Shown here: positions 1-24,000 of the stretch, piece after piece | Numbering within the stretch: position 1 is the first letter of the stretch | Layout: each line of letters starts with the position of its first letter | Assembly: GCA_964628795.1 (NCBI GenBank) | Contig: CAZVMS010000216.1 | Span: 12,164 to 36,163 of the forward strand | Length of the DNA stretch: 24,000 bases | Direction: 5' to 3' | DNA from: an uncultured Haloferula sp. | Lineage (GTDB): Bacteria > Verrucomicrobiota > Verrucomicrobiia > Verrucomicrobiales > Akkermansiaceae | Program-made: the position numbers and the translations under genes | The notes under the pieces: generated by a model | Database searches by the model: none | Seen by the model: only the letters and a program-made list of their open reading frames with translations | What the model was told of the DNA's origin: nothing

Positions 1-75
1 GAAGGCCAACCCTACCCCTTGTCCAAAACCATCACCGCCATCGGCCTGGTGGAATTTCTTCGCGCCCTGCCATGA
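1..75 (+). CDS. 3' end of an upstream CDS (partial, product unknown)
   Basis: Frame 1 is open from the window edge to TGA at 73-75 (...TITAIGLVEFLRALP*). It is too short for any homology call. Confidence 0.3.
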   Translation, partial: EGQPYPLSKTITAIGLVEFLRALP

Positions 76-207
76 ATGCCTCTGAGCATCGACAATGCCG
101 ACAATGTCGGCACGGAGTTCAACGATCTTCATCGTCCATCCAAAAATAAATCCGGATTTATCCCGGCGCAGGCCTTGAATTCATCCAATCGGGGTTTCAT
201 CACTTAT

Positions 208-2664
208 ATGAAACCCGCACGCATTTCCCTCATCCTACTCGCCACCGCACTCAGCGCCTCCGCCGATGATTTCTTCGAGGCGAAAATCCGTCCGGTTTTG
301 GTGAAACATTGTTACGACTGCCACTCGGCAGAAGCAGGAAAAGCGAAGGGCGGGCTGCTGCTCGATACCCGCGAGGGCATCCGCACCGGTGGCGACACCG
401 GCCCCGCCGTGGTGCCGGGCGACCTCGAACAAAGCCTGCTCATCCAGGCCATCCGCTGGCACGATCCGGACACCGCCATGCCACCCGAGAAAAAAGGCGG
501 CAAGTTGCCAGACTCCGTCATCGCCGACTTTGAAGCCTGGGTGCGCGCCGGTGCCAATGACCCGCGTGATGCTAAAGCCGCCGCCAAAATTTATGACGGC
601 ATGTCCGCCAAAGACTGGTGGGCCTATCAGCCAATGACGACCCCCGAGGTTCCCGTCACCCGGAACACCAGCTGGGCCAAGACCGACATCGACCGCTTCA
701 TCCTCGCGAAGCTGGAGGAAAACGGCCTCCAACCCGTCGGACGCGCCGACAACGCCACCCTCATCCGCCGCCTTTCTCTCGACCTAACAGGACTACCACC
801 CGAGCCCGGCGCATCCGCCGAAAACCTCGTGGACAAGCTGTTAGACAGCCGTGCCTTCGCCGAGCGTTGGGGACGACACTGGCTCGATGTCGCCCGCTAC
901 GCGGAAACCACCGGCGGCGATACCAACGTCACCCTGCCCGAGGCATGGCGCTACCGCGACTACGTCATCGAATCGTTCGCCCAGGACAAACCCTACGACC
1001 AGTTCATCCGCGAACAAATCGCCGGCGACCTCCTCCCCGCCAAAGACGATGCCGAGCGCGCGGAAAACCTCATCGCCACCGGCTTCCTCGCCGTCGGCCA
1101 GAAATCCCTCAACGGCACCGATCCCCGCCAGTTCGCGGTCGATCTGGCCGACGAGCAGATCGACACCGTCTCGCAAGCGTTCATGGCCACCACCATTTCC
1201 TGCGCCCGCTGCCACGATCACAAATTCGACCCCATTTCGCAAAAGGACTACACCTCCATCGCCGGCATTTTCCTCAGCACCGACACCCGCTACGGCACCG
1301 CCGGCGGCGTCCGCGAACGCAATGCCTCCACCCTCATCGACGCCCCGCAAAACTCCGGCCTCCAAACCGTCGACCGCTCCATGGATCCTGCCGAGTGGCA
1401 GCAAAAGAAAGCCCAGCTCGACCGCCTCATCGAGCAACGCGATGCCGCCATGGCCTCACGCAGGTCGGGCGCAAGGCAGGAAGGTGGCGGGGAAATGACC
1501 GGCTTCGAGGTCGTCCGCATCATCACCCAGGCCAAGCGCCTCCAGATGGAACTCGACGCCTACCACCCCGACGGCAGCGTAAAACCCCGCATCATCGGCG
1601 TGCTCGACAAACCCACCGTCGCCCCGCCCGCCGACCGCCGCGCCGCGAGAAGGGGCGGGCCTAACGCCAGCAAGCGCCCCGACAGCGGCTTCCTCACCAT
1701 CGCCGACAGCCCGCTCTTCATCCGTGGCAGCATCGACAACGAATCCGAAAAAATCCCCCGTAGCATCCCCGAAATCCTCGCCCACGGCCAGCAACTGGAA
1801 ATCCCCGCCGGCACTAGCGGCAGGCGCGAACTCGCCGAATGGCTCGCCTCACCCGACCACCTCCTCACCTCCCGCGTCATCGTCAACCGCGTCTGGCATT
1901 GGCTGTTCGGTCGCGGTCTTGTCGAAACCGTGGACAACTTCGGTGCCAGCGGCATCGCCCCCTCGCACCCTGAGTTGTTAGATTTCCTCGCCCAACAATT
2001 CATCGCCGATGGCTGGAGTATCAAAAACCTCATCAAGCGCATCGTCAGCAGCAACGTCTATCAGCTCGACAGCATGCACGTGGAGGCCAACCACCTCGCC
2101 GACCCCGACAACCTCCTCTTCTGGCGCATGAACACCCGCCGCCTCGACGCCGAAACCATCCGCGACTCCATGCTCGCCGCCAGCGGCCTGCTCGATGCCA
2201 AAGCCCCCCTCGGATCCATCATCGCCCTCGCCGGCGACGGCCCCATCGGCGGCGACCGCTTCATGGCACTCAAGGAAAGCCAGATCGAAACCGCCAATCA
2301 CGCGCACCGCAGCCTCTACCTGCCCATCGCCCGCACCGTGCAGGCGGAAACCCTCGCCGTCTTCGACTTCAGCGATCCCGCCTTCGTCCGCGGCGCGCGC
2401 GAAACCACCATCGTCCCACCCCAGGCGCTCTACCTCATGAACGACGACTTCGTCGAAAAAGCCGCCACCGCCATGGCGCAGCGCGTGATGAAAGCGGACG
2501 GCTTCGACGCACGCTTCGACCTCGCCTGCCGCCTCGCTTACGGCCGCCCGCCGTTGCCCGAAGAGCTCGCCGCCGCCCGCAAGTTCGGTGGCGACGACCT
2601 CACCGCCTGGACCTCCATCTGTCGCGCCCTGTTCGGCAGCGCCGACTTCCTTTTCCAAAACTAA
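208..2664 (+). CDS. Secreted PSCyt1 / DUF1549 (PSCyt2) / DUF1553 (PSD1) domain protein (planctomycete-type cytochrome c domain protein)
   Basis: ORF 76-2664. The preferred start is ATG 208 (MKPARISLILLATALSASA, a signal peptide). It carries a CxxCH haem motif (CYDCH) in the FFEAKIRPVL..CH context typical of PSCyt1. WGRHWLDVARYAET and CARCHDHKFDPISQKDY are typical of DUF1549, and the RVIVNRVWHWLFGRGLV region is typical of DUF1553. The usual DUF1501 partner lies immediately downstream. Confidence 0.9.
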   Translation: MKPARISLILLATALSASADDFFEAKIRPVLVKHCYDCHSAEAGKAKGGLLLDTREGIRTGGDTGPAVVPGDLEQSLLIQAIRWHDPDTAMPPEKKGGKLPDSVIADFEAWVRAGANDPRDAKAAAKIYDGMSAKDWWAYQPMTTPEVPVTRNTSWAKTDIDRFILAKLEENGLQPVGRADNATLIRRLSLDLTGLPPEPGASAENLVDKLLDSRAFAERWGRHWLDVARYAETTGGDTNVTLPEAWRYRDYVIESFAQDKPYDQFIREQIAGDLLPAKDDAERAENLIATGFLAVGQKSLNGTDPRQFAVDLADEQIDTVSQAFMATTISCARCHDHKFDPISQKDYTSIAGIFLSTDTRYGTAGGVRERNASTLIDAPQNSGLQTVDRSMDPAEWQQKKAQLDRLIEQRDAAMASRRSGARQEGGGEMTGFEVVRIITQAKRLQMELDAYHPDGSVKPRIIGVLDKPTVAPPADRRAARRGGPNASKRPDSGFLTIADSPLFIRGSIDNESEKIPRSIPEILAHGQQLEIPAGTSGRRELAEWLASPDHLLTSRVIVNRVWHWLFGRGLVETVDNFGASGIAPSHPELLDFLAQQFIADGWSIKNLIKRIVSSNVYQLDSMHVEANHLADPDNLLFWRMNTRRLDAETIRDSMLAASGLLDAKAPLGSIIALAGDGPIGGDRFMALKESQIETANHAHRSLYLPIARTVQAETLAVFDFSDPAFVRGARETTIVPPQALYLMNDDFVEKAATAMAQRVMKADGFDARFDLACRLAYGRPPLPEELAAARKFGGDDLTAWTSICRALFGSADFLFQN

Positions 2665-2681
2665 CAAAACCAACCACCACC

Positions 2682-3989
2682 ATGAACCGCCGCCAATTCC
2701 TGCAAACCAGTTCCCTCGGCTTCGGCTGGCTCGGCCTCTCCGCCCTCGCCTCCGAGCCCGCGAAGAAATCCCCGAAACGCGTCATCTTCCTCTGCATGAG
2801 AGGCGCGCCGTCCCACGTCGATACCTTCGACTACAAACCCAAACTCAATGCCGATACCGGCAAGCCCGGCCCGCGCCCCGGCACGCAACTGTTAGGCTCG
2901 CGCTGGAAATTCTCCCAACACGGCCAAAGCGGCCATTACATGTCAGAGCTGTTCCCGCAACTCGCCGCCTGTGCCGATGATCTCTGCTTCCTCCACGGCA
3001 TGCAGACCGAAGTGCCCGCCCATCCGCAAGCCTACCTCCGCATGCACACCGGCAGCTCGCAGTTTGTCCGCCCCTCGCTCGGTGCATGGACGCACTACGG
3101 CCTCGGTTCGCTCAACGACAACCTCCCCGGCTTCATCACCCTCGCCCCACCCAGCGGACTCGGCGGCGCACAAAACTACGGCAGCGCCTTCCTCCCCGCG
3201 CAATTCCAAGGCACCCGCATCGGCGTGGAAAAACGCCCCATCGCCAGCGCCGAAGTCGCCAACCTGAAATCCGCCCTCACCCCCGATGCCCAGCGCAAAG
3301 AACTCGATCTCATCCAATCGCTCAACACCTCCAAGCTCACCCGAGAAACGCAGGACCCGCAGATCGAAGGTCTCATCCAGTCCTACGAACTCGCCTACCG
3401 CATGCAAAGCGCCATGCCCGGCGTGATGGATTTGGAAAAGGAAACCGAAGCCACCCGCAAACTCTACGGCATCGGCGAACCCGTCACCGACGACTTCGGC
3501 CGCAAGTGCCTGCTCGCCCGCCGCATGATCGAATCCGGCGTGCGCTTCGTCGAAATCAACCACGGCGATTGGGATCATCACTTCAACCTCGGCGAAGCCC
3601 TGCCCGCCAGTTGCGCCGCCGTCGATCTCCCGCTGCGCGGCCTGCTCACCGACCTGAAATCCCGCAGCCTCCTCCAAGACACCCTCGTCATCTGGGGCGG
3701 CGAATTCGGCCGCACCCCGCACGCCGAAGGCCAGGACGGCCGCGACCACAACGTCGGCGCCTTCACCATGTGGATGGCCGGCTGCGGCGTCAAAGCCGGC
3801 ACCCGCTACGGCGTCACCGACGACTACGGCTACGAGGCCGTCGATGGCAAAGTCAGCATCCACGACTGGCACGCCACCATCCTCCACCTGTTAGGCCTCG
3901 ATCACACCAAACTCACCCACCGCCACGCCGGCCGCGACTTCCGTCTCACGGACGTCCACGGCCGTGTCGTGAAAGAGATTGTCGCGTGA
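2682..3989 (+). CDS. DUF1501 family protein (sulfatase-like fold) with twin-arginine signal
   Basis: Tat-like N-terminus MNRRQFLQTSSLGFGWLGLSALA. DUF1501-typical blocks are VIFLCMRGAPSHVDTFDYKP, GDWDHH, VIWGGEFGRTP and GRDHN. It starts 18 bp after the PSCyt/PSD gene, the canonical pairing. Confidence 0.9.
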   Translation: MNRRQFLQTSSLGFGWLGLSALASEPAKKSPKRVIFLCMRGAPSHVDTFDYKPKLNADTGKPGPRPGTQLLGSRWKFSQHGQSGHYMSELFPQLAACADDLCFLHGMQTEVPAHPQAYLRMHTGSSQFVRPSLGAWTHYGLGSLNDNLPGFITLAPPSGLGGAQNYGSAFLPAQFQGTRIGVEKRPIASAEVANLKSALTPDAQRKELDLIQSLNTSKLTRETQDPQIEGLIQSYELAYRMQSAMPGVMDLEKETEATRKLYGIGEPVTDDFGRKCLLARRMIESGVRFVEINHGDWDHHFNLGEALPASCAAVDLPLRGLLTDLKSRSLLQDTLVIWGGEFGRTPHAEGQDGRDHNVGAFTMWMAGCGVKAGTRYGVTDDYGYEAVDGKVSIHDWHATILHLLGLDHTKLTHRHAGRDFRLTDVHGRVVKEIVA

Positions 3990-4043
3990 GACCTGACATG
4001 CGGCCTCAATCGCTGCGCAAACCACTTCCGGTCGAGGGGGCGG

Positions 4044-4292
4044 TATTTTCTCGCTGCCGGCGAGGTTGGCGAGGGTGCGGGCGACTTTGAGGATGCGGTC
4101 GTGGGCGCGGGCGGGAATGCGTTGACGGTGGTTTTCGAACTGACCGGGGGAGCCGCGGCATTCCCTCTTGGTGTCTCCGTAGTAGCCGCAGTTGCAGGGG
4201 TTCATGGCGGCGACGAGCATGAAGCGGGCGGGGAAGGTGAATGAGCCCGCTGCCCGGCTTTTCGAAACGGCACCGTCTTCAGACGGCTGTTT
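4044..4292 (-). pseudogene. comM: comM/yifB (Mg-chelatase-like AAA+ competence protein) internal/3' fragment, decayed
   Basis: The minus-strand translation reads ..QPSEDGAVSKSRAAGSFTFPARFMLVAAMNPCNCGYYGDTKRECRGSPGQFENHRQRI|PARAHDRILKVARTLANLAGSEKI. This matches the conserved ComM blocks (LRQPLEDG.V.ISRA, FPA.F.LVAAMNPCPCGY, RA..RILKVARTIADL). About 85 aa between the RI-SGPLLDRIDL region and the RA..RILKV block are missing. There is no N-terminal AAA+ part and no proper C-terminus. It corresponds to track ORF 3891-4220. Confidence 0.7.
4051..4191. repeat. Direct repeat copy A (141 bp, comM-derived)
   Basis: Hand alignment to 11502-11642 gives 129/141 identities with no gaps and the same orientation. 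Confidence 0.85.
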
Positions 4293-4342
4293 CTTTTCAC
4301 CACTTCGAATTGGCGGAAGTTATCATCAGAAGGCGTGTCATA

Positions 4343-5293
4343 TCATGCTGGGAAACGATTCGAAATTTCCTCGCCGATGAATCTTCGGGCATGGGTAAGG
4401 GGCATGGCCGAGACTTCCACCTCCAGCAGGCAGTAGATGGCGTCGTTGAATGATGGCTCCCGATGAAATGCGTGGAAAGTGGCACCAAGGGAAAGGTAGT
4501 GGCGGAGCAGCGGAGGGATGGGCTTGGGCTTTCCGGTGCGATCGGTGATGTGGGGACGAAGCTCATCGATGGTGGTTGATTTCGCGGCGACGTCCGGGTG
4601 GTTGGAGGGAAACGGCAGGCGGGCAGTGGCGAGCGGGCCGCCGGGATGAAGGCGGTGACGGTGGAGCCAGGAGGTCATCAGGCGGCGGGAATCATTGCTG
4701 AAATCCGGTGACAGGGTGACCGACCCGAAGAGCCTTTGGATGCCGTGTCGCCGGACCATCGCGCCGAGGCCCTGCCAGAGCAGCGGCAGGGCGATGCGAT
4801 CGTTCTGATAGGCGGCGGCCACAAAAGACCGCGTGAGTTCCACGGCGCGGGAGTCGCGGGAAAAAAAGCCGGGGTCGAAGTGGAACATGTGGCTGAGATA
4901 TAGGTTGGGCAGTCCATGGTCCGGCAGCACTTCGGCTGTGAAGCCGAGCCGGTAGGCGCCCGCGATCCGCTTGGCGTTCCGGTCCCAGAGGACGAGTTGG
5001 CGATACCATGCGTCCTCGCGGGTCTGATCGCGGCCGAGGCCGGTGCCCTGACCGGACAAGCGGAAGGTGATTTCTCGCTGGCGGGTCAGTTCGTGAAACA
5101 GCGCGGGCGCTTCGTCGCGATGGAAATCCAGCACCTCGAAATCGCCCCGTGAAAGAACCCGCGTGGCTGGGTCGGCGGCCAATTTTCCGGCATCGCGATG
5201 GATGGCTGCCGGATCGAGGGCAGGGTCAATGGGGAGTGGACGGGTCGATTTTGTGGCAGAGCTCATAAAGGATGCGGGTGGCAGCGGGATCAT
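4343..5293 (-). CDS. OlsB-like GNAT N-acyltransferase (Acetyltransf_5 / hemolysin-like; lyso-aminolipid synthase type)
   Basis: Blocks typical of the OlsB/GlsB family are present: RQREITFRL..G, LWDRNAKRIAGAYRL, VELTRSFVAAAYQ, LLWQGLG, IPPLLRHYLSLGA and the C-terminal AIYCLLEVEV. The start is uncertain (ATG 5293 or ATG 5266). Either start overlaps the upstream acyltransferase gene by 41-68 nt. Confidence 0.75.
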   Translation of the reverse strand: MIPLPPASFMSSATKSTRPLPIDPALDPAAIHRDAGKLAADPATRVLSRGDFEVLDFHRDEAPALFHELTRQREITFRLSGQGTGLGRDQTREDAWYRQLVLWDRNAKRIAGAYRLGFTAEVLPDHGLPNLYLSHMFHFDPGFFSRDSRAVELTRSFVAAAYQNDRIALPLLWQGLGAMVRRHGIQRLFGSVTLSPDFSNDSRRLMTSWLHRHRLHPGGPLATARLPFPSNHPDVAAKSTTIDELRPHITDRTGKPKPIPPLLRHYLSLGATFHAFHREPSFNDAIYCLLEVEVSAMPLTHARRFIGEEISNRFPA

Positions 5294-6044
5294 TGTCGGG
5301 AAGGTCGTCGGGGGCCGGGAACAGCTTCACCAACAGCGGGCAGGGACGGCGGCGCAGGGCTTCGCGGGGCAACAACAGGCTGCGGAGCATGGGCCAGCGA
5401 AGCGGCGTTAATCGCAACAGCAGCCCGGGGCACAGCGGGATGTGAACGAGCATGATCCGCGCACCGGCCCGCCGCGCTATCCGGATCAGGTGCGGCGACC
5501 ACGGTTCGTCGAGTGCGCGGCCGCGGCGGTCTCGTTTCCCGGCGACCCGGCCGGAGGGAAACGCGCCGACCACGCCGCCCTGTTTCAGGTGTGCGAAGAC
5601 CTGGCGCAGGCCGCGGAGGTTGACCGCGGCGTCGGCGTCCCATCCAAAAGGATCCAGTGGGATGCTGTGGCGGGAAAATTCGGGTTTGGAGGCGATCCAT
5701 GGGTTGGTGAGAATTTTCCAGTCTTGGGGAGCAAGGGATTCTAACAGTCGCATCAGGATCAGCGCTTCGATCATCCCGGTCGGGTGGTTCGCAAGCACGA
5801 GCGTGCCGGTTTTCCCGGTGGACGGCGTTGGGGGCGGTACGAGTCTCCAGGTGACGCCAAGTTCCCGCAAGACGGCTTCGGAGAAGGCATCGGCGTTGCC
5901 GTCACGGGGCGCGGCGCGGCGGTGGACGCGGTTGATGGCGCGGATCCCGGCGAGGGTCTCGATGATCGGCAGGAACGGGCGAAGCCATGCGGACCGCAGC
6001 CACATCGAGATGTCGAGAAATGGAGGATCATGCGGCTTCTTCAT
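5226..6044 (-). CDS. PlsC-like (lysophospholipid/lyso-aminolipid) O-acyltransferase
   Basis: It has the acyltransferase block I H-x4-[DE] (LANHPTGMIEA) and a block III-like motif (GAFPSGRV). Its ATG overlaps the stop of the upstream NRDE gene (ATGA at 6041-6044). Adjacency to an OlsB-like gene is the OlsBA/GlsBA arrangement. Confidence 0.8.
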   Translation of the reverse strand: MKKPHDPPFLDISMWLRSAWLRPFLPIIETLAGIRAINRVHRRAAPRDGNADAFSEAVLRELGVTWRLVPPPTPSTGKTGTLVLANHPTGMIEALILMRLLESLAPQDWKILTNPWIASKPEFSRHSIPLDPFGWDADAAVNLRGLRQVFAHLKQGGVVGAFPSGRVAGKRDRRGRALDEPWSPHLIRIARRAGARIMLVHIPLCPGLLLRLTPLRWPMLRSLLLPREALRRRPCPLLVKLFPAPDDLPDNDPAATRILYELCHKIDPSTPH

Positions 6045-6766
6045 GGCAGCGGGATGGGGATCTCACGGTGATTCCAGTTCCCGGGAGCAGATTGGCGGCC
6101 GGAGCATTCACGATAGGAAAACCGCGCTGCCGAGTTTCCGAGTTTGATGCGCGATTGGCTGACCGTCCGTCGTTCGCCACGGTCCATCCACACCGAGCTG
6201 TGGGGATCGCCGTCATGGGCGCCCTCGTGAAATCGCATGAGGTCGGTGTCTGTGAGCGGCCCGTTTTTTTCCGTCATCTTTTTGAAGGCGCGGTTCCGCC
6301 GTGGCAGCACGTTTGGGTCGTTCGATGACGAGGTGCTGATCATGCCGGTCGGCCAGGTCGCTTGCCGCGAGGAGAGAGCCAATCCATCCCAGGACTCGAT
6401 CCGGACCGCGTTTCGCCGGAGATGGATGAGGTGGAATGGCGCGACCCCATCAAGCGAACGGGTGAGTCGCTGCCAGGCGTCTGCCGGATCGGCGGCGGCT
6501 GCGAGCTGCCAGACGATGAGTCCGCGGCTGTGTTTCGGGGCGGATGGTGGCTGTGCGCCATAGTGATTGAGCAAGGCGAGGGCGATGCCATCCGCGCGCA
6601 CCGCCAGCCAGGTGCCGCCGCCGAGTGGATCGCGTGGAGCGAGAAACGAATGGGCCTCGCCCGCGTGCAAGCGAGGTGCTTCGGCGAGCGGGCGCGCGAT
6701 GCTCTCGTCACGATTGAAACAGAGAGTCAGGCCCTCCGTTGTTGCCATCCATGAGAGCGTGCACAT
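6041..6766 (-). CDS. NRDE family protein (TANGO2-like, putative N-terminal-Cys hydrolase fold)
   Basis: The preferred start is MCTLSW (ATG at 6766), giving the family-typical N-terminal Met-Cys-Thr. The eponymous NRDE motif is present (CFNRDESIARP), as is GGTWL. It starts 4 bp downstream of the DinB-like stop. Confidence 0.8.
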   Translation of the reverse strand: MCTLSWMATTEGLTLCFNRDESIARPLAEAPRLHAGEAHSFLAPRDPLGGGTWLAVRADGIALALLNHYGAQPPSAPKHSRGLIVWQLAAAADPADAWQRLTRSLDGVAPFHLIHLRRNAVRIESWDGLALSSRQATWPTGMISTSSSNDPNVLPRRNRAFKKMTEKNGPLTDTDLMRFHEGAHDGDPHSSVWMDRGERRTVSQSRIKLGNSAARFSYRECSGRQSAPGNWNHREIPIPLP

Positions 6767-6770
6767 GAGA

Positions 6771-7262
6771 TCAACCAGCGGTCTGTTGGGTGAAGTGCCT
6801 CGCGGTGGATGGTGCCAGGCCGATCTCGTCCGCCACCGCGCGACCATGGTCCCGCAGCAGCATTCCGATCAGAGCGAGGTGATGGATGGTGTGGCTGAAG
6901 GCAAAACCCAGTTCGCGGCCGAGACTCGATTGCTGCCGGCCTTGCAGCGACTCTTTGACGAGCAGCGGCAGGTCGTGTGGCAGGCTTTCGATGCGCTCCC
7001 AGTCCGTGGATAGGATGTGTTGGATCGTCTGGCAGGCGATTTGCGGACAGGACTCGATGTCCGCATTTCTACGGCGCGCGTCGTAGTTCACCTCGCCGGC
7101 CCCGATGCCTTCGAAGAGGCATTGGTAGAACTCGATGCAATGCCGCACATGTCCGCCGACCGTTCCGCCAGGCAACAGTTTGCAGCGGTGCCGGAAGGCA
7201 TCCTCGCCGAGCGGGGTGATTGCCGCCAGCAGTTGCTTGAGGGCGCCGGGACTGGAAGTCAT
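6771..7262 (-). CDS. DinB-like (DinB_2/YfiT-type) putative metal-dependent enzyme
   Basis: His-containing helices typical of the DinB fold are present (GTVGGHVRHCIEFYQ; FSHTIHHLALIGMLLR). The chosen start is ATG 7262 (MTSSPGALKQLL) because it forms an ATGA overlap with the preceding small ORF. ATG 7274 is an alternative. The 7409 start of the track ORF is unlikely. Confidence 0.65.
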   Translation of the reverse strand: MTSSPGALKQLLAAITPLGEDAFRHRCKLLPGGTVGGHVRHCIEFYQCLFEGIGAGEVNYDARRRNADIESCPQIACQTIQHILSTDWERIESLPHDLPLLVKESLQGRQQSSLGRELGFAFSHTIHHLALIGMLLRDHGRAVADEIGLAPSTARHFTQQTAG

Positions 7263-7450
7263 GCGCGAATCCATGAAATGAGAGCGACCGCTCCCTGCAC
7301 AATCAGGAAGCCGAGGAGCAGCAGGGTTCCGGGGCACAGCCCTTTGGCACAGAGGCCCGTGCGGCAAGAAGCGTCCTCGCACTTGGGAGGTGTGCCGATT
7401 CGTTGCCAATTCGTGGCGGCGGGTGGTGCGGATGTTTCCGATGGTTTCAT
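7259..7450 (-). CDS. Small (63 aa) Cys-rich tail-anchored membrane protein, C-x4-C-x4-C-x4-C
   Basis: Translation: MKPSETSAPPAATNWQRIGTPPKCEDASCRTGLCAKGLCPGTLLLLGFLIVQGAVALISWIRA. It has four Cys at exact 5-residue spacing followed by one hydrophobic helix. Its stop overlaps the DinB-like ATG (ATGA at 7259-7262), and it is co-directional with the cluster. No homologue was recognised. Confidence 0.45.
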   Translation of the reverse strand: MKPSETSAPPAATNWQRIGTPPKCEDASCRTGLCAKGLCPGTLLLLGFLIVQGAVALISWIRA

Positions 7451-7611
7451 GGGGATAGGAGGTTCATTTCATGGGGAAGTTCCCGTGCGAAAACGCTTCC
7501 CATGCTCGAACCATGAGTCGCGCGGGCCGGAGCTTCCTTAACAAGGAATCTCGGGGTGTGGCGTGATGAGTTGGAGGTTCTAGGCAAGGTCGAGGTGGTG
7601 GTTCATCCCCA

Positions 7612-7950
7612 TCATTTCGCGTTGTGGTAGAGGTGCTTTTCGATGCGCTCCCTCGCTTCGCGGGGGAGCGGCTCGGAATCGTTCGTGTCAGGAGCCTCTT
7701 CGTGATGACAGCAGCGGACCCAGTGCCGGAGGTTTTCGAACTGGGCGGGAAGGTGACGGCAGATGCCGCAAACCAGCAGGTGCATGCGGAGGCGCATCGA
7801 ATCGACGGGCTTGAGCGGGCCATCCATGCGTTGCGACGAAAGCCGGAAGGCATCGCGGCAGGTCATGCGGGTAAGCTTGAGCAACGGCCACATCATGGCT
7901 TCCATGATGCGGTAGCGCAGCGGCGGGCGTGGCAGTGAGACGGGTTTCAT
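7612..7950 (-). CDS. Small anti-sigma factor, zinc-binding (zf-HC2/ZAS-like), no obvious TM segment
   Basis: The start ATG overlaps the sigma gene stop (ATGA at 7947-7950). It has a ZAS-like H-x3-C-x2-C motif (MHLLVCGICRH) preceded by MTCRDAFRLSSQRMDG, which resembles the anti-sigma N-terminus C..... L..Y.DG. The C-terminal part contains WVRCCHHEE. Confidence 0.65.
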   Translation of the reverse strand: MKPVSLPRPPLRYRIMEAMMWPLLKLTRMTCRDAFRLSSQRMDGPLKPVDSMRLRMHLLVCGICRHLPAQFENLRHWVRCCHHEEAPDTNDSEPLPREARERIEKHLYHNAK

Positions 7951-8513
7951 GGCTGGATGCCCTGGTTTTGGAGGCAGATGCGCAGTTGCTGGCGCGAGCG
8001 GGTGAGCAACACGGCGGCGCTGCCTTTGGTGACACCTGCGGCGGCGGCGGCGGAAGGGACGTCGAGGCCATCGATCTCGCGCAGGGTGAACAAGAGCCGC
8101 AGACGCTCGGGGAGTTTTTCCATGCAGGCGCGGATCCACGTGGCGATTTCACTGCGGTTGGTAGCTTCATCCGGTGGCGCTTCCAGGGCGGACATGCCGT
8201 GGTTGGGGTCGATGCGCCACGAGCCGTGGCGATCGAAGGCGGAATCCAGCGGGTCGGCGGATGCCTCGAAGGGATCGACGCCTTGGTCGGACGGCGTGCG
8301 TTTCGATTTCCGGAAATGATCGATGACTTTGAATTTCATGATGCCCAACAGCCAGGTGGAGAGTTGCGAACGGCCGTCAAAGGACTCGCGTCGTTGCCAT
8401 GCGGCGGTGAGGCAGTCCTGCACGAGATCCTCGGCGGCGTGATGATCCCTGACCTTTCCCAGCGCGAAGCGGTAGAGAGTGTCGGCATGTTGCATGAGAT
8501 CGTCGATGGTCAC
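7947..8513 (-). CDS. ECF (group 4) sigma-70 family RNA polymerase sigma factor
   Basis: Region 2 reads LYRFALGKVRDHHAAEDLVQDCLTAAWQRRESFDGRSQLSTWLLGIMKFKVIDHFRK. Region 4 reads LPERLRLLFTLREIDGLDVPSAAAAAGVTKGSAAVLLTRSRQQL. The track start at 8513 is a GTG, and the first ATG is at 8495. Confidence 0.9.
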   Translation of the reverse strand: MTIDDLMQHADTLYRFALGKVRDHHAAEDLVQDCLTAAWQRRESFDGRSQLSTWLLGIMKFKVIDHFRKSKRTPSDQGVDPFEASADPLDSAFDRHGSWRIDPNHGMSALEAPPDEATNRSEIATWIRACMEKLPERLRLLFTLREIDGLDVPSAAAAAGVTKGSAAVLLTRSRQQLRICLQNQGIQP

Positions 8514-8566
8514 GGTGACAAGGATGGCTTGCTGGGGATGAATGGCCAGACGGGATGTTCAGCCCG

Positions 8567-9067
8567 CTATGATGCATTTTCCGTTTTGCCCTGGAGTCGG
8601 CAACATCCGCCCTTGCAGAGGAAACGCCCGATGAGCGCATCCAGCGAGGCGCGGCCCGGACCGAAGGCGAGAACCACCAGGGAGACGATCAGATACGCGT
8701 AGGGTGCTTCGTCAGCGAATTCACCGAGACCGGCGAAGGCGTCCTCACGGTGTGCGGTGAGGTAGGCGACGATCATGGAAGCGGCGAGGGGAACCGCCGC
8801 GGTGCGCGACATCAGGCCGGCGACCAGCAGCAGTCCGCCGATCATTTCGACACCTCCTACGAAGGCGGCGTGGAATCCGGGCGCGGGGATGCCGAGCGAT
8901 TCGAAGAAGCCGGTGGTGCGTTCGAGATTGGTGAGCTTGCCCTTGCCGGTGAGGAAGAACGACCAGCCGATGGTGAGGCGGGCGAGCAGCAGGGTGCCAT
9001 CCGCGATCCAGGGCTGGGCGCGAGTGAAGAGGGAGCGGACGAGTTGGATGATTGCTTTGGATTTCAT
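8567..9067 (-). CDS. DoxX family membrane protein
   Basis: The preferred start is MKSKAIIQL (ATG 9067), 11 bp after the DUF2063 stop. It has the DoxX-like four-helix pattern (LLLARLTIGWSFFLTGKGKL, GIPAPGFHAAFVGGVEMIGGLLLVAGL, AAVPLAASMIVAYL, YLIVSLVVLAFGPG). It has an unusual Cys-rich tail, FLCKGGCCRLQG. Confidence 0.85.
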   Translation of the reverse strand: MKSKAIIQLVRSLFTRAQPWIADGTLLLARLTIGWSFFLTGKGKLTNLERTTGFFESLGIPAPGFHAAFVGGVEMIGGLLLVAGLMSRTAAVPLAASMIVAYLTAHREDAFAGLGEFADEAPYAYLIVSLVVLAFGPGRASLDALIGRFLCKGGCCRLQGKTENAS

Positions 9068-9078
9068 GATGCTTTCTG

Positions 9079-9876
9079 TTAGATGATGGCGAACCAGCCA
9101 TCGGCCTGCCAGGTGGCGCACCAGCGGCTGAGGGTATCGGTGCCGGGGATGTGGGGTGCGCTTTCCTCCAGCCAGTCGTCGAGGGACCAGGGGCGTCCGT
9201 GCAGCAGGGAAAGCATGGCGAACTCACCGGGTTCGAGAGAACGGTGGCGGACACCTCCCTCGCGGGTGCGCCAGACGGCGGCGTGATGCCGGTCACCCTC
9301 GCGCCAGCCGGATTCCGGATCGTGGAGCCAGGCGGAGGCATCGGCCTCGGTTTCGAGCAGGCGGACGTGGGCTTGCAGCGTGAATGATTCGTCGGCGACC
9401 TGCCTTGCGGTGGCGGGCGGAAGTTCGGCCGCTTCGAAACATGCCATCATCGACCACTCGACGGTGGCGATGGCGATGGCACGGCGGCGCAGCACAGGGT
9501 CGGTGATTTCCTTGCCGACAAACCGGGGCATCGCCCGTCCGAGGTGGCGCAGGGTGAAACTTTGCGACGGATGGGCGAGCAGATAGTTTTCCAACAAGTT
9601 CCAGAAACGTTCGTTGCCGAGAAGAGTCTTCAGGCCGGGGAAATCCTCGGCCACGGAATCGAGCAGGCGAAACCAATACTGGCGGTGATAGAGTTCCAGG
9701 CACTCGGCAGGAATCAGCGTGGGCGACGGGCGGAGCAGATCGTGGGCGGTGGAGAGGAACGCCGGGTCGTGCGGTTCGTCGGAGGCGGGCAGTTCGGTCG
9801 AGCGGCGGCTGGTGCCACGCAGCGGGAACTGCAGCGCGTCGAAAAAGCGGCGTTGGGTTTCAGCAAGCGGCGGCAT
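9079..9876 (-). CDS. DUF2063 domain protein (MNIO partner protein, BufC/HvfC/MbnC-like role)
   Basis: DUF2063-typical features are the N-terminal L.E.Q..F..AL..P and LELYHRQYWFRLLDSVAEDFPGLKTLLGNERFWNLLENYLLAHPSQSFTLRHLG. Its ATG at 9876 overlaps the DUF692 gene by 17 nt. Confidence 0.8.
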   Translation of the reverse strand: MPPLAETQRRFFDALQFPLRGTSRRSTELPASDEPHDPAFLSTAHDLLRPSPTLIPAECLELYHRQYWFRLLDSVAEDFPGLKTLLGNERFWNLLENYLLAHPSQSFTLRHLGRAMPRFVGKEITDPVLRRRAIAIATVEWSMMACFEAAELPPATARQVADESFTLQAHVRLLETEADASAWLHDPESGWREGDRHHAAVWRTREGGVRHRSLEPGEFAMLSLLHGRPWSLDDWLEESAPHIPGTDTLSRWCATWQADGWFAII

Positions 9877-10732
9877 GATGAGGCGTGCGTTGGGTGGCTT
9901 TGAAAAGCTCGGTGTCCCAGTAGGCGGAGGCTTTGAGCGCCTCGTTGTGGACTTCCTCGAAGGACGGGATGTGGGCGTCCCACTCCAGAAGCGTGGGTAC
10001 CGGGCCGCAGCGCTCGATGGCGCGGGCGTAGAGTTTCCACACCGGATCGATCACCGGGTGGTCGTGGGTGTCGATGATGAATCGCTCGTATTTTGAGTGG
10101 CCGGCGATGTGCATCTGCATGACCCGCTCCGGTTGGATGAAATCGACATATTCCAGCGGATCGAAGCCGTGGTTGATCGAGGAGACATAGATGTTGTTCA
10201 CGTCGAGTAGAATGCCGACATTGGCGCGTTCGACGACTTCGGCGAGAAATTCCCACTCGGTCATCTCGTCGTCGTTGAAGGCCGCGTAGCTGCTGACGTT
10301 TTCCACGGCCATCGGGATTTCGAGATAGTCCTGGGCGATGCGCAGGTTCTCGGCGATGCCGCGCGCCGCTTCGGTGGTATAGGGCATGGGCAGCAGGTCG
10401 TGGCTGAAGGTGCCGTCCACGCTGCCCCAGCAAAGGTGATCGGAAATCCACGGCGTGCGCGTCCGTTTGATGAGCGCCTTCAGGCGGCGCAGGTGGTCGA
10501 AATCGAGGCCTGCGGCATTCCCCGGGTAGAGCCCCACGCCATGCTGGACGACCTGGTATTGCTCCAGGATGCGGTCGAGCACGGCGAGGGGTCTTCCCCC
10601 GTCCACCATGAAATTCTCGGAGATGATTTCGAACCATGAAACGTCGGGCGTTTCCGAAAGGATATGATCGTAATGCGGCACGCGCAGTCCGATGCCGATG
10701 CTGAGCGGCTTGGTTTCCTGGTGCGGTTTCAT
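9860..10732 (-). CDS. DUF692 family multinuclear non-heme iron oxidase (MNIO; MbnB/BufB/HvfB-like)
   Basis: There is an essentially full-length DUF692/UPF0276 pattern: SIGIGLRVPHY, VSWFEIISENFM, VVQHGVGL, WISDHLCW, HDLLPMPYT, MAVENVSSY, EWEFLAEVV, ILLDVNNIYVSSINHGFDP, MHIAGHS, IDTHDHPV and PTLLEWD. Confidence 0.92.
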   Translation of the reverse strand: MKPHQETKPLSIGIGLRVPHYDHILSETPDVSWFEIISENFMVDGGRPLAVLDRILEQYQVVQHGVGLYPGNAAGLDFDHLRRLKALIKRTRTPWISDHLCWGSVDGTFSHDLLPMPYTTEAARGIAENLRIAQDYLEIPMAVENVSSYAAFNDDEMTEWEFLAEVVERANVGILLDVNNIYVSSINHGFDPLEYVDFIQPERVMQMHIAGHSKYERFIIDTHDHPVIDPVWKLYARAIERCGPVPTLLEWDAHIPSFEEVHNEALKASAYWDTELFKATQRTPHHAAAC

Positions 10733-10758
10733 GATGGTAGAAATGGAATGAGAGAAAT

Positions 10759-10791
10759 TCCGCGCGGACGACTTGCTGCCGCCCGCGCGGA
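10759..10791 (-). terminator. Intercistronic GC-rich stem-loop between precursor gene and MNIO gene (possible attenuator/partial terminator or mRNA-stabilising hairpin)
   Basis: TCCGCGCGG (10759-10767) and CCGCGCGGA (10783-10791) form a perfect 9-bp stem around a 15-nt loop. On the minus-strand transcript the hairpin is followed by AAUUUCUCUCAUUCCAUUUCU. Confidence 0.4.
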
Positions 10792-10801
10792 TGGGTGAGC
10801 C

Positions 10802-11092
10802 TCAGAGGATCGAGGAAGCGAGCTTGTCCTTGCCCTTGCAGCCGTCCTTGCCGGAGCACTTCTCCTTGTCGCCTTCTTTCTTTTTGCCATCGCATCCGTC
10901 CTTGCCGGAGCACTTGTCTTTCTCGGCGGCCAGGACGCTGGTGATGGATTCCTTCTTTTTGCCATCGCAGCCGTCCTTGCCAGAGCATTTTTCCTTGTCC
11001 GCATTGACATAGCCAATGGCGGCGGTGGCGCTGCCTGCGGCGAAGAGTCCGGCGAGTGCGGCGGTGGCGAGGGTTTTGGTGGTTGGATTCAT
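10802..11092 (-). CDS. Secreted Cys-repeat RiPP precursor peptide (bufferin/oxazolin-like; 96 aa)
   Basis: The preferred start is ATG 11092 (MNPTTKTLATAALAGLFAAGSATA|AIGY..., a Sec signal with an A-x-A site). The core contains three copies of (D/E)K(E/D)KCSGKDGC(D/K)GK, giving 6 Cys. It lies directly upstream of DUF692/DUF2063/DoxX on the same strand. Confidence 0.8.
   Translation of the reverse strand: MNPTTKTLATAALAGLFAAGSATAAIGYVNADKEKCSGKDGCDGKKKESITSVLAAEKDKCSGKDGCDGKKKEGDKEKCSGKDGCKGKDKLASSIL
10829..10999 (-). repeat. Three 42-nt coding repeats inside the precursor gene
   Basis: The units are at 10829-10870, 10883-10924 and 10958-10999. The two pairwise hand counts made (unit 1 vs unit 2, unit 1 vs unit 3) each give 36/42 identities. 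Each unit encodes one xKxKCSGKDGCxGK module. Confidence 0.85.
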
Positions 11093-11430
11093 GATGATTT
11101 CTTGTGGTTGTCTGTTTGTGGTTTGCCGCCTTCCGATGCCCGTGTGGCATCTCCGGCGCACTGGTGAGTCGTCCGGCGTTCGCGAGGCTTAACACGGATG
11201 ATGAAGTTTTTTCCTATTCCTCGGGTTGGCCCCCAAACCGGTAGGCATCACGAGAAATCATCCAGCCAAGACGAGTTGAGTCGATGTGGCCAAACCATGA
11301 TCCACCCGCCTGGCTCTCTTTGGTAGGGAGCGGATGTTGATTTTCCACGATGGGTTTCATGCCGCCCAAGCTTCGCAACAGAAAGTTGATGAGCGTCCTA
11401 CTCGGATGTGTTAGGCGGCTGAACCGGCGG

Positions 11431-11642
11431 TCATGAAAACAGACTCTGATTCAACGAGCGGTATTGGAGCGCCTCAAGAATGTGGTTTGGGGCGAATGGA
11501 TTCGCTACCGGCGAGGTCGGCGAGGGTAAGGGCGACTTTAAGGATGCGGTCGTGGGCGCGGGCGGGAATGCGTTGGCGGTGGTTTTCGGTCTGGCCGGGG
11601 GAGCAGCGGCATTCTCTCTTGGTGTCGCCGTAGTAGCCGCAG
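11431..11642 (-). pseudogene. comM: comM/yifB 3'-terminal fragment with authentic C-terminus
   Basis: The minus-strand translation reads (stop)[74 protein letters not shown]. It has the same internal deletion junction as the 4044-4292 fragment. Unlike that fragment, it keeps the canonical ComM end (EA.QYR.L). An in-frame stop lies immediately upstream, and there is no 5' part of the gene. Confidence 0.7.
11502..11642. repeat. Direct repeat copy B (141 bp, comM-derived)
   Basis: This is the partner of 4051-4191, with 129/141 identities and the same orientation. Confidence 0.85.
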
Positions 11643-11735
11643 GGCTGTGGAAATCATTTGCATTTTAGTTCCCACACTTGCGAGCAAGGCCGGATGATCA
11701 AGGAACGGGGATTTGTCATTTTTTTATAAGGAGAT

Positions 11736-11762
11736 GGTCAGCATTGTCCGGATTACGGTAGT
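11736..11762 (+). promoter_or_regulatory. Candidate ECF-type promoter (GGTCAG-N14-CGGTAGT) upstream of the sigma/FecR-like operon
   Basis: The sequence is ATGGTCAGcattgtccggattaCGGTAGT. It is preceded by an AT-rich T7 tract (11719-11725) and ends 5 nt before GTG 11768 and 14 nt before ATG 11777. The same bipartite motif with identical 14-nt spacing occurs at 16288-16314 and 20304-20330. Confidence 0.45.
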
Positions 11763-11767
11763 ACAGG

Positions 11768-12325
11768 GTGAATGACATGAACTCGGCATCCCAGCATCGC
11801 CCTCAGGATTCCCGTCAAGAGGCGGAGATCGCACTCGGCATTGCCTCTCTGAGGCTGCCACTACGCGGCTATCTGCACACGCTCGTTCCGGACCGGGCAG
11901 CTTGTGATGATCTGGTCCAAGAGACGTTGCTATTTCTCTGGGAACGGAGGGAAAGCGCCGATGAATCGACCCCGCTCAAGACATGGGCCTTCAAGGTGGC
12001 GTGGTTCAAGTCGATGGCCTGGCATCGCGACCGTCGGCGGGACCGCCTGGTCTATTTTTCCGACGACATGCTTCAACAGATTGCCCCATTGGCCGAGGCG
12101 ATGAGCAGCACCGCCGAGAATCGACTGGAAGCCCTGCGCCACTGCCTGGCTGGCCTCCCGGAAGAGGATTTGGCCTTGCTGCGGCTCAAGTATGTCAATC
12201 AGGGATCGCTCACCAGCTACGCCAACGCGCGGGGTTGGAAACCAAACCGCGTGCAGAAAGCCCTCTCTCGCCTGCGCCTTGCGTTACGCCATTGCATTCG
12301 GACTCGCCTACTTTCAGAATCATGA
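11768..12325 (+). CDS. ECF sigma-70 family sigma factor (Rhodopirellula/Verrucomicrobium-type)
   Basis: Region 2 reads DDLVQETLLFLWERRES...LKTWAFKVAWFKSMAWHRDRRR. Region 4 reads LPEEDLALLRLKYVNQGSLTSYANARGWKPNRVQKALSRLRLALRHC. The track start 11768 is a GTG, and ATG 11777 is equally possible. Its stop overlaps the next ATG (ATGA at 12322-12325). Confidence 0.9.
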   Translation: MNDMNSASQHRPQDSRQEAEIALGIASLRLPLRGYLHTLVPDRAACDDLVQETLLFLWERRESADESTPLKTWAFKVAWFKSMAWHRDRRRDRLVYFSDDMLQQIAPLAEAMSSTAENRLEALRHCLAGLPEEDLALLRLKYVNQGSLTSYANARGWKPNRVQKALSRLRLALRHCIRTRLLSES

Positions 12326-13842
12326 ACACCCCCACCCCAGAACTGCGGGATCTACTCGACCGCCTGATCGACGAGGATGGCCTGAGTCGCTCCGATATGG
12401 GCCGACTTGAAGAGCTGATGAGCGAGCCGGAAATCATGTCCTATTGCTGCGAAATGCTGCTGCATGAGTCGCTCATGCCTGAGGCCCTTGCGACCATGGA
12501 AACCGCGCTTTCGCATGTCCATGGAGATCAGCAGCCAGTTCGATCGGGTGTGATGGGTCGTATTGCCCGGATTCTTCCGCTGGCGGCGGCTGCCGGACTC
12601 TCCTTTTTCGCAGGGCTACTGGTCGGCGATAATCCGTCTCCTCCGCCGGCATCCGCCGCCGCTCCACCCGCCGGATTCACCACAGACCACGCCGCCAAGG
12701 TGACCGGCCTGATGGGCGTCGTCTGGCAAGACAACGCCGCCCCGACCGTCATTGATGGCTCGGTGAACGCACAAAGGGTCGCGTTCAAGAGCGGATTGGT
12801 CGAACTGACTTACGCCAGCGGCGCGCGCGTCACCCTCGAAGGTCCGGCCGATTTCACCGTGTCCGATCCGACTTCCGGCCGACTCTCAGCCGGCAAACTC
12901 GTGGCCTACGTGCCCAAGGGCGCGGAAGGATTTACCGTCGATTACGGCAATGGTCAGGTCGTTGACCTTGGCACCGAGTTCGCGATGGATCTCGCCGCGA
13001 ACGGCAAAATGGAACTCGGCGTGTTCGAGGGCGAAGTGGAGCTTCACCTGCCCGACGAAACTCCATTGTTACTTAACCGCAGCCAGGCAATGGTGCACGA
13101 TCGGAATGCGGAAGAACCACTCCGCCCCGTGCCCTTCGACCGCGCCAAGTTCGTCCGCGAGCTTCCGAATCGGGACATTCCATGGGCGATAAAATCCTCC
13201 GAACCGACGGAGCTGGAACTCGACATCAGCCACCTCATCTGGAAGTCAGCGGAATACCGGGCCATCTTCAAGTGGTTCTCTGGGAAGGACGCTGTGGAAA
13301 TCCGCCACGTCGAACTCCGCCGGGACGGTGAGCTGATTGCCGCAGACCCGCATCCCGGGCAGACCGGCCTGCTTCTTCATGTGAAGGATAACATCTACGA
13401 CCTCACGATTCCTTCCGGCTACTATCAACCCGGCCGCTGGACCCTCCACGCCACCATCGCCCAATTGCCGCGAACCGGTGGAATGACCCGCTACCGCGGC
13501 CCGGTCGATAGCTCGGGAGTCATGGTCTTGGAGGAAGGCATGGTAAACCGGGCGCAGGCAGCTGACTTCATCGGTGCCTGGAGTTATTCGTTTGCCGGTG
13601 CCCGCTTCGTCCGCCGGTTCCACGCCGATGGCACCATCACGGTCACCAAGAACGGACAACGGCAGCCCAAAGCCTTCGCCAACTGCTCTTGGTGGGTGGA
13701 CAAGGGCGTTCTTCATGCGGAGATCCCGAACGGCGACGGATTGGTGGAGACCCACATCCTGCGCGACCGCGACACCTTGATCTTCACCAACCGGTCATTT
13801 GGCAATGCGGTTCGTGTTGCGGAAGAGGGCAGCGGCGATTGA
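12322..13842 (+). CDS. FecR-like transmembrane anti-sigma factor with an uncharacterised C-terminal domain of about 230 aa
   Basis: The chosen start is ATG 12322 (MNTPTPELRDLLDRLIDEDGLS), coupled to the sigma stop by an ATGA overlap. It has a single TM (IARILPLAAAAGLSFFAGLLVG) and a FecR-type beta-rich region (GLVELTYASGARVTLEGPADFTV...GFTVDYGNGQVVDLGTEFAMDL...GVFEGEVELH). The rest of the protein (from about IPWAIKSSEP onward) was not recognised. Confidence 0.8.
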   Translation: MNTPTPELRDLLDRLIDEDGLSRSDMGRLEELMSEPEIMSYCCEMLLHESLMPEALATMETALSHVHGDQQPVRSGVMGRIARILPLAAAAGLSFFAGLLVGDNPSPPPASAAAPPAGFTTDHAAKVTGLMGVVWQDNAAPTVIDGSVNAQRVAFKSGLVELTYASGARVTLEGPADFTVSDPTSGRLSAGKLVAYVPKGAEGFTVDYGNGQVVDLGTEFAMDLAANGKMELGVFEGEVELHLPDETPLLLNRSQAMVHDRNAEEPLRPVPFDRAKFVRELPNRDIPWAIKSSEPTELELDISHLIWKSAEYRAIFKWFSGKDAVEIRHVELRRDGELIAADPHPGQTGLLLHVKDNIYDLTIPSGYYQPGRWTLHATIAQLPRTGGMTRYRGPVDSSGVMVLEEGMVNRAQAADFIGAWSYSFAGARFVRRFHADGTITVTKNGQRQPKAFANCSWWVDKGVLHAEIPNGDGLVETHILRDRDTLIFTNRSFGNAVRVAEEGSGD

Positions 13843-13990
13843 GTCGAGCGGGAGACGGTCACGCTCTTGCGGAATTCAAAGCGCCGCCCGTCAGCAAACC
13901 GGCATTTGTGGTACTAGGCTGTGCAGCTTGCTTTTGCTCCAAAGGCTTTCCAACTCCGCATTTGCCCGACGACCCACCCCTCTTGAATTC

Positions 13991-16240
13991 ATGTTAAGCG
14001 ATTTGTTCCGATGGATTGTTTTTGCCCTCGGCCTCTCAACTGCCTTTCCGGCACTGGCGGATAGGCCTGCGGCGCCCGGAGCGCCAGCCGCAGCGGCTGT
14101 CATCCAACGCCTGCTGCCGGAGCACGCCGATGACTTTGTTTGCGAAATCCTCGCGGGAAACAAGGATCTCGACGTGTTTGAAATCACGACCCGCGATGGA
14201 AAAATCGTGCTTCGAGGCAACCGGCCCGTGTCGATCACCGCAGCGTTCAACCACTATCTGAAATACGTCGCGGGCGGTCATCTCTCGTGGAGCGGCGACC
14301 AGCTCGATCTGGCAAAACCGCTGCCGCTACCGACAGAACCCATCCGCATCGAGAGCCGCTTCCGCCATGGTTACGCGTTCAACTACTGCACATTCAGCTA
14401 CACCATGGCCTGGTGGGACTGGCCGCGCTGGGAACGGGAGATCGATCTGATGGCCGCCAACGGCATCGACCTGCCGCTCGCCATCACCGCTACCGAGGCG
14501 GTCTGGCTCAATGTCCTGCAATGCTTCGGCTATACCAAGGACGAGGCGAAACGATTCATCGCCGGCCCCGGTTACACCGCCTGGTGGCTGATGGGAAATC
14601 TCGAGGGTCGTGGCGGCCCGATCACCGACACTTGGATCGAATCCCGCGTGGCCCTTCAGCGGAAGATTCTTGCCCGCATGCGGGAGCTTGGCATGAGGCC
14701 GGTCATGCAGGGGTTTGTAGGGCTCGTTCCCAACAACTTGCCGCGAAAAGTGCCGGGCACAAGAGTGATCCCCCAAGGCCGTTGGCTCGCCGACCAGCGT
14801 CCCGCCGTCCTCCATCCGGAGGATCCCCTGTTCGCCCGCATGGCCTCGGCATGGTATGAGGAAAAGGAGAAGCTATTCGGGCACTCCGATGCCTTCGCCG
14901 GAGACCTGTTTCATGAGGGCGGCAAAACAGGGGGGATCAGTGTTGCCGCCACCGTCCGCACCGTGCAGCAGGCCATGCTCGCCGCAGACCCGCGCGCTTT
15001 ATGGATCATCCAGGGATGGGGTGGAAACCCGAAGGGTGAGCTGCTCACGGCACTCCATCGCGAGAACACGATGGTGGTCGAGTTGTGCAATGAATTCTGG
15101 CGCAATTGGGTTCCCACCAAGGGTTTCAATGGCACTCCATGGACTTTTGGGACGGTCGTGATCTACGGCGGGAACACCGCGCTTCATGGCCGGCTTGACA
15201 CCATCGCCAACAACCTCAAGGACGCCCTTGCCAGCAAAACCCCACCGATCGGCATCGGCATGGCATGGGAGGGAACCGAAAGCAATCCGGTGGTCAACGA
15301 TTTCCTTTGGGATGCCCGCTGGAGCACCGACGTGCCGGACCCGGGGCATTGGATTGATGGCTATGCCACCCGCCGCTACGGCACCCACCGCCGCGAGGTG
15401 CGTGATGCATGGAAGCTCCTGCTGCAGTCCGCCTACGCCTCATGGCCGAATCAGCGCCGCCCGGGCGAGTCCGTCTTCTGCGCCCGGCCGTCACTGGATG
15501 TTCGAAAGGTTTCGCCATTCGCCGCCAGCATCGAGGTTCCCTATGACCAACGATTGCTGCGCGAGGCGCTGCGCCTTCTGCTGGAAGTCGCGCCCGATTG
15601 TGCCGACCGCGAAACCTATCGCCATGACCTGGTCGATTTCACCCGCCAGTTCATGGCGAATGCCGCGCAGATCCCCTACCGGGAAATGGTCGCCGCCTTC
15701 CGCTCCGGGAATGCGTCCGAGTTCGAGGCCGCAGCAAAGCAATTCATCGACATGCTCGACGATCAGAGCCGCCTGCTGGCCGCGGATTCCCACTTTCTGC
15801 TTGGACGCTGGCTGTCCGACGCACGTGCTTCCGCCGGTGACGATACGGTACAACGCGAACAAAACGAGCGTAACGCCCGCCTGCTCATCACCACCTGGAC
15901 GCAGGAGCGCTCCGGACTCGGCGACTACGCGTGGCGCGAGTGGAGCGGCCTGCTCGATCGCTACCACCTCCCGCGCTGGCAGGCCTTCATCGACGATTTG
16001 CGCGGTCGCCTCGCCGGACGCAAACCCTCACCACCGAACTACTTCGCCATGGAATCCGCCTGGGCCGCCCGCCAGTGGGAAAACGATTCCTACCCACTTG
16101 CGGTTTCCGGTGATCCGGTGCTCCTGAGTCGCGAGTTGTTAGATCGTTGGGGGCCGATGCTCGATGACGCCAAGCGCTACAGCCCGCCCGTGACCCCTCG
16201 GAAACCTGAAATCATCGAAGAGGCCACCGAAGCCCGCTGA
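13991..16240 (+). CDS. Alpha-N-acetylglucosaminidase (glycoside hydrolase family 89, NAGLU-like), secreted
   Basis: The preferred start is ATG 13991 (MLSDLFRWIVFALGLSTAFPALA, a signal peptide). NAGLU-typical blocks are AAFNHYLKYVAGGHLSWSGDQL, YAFNYCTFSYTMAWWDWPRWEREIDLMAANGIDLPLA, GPGYTAWWLMGNLEG, RMRELGMRPVMQGFVG and LWIIQGWGGNP. Confidence 0.9.
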   Translation: MLSDLFRWIVFALGLSTAFPALADRPAAPGAPAAAAVIQRLLPEHADDFVCEILAGNKDLDVFEITTRDGKIVLRGNRPVSITAAFNHYLKYVAGGHLSWSGDQLDLAKPLPLPTEPIRIESRFRHGYAFNYCTFSYTMAWWDWPRWEREIDLMAANGIDLPLAITATEAVWLNVLQCFGYTKDEAKRFIAGPGYTAWWLMGNLEGRGGPITDTWIESRVALQRKILARMRELGMRPVMQGFVGLVPNNLPRKVPGTRVIPQGRWLADQRPAVLHPEDPLFARMASAWYEEKEKLFGHSDAFAGDLFHEGGKTGGISVAATVRTVQQAMLAADPRALWIIQGWGGNPKGELLTALHRENTMVVELCNEFWRNWVPTKGFNGTPWTFGTVVIYGGNTALHGRLDTIANNLKDALASKTPPIGIGMAWEGTESNPVVNDFLWDARWSTDVPDPGHWIDGYATRRYGTHRREVRDAWKLLLQSAYASWPNQRRPGESVFCARPSLDVRKVSPFAASIEVPYDQRLLREALRLLLEVAPDCADRETYRHDLVDFTRQFMANAAQIPYREMVAAFRSGNASEFEAAAKQFIDMLDDQSRLLAADSHFLLGRWLSDARASAGDDTVQREQNERNARLLITTWTQERSGLGDYAWREWSGLLDRYHLPRWQAFIDDLRGRLAGRKPSPPNYFAMESAWAARQWENDSYPLAVSGDPVLLSRELLDRWGPMLDDAKRYSPPVTPRKPEIIEEATEAR

Positions 16241-16287
16241 ATCGATTCCATACAAAACAAGCACCCACGGGATTTTATGAGAAAATC

Positions 16288-16314
16288 GGTCAGTAATCCG
16301 AGGGCAGCGGTACT
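16288..16314 (+). promoter_or_regulatory. Candidate ECF-type promoter (GGTCAG-N14-CGGTACT) upstream of the HtrA-like operon
   Basis: The sequence is TGAGAAAATCGGTCAGtaatccgagggcagCGGTACT, 47 nt upstream of ATG 16362. It is identical in the 16-nt upstream half and in the CGGTACT half to the site at 20304-20330. Confidence 0.45.
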
Positions 16315-16361
16315 AACAAACGAGCCTTTCGACTAACGCGTTCTTTGAGCCGTTCCGCTTC

Positions 16362-18485
16362 ATGATCATTCCACTAAAACCGAACCTGGGATTTGATGCA
16401 GACTCGGCCGCGACCCTCGTCGAATCGCAGTATCACACCCCACACCAACACTCCTTGAAGACGTTCAATCTCCTTCGTGCCATTGCTCTTCTGTTCGTCG
16501 CTGTGACTGCCCCAAGTGGCGCCGACGATGTCGATCAGGTCATGGAACTGGCCAAGCCCGCGATTGTGAGGATCGAGGTGCTCATGGAGGAAGGCCGGGA
16601 CGGCCGAATGTTCAAGCAGCGCGGCTTCGGCAGCGGTGCCATCATCAGCCCGGATGGATACGTGCTCACCAATCACCATGTCGCCGGACGTGGCACTCGT
16701 TTCCGCTGCACCCTGGCCGACCGCGAGGAAATCCCGGCCACGCTCGTCGGCACCGATGCATTGGCGGACCTCGCCGTGATCAAATTGGATCTCTCCGCCC
16801 GGATGAATCCAAACGCGCCGGTGACCGTCGCGACCTTTGGAGATTCCTCGCAATTGAAAGTCGGCGACACCGTGTATGCCCTCGGCAGTCCGGCAGCCCT
16901 GTCGCAGTCGGTGACCAAGGGCATCGTCGCCAACACTGCGATGATCGCACCGAAAATCATGGCCGGCGGTTTGGTGCTGGATGGCGAAAACGTCGGTGAA
17001 TTGGTCCGCTGGATCGGTCACGACGCGGTGATTTTCGGTGGCAACAGCGGAGGACCGCTGGTGGATACCGCCGGCCGGATCATCGGCGTCAACGAAGTCG
17101 GCATCGGTAGCCTCGGCGGCGCGATTCCCGGCAACCTCGCCAAGGAAGTCGCCCACGAACTGATCACCAAGGGCAGCGTGAGTCGTGGTTGGATCGGCAT
17201 CGAGGTCCAGGAACTTCTGCGGGGCGACCGTCAGCACCGCGGCGTGCTGGTAGCCAGTGTGTTTCCCGGCAGTCCCGCCGCCGCCGCCGGGCTCAAGCCG
17301 GGGGATTTCCTCCACACCTTCAATGGCACGCCGATCCCCGATTGCCGCTCGCCGGAGGATCTGCCGGTGTTCAACTCGATGGTGTTAGGCAGCAGGGTCG
17401 GCTCCCCAATCACCCTGACCGGCGAAAACGAGGGCCAACCGACGACTTGGACCGTCGAGGTCATCGCACGCGCCCCGGTGCAGGATCTCGAAAGCGAATT
17501 TGTCCAGTGGGGCATGACCGCGCGGGGCGTCTCGCCGATGGGGGCGCTGGAATTAAAACGCGACAGCACGGCGGGCGTGCAGGTTCACAGCGTCCGAGCC
17601 GGCGGACCAGCCGCCGAAGGTAAGCCGGCCCTTAGAGCGCAGGACATCATCACCCAACTCAACGGCAAGGAGGTGCGCACGCTGGCCGACTTCCGCGCAT
17701 TCAATCGTTCGTTGCCGACAGACGCCAAGGAGCCACAAGCCGTGCTGGTCGCCTTTGAACGCGGAGTGACCCACGACAAGTATCTCACCGTCGTGCGGAT
17801 CGGCCCCGAACCCAAAGCGCAGAATCCGCTCACCGCCGACCGCGGCTGGCTGGGTGTCGACGTCCAGGAGCTCGGCCCGGCACTAGCCGAGGCGTTGAAG
17901 CTCAAGGGCACCACCGGCGTGCGTATCACCCGCATCCAGGCGGACAGCCCGGCGGCCCGTGGCGGCTTGCAGGCCGGCGATATCCTCACCAAGCTGGACG
18001 GCCAGATCATTCCCGCCCGCCGCCCCGAAGACGTGCGCCGATTCACCGAGAGCATCGCCCAACGGGCCCCCGACGCCCCCGTCGCGATCGAATTCATCCG
18101 CGATGGCGGCAAACAATCCGCCACCGTCACACTCGCCGCCAGCCCGGCCGATGATGACGACGTGCCGAAATGGAAAGATCCGGACTTTGAGTTCGCGGTC
18201 TGCGATCTGACCGAAGCCATCAAGGACGCACAGAACATCCCGCTCACGGTCAAAGCCGCCCGTGTCACCGATGTCACGCCCAACGGCTGGGCTTCGCTGG
18301 CCGGACTGTCGAAACATGATTTGATCCTGAGCATCGACGGCGAGCCGATCAACGGTGCCGCCGAACTGGAGAAAAAGTTGGGCGCGCTCAAAGCCGCCAA
18401 ACCCCCGCTGATCGAGTTTTTCCTCCAACGCGGAGTGCGCAATCTCTTCATCCAACTCGAACCCGCTTGGCCCGCCGAATCCTGA
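16362..18485 (+). CDS. HtrA/DegP-family serine protease with four PDZ-like domains
   Basis: The catalytic triad context is intact: GSGAIISPDGYVLTNHHVA (His), DLAVIKLD (Asp) and GGNSGGPLVD (Ser). Four PDZ-like segments are present (GVLVASVFPGSPAAAAGLKPGDFL; VHSVRAGGPAAEG..AQDIITQLNG; GVRITRIQADSPAARGGLQAGDILTKLDG; VTDVTPNGWASLAGLSKHDLILSIDG). It has an N-terminal signal-anchor. Confidence 0.9.
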   Translation: MIIPLKPNLGFDADSAATLVESQYHTPHQHSLKTFNLLRAIALLFVAVTAPSGADDVDQVMELAKPAIVRIEVLMEEGRDGRMFKQRGFGSGAIISPDGYVLTNHHVAGRGTRFRCTLADREEIPATLVGTDALADLAVIKLDLSARMNPNAPVTVATFGDSSQLKVGDTVYALGSPAALSQSVTKGIVANTAMIAPKIMAGGLVLDGENVGELVRWIGHDAVIFGGNSGGPLVDTAGRIIGVNEVGIGSLGGAIPGNLAKEVAHELITKGSVSRGWIGIEVQELLRGDRQHRGVLVASVFPGSPAAAAGLKPGDFLHTFNGTPIPDCRSPEDLPVFNSMVLGSRVGSPITLTGENEGQPTTWTVEVIARAPVQDLESEFVQWGMTARGVSPMGALELKRDSTAGVQVHSVRAGGPAAEGKPALRAQDIITQLNGKEVRTLADFRAFNRSLPTDAKEPQAVLVAFERGVTHDKYLTVVRIGPEPKAQNPLTADRGWLGVDVQELGPALAEALKLKGTTGVRITRIQADSPAARGGLQAGDILTKLDGQIIPARRPEDVRRFTESIAQRAPDAPVAIEFIRDGGKQSATVTLAASPADDDDVPKWKDPDFEFAVCDLTEAIKDAQNIPLTVKAARVTDVTPNGWASLAGLSKHDLILSIDGEPINGAAELEKKLGALKAAKPPLIEFFLQRGVRNLFIQLEPAWPAES

Positions 18486-18525
18486 ACTTGGCACCCGCCA
18501 CACCATTTCCAACGAATCTCATCCC

Positions 18526-19347
18526 ATGCACTTCCGCCCGATCCTCACCGTCACGCTGCTGGCATTCGCCTGCCTGCCAGCCCTTTGCGCCGCCAGCCCT
18601 CCCGCCGCCACTGCCGCCGGGGTGATCGCCAAAAACCAGGATGCGCTCGTCGAAATCCAAGCCACTCTCAGCGTCAAACCCGAACTCATCGACGGCCCGC
18701 CCGGCATCGGCGAGATGATCAACGAGCAACCGGCGGAAGAGCAACCCGCCAACGTCAACGGCGTGGTGATTCACTCCAGCGGACTGGTCGTCGCGCCGCT
18801 CGCCGCGCTCGACCCGGGCACCATGCTTGGCGGCGGCATGGAACTCGAAACCCCGATGGGACCCATCAAACTGGGCATGAAAACGACCATTTCCAGCCTC
18901 AAAATCATCACCGCTGATGGTCACGAATATCCCGCCCAAATCATCCTCAGGGAACCGGCCGCCGGCTTGGCCCTGATCCAGCTCAGCACCCCGCCGGAAG
19001 GAAGCCTGCCCACCGTAATACTGGCACCCGGCTTGCCTGCTCCGTCGCCATTCTCCCAGTTGTTTGATTTGGTCCGGTTGGAAGCCGACTTTGGTCGCGC
19101 GCCAACGGTGCGTTTGATCCGGATGGTCCAAATGACCTCGCCGCCGGTCCCGCTATTCGACGTGACCGGTCCGCTCCCTACCCCCGGCTCCGCCGTGTTT
19201 GACATGAGCGGCCGTTTTCTCGGCCTCTCGGTGATCCCACTGCGCGGCGAGGGGGGGGGCTCATCCATTGCCGACATCGCACAAACTGGGCCCAGCGTCC
19301 TGCCGACGTCCGAAATCCTCCGTCTCTGTGCCAAAGCCATGCCCTGA
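18526..19347 (+). CDS. Secreted trypsin/HtrA-fold-like protein, apparently lacking the catalytic triad
   Basis: It has a signal peptide (MHFRPILTVTLLAFACLPALCA). Protease-domain-like blocks are aligned by eye to the upstream HtrA: NGVVIHSSGLVVAPLAAL vs GSGAIISPDGYVLTNHHVA (no His); AAGLALIQL vs LADLAVIKL (Asp to Gly); LPTPGSAVFDMSGRFLGLSV vs GGNSGGPLVDTAGRIIGVNE (Ser position is Pro). It starts 40 bp after the HtrA-like stop. Confidence 0.6.
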   Translation: MHFRPILTVTLLAFACLPALCAASPPAATAAGVIAKNQDALVEIQATLSVKPELIDGPPGIGEMINEQPAEEQPANVNGVVIHSSGLVVAPLAALDPGTMLGGGMELETPMGPIKLGMKTTISSLKIITADGHEYPAQIILREPAAGLALIQLSTPPEGSLPTVILAPGLPAPSPFSQLFDLVRLEADFGRAPTVRLIRMVQMTSPPVPLFDVTGPLPTPGSAVFDMSGRFLGLSVIPLRGEGGGSSIADIAQTGPSVLPTSEILRLCAKAMP

Positions 19348-19383
19348 TACTGGTTTAAAATCCACCTTACTCTTCATCACTTT

Positions 19384-20151
19384 ATGAAACCACTCGCGAC
19401 CCTCACATCCATGGCCCTGCTGGCCAGTGCCGCCCTGCCCATGTCCGCTCAAGATGTCGATCCGGTGCAAGCCGCCGCCGCCAAGGCCTTCGCCGACCGC
19501 CAGGACAGCACCGTCAAACTCACCGTCACCCGCAAGCTCCAGGGCAAAGACCGGACATTTGAAATTCCCGCAGTGTCATTCGACGGCAAAGACCTGCTCG
19601 TCACTTCCCTCAGCCAGATTGAATCCGGCGGCAGTGGCTTGCTCGCAAATGTCATGATGATGAGCGGCGGCCCGGGAAACGATCTGGACGGCAATGTCGC
19701 GGACAAAGGTGAACTTACCCGCGTCGCCATGCTGCGGGCCGATGCCACCGAGGCCGAAGCTGACTTGGTGCTCACCGATGCCGCACTGGATCTCGCCTTT
19801 GTGCGGGTCCGCCCGACCGACGCTGCGGCAGCACCCATGCCCGCTGCGCCGCCACAGGCCAAGGCCGCGCCGGCACTGTTGGAAACCGTGCTTTCTAGCC
19901 AACGCAAAGGCCCGGATTTCCAACGCGCCGCATCCGCCGAGTTGCTCCATATCGCCGCCCTGGTCAGCACCCCGCGGGATTTCCTCATCCCGTCGCAAGC
20001 GCTGCCCGGCGGCACTCCGGCATACAATCTCGACGGCGAATTGTTAGGGGTTGCCACCATGGTGCAAAAGCAGAGCGTGATCGTGCCCGTCACCGCCATC
20101 GACAAGCTCGCCACCACCATCCCGGCCGAGCCAGAGACTCCGGAACCGTGA
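19384..20151 (+). CDS. Second secreted HtrA-fold-like protein, apparently lacking the catalytic Ser/His
   Basis: It has a signal peptide (MKPLATLTSMALLASAALPMSA|QD). Recognisable blocks are FDGKDLLVTSLSQI (no His), LDLAFVRV (Asp retained) and LPGGTPAYNLDGELLGVAT vs GNSGGPLVDTAGRIIGV (Ser position is Gly). It starts 36 bp after the previous gene. Confidence 0.55.
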   Translation: MKPLATLTSMALLASAALPMSAQDVDPVQAAAAKAFADRQDSTVKLTVTRKLQGKDRTFEIPAVSFDGKDLLVTSLSQIESGGSGLLANVMMMSGGPGNDLDGNVADKGELTRVAMLRADATEAEADLVLTDAALDLAFVRVRPTDAAAAPMPAAPPQAKAAPALLETVLSSQRKGPDFQRAASAELLHIAALVSTPRDFLIPSQALPGGTPAYNLDGELLGVATMVQKQSVIVPVTAIDKLATTIPAEPETPEP

Positions 20152-20175
20152 GTGCGGGTGGAACAGGGAACGCAC

Positions 20176-20253
20176 CCCGGGCGGTGGATCGGAGGCCATG
20201 CCATCCACCGCTACGGCACGGACCGCCCCGAGGTCCGCGATGCATGGAAATGA
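20176..20253 (+). pseudogene. Relic of a GH89 (NAGLU-like) paralogue
   Basis: The translation PGRWIGGHAIHRYGTDRPEVRDAWK* parallels PGHWIDGYATRRYGTHRREVRDAWK of the intact GH89 gene (nt 15341-15414). Nucleotide similarity is visible by eye (ccatgccatccaccgctacggcac.. vs ctatgccacccgccgctacggcac..). There is no surrounding ORF. Confidence 0.5.
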
Positions 20254-20303
20254 TTGCGCCAATCCACCTCTCAGCCTCAATGGTAAGGCTCTTTGAGAAA
20301 ATC

Positions 20304-20330
20304 GGTCAGCATTTCCCGCGCGGCGGTACT
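20304..20330 (+). promoter_or_regulatory. Candidate ECF-type promoter (GGTCAG-N14-CGGTACT) upstream of the giant surface protein gene
   Basis: The sequence is TGAGAAAATCGGTCAGcatttcccgcgcggCGGTACT, 139 nt upstream of ATG 20470. Confidence 0.45.
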
Positions 20331-20469
20331 TCACCATGAGCCCTTTGTTTGACGTGCCTTGCCAATGATCCAAACCCACGACGTTCCGTTATCCATCTTA
20401 TGAAACTCCGACCTGTGAATCCGGAATTCCATGGTGTCCCAGTCAAAATGAACAACCAAGCCAAGTAGC

Positions 20470-23400
20470 ATGAAATCAAAAATCCTCATCGCAATCAGCG
20501 CAGTCGGCCTCTTGATTGCTGGAAGCGTCCATTCGGCCCCTACGGTGCTCATCGACTTCGATGACGGCATCCCCGACAACGGCGTCCATGAAGCATCCGT
20601 CCGCAACGGCGGCTTCGAGGAGGGCGCGAACAACCAAACGTTCGCACAAACCCCGGTTTGGTCGAGCTACTTCAGCCCGGATGGCGATTCATCGACGCTC
20701 ACGTTCAATACCAACGTCAAGACCGGGGCCTTGCGCGGGACGGCAAGCGGGTTTTCGGGCAACGGCACCCGCCAGCAACCTTCGATCACAATTCCGGCCA
20801 GCGCCTGGACCATCGCCGCCGGCGACGTGTTCAACGTCTCGGTGGACTGGCGCAACGGCGCGGCATTCACCGTCGGCACCCACCAGCTCCAAGTGATCCT
20901 TCATGTGGTCGATGCCAATGGCAACCTGGTGGGCGATCCCGCGAACGGCGAATTCGCCGGAGACCGCCTGCTGAGCCGGAACGATTCGCTCGCGACGGCG
21001 GGCCAATACCAAACCTTTTCCATGACTTCGAACCCGGTGCCGGCCGGCAGCCCGTGGATCGGCAACCGGATCCAGATCCGCATCCTCAATTCCGGGGCGC
21101 GGACGAGTTTCGCGATCATCGACAACGTGTCGCTCACCGCCACTCCCTTAATCAGCGAGTCGCTCACCTGGGTGGGTCTTGCGGGTGGAGGGACCTGGGA
21201 CATCGGGACTACGGCCCATTGGAAGGACGCCGCCGAAAACCCGGCGACTTTCAAGAACCTCGACATCGTTTCCTTCGACGACACCGCCGCCACCGGCTTG
21301 GTCGCGCTCGTGGATCCGGAGATCGAGCCCTCCTCGGCGACATTCGCCAACGACACCCTCCCCTACACCCTCTCCGGCGAAGCTTGGAGCGGCGTCGGAT
21401 CCCTAGTGAAAAACGGAGCGGAGGATGTCACGCTGCTCATCGACAACAACCTTGCATCCACTACGATCAACGCTGGCACCCTGCGCATCGGAAACGGCGG
21501 GCTCGATGGATCGCCGGGCACCGGTCCGATCATCAACGACGCCGCCCTGATCATCGCCCGCGACGGCACGGTTGAAATCTCCGGCGGAATTTCCGGCAAC
21601 GGCACCCTCGGCATCGAGGGTCCCGGCACCACCGTGCTCACCGGCGTCAATTCCTACACCGGTGCCACCTCCATCAGCGGCGGAACGCTGCGCGCGGTCG
21701 GAGCGCTGGAGTCACCGGTCACCGTCCAGTCCGGCGGAACACTCGCTCCGGGTCCGGTGTCGGCACCGGGAACTCTCGAATTGCCCGCGCTCTCCTTGCA
21801 AACCGGGTCCGCCACCACTTTCCGCGCCGGTTTCTCCAGCGGCGACCAGATCAATGTCTCCAGCGTCGATGGACTGGCGATCAACGGCAGCCACTCGATC
21901 AACCTGGTTCCGAACGAACTGTGGCTGCCATCCGACGAATTCCCGCTTTTCGTCTATGACACCTCCTATACCGGCAGCGTCGCCAATCTCCAGATCGGCA
22001 GCGCCCCGCACGGCAGCTACACCATCGAGGACCGTCCCGCGACCGGTGAGATCATTGTCCGCGTCGATTCGCTCGATTCCCTCATCTGGAAAGGCAATCA
22101 CAACTCGATCTGGGATGTCAACAGCACCGCCAACTGGCAGCTCCAATCGAACAACGCGACGGCACCCTTCTTCGCCTACGACCAGGTGCGCTTCGATGGC
22201 AGCGCCACCAATACCACCGTCACGGTGGCAGGAACGATCCCGGTCGGGGACATGACCTTCGATTTCGCTGCACCGGTGGCTTACCTGCTCGACGGCTCCG
22301 GAACACTCACCGGAACCGGACTGCTTTTCAAAAATAACACCGGAACACTGACCATCGCCACGACGCTGGCCAACATCGGAGCGACCAATATCGCGGGCGG
22401 GGCACTCGTGGTTGGCAACGGCGGATCGATCGGCAGTCTCGGCGGCGGCGCGATCAACAACAACGGCTCGCTCGCCTTCAATCGGGAGGACAACCTCACC
22501 GTCACCAATGCCATATCCGGCGACGGCACGCTCACCCAACAGGGCACTGGCAACCTCACCCTCGGCGGAGCCACCGCCAACACCTTCACCGGCGACGTCA
22601 CCGTCGCCAGCGGCCGTCTCACTCTCGCCAAGGCAACCGCCCTCGGAACAAGTGCCGACGGTGCCAAAACCGTCACTGTGGCTGCCGGCGCGTCGCTGAA
22701 TTTCAATAACTACACCGGTCTTAACGTGGACCCCAACCGGTCCTACAGTTTCCGCATCGCCGGAAACGGCGACGGCACCGGCGCACTGGTCAATAACGGC
22801 GGGACCAATATCGCCTCCGCCGCCGGCGTGCTCAATTTCGAGCTCACCGGCGACGCCACCATCGGCGGCACCGCCCGCTATGATATCGGCTTCGCCAACG
22901 GCACGCCCGGTTTGATCACCGGCAACGGCCACACCCTGACCAAGATCAGCACCAACCAGGTCACGATGCGCGGGGATGGCAGCGCCAGCCCGATCTCGAT
23001 CATCATCAACGAAGGAATCCTCAGCGCGGAAGGCCACGACAACAGCCTCGGTGGTGCGACTGGAGCCGTGACGGTGAACGAAGCCGCCGTGCTCGGCGCA
23101 TTCGGCCCGCGCAACATTCCCACACCGATCACGCTCAACTCCGGAGCCATCCTGCGCTCACTCGGCGGCAATGTGGCCACCTGGTCGGGTGCCTTCACTC
23201 TTGCAGGAAACGCTTTCATCAATACCCCGTCGTTCGACAAAATCATCAACGGCGTCATCGGCGGCACCGGCGGAATCACCAAGACCGGCGGCAACGCGCT
23301 CACACTCACCGCCGTAAACGACTACACCGGCCCGACCACCGTCAGCGAGGGCAGGCTCATCATCCAGCACCCCTGCCTGGCCGAGTCTTCCGCCATCACC

Positions 23401-23937
23401 GTGGCCGCCACCGCCATCCTCGATCTCGACTTCACCGGTACCAACGTGATCGGAGCGCTCACCATTGCCGGAAACACGCTGGTTCCAGGCATTTACGACG
23501 CCAACACCCACCCGGGCCGCCTCGCCGGCACCGGCAAGCTTCAGGTCGTCGCCTCCGCCAGCGACTACGACGACTGGGCCGGCCCCGCCGGCTTCAACCT
23601 CAGCGGCGGGCCCAGCGACGATGACGACTTCGACGGCCTCGCCAATTTCGATGAATACGCTTTCGGACTGGATCCCACCAGCGGTGCGAGCGCCTCGCCA
23701 GTAACCGCCCCGGACAAGTCCGCCGGCACCTTCACCTACACCCGCCGCAAGCCCTCGCTCACCGGACTCAACTATATCTATCAGTCATCGACCACACTCG
23801 CGGGCTGGGCTCCGTTCACCCCGGTCTCCGAAGGAACCGACAACGGCGACCCGGTGGAAACCATCACCGTCACCCTCCCGGGCACCTTGCTCACCGAGCC
23901 GAAGCTCTTCCTCCAGGTTGAGGCCAGCGAGCCATGA
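20470..23937 (+). CDS. Large secreted autotransporter-associated beta-strand repeat (PATR) protein, putative surface adhesin/binding protein
   Basis: It has a signal peptide (MKSKILIAISAVGLLIAGSVHSA). At least five PATR-like units are present (e.g. GSLVKNGAEDVTLLIDNNLASTTINAGTLRIGNGG; GTLGIEGPGTTVLTGVNSYTGATSISGGTLRA; GTLTQQGTGNLTLGGATANTFTGDVTVASGRLTLA; GITKTGGNALTLTAVNDYTGPTTVSEGRLII). Two W.G....WD.....W....F...D.V.FD units are present. The C-terminus has an acidic DDDDFDGLANFDEYAFGLDP motif. Confidence 0.85.
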   Translation: MKSKILIAISAVGLLIAGSVHSAPTVLIDFDDGIPDNGVHEASVRNGGFEEGANNQTFAQTPVWSSYFSPDGDSSTLTFNTNVKTGALRGTASGFSGNGTRQQPSITIPASAWTIAAGDVFNVSVDWRNGAAFTVGTHQLQVILHVVDANGNLVGDPANGEFAGDRLLSRNDSLATAGQYQTFSMTSNPVPAGSPWIGNRIQIRILNSGARTSFAIIDNVSLTATPLISESLTWVGLAGGGTWDIGTTAHWKDAAENPATFKNLDIVSFDDTAATGLVALVDPEIEPSSATFANDTLPYTLSGEAWSGVGSLVKNGAEDVTLLIDNNLASTTINAGTLRIGNGGLDGSPGTGPIINDAALIIARDGTVEISGGISGNGTLGIEGPGTTVLTGVNSYTGATSISGGTLRAVGALESPVTVQSGGTLAPGPVSAPGTLELPALSLQTGSATTFRAGFSSGDQINVSSVDGLAINGSHSINLVPNELWLPSDEFPLFVYDTSYTGSVANLQIGSAPHGSYTIEDRPATGEIIVRVDSLDSLIWKGNHNSIWDVNSTANWQLQSNNATAPFFAYDQVRFDGSATNTTVTVAGTIPVGDMTFDFAAPVAYLLDGSGTLTGTGLLFKNNTGTLTIATTLANIGATNIAGGALVVGNGGSIGSLGGGAINNNGSLAFNREDNLTVTNAISGDGTLTQQGTGNLTLGGATANTFTGDVTVASGRLTLAKATALGTSADGAKTVTVAAGASLNFNNYTGLNVDPNRSYSFRIAGNGDGTGALVNNGGTNIASAAGVLNFELTGDATIGGTARYDIGFANGTPGLITGNGHTLTKISTNQVTMRGDGSASPISIIINEGILSAEGHDNSLGGATGAVTVNEAAVLGAFGPRNIPTPITLNSGAILRSLGGNVATWSGAFTLAGNAFINTPSFDKIINGVIGGTGGITKTGGNALTLTAVNDYTGPTTVSEGRLIIQHPCLAESSAITVAATAILDLDFTGTNVIGALTIAGNTLVPGIYDANTHPGRLAGTGKLQVVASASDYDDWAGPAGFNLSGGPSDDDDFDGLANFDEYAFGLDPTSGASASPVTAPDKSAGTFTYTRRKPSLTGLNYIYQSSTTLAGWAPFTPVSEGTDNGDPVETITVTLPGTLLTEPKLFLQVEASEP

Positions 23938-24000
23938 ATCCGGGTGACCTTGATTTTGAAATGAACCATACCTGAAGTGAAACAAACATAACCTAACAAA

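Follow-up and report, generated by a model that had tools for sequence, protein, structure and literature searches.

A candidate two-promoter ECF sigma regulon joining a bufferin-type peptide operon and an aminolipid cassette in an uncultured Haloferula

Why should the genes for a putative metal-binding peptide be followed, on the same strand, by a pair of acyltransferases resembling those that make aminolipids? The question is raised by a stretch of 24,000 nucleotides from an uncultured Haloferula sp. (the window), whose ORF map places all 11 genes between positions 11092 and 4343 on the minus strand. A first-pass annotation had described this run, with junctions that match ours, as one long translationally coupled tail behind the peptide genes. 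The tight same-strand arrangement stands, but the single unit does not: the region is composed of two units, with their boundary in the 161-bp gap (7451-7611) between an anti-sigma gene and the gene of a small Cys-motif protein. The family annotations proposed at that stage all hold after profile and structure checks.

Gene content of the two units

The first unit encodes, in this order, a precursor peptide, an MNIO enzyme, an HvfC-like protein, a DoxX protein, an ECF sigma factor and a ZAS anti-sigma factor (minus strand, as for all genes below). The secreted precursor (10802-11092) is a Cys-Lys repeat peptide of the bufferin/EGKCG-like kind with three EKCSGKDGC repeats in its translation, and its homologues adjoin MNIO genes in four other loci (L036, L037, L070 and L175). 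The 69 bp separating it from the MNIO gene contain a hairpin on the minus strand (10759-10791; 14 pairs, 11 of them G-C, then a U-rich tail), a candidate attenuator or stabiliser 3' of the precursor gene. The MNIO enzyme itself (DUF692, MbnB_TglH_ChrH; 9860-10732; profile match of 348.5 bits) is 90% identical to that of L070, 86% to that of L175 and 73-81% to those of same-genus relatives. Its gene overlaps by 17 nt (9860-9876) that of a DUF2063/HvfC-like partner protein (9079-9876), recognized by profile matches, which is separated by 11 bp from the gene of a DoxX membrane protein (8567-9067) if the latter starts at 9067 and not at an alternative GTG at 9121. After 53 bp (8514-8566) follows the ECF sigma factor (7947-8513), which displays regions r2 and r4 and is TIGR02943-like, under the family cut-off. 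An ATGA overlap (7947-7950) joins it to a soluble ZAS anti-sigma factor of 112 aa (7612-7950; zf-HC2, HxxxCxxC), whose homologues have 113 aa.

The second unit is a five-gene cassette. Its first gene (Cys4; 7259-7450) encodes a 63-aa Cys-motif mini-protein with the core SC(R/K)xxLCSKG and, after it, a TM helix as C-terminal membrane anchor, and is kept in six foreign loci at 50-71% identity. The next product, of 167 aa (6771-7274), had been labelled DinB-like; a Pfam search with this protein alone gave no match, but the fold of a DinB/YfiT metalloprotein was confirmed by an AF2 model (pLDDT 86) whose top ~34 Foldseek PDB matches are all DinB/YfiT proteins. Sub-threshold DinB or DinB_2 matches were obtained for 9/9 and 8/9 of its homologues, and histidines 42, 45, 128, 131, 132 and 160 are invariant. 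Judged by these homologues, its start more likely lies at 7274 (MDSRM, with a 16-nt overlap with the Cys4 gene) than at 7262, where an ATGA overlap had been proposed. Only 4 bp (6767-6770) separate it from the gene of an NRDE/TANGO2-family protein (6041-6766; PF05742, 57.7 bits) with an N-terminal Cys (MCTLSW) and the FNRDE motif, which in turn shares an ATGA overlap (6041-6044) with the gene of a predicted PlsC/OlsA/GlsA-like lyso-aminolipid O-acyltransferase (5226-6044). The latter scores under the Pfam threshold, matches the N-terminal half of OlsF (2e-15) and carries the invariant motifs NHPxGxx[E/D] and FP[S/A]GxV. An overlap of 41-68 nt (5226-5293) leads into the last gene, coding for a predicted OlsB/GlsB-like amino-acid N-acyltransferase (4343-5293; Acetyltransf_5, 51.7 bits; C-terminal half of OlsF, 2e-44), the sole OlsB-like gene found in the genome. 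Both acyltransferases score far below every NCBIfam equivalog cut-off (152 vs 620 for the OlsB-like, 110 vs 300 for the PlsC-like protein), and no head group is therefore assigned. A terminator-like hairpin (4273-4286, no strand assigned) lies 57 nt past the OlsB-like stop codon.

The cassette order, including the 4-bp and overlap junctions, is the same in L066, L067/G330, L073, L075/76, L078 and G053. The four genes from DinB to OlsB, which had been singled out as a translational unit, thus do belong to a conserved unit, but it is led by the 63-aa Cys gene and not by DinB.

A promoter-like motif in front of both units

The two units share an ECF-type motif, GTTAAG-N16-CGACTCA, that departs from the classic ECF consensus (GGAAC / CGT). 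One copy (P1; 11165-11193, minus strand) precedes the ATG of the precursor gene by 72 nt; the other (P2; 7514-7542, minus strand) lies inside the 161-bp gap and precedes the Cys4 gene by 63 nt. Both are candidate promoters. The strict form GTTAAG-N16-CGACT has three matches in the 5.8-Mb genome, two of which are P1 and P2, intergenic and on the correct strand; even with one mismatch permitted, the window holds two copies versus none in 100 shuffles. When we used a scoring matrix trained on six foreign sites only, the two top ranks among ~11.7 million positions went to the two window sites, with scores of 23.9 and 23.3 bits. The next match reached 18.7 bits, and the next-best matches are intragenic or implausible.

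The same motif is found in other genomes, upstream of precursors (P1-type, in G008, G020, L070 and L175) and of the cassette (P2-type, in L066, L070, L073, L075/76 and L078). Among 41 relatives it occurs only in G000, G008 and G020, the genomes that carry the sigma gene in the MNIO cluster, and there always upstream of precursor or cassette. Across 401 genomes of the family, it is present in 11 of the 20 sigma-positive genomes versus 7 of the 381 others (Fisher p = 5e-12, with kin being non-independent), amounting to 23 matches in the former and seven, all single, in the latter. The exact motif is absent from the nine remaining sigma-positive genomes, the pattern being strict and the orthology cut-off loose. 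In six genomes (G219, G277, G166, G366, G382 and G330) matches cluster near the sigma gene, at distances of a few kb. In G330, where the sigma orthologue (69% identical) is found 15 kb upstream of the cassette, all three sites are on the contig with both, and the last leads into a DedA-reductase-DinB-NRDE-PlsC-OlsB run; its sigma gene has no motif immediately in front, autoregulation thus not being a general feature. Throughout cassette clades A and B, each member shows either the motif or a gene contiguity that suggests direct co-transcription, and the more distant cassette of G053 has neither. The cassette has the sigma/anti-sigma pair immediately in front of it in L070, which also has the MNIO operon, in L075 and in L077, where the cassette is contiguous with sigma-anti-sigma-redoxin and has no promoter of its own. 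Besides bufferin precursors, the genes led by the motif encode an ArsM-like methyltransferase, ArsS, arsenosugar glycosyltransferases, an AhpC/TSA redoxin, a MerA-like flavoprotein reductase, DedA, DUF547 and MsrA.

Adjacency, peptide tailoring or joint acquisition?

An independent aminolipid operon might simply have landed beside a bufferin cluster, with the motif coincidental or read by another factor. The gene-order comparison supports this in part, as the cassette does occur independently of DUF692 clusters: it is present without any MNIO gene in G330 (95% complete), in G053 (97% complete), which is also devoid of the sigma gene, and on metagenome contigs L066, L073 and L078. The NRDE marker is found in 65/400 family genomes, and same-genus PlsC-OlsB pairs lie far from MNIO genes (735 kb in G017). 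The cassette is absent from 34/34 other genomes of the genus and from L175, the closest bufferin-sigma operon, which indicates that the coupling is optional. Yet the two best motif matches of the genome fall exactly in the P1 and P2 regions, motif and sigma orthologue tend to be found in the same genomes of the family, and the sigma pair repeatedly abuts the cassette. Adjacency by chance is thus unlikely, because a regulatory signal is common to both units and the association with sigma is seen again in other loci. The occurrence of the cassette without MNIO, and of the L175 operon without the cassette, argues against the earlier proposal of peptide tailoring, in which the acyltransferases, along with DinB and NRDE, would attach acyl groups to the Lys/Cys-rich peptide or alter it in some other way. 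The precursor is indeed Lys-rich, the cassette adjoins the peptide operon here and in L070, and lipidated MNIO RiPPs are reported to arise via the lipoprotein pathway (PMC13056109). But the cassette has its own predicted promoter, its enzymes match aminolipid synthases (the OlsF halves, GlsB/GlsA), and a landscape survey of MNIO clusters does not mention acyltransferase, DinB or TANGO2 partners (PMC12452194); we regard tailoring as very improbable.

It is also conceivable that the genes were acquired together and do not function together. Direct repeats of 141 nt, 91% identical (4051-4191 and 11502-11642, both on the plus strand), flank exactly the block ~4192-11501; the left one is a decayed comM/yifB 3' fragment, and both copies have the same internal deletion of a comM-like gene. 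The block would then be a mobile or recombination-delimited island. The lack of the cassette in the 34 other genus genomes and the L070 MNIO identity, above that of any same-genus relative, fit such a history. However, the block contains neither integrase nor transposase, and additional repeat copies exist elsewhere in the genome. Co-transfer would explain the gathering of the genes and not their common promoter, and is compatible with a two-promoter regulon; as a substitute for joint function we find it improbable.

A putative thiophilic stress regulon

We therefore favor, with reasonable though not high confidence, the reading of the region as a regulon with two promoters, both served by the ECF sigma factor whose gene lies at its centre, in which peptide and aminolipid genes are co-regulated. 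The coupled envelope response suggested by the first-pass annotation gains concrete support from the rare motif on precursor and cassette and from the sigma pair abutting the cassette in L070, L075 and L077. The motif would be the promoter recognized by this sigma factor, P1 driving the genes from precursor to anti-sigma and P2 the self-contained cassette; as the sigma gene lies inside the P1 operon, it would be positively autoregulated. The zinc/Cys anti-sigma factor may restrain sigma until inactivated by thiol-reactive stress, candidates being copper, arsenite, and disulfide or oxidant stress. One stress-sensing factor encoded between both units would thus probably turn on the peptide gene and the cassette together, yielding a periplasmic Cys-derived metal-binding peptide and a phosphorus-free acyloxyacyl aminolipid. 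For the latter, an amino acid would be N-acylated by the OlsB-like and then O-acylated by the PlsC-like enzyme, the substrates of the cassette being lipids and the peptide remaining untouched. TANGO2 is reported to bind acyl-CoA (PMC11867700), and has a Cys-Ntn hydrolase fold like that of bile-salt hydrolase, acid ceramidase and NAAA (PMC13044924). The NRDE protein may for this reason handle lipid amides or acyl groups, acting with the DinB metalloprotein as an accessory lipid-handling or editing enzyme.

Parts of this arrangement resemble known systems. SigR-RsrA is the ZAS thiol-stress switch of actinomycetes, likewise a soluble HxxxCxxC zinc anti-sigma factor with an ECF sigma and thiol-redox genes in its regulon (in the relatives here redoxin, MsrA and a flavoprotein disulfide reductase). 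However, our sigma belongs to another ECF group, its best NCBIfam match being TIGR02943, under the cut-off; the promoter motif is different, and the RsrA equivalog match is weak (22.6 vs 62.5 bits). In Caulobacter vibrioides, the bufferin operons buf1 and buf2 are part of the SigF/NrsF copper-stress regulon (PMC11626156). There too, an ECF sigma/anti-sigma pair sits beside an MNIO bufferin operon, metal stress turns the metallophore on, and targets extend past the sigma factor's own operon. Yet NrsF is a membrane protein and not a small soluble ZAS, the precursor here is an EGKCG-like Cys-Lys repeat peptide, and neither an aminolipid cassette nor, as in the relatives, arsenic genes have been reported as second targets of SigF.

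The acyltransferase pair, GNAT-like (Acetyltransf_5) and LPLAT-type, has the composition of the acyloxyacyl aminolipid synthases OlsB/OlsA, OlsF and GlsB/GlsA, which form ornithine, lysine or glycine lipids in two steps and are often stress-induced; the review describing them is silent on copper, sigma/ECF factors, TANGO2 and DinB (PMC12971839). Here, in contrast, DinB-like and NRDE genes always stand ahead of the pair, in most cases together with the 63-aa Cys membrane protein, and a candidate ECF promoter would take the place of control through PhoB or low salt. In Vibrio cholerae, the operon vca0649-vca0646 presumably has a DinB-like and NRDE/TANGO2 pair upstream of OlsF. VCA0646 is OlsF, and vca0647 and vca0648 are given no description in the same work (PMC12186959). 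Compared with that type of module, the NRDE protein here is separate and unfused to an acyltransferase, the Cys mini-protein is extra, and a putative ECF sigma control in common with the RiPP operon takes the place of AraC-type/salinity control.

The common theme of these genes is best read as one thiophilic-metal(loid) stress regulon, and what would be new is the regulatory link between a copper-peptide operon and an aminolipid cassette.

Composition of the gene block

All 11 genes between 11092 and 4343 are co-oriented on the minus strand. The gene orientation and intergenic junctions of the first-pass annotation were reproduced exactly on rechecking, and its family assignments are upheld by Pfam and NCBIfam or, for the DinB-like protein, by the predicted fold. 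The upstream genes encode a precursor with a signal peptide and Cys repeats, an MNIO protein (DUF692; 348 bits in Pfam), a DUF2063 protein and a DoxX protein, i.e., the gene content of a bufferin/Buf_EGKCG (oxazolin-type) operon, with the NCBIfam equivalogs HvfC (39 versus a cut-off of 142) and HvfX (66.7 versus 80) both scoring below threshold. A hairpin of 14 pairs (10759-10791) lies inside the 69-bp gap 3' of the precursor gene. The sigma factor carries the Sigma70 r2 and r4_2 domains only, as expected of an ECF sigma, and the overlapping gene downstream of it encodes a zf-HC2 anti-sigma with an HxxxCxxC motif (HLLVCGIC in translation; antisigmaE subfamily score 46.5 versus a cut-off of 50 bits). 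A second ECF sigma with a FecR-like anti-sigma (11768-13842) is divergent from the block and unrelated to the motif described below. Orthologues of this flanking FecR-like gene across the genus are only ∼50% identical and lack synteny, and are uninformative as an empty-site test.

The remaining five genes (4343-7450, hereafter the cassette) encode a 63-aa Cys membrane mini-protein, a DinB-like protein, an NRDE/TANGO2 protein, and PlsC-like and OlsB-like acyltransferases. The mini-protein is 50-71% identical across loci, with a core SC(R/K)xxLCSKG followed by a transmembrane helix. For the DinB-like gene, 7274 is the most likely start (167 aa, 16-nt overlap), because its homologues start likewise. 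Taken alone, its product has no Pfam match above the gathering score (DinB and DinB_2 at 16.3 and 14.4 bits); these sub-threshold matches recur in 9/9 and 8/9 homologues, respectively (best value 7.9e-6), and six His residues (42, 45, 128, 131, 132, 160) are invariant. An AF2 model built from the nine-homologue alignment (pLDDT 86.3, pTM 0.84) retrieved 2f22, 3dka, 3gor and 1rxq as Foldseek leaders (TM ≤0.67, probability 1.0), and DinB/YfiT proteins make up all of the ∼34 top PDB matches; by this predicted structure the protein has the four-helix-bundle DinB fold. PDB sequence searches were weak for the DinB profile (YfiT, E = 0.66) and empty for the NRDE protein, and the DinB fold assignment therefore rests on structure prediction.

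The NRDE protein matches PF05742 (57.7 versus 22.6 bits), and 10 of 10 homologues share FNRDE and an MCT(I/L/V/M)(S/T/A)W start, with Cys directly after Met. An NRDE query against the genome contigs gave no match, and the family was found in none of 34 genomes of the genus. Human TANGO2 is reported to be an acyl-CoA binder (PMC11867700), and TANGO2 has been likened to bile-salt hydrolase, acid ceramidase and NAAA (PMC13044924). By analogy with this acyl-CoA binding and fold likeness, and given its Cys-Ntn start, we infer that the NRDE protein may act in acyl transfer or amide editing on a lyso-lipid. At L053:9164-10420, a homologous locus on contig G025:C24, DinB-like and NRDE genes (30% and 27% identical) occur together without PlsC or OlsB genes; DinB-NRDE is thus the more basic unit.

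The OlsB-like GNAT (Acetyltransf_5, PF13444, 51.7 bits versus a cut-off of 22.4) aligns with the C-terminal half of OlsF (2e-44), and the PlsC-like protein with its N-terminal half (2e-15). The Pfam match of the latter is sub-threshold (PF01553, 16.8 versus 23 bits), and its catalytic NHPxGxx[E/D] and FP[S/A]GxV blocks are invariant across 7 homologues. NCBIfam equivalog cut-offs are missed for OlsF (152.1 versus 620), GlsB (110 versus 300), OlsB (41.7 versus 350) and GlsA (26.5 versus 260). The two genes are side by side or fused in every relative examined. Only relatives of 36-38% identity were found with an OlsB query against the genome contigs, and same-genus PlsC-OlsB pairs are ∼35% identical and lie apart from the MNIO core, at a distance of 735 kb in the closed genome G017. 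The cassette holds the sole OlsB-type gene of this genome, and any such lipid would therefore be stress-inducible here.

A putative promoter motif common to precursor and cassette

Reading of the intergenic regions brought up a bipartite motif, GTTAAG-N16-CGACTCA, present both 72 nt 5' of the precursor ATG (P1, 11165-11193) and 63 nt 5' of the mini-protein ATG (P2, 7514-7542). These two matches in the window compare with none in 100 shuffles, and the whole genome (5.8 Mb) contains three instances of the strict pattern. With a weight matrix trained on six foreign sites only, the top two of ∼11.7 million positions were the two sites of the window, at 23.9 and 23.3 bits, ahead of 18.7 for the next. 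The next matrix matches score poorly and are placed within long ORFs or at 200 nt from a sulfatase gene; they were rejected as further members, and the predicted regulon in this genome comprises P1 and P2 only. We also rejected the idea that the two sites are copies of a repeat element, as their 16-nt spacers and flanks are unrelated. A scan of 3900-11800 for sigma-70 promoters found none.

The same motif, with fixed spacing and oriented with the gene, precedes precursors and cassettes in foreign loci. Among 41 relatives, the exact motif is restricted to the three genomes with this sigma in their MNIO clusters (G000, G008, G020), where every site sits before a precursor or a cassette. Across 401 genomes of the family, a sigma orthologue is present in 20, the motif in 18 and both in 11 (11/20 sigma-positive genomes versus 7/381 others; Fisher p = 5e-12, uncorrected for relatedness); the matches number 23 in the sigma-positive genomes versus 7 single ones in the 381 others, and many lie a few kb from the sigma gene.

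In a tree of DinB and NRDE proteins, the motif-bearing cassettes all fall in two sister clades, with the motif-less cassette of genome G053 outside. For this reason we propose one ancient recruitment of the cassette into the regulon, which the tree suggests was retained across ∼50% protein divergence. One 22.8-kb contig (ENA ERZ4787356 NODE_1986) holds two paralogous cassettes (L066 and L078), which belong to clades A and B and have a motif copy each. At locus L077, the cassette has neither its own promoter nor a mini-protein gene and continues a sigma-anti-sigma-redoxin operon.

The whole block is bracketed by direct repeats of 141 nt (4051-4191 and 11502-11642; 91% identical). Both are comM/yifB-like fragments (Pfam Mg_chelatase and Mg_chelatase_C) that apparently share an internal deletion: in a fuller copy ∼16 kb outside the window (C216:52345-52739), the repeat halves are separated by ∼270 nt. 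Weaker copies are found on contigs C74, C342 and C169. The repeats suggest that the block may have arrived, or may be able to excise, in one piece, which would account for the co-location of its genes, but not for their shared promoter.

Genomic settings of the cassette

The five-gene order is kept, with its 4-bp and overlapping junctions, at loci L066, L073, L075/76 and L078, and with minor losses at L067 (genome G330), L070, L077 and in G053. The closest kin of these genes come from metagenome contigs and from two further genera of the family. Sigma and anti-sigma genes lie immediately upstream of the cassette in L075 and L077 (sigma 84-86% identical), contigs that end too soon for more. In close relatives, an AhpC/TSA redoxin gene, absent from the window, lies between anti-sigma and cassette; L070 also has there a 109-aa gene without family assignment, of which the window has no counterpart. 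L070 furthermore has no PlsC-like gene and carries DUF3179 after OlsB. The segments concerned are L070:7322-8286 and 10779-11555, L075:818-1429 and L077:738-1454.

The first-pass annotation had read the DinB-to-OlsB genes either as part of a coupled envelope and metal response or as tailoring enzymes for the peptide, and had named conservation of their order around DUF692 genes as a check. L070, like the window, combines cassette, MNIO operon and sigma/anti-sigma (MNIO 90%, sigma 78% identical). The MNIO core is common among 40 sampled relatives (10 of 24 genomes of the same genus have it at 73-81% identity) and never adjoins OlsB, PlsC, NRDE or DinB homologues in them, and the closest bufferin-sigma operon recovered (L175/L176; MNIO 86%, sigma 82% identical) keeps its gene order with the cassette absent. 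Conversely, G330 (95% complete), whose cassette has a sigma orthologue at 15 kb on its upstream side, lacks MNIO genome-wide, and in G053 the cassette occurs with neither MNIO nor sigma. Cassettes without MNIO and a bufferin operon without cassette therefore rule out, at the level of gene content, that the peptide needs the cassette for its tailoring; the coupling of the cassette to the bufferin operon is optional in evolution. The coupled envelope and metal response, read as co-regulation, is favored by the shared rare motif, the co-occurrence of motif and sigma, and the adjacency of sigma and cassette genes.

Predicted regulon content and proposed mechanism

In other genomes the motif precedes Cys-Lys bufferin precursors (L136, L150 and L146, in G253, G277 and G166), whose CKGKDGCKGKDGCKGEKKEEKK-type repeats are related to, yet distinct from, the EKCSGKDGC modules of the window. 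Further genes downstream of it encode an ArsM-like methyltransferase (G219, G330, G366, L178), ArsS (417 bits versus an NCBIfam cut-off of 300), arsenosugar glycosyltransferases (TIGR04282/04283), AhpC/TSA redoxins, DedA/VTT proteins, some fused to a MerA-like FAD oxidoreductase, as well as DUF547, DUF3179, a PstS-like transporter and MsrA. Because of this gene set and the soluble HxxxCxxC anti-sigma, we take the regulon to respond to thiol-reactive soft metal(loid)s or oxidants, with output modules that appear to have been exchanged between lineages. In other genera, the motif heads an arsenic-related island (L120/L121 on G330:C244, L067, L073, and L137-L157 in G382 and G366) with genes for ArsM-like, ArsS radical SAM, TIGR04282/04283, PstS-like, DUF547, DUF3179 and DedA-MerA-like fusion proteins, and in G330, L067 and L073 this island also encloses the aminolipid cassette. 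At L178 (ENA ERZ4787356 NODE_19845), tblastn picks up short remnants of precursor, DUF2063 and DoxX genes (283-790). A sigma/anti-sigma pair, 87% identical, comes directly after them and is itself now followed by an operon that the motif heads, with ArsM-like, HEAT-redoxin and DUF5069 genes, as if a bufferin operon had decayed while its regulatory switch was retained.

We propose that stress would free the sigma from its anti-sigma, and that P1 would then drive the precursor, the MNIO machinery and additional sigma, with a higher ratio of precursor to enzyme as the probable effect of the hairpin. P2 would drive the cassette, possibly aided by read-through, as no terminator is predicted downstream of the anti-sigma gene. 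The OlsB-like enzyme would N-acylate an amino acid and the PlsC-like one add a second acyl chain. A precedent exists in Caulobacter, where bufferin operons are under SigF/NrsF sigma control (PMC11626156); neither the MNIO landscape paper (PMC12452194) nor the 2026 aminolipid review (PMC12971839) mentions a ZAS partner, an aminolipid target or arsenic targets. ECF regulon, bufferin cluster and aminolipid cassette are each of a known kind. A far more specific reading, which we regard as improbable, makes the cassette a dedicated soft-metal(loid) defence rather than a general route to phosphate-sparing lipids: under a thiol-stress sigma common to bufferin and arsenosugar genes, OlsB/PlsC, the Cys-Ntn NRDE protein, the predicted DinB metalloprotein and the Cys mini-protein would either lipidate the metallophore or produce or edit an aminolipid that interacts with thiols, copper or arsenic. 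If true, bacterial TANGO2-family proteins would gain their first defined role, both biochemical and physiological.

For genome mining, these loci illustrate that co-oriented downstream genes are not automatically RiPP tailoring enzymes. With the co-regulation proposed here, the accessory tail of a RiPP cluster, so far without explanation, yields a prediction on regulation that can be tested: one ZAS-controlled ECF sigma would act on two promoters, and a periplasmic metal-binding peptide would be produced together with a membrane aminolipid. The proposal also places the DinB-NRDE/TANGO2 pair under a thiol/metal stress switch, which suggests conditions for a functional assay. To our knowledge, the ECF regulons of Verrucomicrobia are largely unmapped; the motif defines one in this group, with a modular regulon of bufferin, arsenic methylation/arsenosugar, redoxin, DedA and aminolipid cassette genes.

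Follow-up and report, generated by a model that had tools for sequence, protein, structure and literature searches.

The window, a stretch of 24,000 nucleotides, holds a small cysteine-rich reading frame beside an MNIO (DUF692) gene, which raises the question of whether the two belong to a described kind of metal-binding peptide system and what governs their expression. In bufferin/captophorin clusters an iron enzyme converts cysteines of a secreted peptide into metal-binding rings, and more than 24,000 MNIO-PME1 clusters have been catalogued previously, 19 of them in Verrucomicrobiales. The four minus-strand genes placed by the first-pass annotation are all present as open reading frames (Table 1), with the MNIO and DUF2063 genes overlapping by 17 nt and DoxX following after an 11-bp gap, and independent gene calls on four metagenome contigs encoding an identical peptide gave the same four genes at the same lengths. 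The DUF692 and DUF2063 assignments of that annotation agree with matches to PF05114 (E=2.7e-104) and PF09836 (56.5 bits, cut-off 27.2), which together with PF07681 for DoxX (74.4 bits, cut-off 23.6) support an MNIO, DUF2063 and DoxX RiPP cluster of the bufferin superfamily. A verrucomicrobial origin is likewise upheld, the closest MNIOs (86–87% identity) coming from Luteolibacter MAGs. As one of the widespread bufferin/captophorin clusters, the locus is genuine and in essence ordinary.

Table 1 Features of the locus and of the adjoining operon, in window coordinates.
Feature	Position	Strand	Description
Predicted ECF-type promoter P1	11167-11193	minus	GTTAAG-N16-CGACT[CA], ~75 nt upstream of precursor start codon
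Precursor gene (bufA-like)	11092-10802	minus	96 aa, 6 Cys
Direct repeats (DNA)	10820-10873, 10874-10927, 10949-11002	minus	three 54-nt (18-codon) copies coding for the Cys units
GC-rich hairpin	10759-10791	minus	terminator-like site; 14-bp stem, 5-nt loop
MNIO (DUF692), BufB-type	10732-9860	minus	290 aa; PF05114, NCBIfam MNIO_BufB
DUF2063 partner (BufC / PME type 1)	9876-9079	minus	265 aa; PF09836
DoxX-family membrane protein (BufD/HvfX-like)	9067-8567	minus	166 aa; PF07681
ECF sigma factor	7947-8513	minus	188 aa; Sigma70_r2 and r4_2 domains
Soluble zinc-finger (ZAS) anti-sigma	7612-7950	minus	112 aa; C31-x25-H57-x3-C61-x2-C64, no membrane segment
Second ECF promoter motif copy P2	7516-7542	minus	inside 337-bp gap after anti-sigma gene
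Second operon	4343-7450	minus	outside conserved RiPP core
Cys-rich membrane protein	7450-7259	minus	63 aa, uncalled ORF; five conserved small homologues
DinB-like protein	7274-6771	minus	167 aa; second operon
TANGO2-like protein	6766-6041	minus	second operon
O- and N-acyltransferases, OlsF/GlsA/GlsB type (aminolipid)	6044-5226, 5266-4343	minus	second operon

The enzyme passes the curated equivalog for the bufferin maturase, NCBIfam NF050167 MNIO_BufB, with 342.5 bits against a cut-off of 310. Residues H64, H99, E144, D177, N180, H208, H212, D221, H223, E250 and D252 are invariant in an alignment of 64 MNIOs (the positions of E250 and D252 being gapped in one sequence) and, D252 apart, are candidates for the iron site. 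D252 aligns with D249, the catalytic base of FonB (PMC13097082). The residue beside it is Ala (Ala253) here, Asp in BufB2-type enzymes (Asp251 in BufB2) and Phe in FonB-type enzymes, so that substrate rules are not directly transferable from either. Relatives of the MNIO in the PDB are 3bww, 8hci and 7dz9. The DUF2063 partner also matched NGO1945_C (E=8e-5) and the HvfC family (E=7e-10), both below cut-off, as was the match of DoxX to the HvfX family (67.2 bits, cut-off 80).

The precursor core of 72 aa (11020-10805) consists of three 18-aa units, each with K-C-S-G-K-D-G-C, and ends in -IL; the three repeat copies are 74–85% identical at the DNA level. Residues 1–24 (11092-11021) were judged by eye to be a putative Sec-type signal peptide, in which the n-region is basic, TLATAALAGLFAAG forms the hydrophobic stretch and A-T-A leads up to a cleavage site predicted after residue 24. 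The peptide matched nothing in Pfam or NCBIfam and failed every curated precursor model, including the named DUF2282, BufA2 (8.3 bits, cut-off 60) and HvfA models, which bears out the earlier statement that it is not of the DUF2282 type. AlphaFold gave no confident fold (pLDDT 46.6), unlike the folded structures predicted for BufA1 and BufA2, and the selection of sites and the metal stoichiometry may therefore depart from theirs. The idea that the reading frame is a high-GC artefact was rejected, as 43 homologues were found by single-sequence search and 206 by profile search, and an alignment of homologue N-termini agrees with the ATG at 11092.

These homologues make up an unannotated precursor family that spans at least 206 clusters and has C-x-x-K / CX5C units as its building blocks, with 563 of 594 cysteines (95%) in the C-x-x-K context and two or more CX5C pairs in 85 of 121 members. 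All named records in the branch ending in -IL are from Verrucomicrobiales, and the MNIOs of this branch group in a single clade whose sister enzymes have BufA2-like precursors as partners; such precursors also accompany the closest MNIOs outside the clade, which are 67–73% identical to the enzyme of the window. Hybrid precursors from Opitutaceae, combining CSGKDGC with Buf2, link the unannotated family and the BufA2-like type. An MNIO gene was adjacent in every case in which the context of a precursor homologue was examined, and homologous DUF692 loci do carry a comparable small cysteine peptide.

Such a gradation into BufA2-like peptides makes the product reasonably predictable, and the earlier caution that it could not be read from described examples, as if the precursor were an orphan type, no longer holds. 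5-Thiooxazole formation and copper binding are common to every characterised MNIO-PME1 system whose precursor has a Sec signal (PMC11626156; PMC13097082), and the product here is most likely a periplasmic Lys-rich peptide with 5-thiooxazoles that serves as a copper buffer. Two chemical premises of the first-pass annotation need revision: the oxazolin modification, described there as oxazolone/thioamide, has since been reassigned to 5-thiooxazole (PMC13097082; bioRxiv 10.64898/2026.06.05.730506), and lack of reactivity to alkylation is the wrong readout for modified cysteines, because the 5-thiooxazole Cys of bufferin 1 is still alkylated by iodoacetamide, with +57 Da alongside −4 Da (PMC11626156).

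Comparison with bufferin 2 (BufA2-BufB2-BufC2 of Caulobacter vibrioides; BUF_6/12Cys, 'Cys-Lys' captophorins) shows a common BufB-type MNIO, a DUF2063/PME1 partner and a precursor that starts with a Sec-signal-like segment and has its six Cys in C-x-G-K contexts at CX5C spacing. The window differs in its tandem 18-aa repeat, Lys-rich linkers and conserved C-terminal -IL, in a Lys at Cys+1 that is not conserved, in a peptide without a confidently predicted fold, against the small folded protein predicted for BufA2, in the presence of DoxX, which Caulobacter buf2 lacks, and in a sigma/ZAS pair inside the operon as regulator. Methanobactin MbnABC also pairs an MNIO-family enzyme with a partner for four-electron Cys oxidation of a ribosomal peptide into copper ligands, but the MbnB model gives the MNIO of the window only 36 bits (cut-off 325), and there a leader peptide stands in place of a Sec signal and the product is an oxazolone-thioamide, a secreted chalkophore for copper uptake and not a periplasmic buffer.

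What is new at this locus is the ECF-type promoter, the hairpin after the precursor gene, the sigma/ZAS pair as cluster members and a second copy of the promoter. Two occurrences of GTTAA-N15-19-CGACT were counted in the window, where 0.02 would be expected; the P1 motif lies upstream of the precursor gene in L005–L008, L011–L013, L015, L016 and L067 and, in variant form, in L010, the orthologous cluster of Luteolibacter pohnpeiensis KCTC 22041, and its layout resembles the Caulobacter sigmaF promoter, GTAACC-N16-CGAA (PMC3511200). Within the 69-nt gap between precursor and MNIO the hairpin has a folding energy of −29.5 kcal/mol (z = −5.68), and 14 of the 15 loci folded, all except L070, have a similar hairpin, unrelated in sequence, after the stop codon of the precursor. 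It is probably a partial terminator or an RNA stabiliser setting the precursor:enzyme ratio.

The sigma factor gene begins 53 bp downstream of DoxX without a promoter motif of its own, and its best NCBIfam match, TIGR02943, stays below the cut-off (127.7 against 162.2). Its orthologues lie between the DoxX and MNIO genes in L007, L008, L011, L012, L014, L015, L016 and L067 and after DoxX in L010 and L073. The anti-sigma matches zf-HC2 (32 bits, cut-off 22.2) and NF052368 (47.9 bits); among the family orthologues, all 11 whose downstream ORF is intact carry the H-x3-C-x2-C motif, and 10 of these also have the upstream Cys. Gene order across loci indicates that the pair belongs to the RiPP cluster. 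The bufferin 1/gig operon (SigF-NrsF) has the same order of precursor, MNIO, DUF2063 and DoxX, TIGR02943-type ECF sigma control and a similar promoter layout, but its precursor is of the DUF2282 type and its anti-sigma is the membrane protein NrsF (DUF1109). SigR-RsrA-type switches share with the window a soluble anti-sigma of ~110 aa with C-x25-H-x3-C-x2-C, co-transcribed with an ECF sigma, and thiol/redox genes in the apparent regulon; the anti-sigma here scores 25 bits on the RsrA equivalog, short of its cut-off of 62.5, its redox sensing is putative, and a link to a periplasmic RiPP metallophore is not described for SigR regulons.

L075 combines a sigma/ZAS pair, a redoxin gene, the 63-aa gene and a DinB-like gene (65% identical) with the same promoter motif, a P2-type copy of which precedes the orthologous 63-aa/DinB-like gene pair. 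A scan of genome contigs found second-operon genes absent from 66 of 67 MNIO loci, the single exception being a 31%-identical DinB-like gene in L006. The second operon is probably co-regulated with the RiPP cluster via its own promoter motif. Of the larger co-transcribed accessory set proposed at first, conservation with the cluster extends only to the ECF sigma/anti-sigma pair; the DinB-like, TANGO2 and acyltransferase genes constitute an operon apart from it.

A cytoplasmic redox-type anti-sigma and thiol/redox neighbours sharing its promoter mean that trigger and target could be other than copper. The cluster and its Cys-directed modification would then be as described, with a peptide that might sequester another soft metal (Hg, Au, Cd, Ag, Zn) or scavenge redox or electrophile species in the periplasm within a thiol-stress regulon. 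Consistent with this, the anti-sigma is RsrA-like and not the NrsF of the copper/metal-responsive buf1 clusters; the motif precedes a MerA-like FAD disulfide oxidoreductase (370 against the MerA equivalog cut-off of 454, hence below it) and a thioredoxin-fold protein in L005, as well as the Cys-rich/DinB-like pair beside the redoxin gene in L075 and, in the window, a DinB-like protein; and gig/buf operons were first tied to gold, chromium and cadmium responses (PMC3511200; PMC11626156). Every characterised relative (bufferin 1 and 2, oxazolin, fontiphorin, gonophorin) nevertheless binds or protects against copper, and we consider a non-copper role unlikely, although a serious rival.

The resemblance to oxazolin (HvfABCX, Haemophilus influenzae) and fontiphorin (FonABC), the 'Lys-Cys'/EGKCG captophorins, extends to the set of precursor, MNIO, DUF2063 partner and DoxX, to an MNIO 42% identical to the characterised FonB, and to a precursor of ~95 aa whose signal peptide spans ~24 aa and whose three short repeats each hold two Cys in a Gly/Lys/acidic context (HvfA has 95 aa and three AEGKCGEGKCG repeats). 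Three of the six cysteines here have Lys immediately before them, as the K-C dipeptide of K-C-S-G-K, and the want of a confidently predicted fold has also been said of short EGKCG domains. Model scores disfavour this reading: the MNIO reaches 243 bits on HvfB (cut-off 360), the control FonB showing the reciprocal pattern on the BufB and HvfB models; the DUF2063 partner and DoxX fall short of the HvfC and HvfX equivalog cut-offs; and the HvfA models NF050137 and NF050188, both matched by the control FonA, find no match in the precursor even at E<=10. The cysteines are spaced CX5C and not CX4C, with Lys at +3 where it is always at −1 in those systems, FonB Arg16 and Phe250 correspond to Val18 and Ala253, and the nearest enzyme relatives have BufA2-like partners. 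The oxazolin typing of the first-pass annotation is accordingly replaced by a BufB-type one, and a system of the HvfABC kind seems very improbable. The view that the reading frame encodes no MNIO substrate, being either spurious and of low complexity or the gene of a metallothionein-like peptide that stays unmodified while the enzyme acts elsewhere, is scarcely credible, even if no family model recognises it and UniRef names the L. pohnpeiensis homologue a 'low-complexity protein', given a family conserved in start, signal-peptide-like N-terminus, Cys spacing and C-terminus, a position always upstream of the MNIO gene in the same locus even where gene order is rearranged, its own conserved promoter and trailing hairpin, and an MNIO clade that corresponds to the peptide subfamily.

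We therefore return to the reading that we hold to be probable, a bufferin/captophorin-type RiPP operon of a Luteolibacter-like member of the Verrucomicrobiales that answers stress with a copper buffer. Gene content, family assignments, conserved residues, synteny, promoter motif and hairpin are shown by the sequences, and from these we infer the signal, chemistry, export and metal as follows. The ECF sigma would be freed from its soluble zinc-finger anti-sigma, probably when copper, another soft metal, an oxidant, an electrophile or a similar agent attacks thiols in the cytoplasm, and would then transcribe from GTTAAG-N16-CGAC promoters. P1 would drive the operon from precursor through MNIO, DUF2063 and DoxX to sigma and anti-sigma, with the hairpin keeping precursor message in excess, while P2 would co-induce the small Cys-rich membrane protein, the DinB-like and TANGO2-like proteins and the aminolipid acyltransferases. 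The BufB-type MNIO would act in the cytoplasm, with the DUF2063/RRE partner as its guide, and use O2 to convert Cys in C-x-G-K contexts into 5-thiooxazole (−4 Da each), with four to all six Cys expected to be converted. Export by the Sec system and signal peptidase cleavage after Ala24 would yield a Lys-rich peptide of 72 residues whose three CX5C units may offer paired thiooxazole ligands buffering excess periplasmic copper, with DoxX in an undefined membrane redox role. The precursor is a member of an unnamed verrucomicrobial subfamily, and its cluster carries a putative stress-sensing switch of its own.

The four minus-strand genes that the first-pass annotation had described as tightly packed are present in the window as ORFs at exactly the positions it gave, and encode a Cys-rich precursor peptide, a DUF692 enzyme (MNIO), a DUF2063 protein of the partner type known as PME1 and a DoxX protein. 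Gene callers predicted the same genes on 4 independent metagenome contigs encoding the identical peptide, and Pfam searches assigned the three larger proteins to DUF692, DUF2063 and DoxX as proposed. The DUF2063 protein also gave an NGO1945_C/RRE-like domain match at its C-terminus (Pfam, E=8e-5, below the cut-off of that model) and a sub-threshold match to the HvfC family (NCBIfam), while a PDB sequence search with it returned no match. In the MNIO-PME1 class, the precursor is defined as a Cys-rich peptide of <200 aa that carries a Sec signal peptide and whose gene lies just upstream of that of the MNIO. Biochemically, the class is marked by 5-thiooxazole formation at Cys, high-affinity binding of copper and protection against copper stress, which for the window locus are predictions. 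The locus presents the genomic features of the bufferin/captophorin class, namely a BufB-type MNIO, the iron-site residues, a DUF2063 partner, a Cys precursor and DoxX, the last of which is frequent in MNIO-PME1 operons and not obligatory. A 493-aa ORF crossing the precursor and MNIO genes in another frame (9714-11195, minus strand) is Arg/Pro/His-rich and was rejected as a typical high-GC shadow ORF.

Features of the MNIO locus and its neighbourhood, in window coordinates
Feature	Position	Strand	Remarks
Precursor, 96 aa, 6 Cys	11092-10802	-	ORF; 69 nt upstream of the MNIO gene
MNIO, 290 aa	10732-9860	-	Pfam MbnB_TglH_ChrH/DUF692 (PF05114), E=2.7e-104
DUF2063 protein, 265 aa	9876-9079	-	PF09836, 56.5 bits (cut-off 27.2); 17-nt overlap with the MNIO gene
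DoxX, 166 aa	9067-8567	-	PF07681, 74.4 bits (cut-off 23.6); 11-bp gap before it
ECF sigma factor	8513-7947	-	Directly after DoxX; best match TIGR02943, below cut-off
Anti-sigma, 112 aa	7950-7612	-	zf-HC2 (PF13490), 32 bits (cut-off 22.2); 4-nt overlap with the sigma gene
Promoter motif copy P1	11193-11167	-	Before the precursor
Promoter motif copy P2	7542-7516	-	In the gap after the anti-sigma gene
Hairpin, 14-bp, GC-rich	Between the precursor and MNIO genes	-	-29.5 kcal/mol, z=-5.7
Uncalled ORF, 63 aa, four Cys (KCEDASCRTGLCAKGLCPG) and a C-terminal membrane helix	7450-7259	-	Behind P2
DinB-like, 167 aa	Within 4343-7274	-	Weak Pfam support, E=0.014
TANGO2-like, 241 aa	Within 4343-7274	-	After the DinB-like gene
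O-acyltransferase, OlsF-N/GlsA-like, 272 aa	Within 4343-7274	-	
N-acyltransferase, OlsF-C/GlsB-like, 307 aa	Within 4343-7274	-	
Second ECF sigma factor	11777-12325	+	Divergent operon
FecR-like anti-sigma	12322-13842	+	Divergent operon

NCBIfam models that tell bufferin-type maturases from oxazolin-type ones place the MNIO with the former. The enzyme passes the MNIO_BufB model (NF050167; 342.5 bits, cut-off 310) and fails the HvfB model (NF003818; 243 bits, cut-off 360), with lower scores on the ApyH (84 bits), ChrH (52 bits) and MbnB (36 bits) models, and the control FonB, the MNIO of another named system, gives the reverse pattern (HvfB 409.8 bits, BufB 254.8 bits). An oxazolin-type assignment is thus rejected on model scores, and the 'oxazolin-type' label in the title of the first-pass annotation is contradicted by these reciprocal scores. 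The MNIO shares 42% identity with the characterised FonB, and its Asp252 is aligned with FonB Asp249, the proposed catalytic base (PMC13097082). Across 64 aligned MNIOs, residues H64, H99, E144, D177, N180, H208, H212, D221, H223, E250 and D252 are invariant, the positions of E250 and D252 falling in a gap in 1 of the 64. Individual residues are provisionally assigned to particular irons after MbnB structures. Directly after the catalytic Asp, 'Lys-Cys' enzymes have Phe and 'Cys-Lys' (BufB2) enzymes a further Asp; throughout the clade of the window MNIO the residue at this position (253) is Ala or Ser, and it is Ala in the window enzyme itself. The idea that Asp or Ala at residue 253 tracks the loss of Lys after Cys in the precursor was only partly borne out, with Tepidisphaeraceae combining Ala with C-K-G precursors, and given this incomplete correlation we offer it as a lead only.

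Judged by inspection and by conservation in an alignment of its homologues (A1), the precursor has a Sec-type signal peptide, in which A-T-A precedes a predicted cut after residue 24, and the predicted 72-aa core contains 18 Lys, 11 Gly, 14 acidic residues and 6 Cys (pI 8.7). This core consists of three 18-aa units, each with K-C-S-G-K-D-G-C, and the Cys repeat noticed in the first-pass annotation is real at the DNA level, where an ungapped repeat finder identified three 54-nt copies that are 74-85% identical; Tandem Repeats Finder missed these copies in the precursor gene, reporting only a spurious 9-nt array. Comparison with the three named precursor families was negative. Buf1 precursors are defined by a Pfam DUF2282 match and four conserved Cys, and the view that this is not a classical DUF2282 precursor was upheld by the lack of any Pfam match at E<=0.01. 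The peptide fails the BufA2 model NF050166 (BUF_6/12Cys; 8.3 bits, E=2.5, cut-off 60) and has no match to the HvfA models NF050137 and NF050188 even at E<=10, on which the positive control FonA, the precursor partnered with FonB, scores 71.4 and 49.1 bits, and its sequence lacks EGKCG, the motif that recurs as EGKCG / KCGExKCG in HvfA/oxazolin precursors (Buf_EGKCG). Searches of Pfam and NCBIfam at permissive E-values added only low-complexity, collagen-like noise to the BufA2 match, and its C-x5-C arrangement differs, compared by spacing alone, from the C-x4-C of the 'CxxxxC' family (Antoine et al. 2025). AlphaFold2 with a 35-sequence alignment gave no confident fold (pLDDT 46.6, pTM 0.11), leaving no usable model and hence no fold search; published work describes BufA1 and BufA2 as small proteins with a confident fold (PMC11626156).

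Single-sequence searching retrieved 43 homologues of the precursor and profile searching 206 clusters, the family in public data comprising at least 206 sequence clusters. Pfam annotation among these 206 is limited to 1 collagen-repeat match that is likely spurious, and the few named members carry 'hypothetical' or similarly uninformative labels and belong to Luteolibacter, Akkermansiaceae or Verrucomicrobiota, with the exception of single Alphaproteobacteria and Bacteroidota entries. In the 121 members that were fetched, Lys stands three positions after most Cys residues (C-x-x-K, 563/594). Two or more CX5C pairs occur in 85 of these members and an -IL terminus in 76, and among the closer relatives (A1) I95 and L96 hardly vary. 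The genome scan, which covered a single genome for each GTDB species, yielded 67 loci with related MNIOs (designated by L-numbers). The nearest of these enzymes (73-87% identity) come from Luteolibacter, Akkermansiaceae and other Verrucomicrobiales, including the cultured Luteolibacter pohnpeiensis KCTC 22041 (L010), and the Verrucomicrobiales enzymes in this range form one clade in a neighbour-joining tree. The pairing of the enzyme with a small Cys peptide recurs in these genome neighbourhoods, as the precursors found at the nearest loci all lie upstream of the MNIO gene, contain C(S/K)GK(D/E)GC units and have an -IL end. The sister clade is large (67-73% identity; Opitutaceae, Acidobacteriota and Planctomycetota), and its sampled precursors show the pattern H-x-C-K-G-x-N-x-C-K-G-x-G-G-C and match the BufA2 model at E~1e-8. 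Hybrid precursors of 9-11 Cys, with a CSGKDGC unit N-terminal to a Buf2-type six-Cys domain, are encoded at L024, L030, L041, L044, L050 (just upstream of 7001) and L033 (just upstream of 1539), which are mostly Opitutaceae loci apart from L033 and L044 (Chthoniobacterales). Scores on the BufA2 model also decrease stepwise, from 32-35 bits for Buf2-like peptides to 16.6 bits for the Luteolibacter CKGKDGC type and the 8.3 bits of the window peptide. From the sister relationship of the MNIOs, the hybrids and this gradient, the best reading of the precursor, on sequence grounds, is that it branched off the Buf2/'Cys-Lys' type by divergence and repeat expansion. In other lineages, CSGKDGC peptides that are more distantly related also adjoin MNIO genes. 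Three further loci with MNIOs of 40-44% identity (L063, L065 and L066, from Myxococcota/Nannocystaceae MAGs and one unclassified MAG) encode lipoprotein-like precursors with an L-V/F-P-A-C lipobox and 5-6 (S/T)T(A)GCPG repeats, ending ~100 nt before the MNIO gene, which would be a lipid-anchored precursor type.

The regulatory genes differ from a SigF-NrsF module, as the sigma factor scores 127.7 bits on TIGR02943 (cut-off 162.2) and a zf-HC2 anti-sigma takes the place of NrsF (PF06532), which is absent. This anti-sigma has the full ZAS pattern (C31-x25-H57-x3-C61-x2-C64) and no membrane segment, and H-x3-C-x2-C is kept in 11/11 orthologues with an intact downstream ORF; judged by this pattern it is a member of the ZAS family, with putative zinc binding and redox switching. 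The buf1 SigF-NrsF system has a membrane anti-sigma, whereas that of the window locus is soluble. The order precursor-DoxX-sigma-antisigma-MNIO-DUF2063 occurs in at least 8 related loci, indicating that the sigma/anti-sigma pair is embedded in the cluster. An alphaproteobacterial locus (L072, 3710-7438) combines a CSGKDGC-type precursor and a fused MNIO-DUF2063 protein (558 aa) with an upstream sigma and NrsF pair, so that related peptides come under more than one type of anti-sigma, depending on the phylum.

When upstream regions were aligned, the motif (T/C)GTTAAG-N16/17-CGACTCA emerged ~75-100 nt ahead of the precursor start codon at most loci of the family, with 2 occurrences in the window against 0.02 expected. 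Its layout resembles that of the Caulobacter sigmaF promoter (GTAACC-N16-CGAA), which was experimentally defined and drives buf1 and buf2 (PMC3511200). No sigma-70 consensus promoter was found by a scan of positions 7200-11800, which fits control by the ECF sigma factor. At L016, two paralogous precursor genes, one before DoxX (5199-5504) and one after the DUF2063 gene (8835-9140), each have their own copy of the motif in front. In 14 of the 15 loci folded, the stop codon of the precursor gene is followed by a hairpin that is comparable to that of the window, although unrelated in sequence, which suggests partial termination or RNA stabilisation favouring the precursor. An Rfam scan of the whole window returned no family.

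The second motif copy, P2, lies upstream of five tightly packed genes. The 63-aa ORF behind it runs 16 nt into the DinB-like gene, and C-(S/A)-(K/R)-G-L-C-P-G-T is common to five small homologues, so that it probably represents a genuine family of small proteins that has escaped annotation. The run from the DinB-like gene to the N-acyltransferase gene is apparently one operon behind the ECF promoter, in which the two acyltransferases are predicted to be a split aminolipid (ornithine/glycine lipid) synthesis pair. Of what the first-pass annotation had called a much larger co-transcribed accessory set, the sigma/anti-sigma pair belongs to the RiPP cluster, while the TANGO2-like, DinB-like and acyltransferase genes do not belong to the core, since none of them occurs at 66 of the 67 MNIO loci in the genome scan (the exception, L006, has a 31%-identical DinB-like gene). 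The P2 genes are probably regulon partners with a thiol/redox flavour in a co-regulated neighbour operon. An unrelated, AT-richer metagenome contig (L075, 1-2681) encodes a sigma factor, a zf-HC2 anti-sigma, a 109-aa ORF, an AhpC/redoxin, the 63-aa protein and a DinB-like protein (65% identical), with a GTTAA-N-CGACT motif before the 63-aa gene, which points to a conserved ZAS-controlled module independent of MNIO genes. In the nearest Luteolibacter MAG (L005, 4084-6461), the motif also precedes genes for a 506-aa FAD disulfide oxidoreductase (PRK06370 subfamily, MerA-like, below the MerA cut-off) and a deiodinase/AhpC-like thioredoxin-fold protein, which lie directly upstream of the precursor.

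On the other side of the precursor, a divergent plus-strand operon (11480-16240) encodes a 62-aa Gly/Ala-rich membrane-like protein, an ECF sigma factor, a FecR-like anti-sigma and a NAGLU-family alpha-N-acetylglucosaminidase. This operon has no relation to the MNIO cluster and is missing from related loci. The outer flanks (76-3989 and 16362-23937, both plus strand) contain a PSCyt1/PSCyt2/PSD1 and DUF1501 pair, a 707-aa trypsin-PDZ (HtrA-like) protease and a 1155-aa PATR autotransporter-repeat protein. Such genes are typical of Planctomycetota/Verrucomicrobiota and consistent with the taxonomic assignment; together with the affiliation of the nearest MNIOs, they agree with the verrucomicrobial-type genome proposed at first pass.

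Alongside the observed gene content, family assignments, conserved residues, synteny, promoter motif and hairpins, we infer a mechanism in which release of the sigma factor from the anti-sigma would lead to transcription from P1 and P2, the MNIO-DUF2063 pair would convert Cys to 5-thiooxazole in the cytoplasm, the peptide would be exported by Sec and cleaved after Ala24, and the three CX5C units, with a predicted uptake of about three Cu per peptide, would buffer copper in the periplasm. The 5-thiooxazole is predicted because of the BufB assignment and published MNIO-PME1 chemistry, 5-thiooxazoles being the product of those characterised MNIO-PME1 systems whose precursors have a Sec signal (bufferins 1 and 2, fontiphorin, gonophorin and the reassigned oxazolin). 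By analogy, the window peptide may carry four converted Cys plus one disulfide as in bufferin 2 (-18 Da), or have all six Cys converted as in oxazolin (-24 Da). We regard it as rather unlikely that the '-IL' branch is mechanistically distinct, with an unfolded, Lys-rich 'beads-on-a-string' metallophore of bis-thiooxazole CX5C units, DUF2063 recognition through a C-terminal follower (the invariant -IL) or the internal hydrophobic linker instead of a folded core, and cytoplasmic thiol-sensing ZAS control; if so, the ZAS switch would link a metallophore of the periplasm with a broader stress regulon for thiol/redox and membrane-lipid functions.

Published surveys report >24,000 MNIO-PME1 loci, of which 33 are in Verrucomicrobiota (19 of those in Verrucomicrobiales). 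They also list precursor bins named 'other repeat' and 'other Cys-rich', as well as 'hundreds' of Cys peptides with a signal peptide that fall into no class, so that the locus belongs to a known kind. The supplements of two landscape papers mention neither CSGKDGC-type motifs nor Luteolibacter, and what they offer on this group is counts of Verrucomicrobiales clusters. On its sequence features, the locus is a member of the bufferin/captophorin class with an unnamed precursor subfamily, its peptide fitting none of the three named precursor families. Beyond the literature searched are the defined -IL subfamily with a dedicated MNIO clade, the hybrid precursors linking the -IL type to Buf2, the conserved promoter and hairpin, the soluble ZAS anti-sigma and the co-regulated small Cys-rich/DinB-like operon.

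Bufferins/captophorins are now counted among the largest classes of RiPPs and seen as a copper defence that is widespread in bacteria, and the characterised examples are all from Pseudomonadota and of three precursor types. The locus provides a natural test of how BufB-type enzymes select Cys, given the C-x-G-K contexts, an Ala as specificity residue and a peptide lacking a predicted fold, and a concrete, testable regulatory circuit (promoter motif, putatively attenuating hairpin and soluble ZAS anti-sigma) unlike the SigF/NrsF paradigm, while the orthologous cluster in the cultured strain KCTC 22041 makes experiments feasible. The finding refines a known system and opens no new one, documenting an unannotated precursor subfamily that is linked to an MNIO clade of its own within Verrucomicrobiales.

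Follow-up and report, generated by a model that had tools for sequence, protein, structure and literature searches.

A probable BufA-like precursor with three C-x5-C modules in an MNIO operon of an uncultured Haloferula sp.

We consider it likely that a 96-residue reading frame in the 24,000-nucleotide stretch of Haloferula sp. DNA analysed here (the window) encodes a BufA-like precursor of a bufferin/captophorin-type ribosomal peptide, with the pathway and regulation set out below. Bufferin/captophorin peptides have been described as the largest group of MNIO-made RiPPs and as a widespread part of bacterial copper handling, and the diversity of their precursors is catalogued only in part. The gene comes first in an operon with the order precursor, MNIO, DUF2063, DoxX, ECF sigma factor and zf-HC2 anti-sigma factor, which is the known bufferin/oxazolin ('captophorin') architecture. 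The locus reveals neither new chemistry nor a new kind of system, and the peptide is very likely a branch, so far unmodelled, of a family that was described only recently. The initial annotation had presented it as an unusual precursor; it does not stand alone and belongs to the described bufferin/captophorin class (PMC11626156, PMC12452194, PMC13097082).

The precursor gene and its modules

The frame occupies 10802..11092 on the minus strand, from an ATG at 11092 to a TGA at 10804..10802, and both the frame and its translation are exactly as first annotated. A putative Sec-type signal peptide, MNPTTKTLATAALAGLFAAGSATA (aa 1-24, 11092..11021), precedes a 72-residue core (aa 25-96). By inspection, the leader has Lys6 in the n-region, a 14-residue hydrophobic core and an A-T-A|A cleavage motif, all conserved in every homologue. 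The core had been called nearly aromatic-free, and Tyr28 is its sole aromatic residue. Cys makes up 6 of the 96 residues (6.3%), and translation confirms that all six lie in three C-S-G-K-D-G-C pairs. The three copies of the module, with the consensus DKEKCSGKDGCxGK, are DKEKCSGKDGCDGK (module 1, aa 32-45, 10958..10999, minus strand), EKDKCSGKDGCDGK (module 2, aa 57-70, 10883..10924, minus strand) and DKEKCSGKDGCKGK (module 3, aa 75-88, 10829..10870, minus strand). AlphaFold2, run with a 26-sequence alignment, gave a mean pLDDT of 47.6, a pTM of 0.14 and no secondary structure, and the peptide is predicted to be disordered.

The precursor is a genuine gene on which purifying selection acts. 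The pN/pS of its frame against two orthologues is 0.10 and 0.26, that of the remaining sense frames exceeds 2, and gene calling has picked out the same peptide on at least 23 metagenome contigs. A spurious reading frame was rejected, since selection, conservation and gene context all speak against it. The start at ATG 11092 is likewise supported because the homologues begin at the equivalent Met. The conserved promoter-like motif described below ends at 11163, only 2 nt upstream of the alternative GTG at 11161, which would place that codon at the start of the transcript or ahead of it.

Searches of Pfam (E up to 1) and NCBIfam with the window peptide returned no family. None of the curated precursor models (DUF2282, BufA2, HvfA) matched, and in Pfam at E up to 1 no match to DUF2282 (PF10048, BufA1) appeared. 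Since neither collection gave a match, the peptide cannot be counted as an ordinary member of a family already modelled, a possibility that the initial annotation had raised against its own reading.

At the DNA level, a repeat search found a 54-nt repeat in three copies (10949-11002, 10874-10927 and 10820-10873; identity 85/100/74%). Our recount of the 42-nt module cores, with pairwise identities of 36/42, 36/42 and 35/42, agrees with the earlier count by hand. Tandem Repeats Finder, run on the window, did not report the modules because the copies are not strictly head-to-tail. Roughly half of the changes from copy to copy are synonymous, so their likeness stems mostly from protein conservation and codon bias and does not point to a very recent duplication. 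The number of units does change, as had been suggested, since a clean, in-frame 18-nt indel distinguishes two near-identical genes of related genomes; the Cys-cluster patterns among relatives include 2-2, 2-2-2, 3-3 and 3-3-3.

A C-x-G-K-x-x-C module is common to 54 homologues. The window peptide is a member of a mainly Verrucomicrobiales subfamily of Lys/Asp/Glu-rich peptides, predicted to be disordered, with a varying number of clusters of 2-4 Cys at a 6-residue spacing (6 in 809 of about 1,300 Cys-to-Cys intervals). Its members carry 2-9 Cys in total, so Cys number is not conserved. At the module positions, close relatives read C-K-G-K-D-G-C-K-G-K. The C-terminal Ile-Leu (10805..10810, minus strand; columns I66 and L67 of the subfamily alignment) is invariant in the Verrucomicrobiales subfamily, and an -IL end is found in 40 of the 54 first-search homologues and in 70 of 253 unique peptides overall. 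We also considered a link between this end and a four-PDZ HtrA-like protease encoded at 16362-18485. The protease was not seen in three other contexts examined, and so we take its proximity as coincidence. In NCBI records, those subfamily members that bear any name are 'hypothetical protein', and the Cys motif of the window peptide was not found in the literature texts and supplements searched.

The operon and its maturase

The MNIO (DUF692) maturase, 290 aa (9860..10732, minus strand), begins 69 nt beyond the precursor stop codon. It matches PF05114 with 348.5 bits and, at 342.5 bits, passes the equivalog cut-off of 310 for NF050167 (MNIO_BufB), while its 243 bits against the HvfB model NF003818 fall under the cut-off of 360. 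It matches PDB 3BWW with an E of 1e-45, and HG, DHL, VEN, LDVNN, HIAGH, DTH and LLEWD blocks are conserved between the two; these blocks correspond to the iron-ligand motifs of MbnB. The MNIO of a Luteolibacter MAG is 85.6% identical to it.

The DUF2063 partner (PME1, BufC/HvfC-like), 265 aa (9079..9876, minus strand), scores 56.5 bits with PF09836 (cut-off 27.2), 39 bits with NF050145 (HvfC), under the cut-off of 142, and weakly with NGO1945_C (23.4 against a cut-off of 27); a PDB search with it gave no match. The DoxX membrane protein (BufD/HvfX-like), 166 aa (8567..9067, minus strand, the start taken from the gene call), scores 74.1 bits with PF07681 and 66.7 bits with NF050144 (HvfX), under the cut-off of 80. 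The ECF sigma factor, 188 aa (7947..8513, minus strand), has Sigma70_r2 and r4_2 domains. Its best NCBIfam match, at 127.7 bits and under that model's cut-off, is TIGR02943, a model found alongside 8.6% of MNIO-PME1 clusters (PMC13097082, Table S1). The last gene encodes a short anti-sigma factor (112 aa; 7612..7950, minus strand) of the zf-HC2, ZAS type (PF13490, 29.1 bits), with an H-x3-C-x2-C motif (HLLVCGIC) and no evident membrane segment. Thiol or redox sensing is the role for which the ZAS group is chiefly known.

The peptide is very probably an MNIO substrate, with its Cys as modification sites, because the gene lies directly upstream of the MNIO, DUF2063 and DoxX genes and because an MNIO is also present at 57 of 66 related genome loci; the inference made from the sequence alone is thus upheld. 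At these loci the MNIO is directly downstream in all but one, and most of the nine loci that lack it are on short or cut contigs. Each of six extra metagenome contexts that reach beyond the precursor gene also shows the association of precursor, MNIO and partner.

In the window MNIO the sequence around the catalytic Asp is LLEWDAH, and Ala253 directly follows that Asp, at the site of FonB-Phe250; the MNIOs of the subfamily carry Ala, Gly or Ser there. This selectivity position is Asp in the Cys-Lys (BufA2-type) MNIOs and Phe in the EGKCG-type (PMC13097082). A WDD MNIO accompanies a BufA2 core in 21 of 24 loci, and a WD[A/G/S] MNIO accompanies a (CxGKDGC)n peptide in 24 of 27, all 17 -IL peptides included. 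The specificity residue of the MNIO covaries with precursor type, and the locus offers a natural test of how the residue after the catalytic Asp (Ala versus Asp versus Phe) may govern Cys-context selectivity.

Two alternatives were weighed here. One is that the Cys peptide stays unmodified and works in the periplasm in the manner of a metallothionein, the MNIO having its substrate elsewhere, or that the frame is not expressed at all. We judge this highly improbable, given that the operon holds no other candidate substrate, that precursor and MNIO are adjacent across phyla and covary in type, and that purifying selection acts on a frame flanked by a promoter-like motif and a terminator. The other is that the Ala-type MNIO subgroup installs a different modification, such as an oxazolone-thioamide or a Cys-Cys cross-link within each pair. 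MNIO chemistry is diverse, and the residue beside the catalytic Asp is unlike that of both characterised thiooxazole subgroups. However, the enzyme scores above the BufB equivalog cut-off, it is 65-86% identical to MNIOs paired with BufA2 cores in other Verrucomicrobiota and in Planctomycetota, and the modification of HvfA is now described as a thiooxazole. A different modification is thus very unlikely.

Regulatory elements and the proposed pathway

Upstream of the precursor gene is a conserved bipartite motif with two promoter-like elements, GTTAAG (a putative '-35', 11188..11193, minus strand) and CGACTCACC (a putative '-10', 11163..11171, minus strand). The motif, GTTAAG-N16-CGACTCACC, was derived from a k-mer count, and 14 Verrucomicrobiales loci, among them the window, carry GTTAA[G/T]-N16/17-CGACTCA ahead of the precursor gene. 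The canonical ECF promoter AAC-N15-19-CGT is absent upstream of the Verrucomicrobiales precursor genes, and a search for sigma-70-like promoters found none.

Folding indicates two hairpins. A 5'-UTR stem-loop (11127..11158, minus strand; MFE -16.6 kcal/mol, z -2.3) has an inner stem of GATGCC (11151..11146) and GGCATC (11140..11135). Hairpins of differing sequence occupy the same relative position in 13 of 13 loci folded singly; RNAalifold gave no consensus structure for the 5'-UTR alignment, since the hairpins do not line up there. Between the precursor and MNIO genes is a terminator-like GC-rich hairpin (10759..10791, minus strand; 14-bp stem, -31.6 kcal/mol, z -4.87), followed by ATTTCTCTCA. 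An equivalent post-stop hairpin with z < -2 is found in 58 of 67 related loci.

By homology with characterised systems, we propose the following pathway. In the cytoplasm, the MNIO and its DUF2063 partner would oxidise the module Cys to 5-thiooxazoles, each conversion lowering the mass by 4 Da. The peptide would then be exported by Sec and cleaved by signal peptidase I after Ala24, and the disordered, Lys/Asp/Glu-rich product would remain in the periplasm. There it may bind one copper ion per heterocycle pair, up to three per peptide, and serve as a buffer under metal stress. The ECF sigma factor and the cytoplasmic zinc-finger anti-sigma factor of the operon probably drive transcription from the GTTAAG-N16-CGACTCACC motif, and the strong post-stop hairpin probably leaves more precursor transcript than enzyme transcript. 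BufBC and HvfBC/FonBC install 5-thiooxazoles and their products bind copper (PMC11626156, PMC13097082); in HvfA, each Cys pair takes up one Cu(I) (PMC11252979). Three identical modules would make a simple system for the study of per-module metal binding.

By analogy with HvfA, it is plausible that six modified Cys would form three bidentate sites, as suggested in the initial annotation. The modification of all six may nevertheless be wrong because in Caulobacter some Cys of Buf1 and Buf2 stay unmodified and form a disulfide; in Buf2 these are the first and last Cys, whose disulfide is likely (PMC11626156). The same pathway might thus convert the Cys only in part, for example the K-C-S Cys to thiooxazole, with the G-C-D/K Cys left as thiol or disulfide, and the metal sites and stoichiometry would therefore differ from three bidentate bis-thiooxazole sites. 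The contexts of the two Cys in each module do differ: the second Cys of each pair is followed by Asp or Lys, and FonBC does not act on a Cys that precedes a charged residue (PMC13097082). In the CKGKDGCKGK of close relatives, however, both Cys have the same context, the small Ala of the MNIO pocket may accept both contexts, and every repeat Cys is modified in HvfA and FonA. We regard partial conversion as a possibility of some weight, although the less probable outcome.

A more specialised version of the proposed pathway is offered tentatively, as rather unlikely in its entirety. The Verrucomicrobiales -IL peptides may form a distinct branch of disordered poly-thiooxazole 'metal sponges', with capacity set by 6-residue units, a widened-pocket MNIO, an Ile-Leu tag and direct anti-sigma control. 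The Ala/Gly/Ser pocket would take both K-C-S and G-C-D/K, the gain and loss of Cys units would tune capacity over evolutionary time, and Ile-Leu would act in recognition or retention, for example by the partner protein or a periplasmic PDZ protease.

A further alternative is that the product serves chiefly as a factor in thiol/redox or general envelope stress, and not as a copper buffer. On this reading the ZAS anti-sigma factor would respond to oxidants or electrophiles; the protein encoded here is cytoplasmic, has extra Cys and His and shows a weak RsrA-like match. DoxX and the heterocycles could take part in redox chemistry, no copper-homeostasis genes were found near the operon within the window, and PMC13097082 reports that MNIO-PME1 clusters have been tied to oxidative stress in the literature. 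Against this, copper is bound through the heterocycles in all characterised members (Buf1, HvfA and FonA), metals are also sensed by ZAS domains, and Buf1 functions without need of DoxX (PMC11626156). We therefore find a redox or stress role unlikely and retain copper binding by thiooxazoles as the preferred reading.

Comparison with BufA2, HvfA and other MNIO peptides

By sequence comparison, the peptide's apparent kinship is with the BufA2 type, the 6/12-Cys, C-x5-C bufferins, and the comparison with this type suggested in the initial annotation proved apt. When the mature -IL subfamily was compared with BufA2-core peptides, hhalign gave 95.4% and an E of 2e-8 over 56 columns, with the Cys pairs in register, although these sequences are low-complexity and the BufA2-core alignment itself holds one CSGKDGC module. 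The BufA2-core sequences came from a further protein search that started from a BufA2-core peptide and found 3,273 relatives, used solely for profile comparison; the names shown were all 'hypothetical protein', so the search yielded no curated BufA2 examples. The BufA2 model NF050166 (cut-off 60 bits) does not match the window peptide at E up to 1, but relatives score 10-44 bits with it, and relatives retrieved by the family profile reach E 1e-6 to 1e-11.

With BufA2/Buf2 of Caulobacter vibrioides (CCNA_03001), the peptide shares a putative Sec signal, six Cys in C-x5-C, Gly and Lys beside the Cys, and a BufB-type MNIO with a DUF2063 partner; intermediates in which a CSGKDGC module is fused to a BufA2 core are known. 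The BufA2 class has six or twelve conserved Cys; the window peptide has six, but in its subfamily the number ranges from 2 to 9. The differences are as follows. BufA2 is a small folded protein with a CKGxNxCKGxGGC core, whereas the window peptide is predicted to be disordered, consists of identical modules and Lys/Asp/Glu linkers, and ends in Ile-Leu. The MNIO has Ala after the catalytic Asp in place of Asp, and the operon has a ZAS anti-sigma factor where the Caulobacter copper regulon has NrsF.

The peptide is not related in sequence to the HvfA-type EGKCG precursors, the likeness being architectural only. HvfA models matched neither the window peptide and seven family members nor the relatives retrieved by the family profile, while the controls HvfA, FonA and NgoA scored 48-90 bits (cut-off 19.5). 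The hhalign value for the peptide family against HvfA was 0.03%, and among the homologous proteins listed there were no GKCG motifs. In layout the peptide closely matches HvfA, at some 95 aa with a putative Sec signal of 24 aa ahead of three tandem modules of two Cys each, and it is Lys/Gly-rich and disordered by prediction; the gene set of precursor, MNIO, DUF2063 and DoxX is that of HvfA, FonA and NgoA. The first Cys of the module, Lys-Cys followed by a small residue, resembles that of the EGKCG 'Lys-Cys' precursors. In contrast, HvfA (oxazolin), FonA (fontiphorin) and NgoA (gonophorin; NF050137 KCGExKCG_twice, NF050188) have C-x4-C in EGKCG 5-mers and occur in Pseudomonadota, whereas the -IL type has C-x5-C and occurs in Verrucomicrobiota, and the window MNIO is without the Phe typical of Lys-Cys enzymes.

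Captophorins are delimited by an MNIO, PME1 and a small precursor with at least two Cys and at least 2.5% Cys, and 33 Verrucomicrobiota clusters have been counted (PMC13097082). With its adjacent MNIO, DUF2063 partner and Cys-rich precursor, the locus falls under this operational definition. The CKGKDGCKGK of close homologues has Cys-Lys motifs, as in the captophorin 'Cys-Lys repeat' group, while the window peptide has Cys-Ser and Cys-Asp with a period of 6 instead of Cys-Lys in a 5-mer. Hundreds of small signal-peptide ORFs with 1-18 Cys directly precede mega-cluster MNIO genes, and one unstructured signal-peptide family, adjamnio-3, has bufferin-like clusters (PMC12452194); neither the window motif nor Luteolibacter occurs in those supplements of that paper that were searched.

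We suggest that the peptide represents a side branch of the BufA2 lineage, simplified and modular in build; its layout would have converged on that of HvfA, and its unit number would shift by in-frame 18-nt gains and losses. The locus defines a compact, repeat-built precursor type of Verrucomicrobiota that links the folded BufA2 and the repeat-type layout of HvfA.

The precursor gene and its repeated units

Translation of the ORF at 11092..10802 (-) gives exactly the peptide described in the initial annotation: a signal peptide, MNPTTKTLATAALAGLFAAGSATA, followed by AIGYVNA-DKEKCSGKDGCDGK-KKE-SITSVLAA-EKDKCSGKDGCDGK-KKEG-DKEKCSGKDGCKGK-DK-LASSIL. The six Cys were also placed correctly, all of them within three identical C-S-G-K-D-G-C strings. 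Short hydrophobic patches, AIGYV and ITSVLAA, precede modules 1 and 2 in an otherwise extremely hydrophilic peptide, which AlphaFold2 predicts to be disordered (pLDDT 47.6, pTM 0.14). That this is a real gene is shown by gene calls for the identical peptide on at least 23 metagenome contigs and by comparisons with two orthologous genes, in which pN/pS is 0.10 and 0.26 for the precursor frame but exceeds 2 for the other sense frames. The start at ATG 11092 is supported by homologues, in which the equivalent Met is the start, and by the position of a promoter-like motif ending at 11163. An alternative GTG at 11161 lies 2 nt downstream of the motif's end, so that it would be at or before the transcript start; it is disfavored on this ground and by the homologues' starts.

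A repeat search finds three 54-nt DNA copies in the gene (10949-11002, 10874-10927, and 10820-10873). Their 42-nt cores are pairwise identical at 36, 36, and 35 of 42 positions, in agreement with the earlier hand count. About half of the differences among copies are synonymous, which points to conservation at the protein level and codon bias, more than to recent duplication, as the source of the DNA repeat. The initial annotation took the DNA repeats as a hint that module number can change by recombination, and a change in module number is upheld by the relatives, as follows. Loci L008 (35-352) and L009 (5001-5336), from two MAGs, are one in-frame 18-nt indel (GCKGKD) and one substitution apart, which is direct evidence of unit gain or loss. 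Compared with P0051, the precursor P0053 contains a tandem duplication of 24 aa, and the half-modules in P0006 and P0009 lack exactly six residues. Cys clusters at 6-residue spacing occur as 2-2 (n = 21), 2-2-2 (the window type, n = 12), 3-3 (n = 7), 2-3, 3-3-3, and other patterns, and among Burkholderiales relatives some contain 12-19 Cys, arranged as long (CKGKDG)n runs. Six loci labeled Burkholderiales, Vulcanimicrobiota, Xenobia, or unclassified “bacterium” (L047, L055, L024, L051, L032, and L064) encode peptides whose 10-19 Cys fall in extended runs of CxGKDG or CSGKDGCGGKSDxKSG units; these look like extreme expansions of the window family's CxGKDG-type unit. Some of these contigs have no visible MNIO.

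The peptide ends in Ile-Leu (10805..10810 (-)), as do 70 of 253 unique peptides in all. Every such peptide recovered from a named genome belongs to a Verrucomicrobiota MAG (Akkermansiaceae, Luteolibacter, Verrucomicrobiaceae, and similar groups). Both residues are invariant in the alignment of the mature -IL subfamily. A serine protease of HtrA type, with four PDZ domains, is encoded 5 kb from the operon, at 16362..18485 (+). As a candidate reader of the Ile-Leu end it was set aside, since it was not seen in the three other contexts examined.

Kinship with the 6/12-Cys lineage

The peptide is not an ordinary member of a modeled precursor family: no Pfam or NCBIfam model matches it. NF050137, the EGKCG-type model, gives no hit for it or for seven members of its family; the positive controls HvfA, FonA, and NgoA, with sequences from the supplement of PMC13097082, score 48-90 bits (cut-off 19.5). 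Distant relatives match the BufA2 model NF050166 at E 1e-6 to 1e-11, always under its 60-bit cut-off. In many peptides of Opitutae and Chthoniobacterales, a single CSGKDGC module is joined to a canonical CKGxNxCKGxGGC...CKGxNxCKGxGGC core; as judged by sequence, these are intermediates. When mature regions are compared by hhalign, the -IL subfamily scores 95.4% (E 2e-8) against BufA2-core peptides, the Cys pairs lining up, and 0.03% against HvfA/FonA/NgoA. Throughout the family the dominant Cys-to-Cys spacing is 6 (809 of ~1,300 intervals); in HvfA-type repeats it is 5. Because of the profile comparison and the spacing of 6, we regard the window peptide, on sequence grounds, as a diverged offshoot of the 6/12-Cys (BufA2) lineage. 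The initial annotation had likened it both to this lineage and to HvfA. The former comparison holds at the level of lineage, though not of a model match; the latter holds for layout and fails for sequence kinship. HvfA has 95 aa, a 24-aa signal, and three AEGKCGEGKCG modules binding one Cu(I) per pair (PMC11252979), an overall layout that the window peptide resembles, and the likeness is read as convergence without homology.

The operon, its relatives and its putative expression signals

The precursor gene heads a series of six co-directional genes. It is followed by genes for the MNIO (10732..9860 (-); PF05114, 348 bits), the DUF2063 partner (9876..9079 (-); PF09836, 56.5 bits), DoxX (9067..8567 (-); PF07681, 74.1 bits), an ECF sigma factor (8513..7947 (-); best match TIGR02943), and a 112-aa zf-HC2 anti-sigma factor (7950..7612 (-); PF13490, 29.1 bits). 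The last has no membrane segment and carries the zf-HC2 motif HLLVCGIC and an extra VRCCHHEE cluster. The MNIO aligns to PDB 3BWW (E 1e-45), with conserved blocks that we take to correspond to the iron-ligand motifs of MbnB. It is 85.6% identical to the MNIO of a Luteolibacter MAG. Elsewhere in the window, no copper genes were found, and the genes are typical of Verrucomicrobiota/Planctomycetota. Another pair of ECF sigma and FecR-like anti-sigma factors, divergently transcribed (11768..13842 (+)) and preceding an alpha-N-acetylglucosaminidase gene (about 13990..16240), seems to have no connection with the peptide operon.

The word-indexed search recovered 54 homologues. In an exhaustive profile search, 464 cluster representatives reach E ≤ 1e-3, of which 51 reach E ≤ 1e-10; the 150 matches listed are all small (61-191 aa). 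A scan of species-representative genomes gave 66 related loci, mostly from Verrucomicrobiota (Akkermansiaceae, Luteolibacter, Opitutae, Chthoniobacterales), with a few from Planctomycetota, Alphaproteobacteria, Burkholderiales, and Bacteroidota. An MNIO is present in 57, directly downstream of the precursor in all but one, and is usually accompanied by DUF2063 and DoxX; the nine loci that lack it are mostly on short or cut contigs. The MNIO-DUF2063 order is the same in all six extra metagenome contexts reaching beyond the precursor gene. Two gene orders recur: A-B-C-X(-sigma-anti-sigma), the window type, and A-X-sigma-anti-sigma-B-C, in several Akkermansiaceae.

A conserved two-part motif, GTTAA[G/T]-N16/17-CGACTCA(CC), is located 60-100 nt ahead of the precursor's start codon at 14 Verrucomicrobiales loci (the window, L009-L012, L014, L017, L018, L020, L026, L037, L046, L050, and L061). 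Its halves in the window are at 11193..11188 and 11171..11163 (-). The motif, which resembles the Caulobacter SigF motif GTAACC-N16-CGAA, is probably an ECF-type promoter recognized by the sigma factor that the operon encodes. Folding places a stem-loop (11127..11158 (-)) 12-17 nt downstream of the “-10” element. It is found in 13 of 13 loci folded, with a different sequence each time (z -0.9 to -3.6) and no RNAalifold consensus structure across loci, and could be a 5′-end stabilizer or a regulatory site. Directly after the precursor stop codon, ahead of the MNIO gene, is a GC-rich 14-bp terminator-like hairpin (10791..10759 (-); -31.6 kcal/mol, z -4.9). Its equivalent has z < -2 in 58 of 67 related loci, often with a U-tract next. 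We infer a leaky terminator or stabilizer that would raise the precursor over the enzyme; attenuation here would keep precursor transcript in excess.

Enzyme signature, proposed maturation and known systems

According to PMC13097082, the catalytic Asp is followed by Phe (FonB Phe250) in MNIOs of the EGKCG type and by Asp in those of the Cys-Lys (BufA2) type. WDD MNIOs accompany BufA2-core precursors in 21 of 24 loci, and WD[A/G/S] MNIOs accompany (CxGKDGC)n precursors in 24 of 27, among which are the 17 -IL peptides, without exception. The window enzyme has LLEWDAH, aligned to LLERDFN of 3BWW. The residue at this site may thus change MNIO specificity.

By homology with BufBC, HvfBC, and FonBC, the MNIO-partner complex would oxidize module Cys to 5-thiooxazoles (-4 Da each). 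The peptide would then be exported by Sec and cleaved after Ala24, and the disordered polyanionic/polycationic product would chelate periplasmic copper, plausibly one ion per Cys pair. It is less certain how many Cys are modified, and conversion of only some of them is a real alternative: in every pair Asp or Lys comes after the second Cys, a setting that FonBC rejects (PMC13097082), and the first and last Cys of Caulobacter Buf2 stay unmodified (PMC11626156). Other alternatives to copper chelation by a thiooxazole product are a redox role, a different chemistry by the MNIO on the modules, or a peptide left unmodified.

Family members that carry an NCBI name are called “hypothetical protein”. 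In the literature texts searched, we found neither the modular, disordered, -IL-terminated precursor subfamily nor its Ala/Gly/Ser MNIO signature, ZAS anti-sigma factor, or conserved promoter-like motif. Many unclassified signal-peptide Cys peptides adjoining such MNIOs are already on record (PMC12452194), and 33 Verrucomicrobiota clusters have been counted (PMC13097082). BufA2 is predicted to fold (PMC11626156), whereas the window peptide is predicted to be disordered. Caulobacter bufferin operons encode a membrane anti-sigma protein, NrsF, in contrast to the soluble zf-HC2 protein of the window, a possible direct sensor of metal or thiol stress within the cytoplasm. By its score, the window MNIO is an equivalog-level BufB (NF050167 MNIO_BufB, 342.5 bits, cut-off 310; HvfB model, 243, under its cut-off of 360). 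The system class is a known one: the gene set matches those of bufferins (PMC11626156) and oxazolin (PMC11252979) and fits the “captophorin” class, defined in 2026 by an MNIO, PME1, and a Cys-rich precursor (PMC13097082).

Follow-up and report, generated by a model that had tools for sequence, protein, structure and literature searches.

Candidate ECF promoters around a sigma/FecR-like operon

The window (the whole stretch of 24,000 nucleotides analysed here) carries four copies of a bipartite motif, P1 to P4. From the comparisons given below, we consider it highly likely that these sites are ECF-type promoters, read by RNA polymerase with the sigma factor encoded at 11777-12325. The features concerned, all on the plus strand, are the following.

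P1, 11736-11762, + strand: GGTCAG-N14-CGGTAGT, exact match; predicted autoregulatory promoter of the sigma/FecR-like operon
ECF sigma factor, 11777-12325, + strand: TIGR02989 family, 182 aa from the probable start ATG 11777
FecR-like anti-sigma factor, 12322-13842, + strand: 506 aa, its ATG overlapping the sigma stop codon (ATGA)
P2, 13889-13915, + strand: CGTCAG-N14-TGGTACT; fourth site, weak or degenerate, in the 148 nt that separate the FecR-like stop codon from the GH89 ATG
GH89 alpha-N-acetylglucosaminidase, 13991-16240, + strand: 749 aa, signal peptide; Pfam NAGLU_N, NAGLU and NAGLU_C
P3, 16278-16314, + strand: A-tract TGAGAAAATC, then GGTCAG-N14-CGGTACT (16288-16314), exact match; predicted promoter of the HtrA-like operon
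HtrA/DegP-like serine protease, 16362-18485, + strand: Pfam Trypsin_2 and four PDZ domains; TIGR02037 at 2e-101
Secreted trypsin-like paralogue 1, 18526-19347, + strand: 273 aa, signal peptide, weak Trypsin_2 match; second gene of the HtrA module
Secreted trypsin-like paralogue 2, 19384-20151, + strand: 255 aa, signal peptide, Trypsin_2 at 1.5e-4; third gene of the HtrA module
GH89 relic, 20171-20249, + strand: apparent remnant of an ancestral GH89-promoter-PATR junction, just upstream of P4
P4, 20294-20330, + strand: A-tract TGAGAAAATC, then GGTCAG-N14-CGGTACT (20304-20330), exact match
22-codon remnant ORF, 20400-20468, + strand: apparent start and first codons of the ancestral PATR gene, inside the present PATR leader
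PATR-repeat secreted surface protein, 20470-23937, + strand: 1155 aa, signal peptide; Pfam PATR at 8e-15, TIGR02601

Occurrence of the motif in the window and in the genome

A pattern search of both strands of the window with GGTCAG-N14-CGGTA[CG]T gave exactly three matches (11736-11762, 16288-16314 and 20304-20330), all of them on the plus strand, intergenic and 5' of a plus-strand unit, with no intragenic or minus-strand copy. The same pattern was absent from 100 dinucleotide-preserving shuffles of the window. The first-pass annotation had described three intergenic plus-strand sites with identical 14-nt spacing, and no full copy inside genes or on the minus strand. Both observations are confirmed, but its list of sites was incomplete, as the degenerate site P2 had been missed.

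The genome searched comprises 5.84 Mb in 356 contigs. GGTCAG-N14-CGGTA occurs in it six times, three of them at this locus; since the reversed-pattern control also gives six matches, the other three stand at background level. With the relaxed core GTCAG-N15-GGTA[CG]T, only four matches were obtained on both strands of the 5.84 Mb, one of them being P2, and all four lie within this 8.6-kb stretch, on the plus strand and in intergenic positions, vs seven scattered matches for the reversed control. We also used a weight matrix whose training set was limited to 16 sites, all of them from orthologous loci (L055-L064) in other Luteolibacter-like genomes. Genome-wide, this matrix placed P4 (35.6 bits), P1 (30.7 bits) and P3 (26.5 bits) at ranks 1, 2 and 3, the next best match scoring 20.5 bits; above 24 bits it gave these three matches and the reversed matrix none. 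P2, which lacks the A-tract, reaches 6.5 bits. The regulon is confined to this locus, without further copies elsewhere in the genome.

The order of the elements is A/T tract, -35-like GGTCAG(C)AT, a variable stretch of 11 bases, and -10-like CGGTA (consensus: A-tract, GGTCAGCAT, N11, CGGTA); near P1 there is a T-tract at 11720-11726. We tentatively take the GTCAG half as the -35 and the GGTA half as the -10 element, an assignment made by analogy only, because the AAC core seen in many ECF promoters is missing from GTCAG.

The sigma factor and its FecR-like partner

Judged by family models scoring above their curated cut-offs, and having regions 2 and 4 only, the product of 11777-12325 is an ECF sigma factor (sigma-70 group IV). 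It matches TIGR02989, the Rhodopirellula/Verrucomicrobium subfamily, over residues 30-177 (134.6 bits, cut-off 124.55), TIGR02937 (58.4 bits, cut-off 42.9) and Pfam Sigma70_r2 (6e-10). The longest open reading frame begins at GTG 11768, the start given in the first-pass annotation; the N-termini of the orthologues (182-183 aa, 70-85% identical) align with ATG 11777, which is probably the correct start.

The sigma and FecR-like genes are translationally coupled through the ATGA overlap and the pair is kept in all homologous loci examined. In the FecR-like protein, a helical anti-sigma part at the N-terminus is followed by one predicted membrane helix, a FecR domain (Pfam FecR, 26.2 bits, cut-off 24) and C-terminal beta domains of about 220 aa, for which no Pfam match was detected. 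A Foldseek search with its AF2 model (mean pLDDT 83.4) retrieved the BDI_1681 anti-sigma protein (4m0n) and the PupR cell-surface signalling domain 6ovk, with E values of 1e-4 to 2e-6. The protein has 240 homologues, named FecR family in Luteolibacter.

Conservation of the motif in relatives

In seven distinct orthologous loci (L055, L056, L058, L060, L061, L063 and L064), where the sigma is 70-85% and the FecR-like protein 56-78% identical, we observed the motif at the same position, 16-17 nt upstream of the sigma ATG; conservation at orthologous loci, which the first-pass annotation had put forward as a check, is borne out. When paralogous sigma genes are included, this position is occupied in more than 20 loci. 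The P1 spacers of the orthologues share additional conservation, ATTTGCCGGATTC. Further copies in the orthologous loci precede genes for PATR or giant surface proteins; one locus has such a copy before a GH35-GH89 pair.

Among the more distant homologous loci (sigma 38-59% identical), GTCAG-N15-GG[AT]A directly precedes the sigma gene in 13 of 16. In 6 of the 16 a further copy closely follows the FecR-like gene, in front of PEP-CTERM, LamG/DUF1573 or GH89 genes; one of the distant loci (L034) has additional copies downstream. Each clade has its own -10 variant, GGAATA, GGTAT or GGTAC. Targets conserved across the relatives comprise GH35/GH89 glycosidases, sulfatases, and giant proteins of the PATR and LamG types, without the protease module. 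What is conserved as the regulon is a locus for glycan degradation and surface proteins. All predicted target products have signal peptides.

An autoregulated ECF regulon, as proposed in the first-pass annotation, agrees with all the sequence comparisons made and is well supported by the coupling of the sigma to a FecR-like protein, by the conservation of the motif and by the first three matrix ranks. Of the two targets that it linked to a FecR-type signal, the large surface protein belongs to the conserved PATR and giant-protein targets, and the protease module was recruited in this lineage only.

Downstream sites and the duplication of P3 and P4

P2 is homologous to a full-consensus site at the same position in one orthologous locus (L055:11567), and a site is absent from the equivalent position in three others. 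Read from ATG 13991, which is probably its start, the GH89 protein begins with the signal peptide MLSDLFRWIVFALGLSTAFPALA; 749-aa orthologues are present in L055, L060 and L062.

P4 is the predicted promoter of a PATR/surface-protein/glycan-enzyme unit. Its promoter and leader are orthologous to L055:16320, with 119 of 150 positions identical, and the alignment continues through ATGAAAC(T/C)CCGA and then breaks. The PATR gene is the first of a same-strand array extending past the window, the contig 3' of it encoding a 247-aa protein, a GH35, a Reprolysin/LamG giant and two sulfatase-LamG giants; the P4 unit probably extends for about 16 kb past the window. GH89, GH35 and two SGSH-like sulfatases sit behind the motif in the locus and would be under control of the sigma.

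P3 and P4 share a 37-bp stretch (16278-16314 vs 20294-20330). Between the two copies there are seven mismatches, all in the 14-nt spacer, and none at the 23 flanking element positions (hypergeometric probability of about 3e-4 for such a confinement). Because they were born of duplication, P3 and P4 are not independent sites. The GH89 relic next to P4 is 81% identical over 79 nt to 15336-15414 (blastn, E 8e-18); by tblastn, 21 of 31 residues are identical to GH89 residues 451-481, with an in-frame stop. The caveat that part of the resemblance reflects a segmental duplication holds in part, namely for the shared P3/P4 stretch and for the relic, which is real.

The orthologues of the HtrA-like protease (81-88% identical, 660-687 aa) start at the position corresponding to 16455, and its own start is perhaps TTG 16455 (676 aa) and not 16362. 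Paralogue 1 is kept as the second gene after the HtrA orthologues, and paralogue 2 as the third in L065 and L066. No motif was found in front of the HtrA-operon orthologues in relatives; by this comparison the operon is a lineage-specific recruit to the regulon, and its membership rests on one genome, because no relative has an HtrA operon behind the motif.

Alternative explanations

Alternatively, a conventional DNA-binding regulator (repressor or activator) whose gene lies elsewhere could use the motif as its operator. Sequence alone cannot tell protein partners apart, and the extra conservation of the P1 spacers could reflect a second factor. However, such an operator is very unlikely, since its halves do not repeat one another in direct or inverted form and the motif is always oriented like the downstream gene. 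In addition, the motif keeps a constant distance of 16-17 nt from the sigma ATG, leaving no room for a separate downstream promoter, and the four intergenic gaps contain neither a sigma-70-like promoter nor a terminator-like site. The motif always accompanies this ECF sigma subfamily, its variant shifts with the sigma clade, and no transcription-factor gene is conserved in the orthologous loci.

The genome encodes at least 11 further ECF-like sigma genes, and real ECF promoters could be read by one or several of these, cross-talk included, rather than by the adjacent sigma. We give this little credence as well: in full-length alignments none of the others is more than 33% identical to the 11777-12325 sigma, none has the motif upstream, and across genomes the motif co-occurs with this sigma subfamily, immediately upstream in more than 20 loci. 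It is also hardly credible that the sites resemble each other merely as leftovers of segmental duplication and serve no function today. The duplicate origin of P3 and P4 is demonstrable and the relic adjoins P4, but P1, as the first-pass annotation had noted, and also P2 share only the core with them; no P3/P4 mismatch lies outside the spacer, even though the relic beside P4 is just 81% identical, and the elements are kept in other genomes (sigma 38-85% identical) where the flanks are unalignable. We infer that the motif is very probably a promoter, with the 11777-12325 sigma as its reader.

Proposed mechanism

By comparison with established ECF/FecR systems, the membrane-anchored FecR-like protein would hold the sigma in the resting state, and an envelope signal would free it; the content of the locus suggests a sulfated glycan with alpha-GlcNAc and beta-Gal as this signal. 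The freed sigma would transcribe its own operon from P1, creating a positive feedback, and the PATR gene from P4; the GH35, Reprolysin/LamG and sulfatase genes further downstream are probably under P4 as well. The sigma would reach GH89 through the weak P2, read-through or both, and the three genes of the HtrA-like protease operon through P3. Transcription would start about 6-9 nt after CGGTA; a literature search gave no published TSS data. At P3 the HtrA module sits behind a duplicate of the GH89-3'/promoter segment, a placement that would have wired the protease module into a regulon that in relatives has only glycan enzymes and surface proteins.

Comparison with known systems

The consensus is TGAAAC-N16-CGTA for SigW of Bacillus subtilis and GGAACTT-N16-TCAAA for sigma-E of E. 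coli. Like these autoregulated promoters, the sites described here have bipartite, non-palindromic elements with a rigid spacer and an A/T-rich tract upstream of the -35; a copy lies directly upstream of the sigma/anti-sigma operon, the regulon is small and made of exported proteins, and the sigma is translationally coupled and, as predicted here, co-transcribed with its anti-sigma factor. Unlike in SigW and sigma-E, the elements are GGTCAGCAT and CGGTA, the -35-like half has no AAC core, the regulon is confined to one locus, and a very short sigma leader is predicted, the ATG lying 16-17 nt after GGTA.

Cell-surface signalling of the FecI/FecR/FecA type, such as E. coli Fec and Pseudomonas PupI/PupR/PupB, forms the ECF239-243 clade (Casas-Pastor et al. 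2021, PMC7826278). The locus shares with it adjacent sigma and anti-sigma genes and an anti-sigma factor with a FecR domain and a fold match to PupR (6ovk). It differs in that neither the window, with the contig downstream of it, nor the orthologous loci gave a TonB-dependent transducer (receptor) or an STN domain, the sigma fits TIGR02989 and not a FecI model, the sigma operon appears autoregulated, and the targets are glycosidases, sulfatases and surface proteins vs a siderophore receptor.

In Bacteroides, polysaccharide utilisation loci for host mucosal glycans are controlled by ECF-sigma/anti-sigma pairs (PMC4659458). Here too, an ECF sigma and a FecR-type anti-sigma lie beside glycan-degrading enzymes and surface proteins, presumably induced, and GH89, GH35 and the SGSH-like sulfatases point to host-type or sulfated glycans. 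However, the organism is verrucomicrobial, the promoter motif is different, Pfam annotation shows no SusC/SusD pair in this locus or in the orthologous ones, and PATR, LamG and PEP-CTERM proteins replace the surface glycan-binding lipoproteins. It is conceivable, though rather doubtful, that this sigma/FecR-like family is the verrucomicrobial counterpart of the Bacteroides ECF glycan loci without a TonB-dependent transducer. The FecR-like C-terminal beta domains would then sense the sulfated alpha-GlcNAc/beta-Gal glycan, directly or via the regulated PATR/LamG surface proteins, and the promoter would be a portable cassette recruiting operons by duplication, with the HtrA module as an example caught mid-recruitment.

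The behaviour is that expected of an ECF sigma and the circuit is conceptually ordinary; the gain is therefore one of annotation and experimental leverage, with no new principle. The regulatory wiring of verrucomicrobial ECF sigma/FecR-like pairs is almost unstudied, and a testable promoter consensus with a defined small regulon is now proposed for this expanded family in Luteolibacter and related Verrucomicrobia. The locus also offers an example of regulon rewiring, in which a protease operon appears to have been captured by a duplicated promoter segment, with selection on the promoter elements still visible. Finally, a switch tied to a GH89/GH35/sulfatase/surface-protein locus suggests how these bacteria may induce the degradation of sulfated glycans.

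Motif copies in the window and in the genome

The first-pass annotation had described three copies of a bipartite motif as candidate target promoters of the ECF sigma factor. In the window, GGTCAG-N14-CGGTA[CG]T has exactly three matches, starting at 11736, 16288 and 20304; as claimed, all are intergenic and each lies upstream of a plus-strand unit. Across 100 dinucleotide-preserving shuffles the pattern gave no match. Relaxing it to the core common to the homologous loci, GTCAG-N15-GG[AT]A, added a fourth site, P2. The elements considered here are:

11736-11762, plus strand: predicted promoter P1
11768/11777-12325, plus strand: ECF sigma gene, TIGR02989 'Rhodopirellula/Verrucomicrobium' family (134.6 bits versus a cut-off of 124.55)
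12322-13842, plus strand: FecR-domain protein, 506 aa, its start overlapping the sigma stop codon (ATGA)
13889-13915, plus strand: P2, CGTCAG-N14-TGGTACT, in the 148-nt gap from the FecR-like stop to the GH89 start
From ATG 13991, plus strand: GH89 (NAGLU); this start yields a signal peptide
16278-16314, plus strand: predicted promoter P3
20294-20330, plus strand: predicted promoter P4
20400-20468, plus strand: 22-codon remnant ORF, keeping the ancestral PATR start and first codons as in the orthologous loci L055 and L056

In the 5.84-Mb assembly (356 contigs), where the window is C216:12164-36163, GGTCAG-N14-CGGTA occurs six times, three of them inside the window; a reversed control pattern also occurs six times, so the three matches outside are at background level. 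GTCAG-N15-GGTA[CG]T, searched on both strands, has exactly four matches, which are P1, P2, P3 and P4, and its reversed control gave seven scattered matches. Genome-wide runs of the exact and relaxed patterns, and of two weight matrices, revealed no credible site beyond the locus. The matches ranking next (C173:5333, C132:6523, C126:8286 and C255:16150) come without the core or any downstream gene, and a genome-wide regulon was rejected.

Owing to its independence from the window, the most compelling evidence came from a weight matrix trained only on 16 foreign sites from orthologous loci. Scanned over all of the roughly 11.7 million positions of the source genome, it ranked P4, P1 and P3 first, second and third, with 35.6, 30.7 and 26.5 bits; the next-best score was 20.5 bits. 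Above 24 bits there were three matches, versus none with the reversed matrix.

Conservation of the motif with the sigma gene

A search with the FecR-like protein (56-78% identity) provided seven distinct orthologous contigs (L055, L056, L058, L060, L061, L063 and L064), whose sigma factors are 70-85% identical to that of the window. Going by the names given to homologues, the source organism belongs to Luteolibacter (Verrucomicrobiota). In all seven contigs the motif precedes the sigma ATG by 16-17 nt, which indicates ATG 11777 as the sigma start in the window. In each, one or more additional copies follow an A-tract (gaaaaaaatc) and stand before a PATR or giant surface-protein gene; in L055 one copy precedes GH35-GH89. 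The consensus in the orthologues is an A-tract, GGTCAGCAT, N11 and CGG(T/A)A. An AAC core is common in -35 elements of ECF promoters; the -35-like half found here is without it, so the -35 and -10 labels are used by architecture only. The library searched yielded no paper that deals with promoters of this family, and an Rfam scan of 11000-24000 matched no family.

At P1 (region 11757-11779) and at the orthologous P1 sites, only 16-17 nt separate the -10-like GGTA from the sigma ATG, and this interval holds a purine-rich stretch of the GGTGAAGG type. Given this short distance, the predicted sigma mRNA leader would be very short across the family, about 9-11 nt. The sigma-proximal spacers (11742-11755 in the window; P1 sites of L055-L064) share ATTTGCCGGATTC, with GGAT directly before the -10-like element. 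This spacer sequence is missing from the target promoters, and the flanks upstream of the P1 sites are not conserved; it could serve as a second regulatory site or as a P1-specific extended -10-like element.

The genus and order also contain more distant sigma homologues (38-59% identity), and 16 such loci were compared. In a search of the order's species representative genomes, nearly all homologues at E<=1e-36 belong to the genus, and metagenome contigs gave only homologues of at most 32% identity. GTCAG-N15-GG[AT]A stands just upstream of the sigma gene in 13 of the 16 loci, and in the nine closest the sigma ATG follows the -10-like element by 10-16 nt. In six loci a second copy directly follows the FecR-like gene, and a seventh locus, L034, carries extra copies downstream (sites at 208, 4233, 5931 and 8641). 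The downstream copies precede PEP-CTERM proteins, LamG/DUF1573 proteins of about 820 aa or GH89. The -10 variant is clade-specific (GGAATA, GGTAT or GGAAC/GGTAC) and a locus usually has matching variants at the sigma promoter and at the target promoter.

P2, the site before GH89, has a full-consensus homologue at the equivalent position in L055. The orthologue-trained matrix gives P2 only 6.5 bits, P2 has no A-tract, and three orthologous loci have no site at this position; we treat it as a weak or decaying predicted promoter. GH89 may be transcribed by read-through from P1.

Origin of P3 and P4 and the HtrA module

GH89 is followed by an HtrA/DegP-like protease with four PDZ domains, two secreted trypsin-like paralogues and a PATR-repeat protein of 1155 aa. 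The first-pass annotation had cautioned that a segmental duplication accounts for part of the likeness between the sites before the protease and PATR genes. A duplication is real: a GH89 relic that contains an in-frame stop lies at 20171-20249 and shares 81% identity with 15336-15414, and P3 and P4 share a 37-bp block that extends no further. Yet all seven mismatches between them fall in the 14-nt spacer and none in the 23 positions of the A-tract, GGTCAG half and CGGTACT half, a distribution with a chance probability, C(14,7)/C(37,7), of about 3e-4. This pattern favours a functional reading and, with the cross-genome conservation, led us to reject pure duplication.

The gene order in L055 is GH89, promoter, PATR. 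P4 with its leader can be aligned to the L055 counterparts across the ancestral PATR start codon, with 119/150 positions identical, so P4 is the ancestral copy and P3 the derived one. Behind the remnant ORF the PATR gene body differs from the ancestral one, and its present N-terminus is different, which indicates that recombination replaced the body behind P4.

Orthologues of the HtrA module are 81-88% identical and always comprise HtrA and two genes of about 250-275 aa, in unrelated contexts in other genomes. Both loci with DNA available (L065 and L066) have no motif upstream, and the module is absent from all orthologous sigma loci compared; elsewhere the source genome has only a 47%-identical paralogue. 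We also considered an orthologous HtrA operon behind the motif in the genus, and rejected it: homologues of the first trypsin-like paralogue there are only 28-34% identical and located elsewhere, and the true orthologues are motif-free. The proposed link from a FecR-type signal to a protease module therefore appears specific to this lineage. The conserved predicted regulon is one of glycan enzymes and surface proteins; the HtrA operon would be a member in this one genome, captured via promoter duplication.

ATG 16362, the annotated start of the HtrA-like gene, puts 31 residues ahead of the signal peptide. The orthologues have 660-687 aa, and that of L066 aligns from a TTG equivalent to 16455, which is probably the real start; the P3 leader would then be about 130 nt. 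In L066 (6532-8259) the genes beside the module encode a PDZ protein, a 156-aa protein and a small ECF sigma of 173 aa that differs from the one in the window, which suggests control by another envelope-stress sigma.

Surroundings of the locus

Beyond the window end, contig C216 continues with:

36170-52078 (L067:171-16079), same strand as the PATR gene: downstream array with tight gaps
52268-53797 (L067:16266-17798), minus strand: intact comM, coding for a Mg-chelatase-like protein of 510 aa and lying about 28 kb past the sigma locus on its downstream side

The array encodes a 247-aa protein (weak PEP-CTERM match), a GH35 beta-galactosidase, a 1574-aa Reprolysin/LamG/PATR giant and two sulfatase-LamG giants with SGSH_C domains; matching gene families are present in the orthologous sigma loci. 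No further motif occurs in the array. From the common strand, the tight gaps and this lack of another motif, the array is probably co-transcribed from P4, which may drive a unit of about 20 kb.

Two decayed copies of the comM 3' end lie within the window and bracket the RiPP block and the ECF/glycan block:

about 4037-4292, minus strand: decayed comM 3'-end copy
about 11431-11650, minus strand: decayed comM 3'-end copy

The arrangement resembles two tandem insertions at the 3' end of comM, and the entire ECF locus may thus have been acquired as an island. At 76-3989, upstream of that RiPP block, a PSCyt1/PSCyt2/PSD1 (DUF1549/DUF1553) gene is paired with a DUF1501 gene, as is typical of Planctomycetes-Verrucomicrobia.

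A predicted glycan-responsive ECF switch

All predicted products of the locus except the sigma and FecR-like proteins have signal peptides. The AF2 model of the FecR-like protein (mean pLDDT 83.4) has an N-terminal helical part and a beta-rich periplasmic region; we read the helix at residues 78-101 as a putative membrane anchor. Structural matches to parts of the model were the BDI_1681 anti-sigma protein, the PupR cell-surface signalling domain (6ovk) and a domain of Akkermansia glycosidases (8pxu).

The pair would act as a standard ECF switch: a glycan-related envelope signal would free the sigma, which would initiate at P1 in a positive feedback loop, would also initiate at P3 and P4, and would use P2 weakly. 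A scan found no sigma-70-like promoter or terminator-like site in the relevant gaps, no other sigma of the genome is more than 33% identical to this one, and none of those genes carries the motif, which argues for a dedicated, insulated circuit. Neither the locus nor the orthologous loci contain a TonB-dependent transducer, so the signal would enter by a route different from FecA-type signalling.

The predicted architecture is that expected of an autoregulated ECF regulon. What is specific here is the motif itself and its family-wide conservation in Luteolibacter-type sigma/FecR-like loci, the lack of a TonB-dependent partner, a predicted target set of glycan enzymes and PATR proteins, and the apparent capture, still visible, of a protease operon through promoter duplication.
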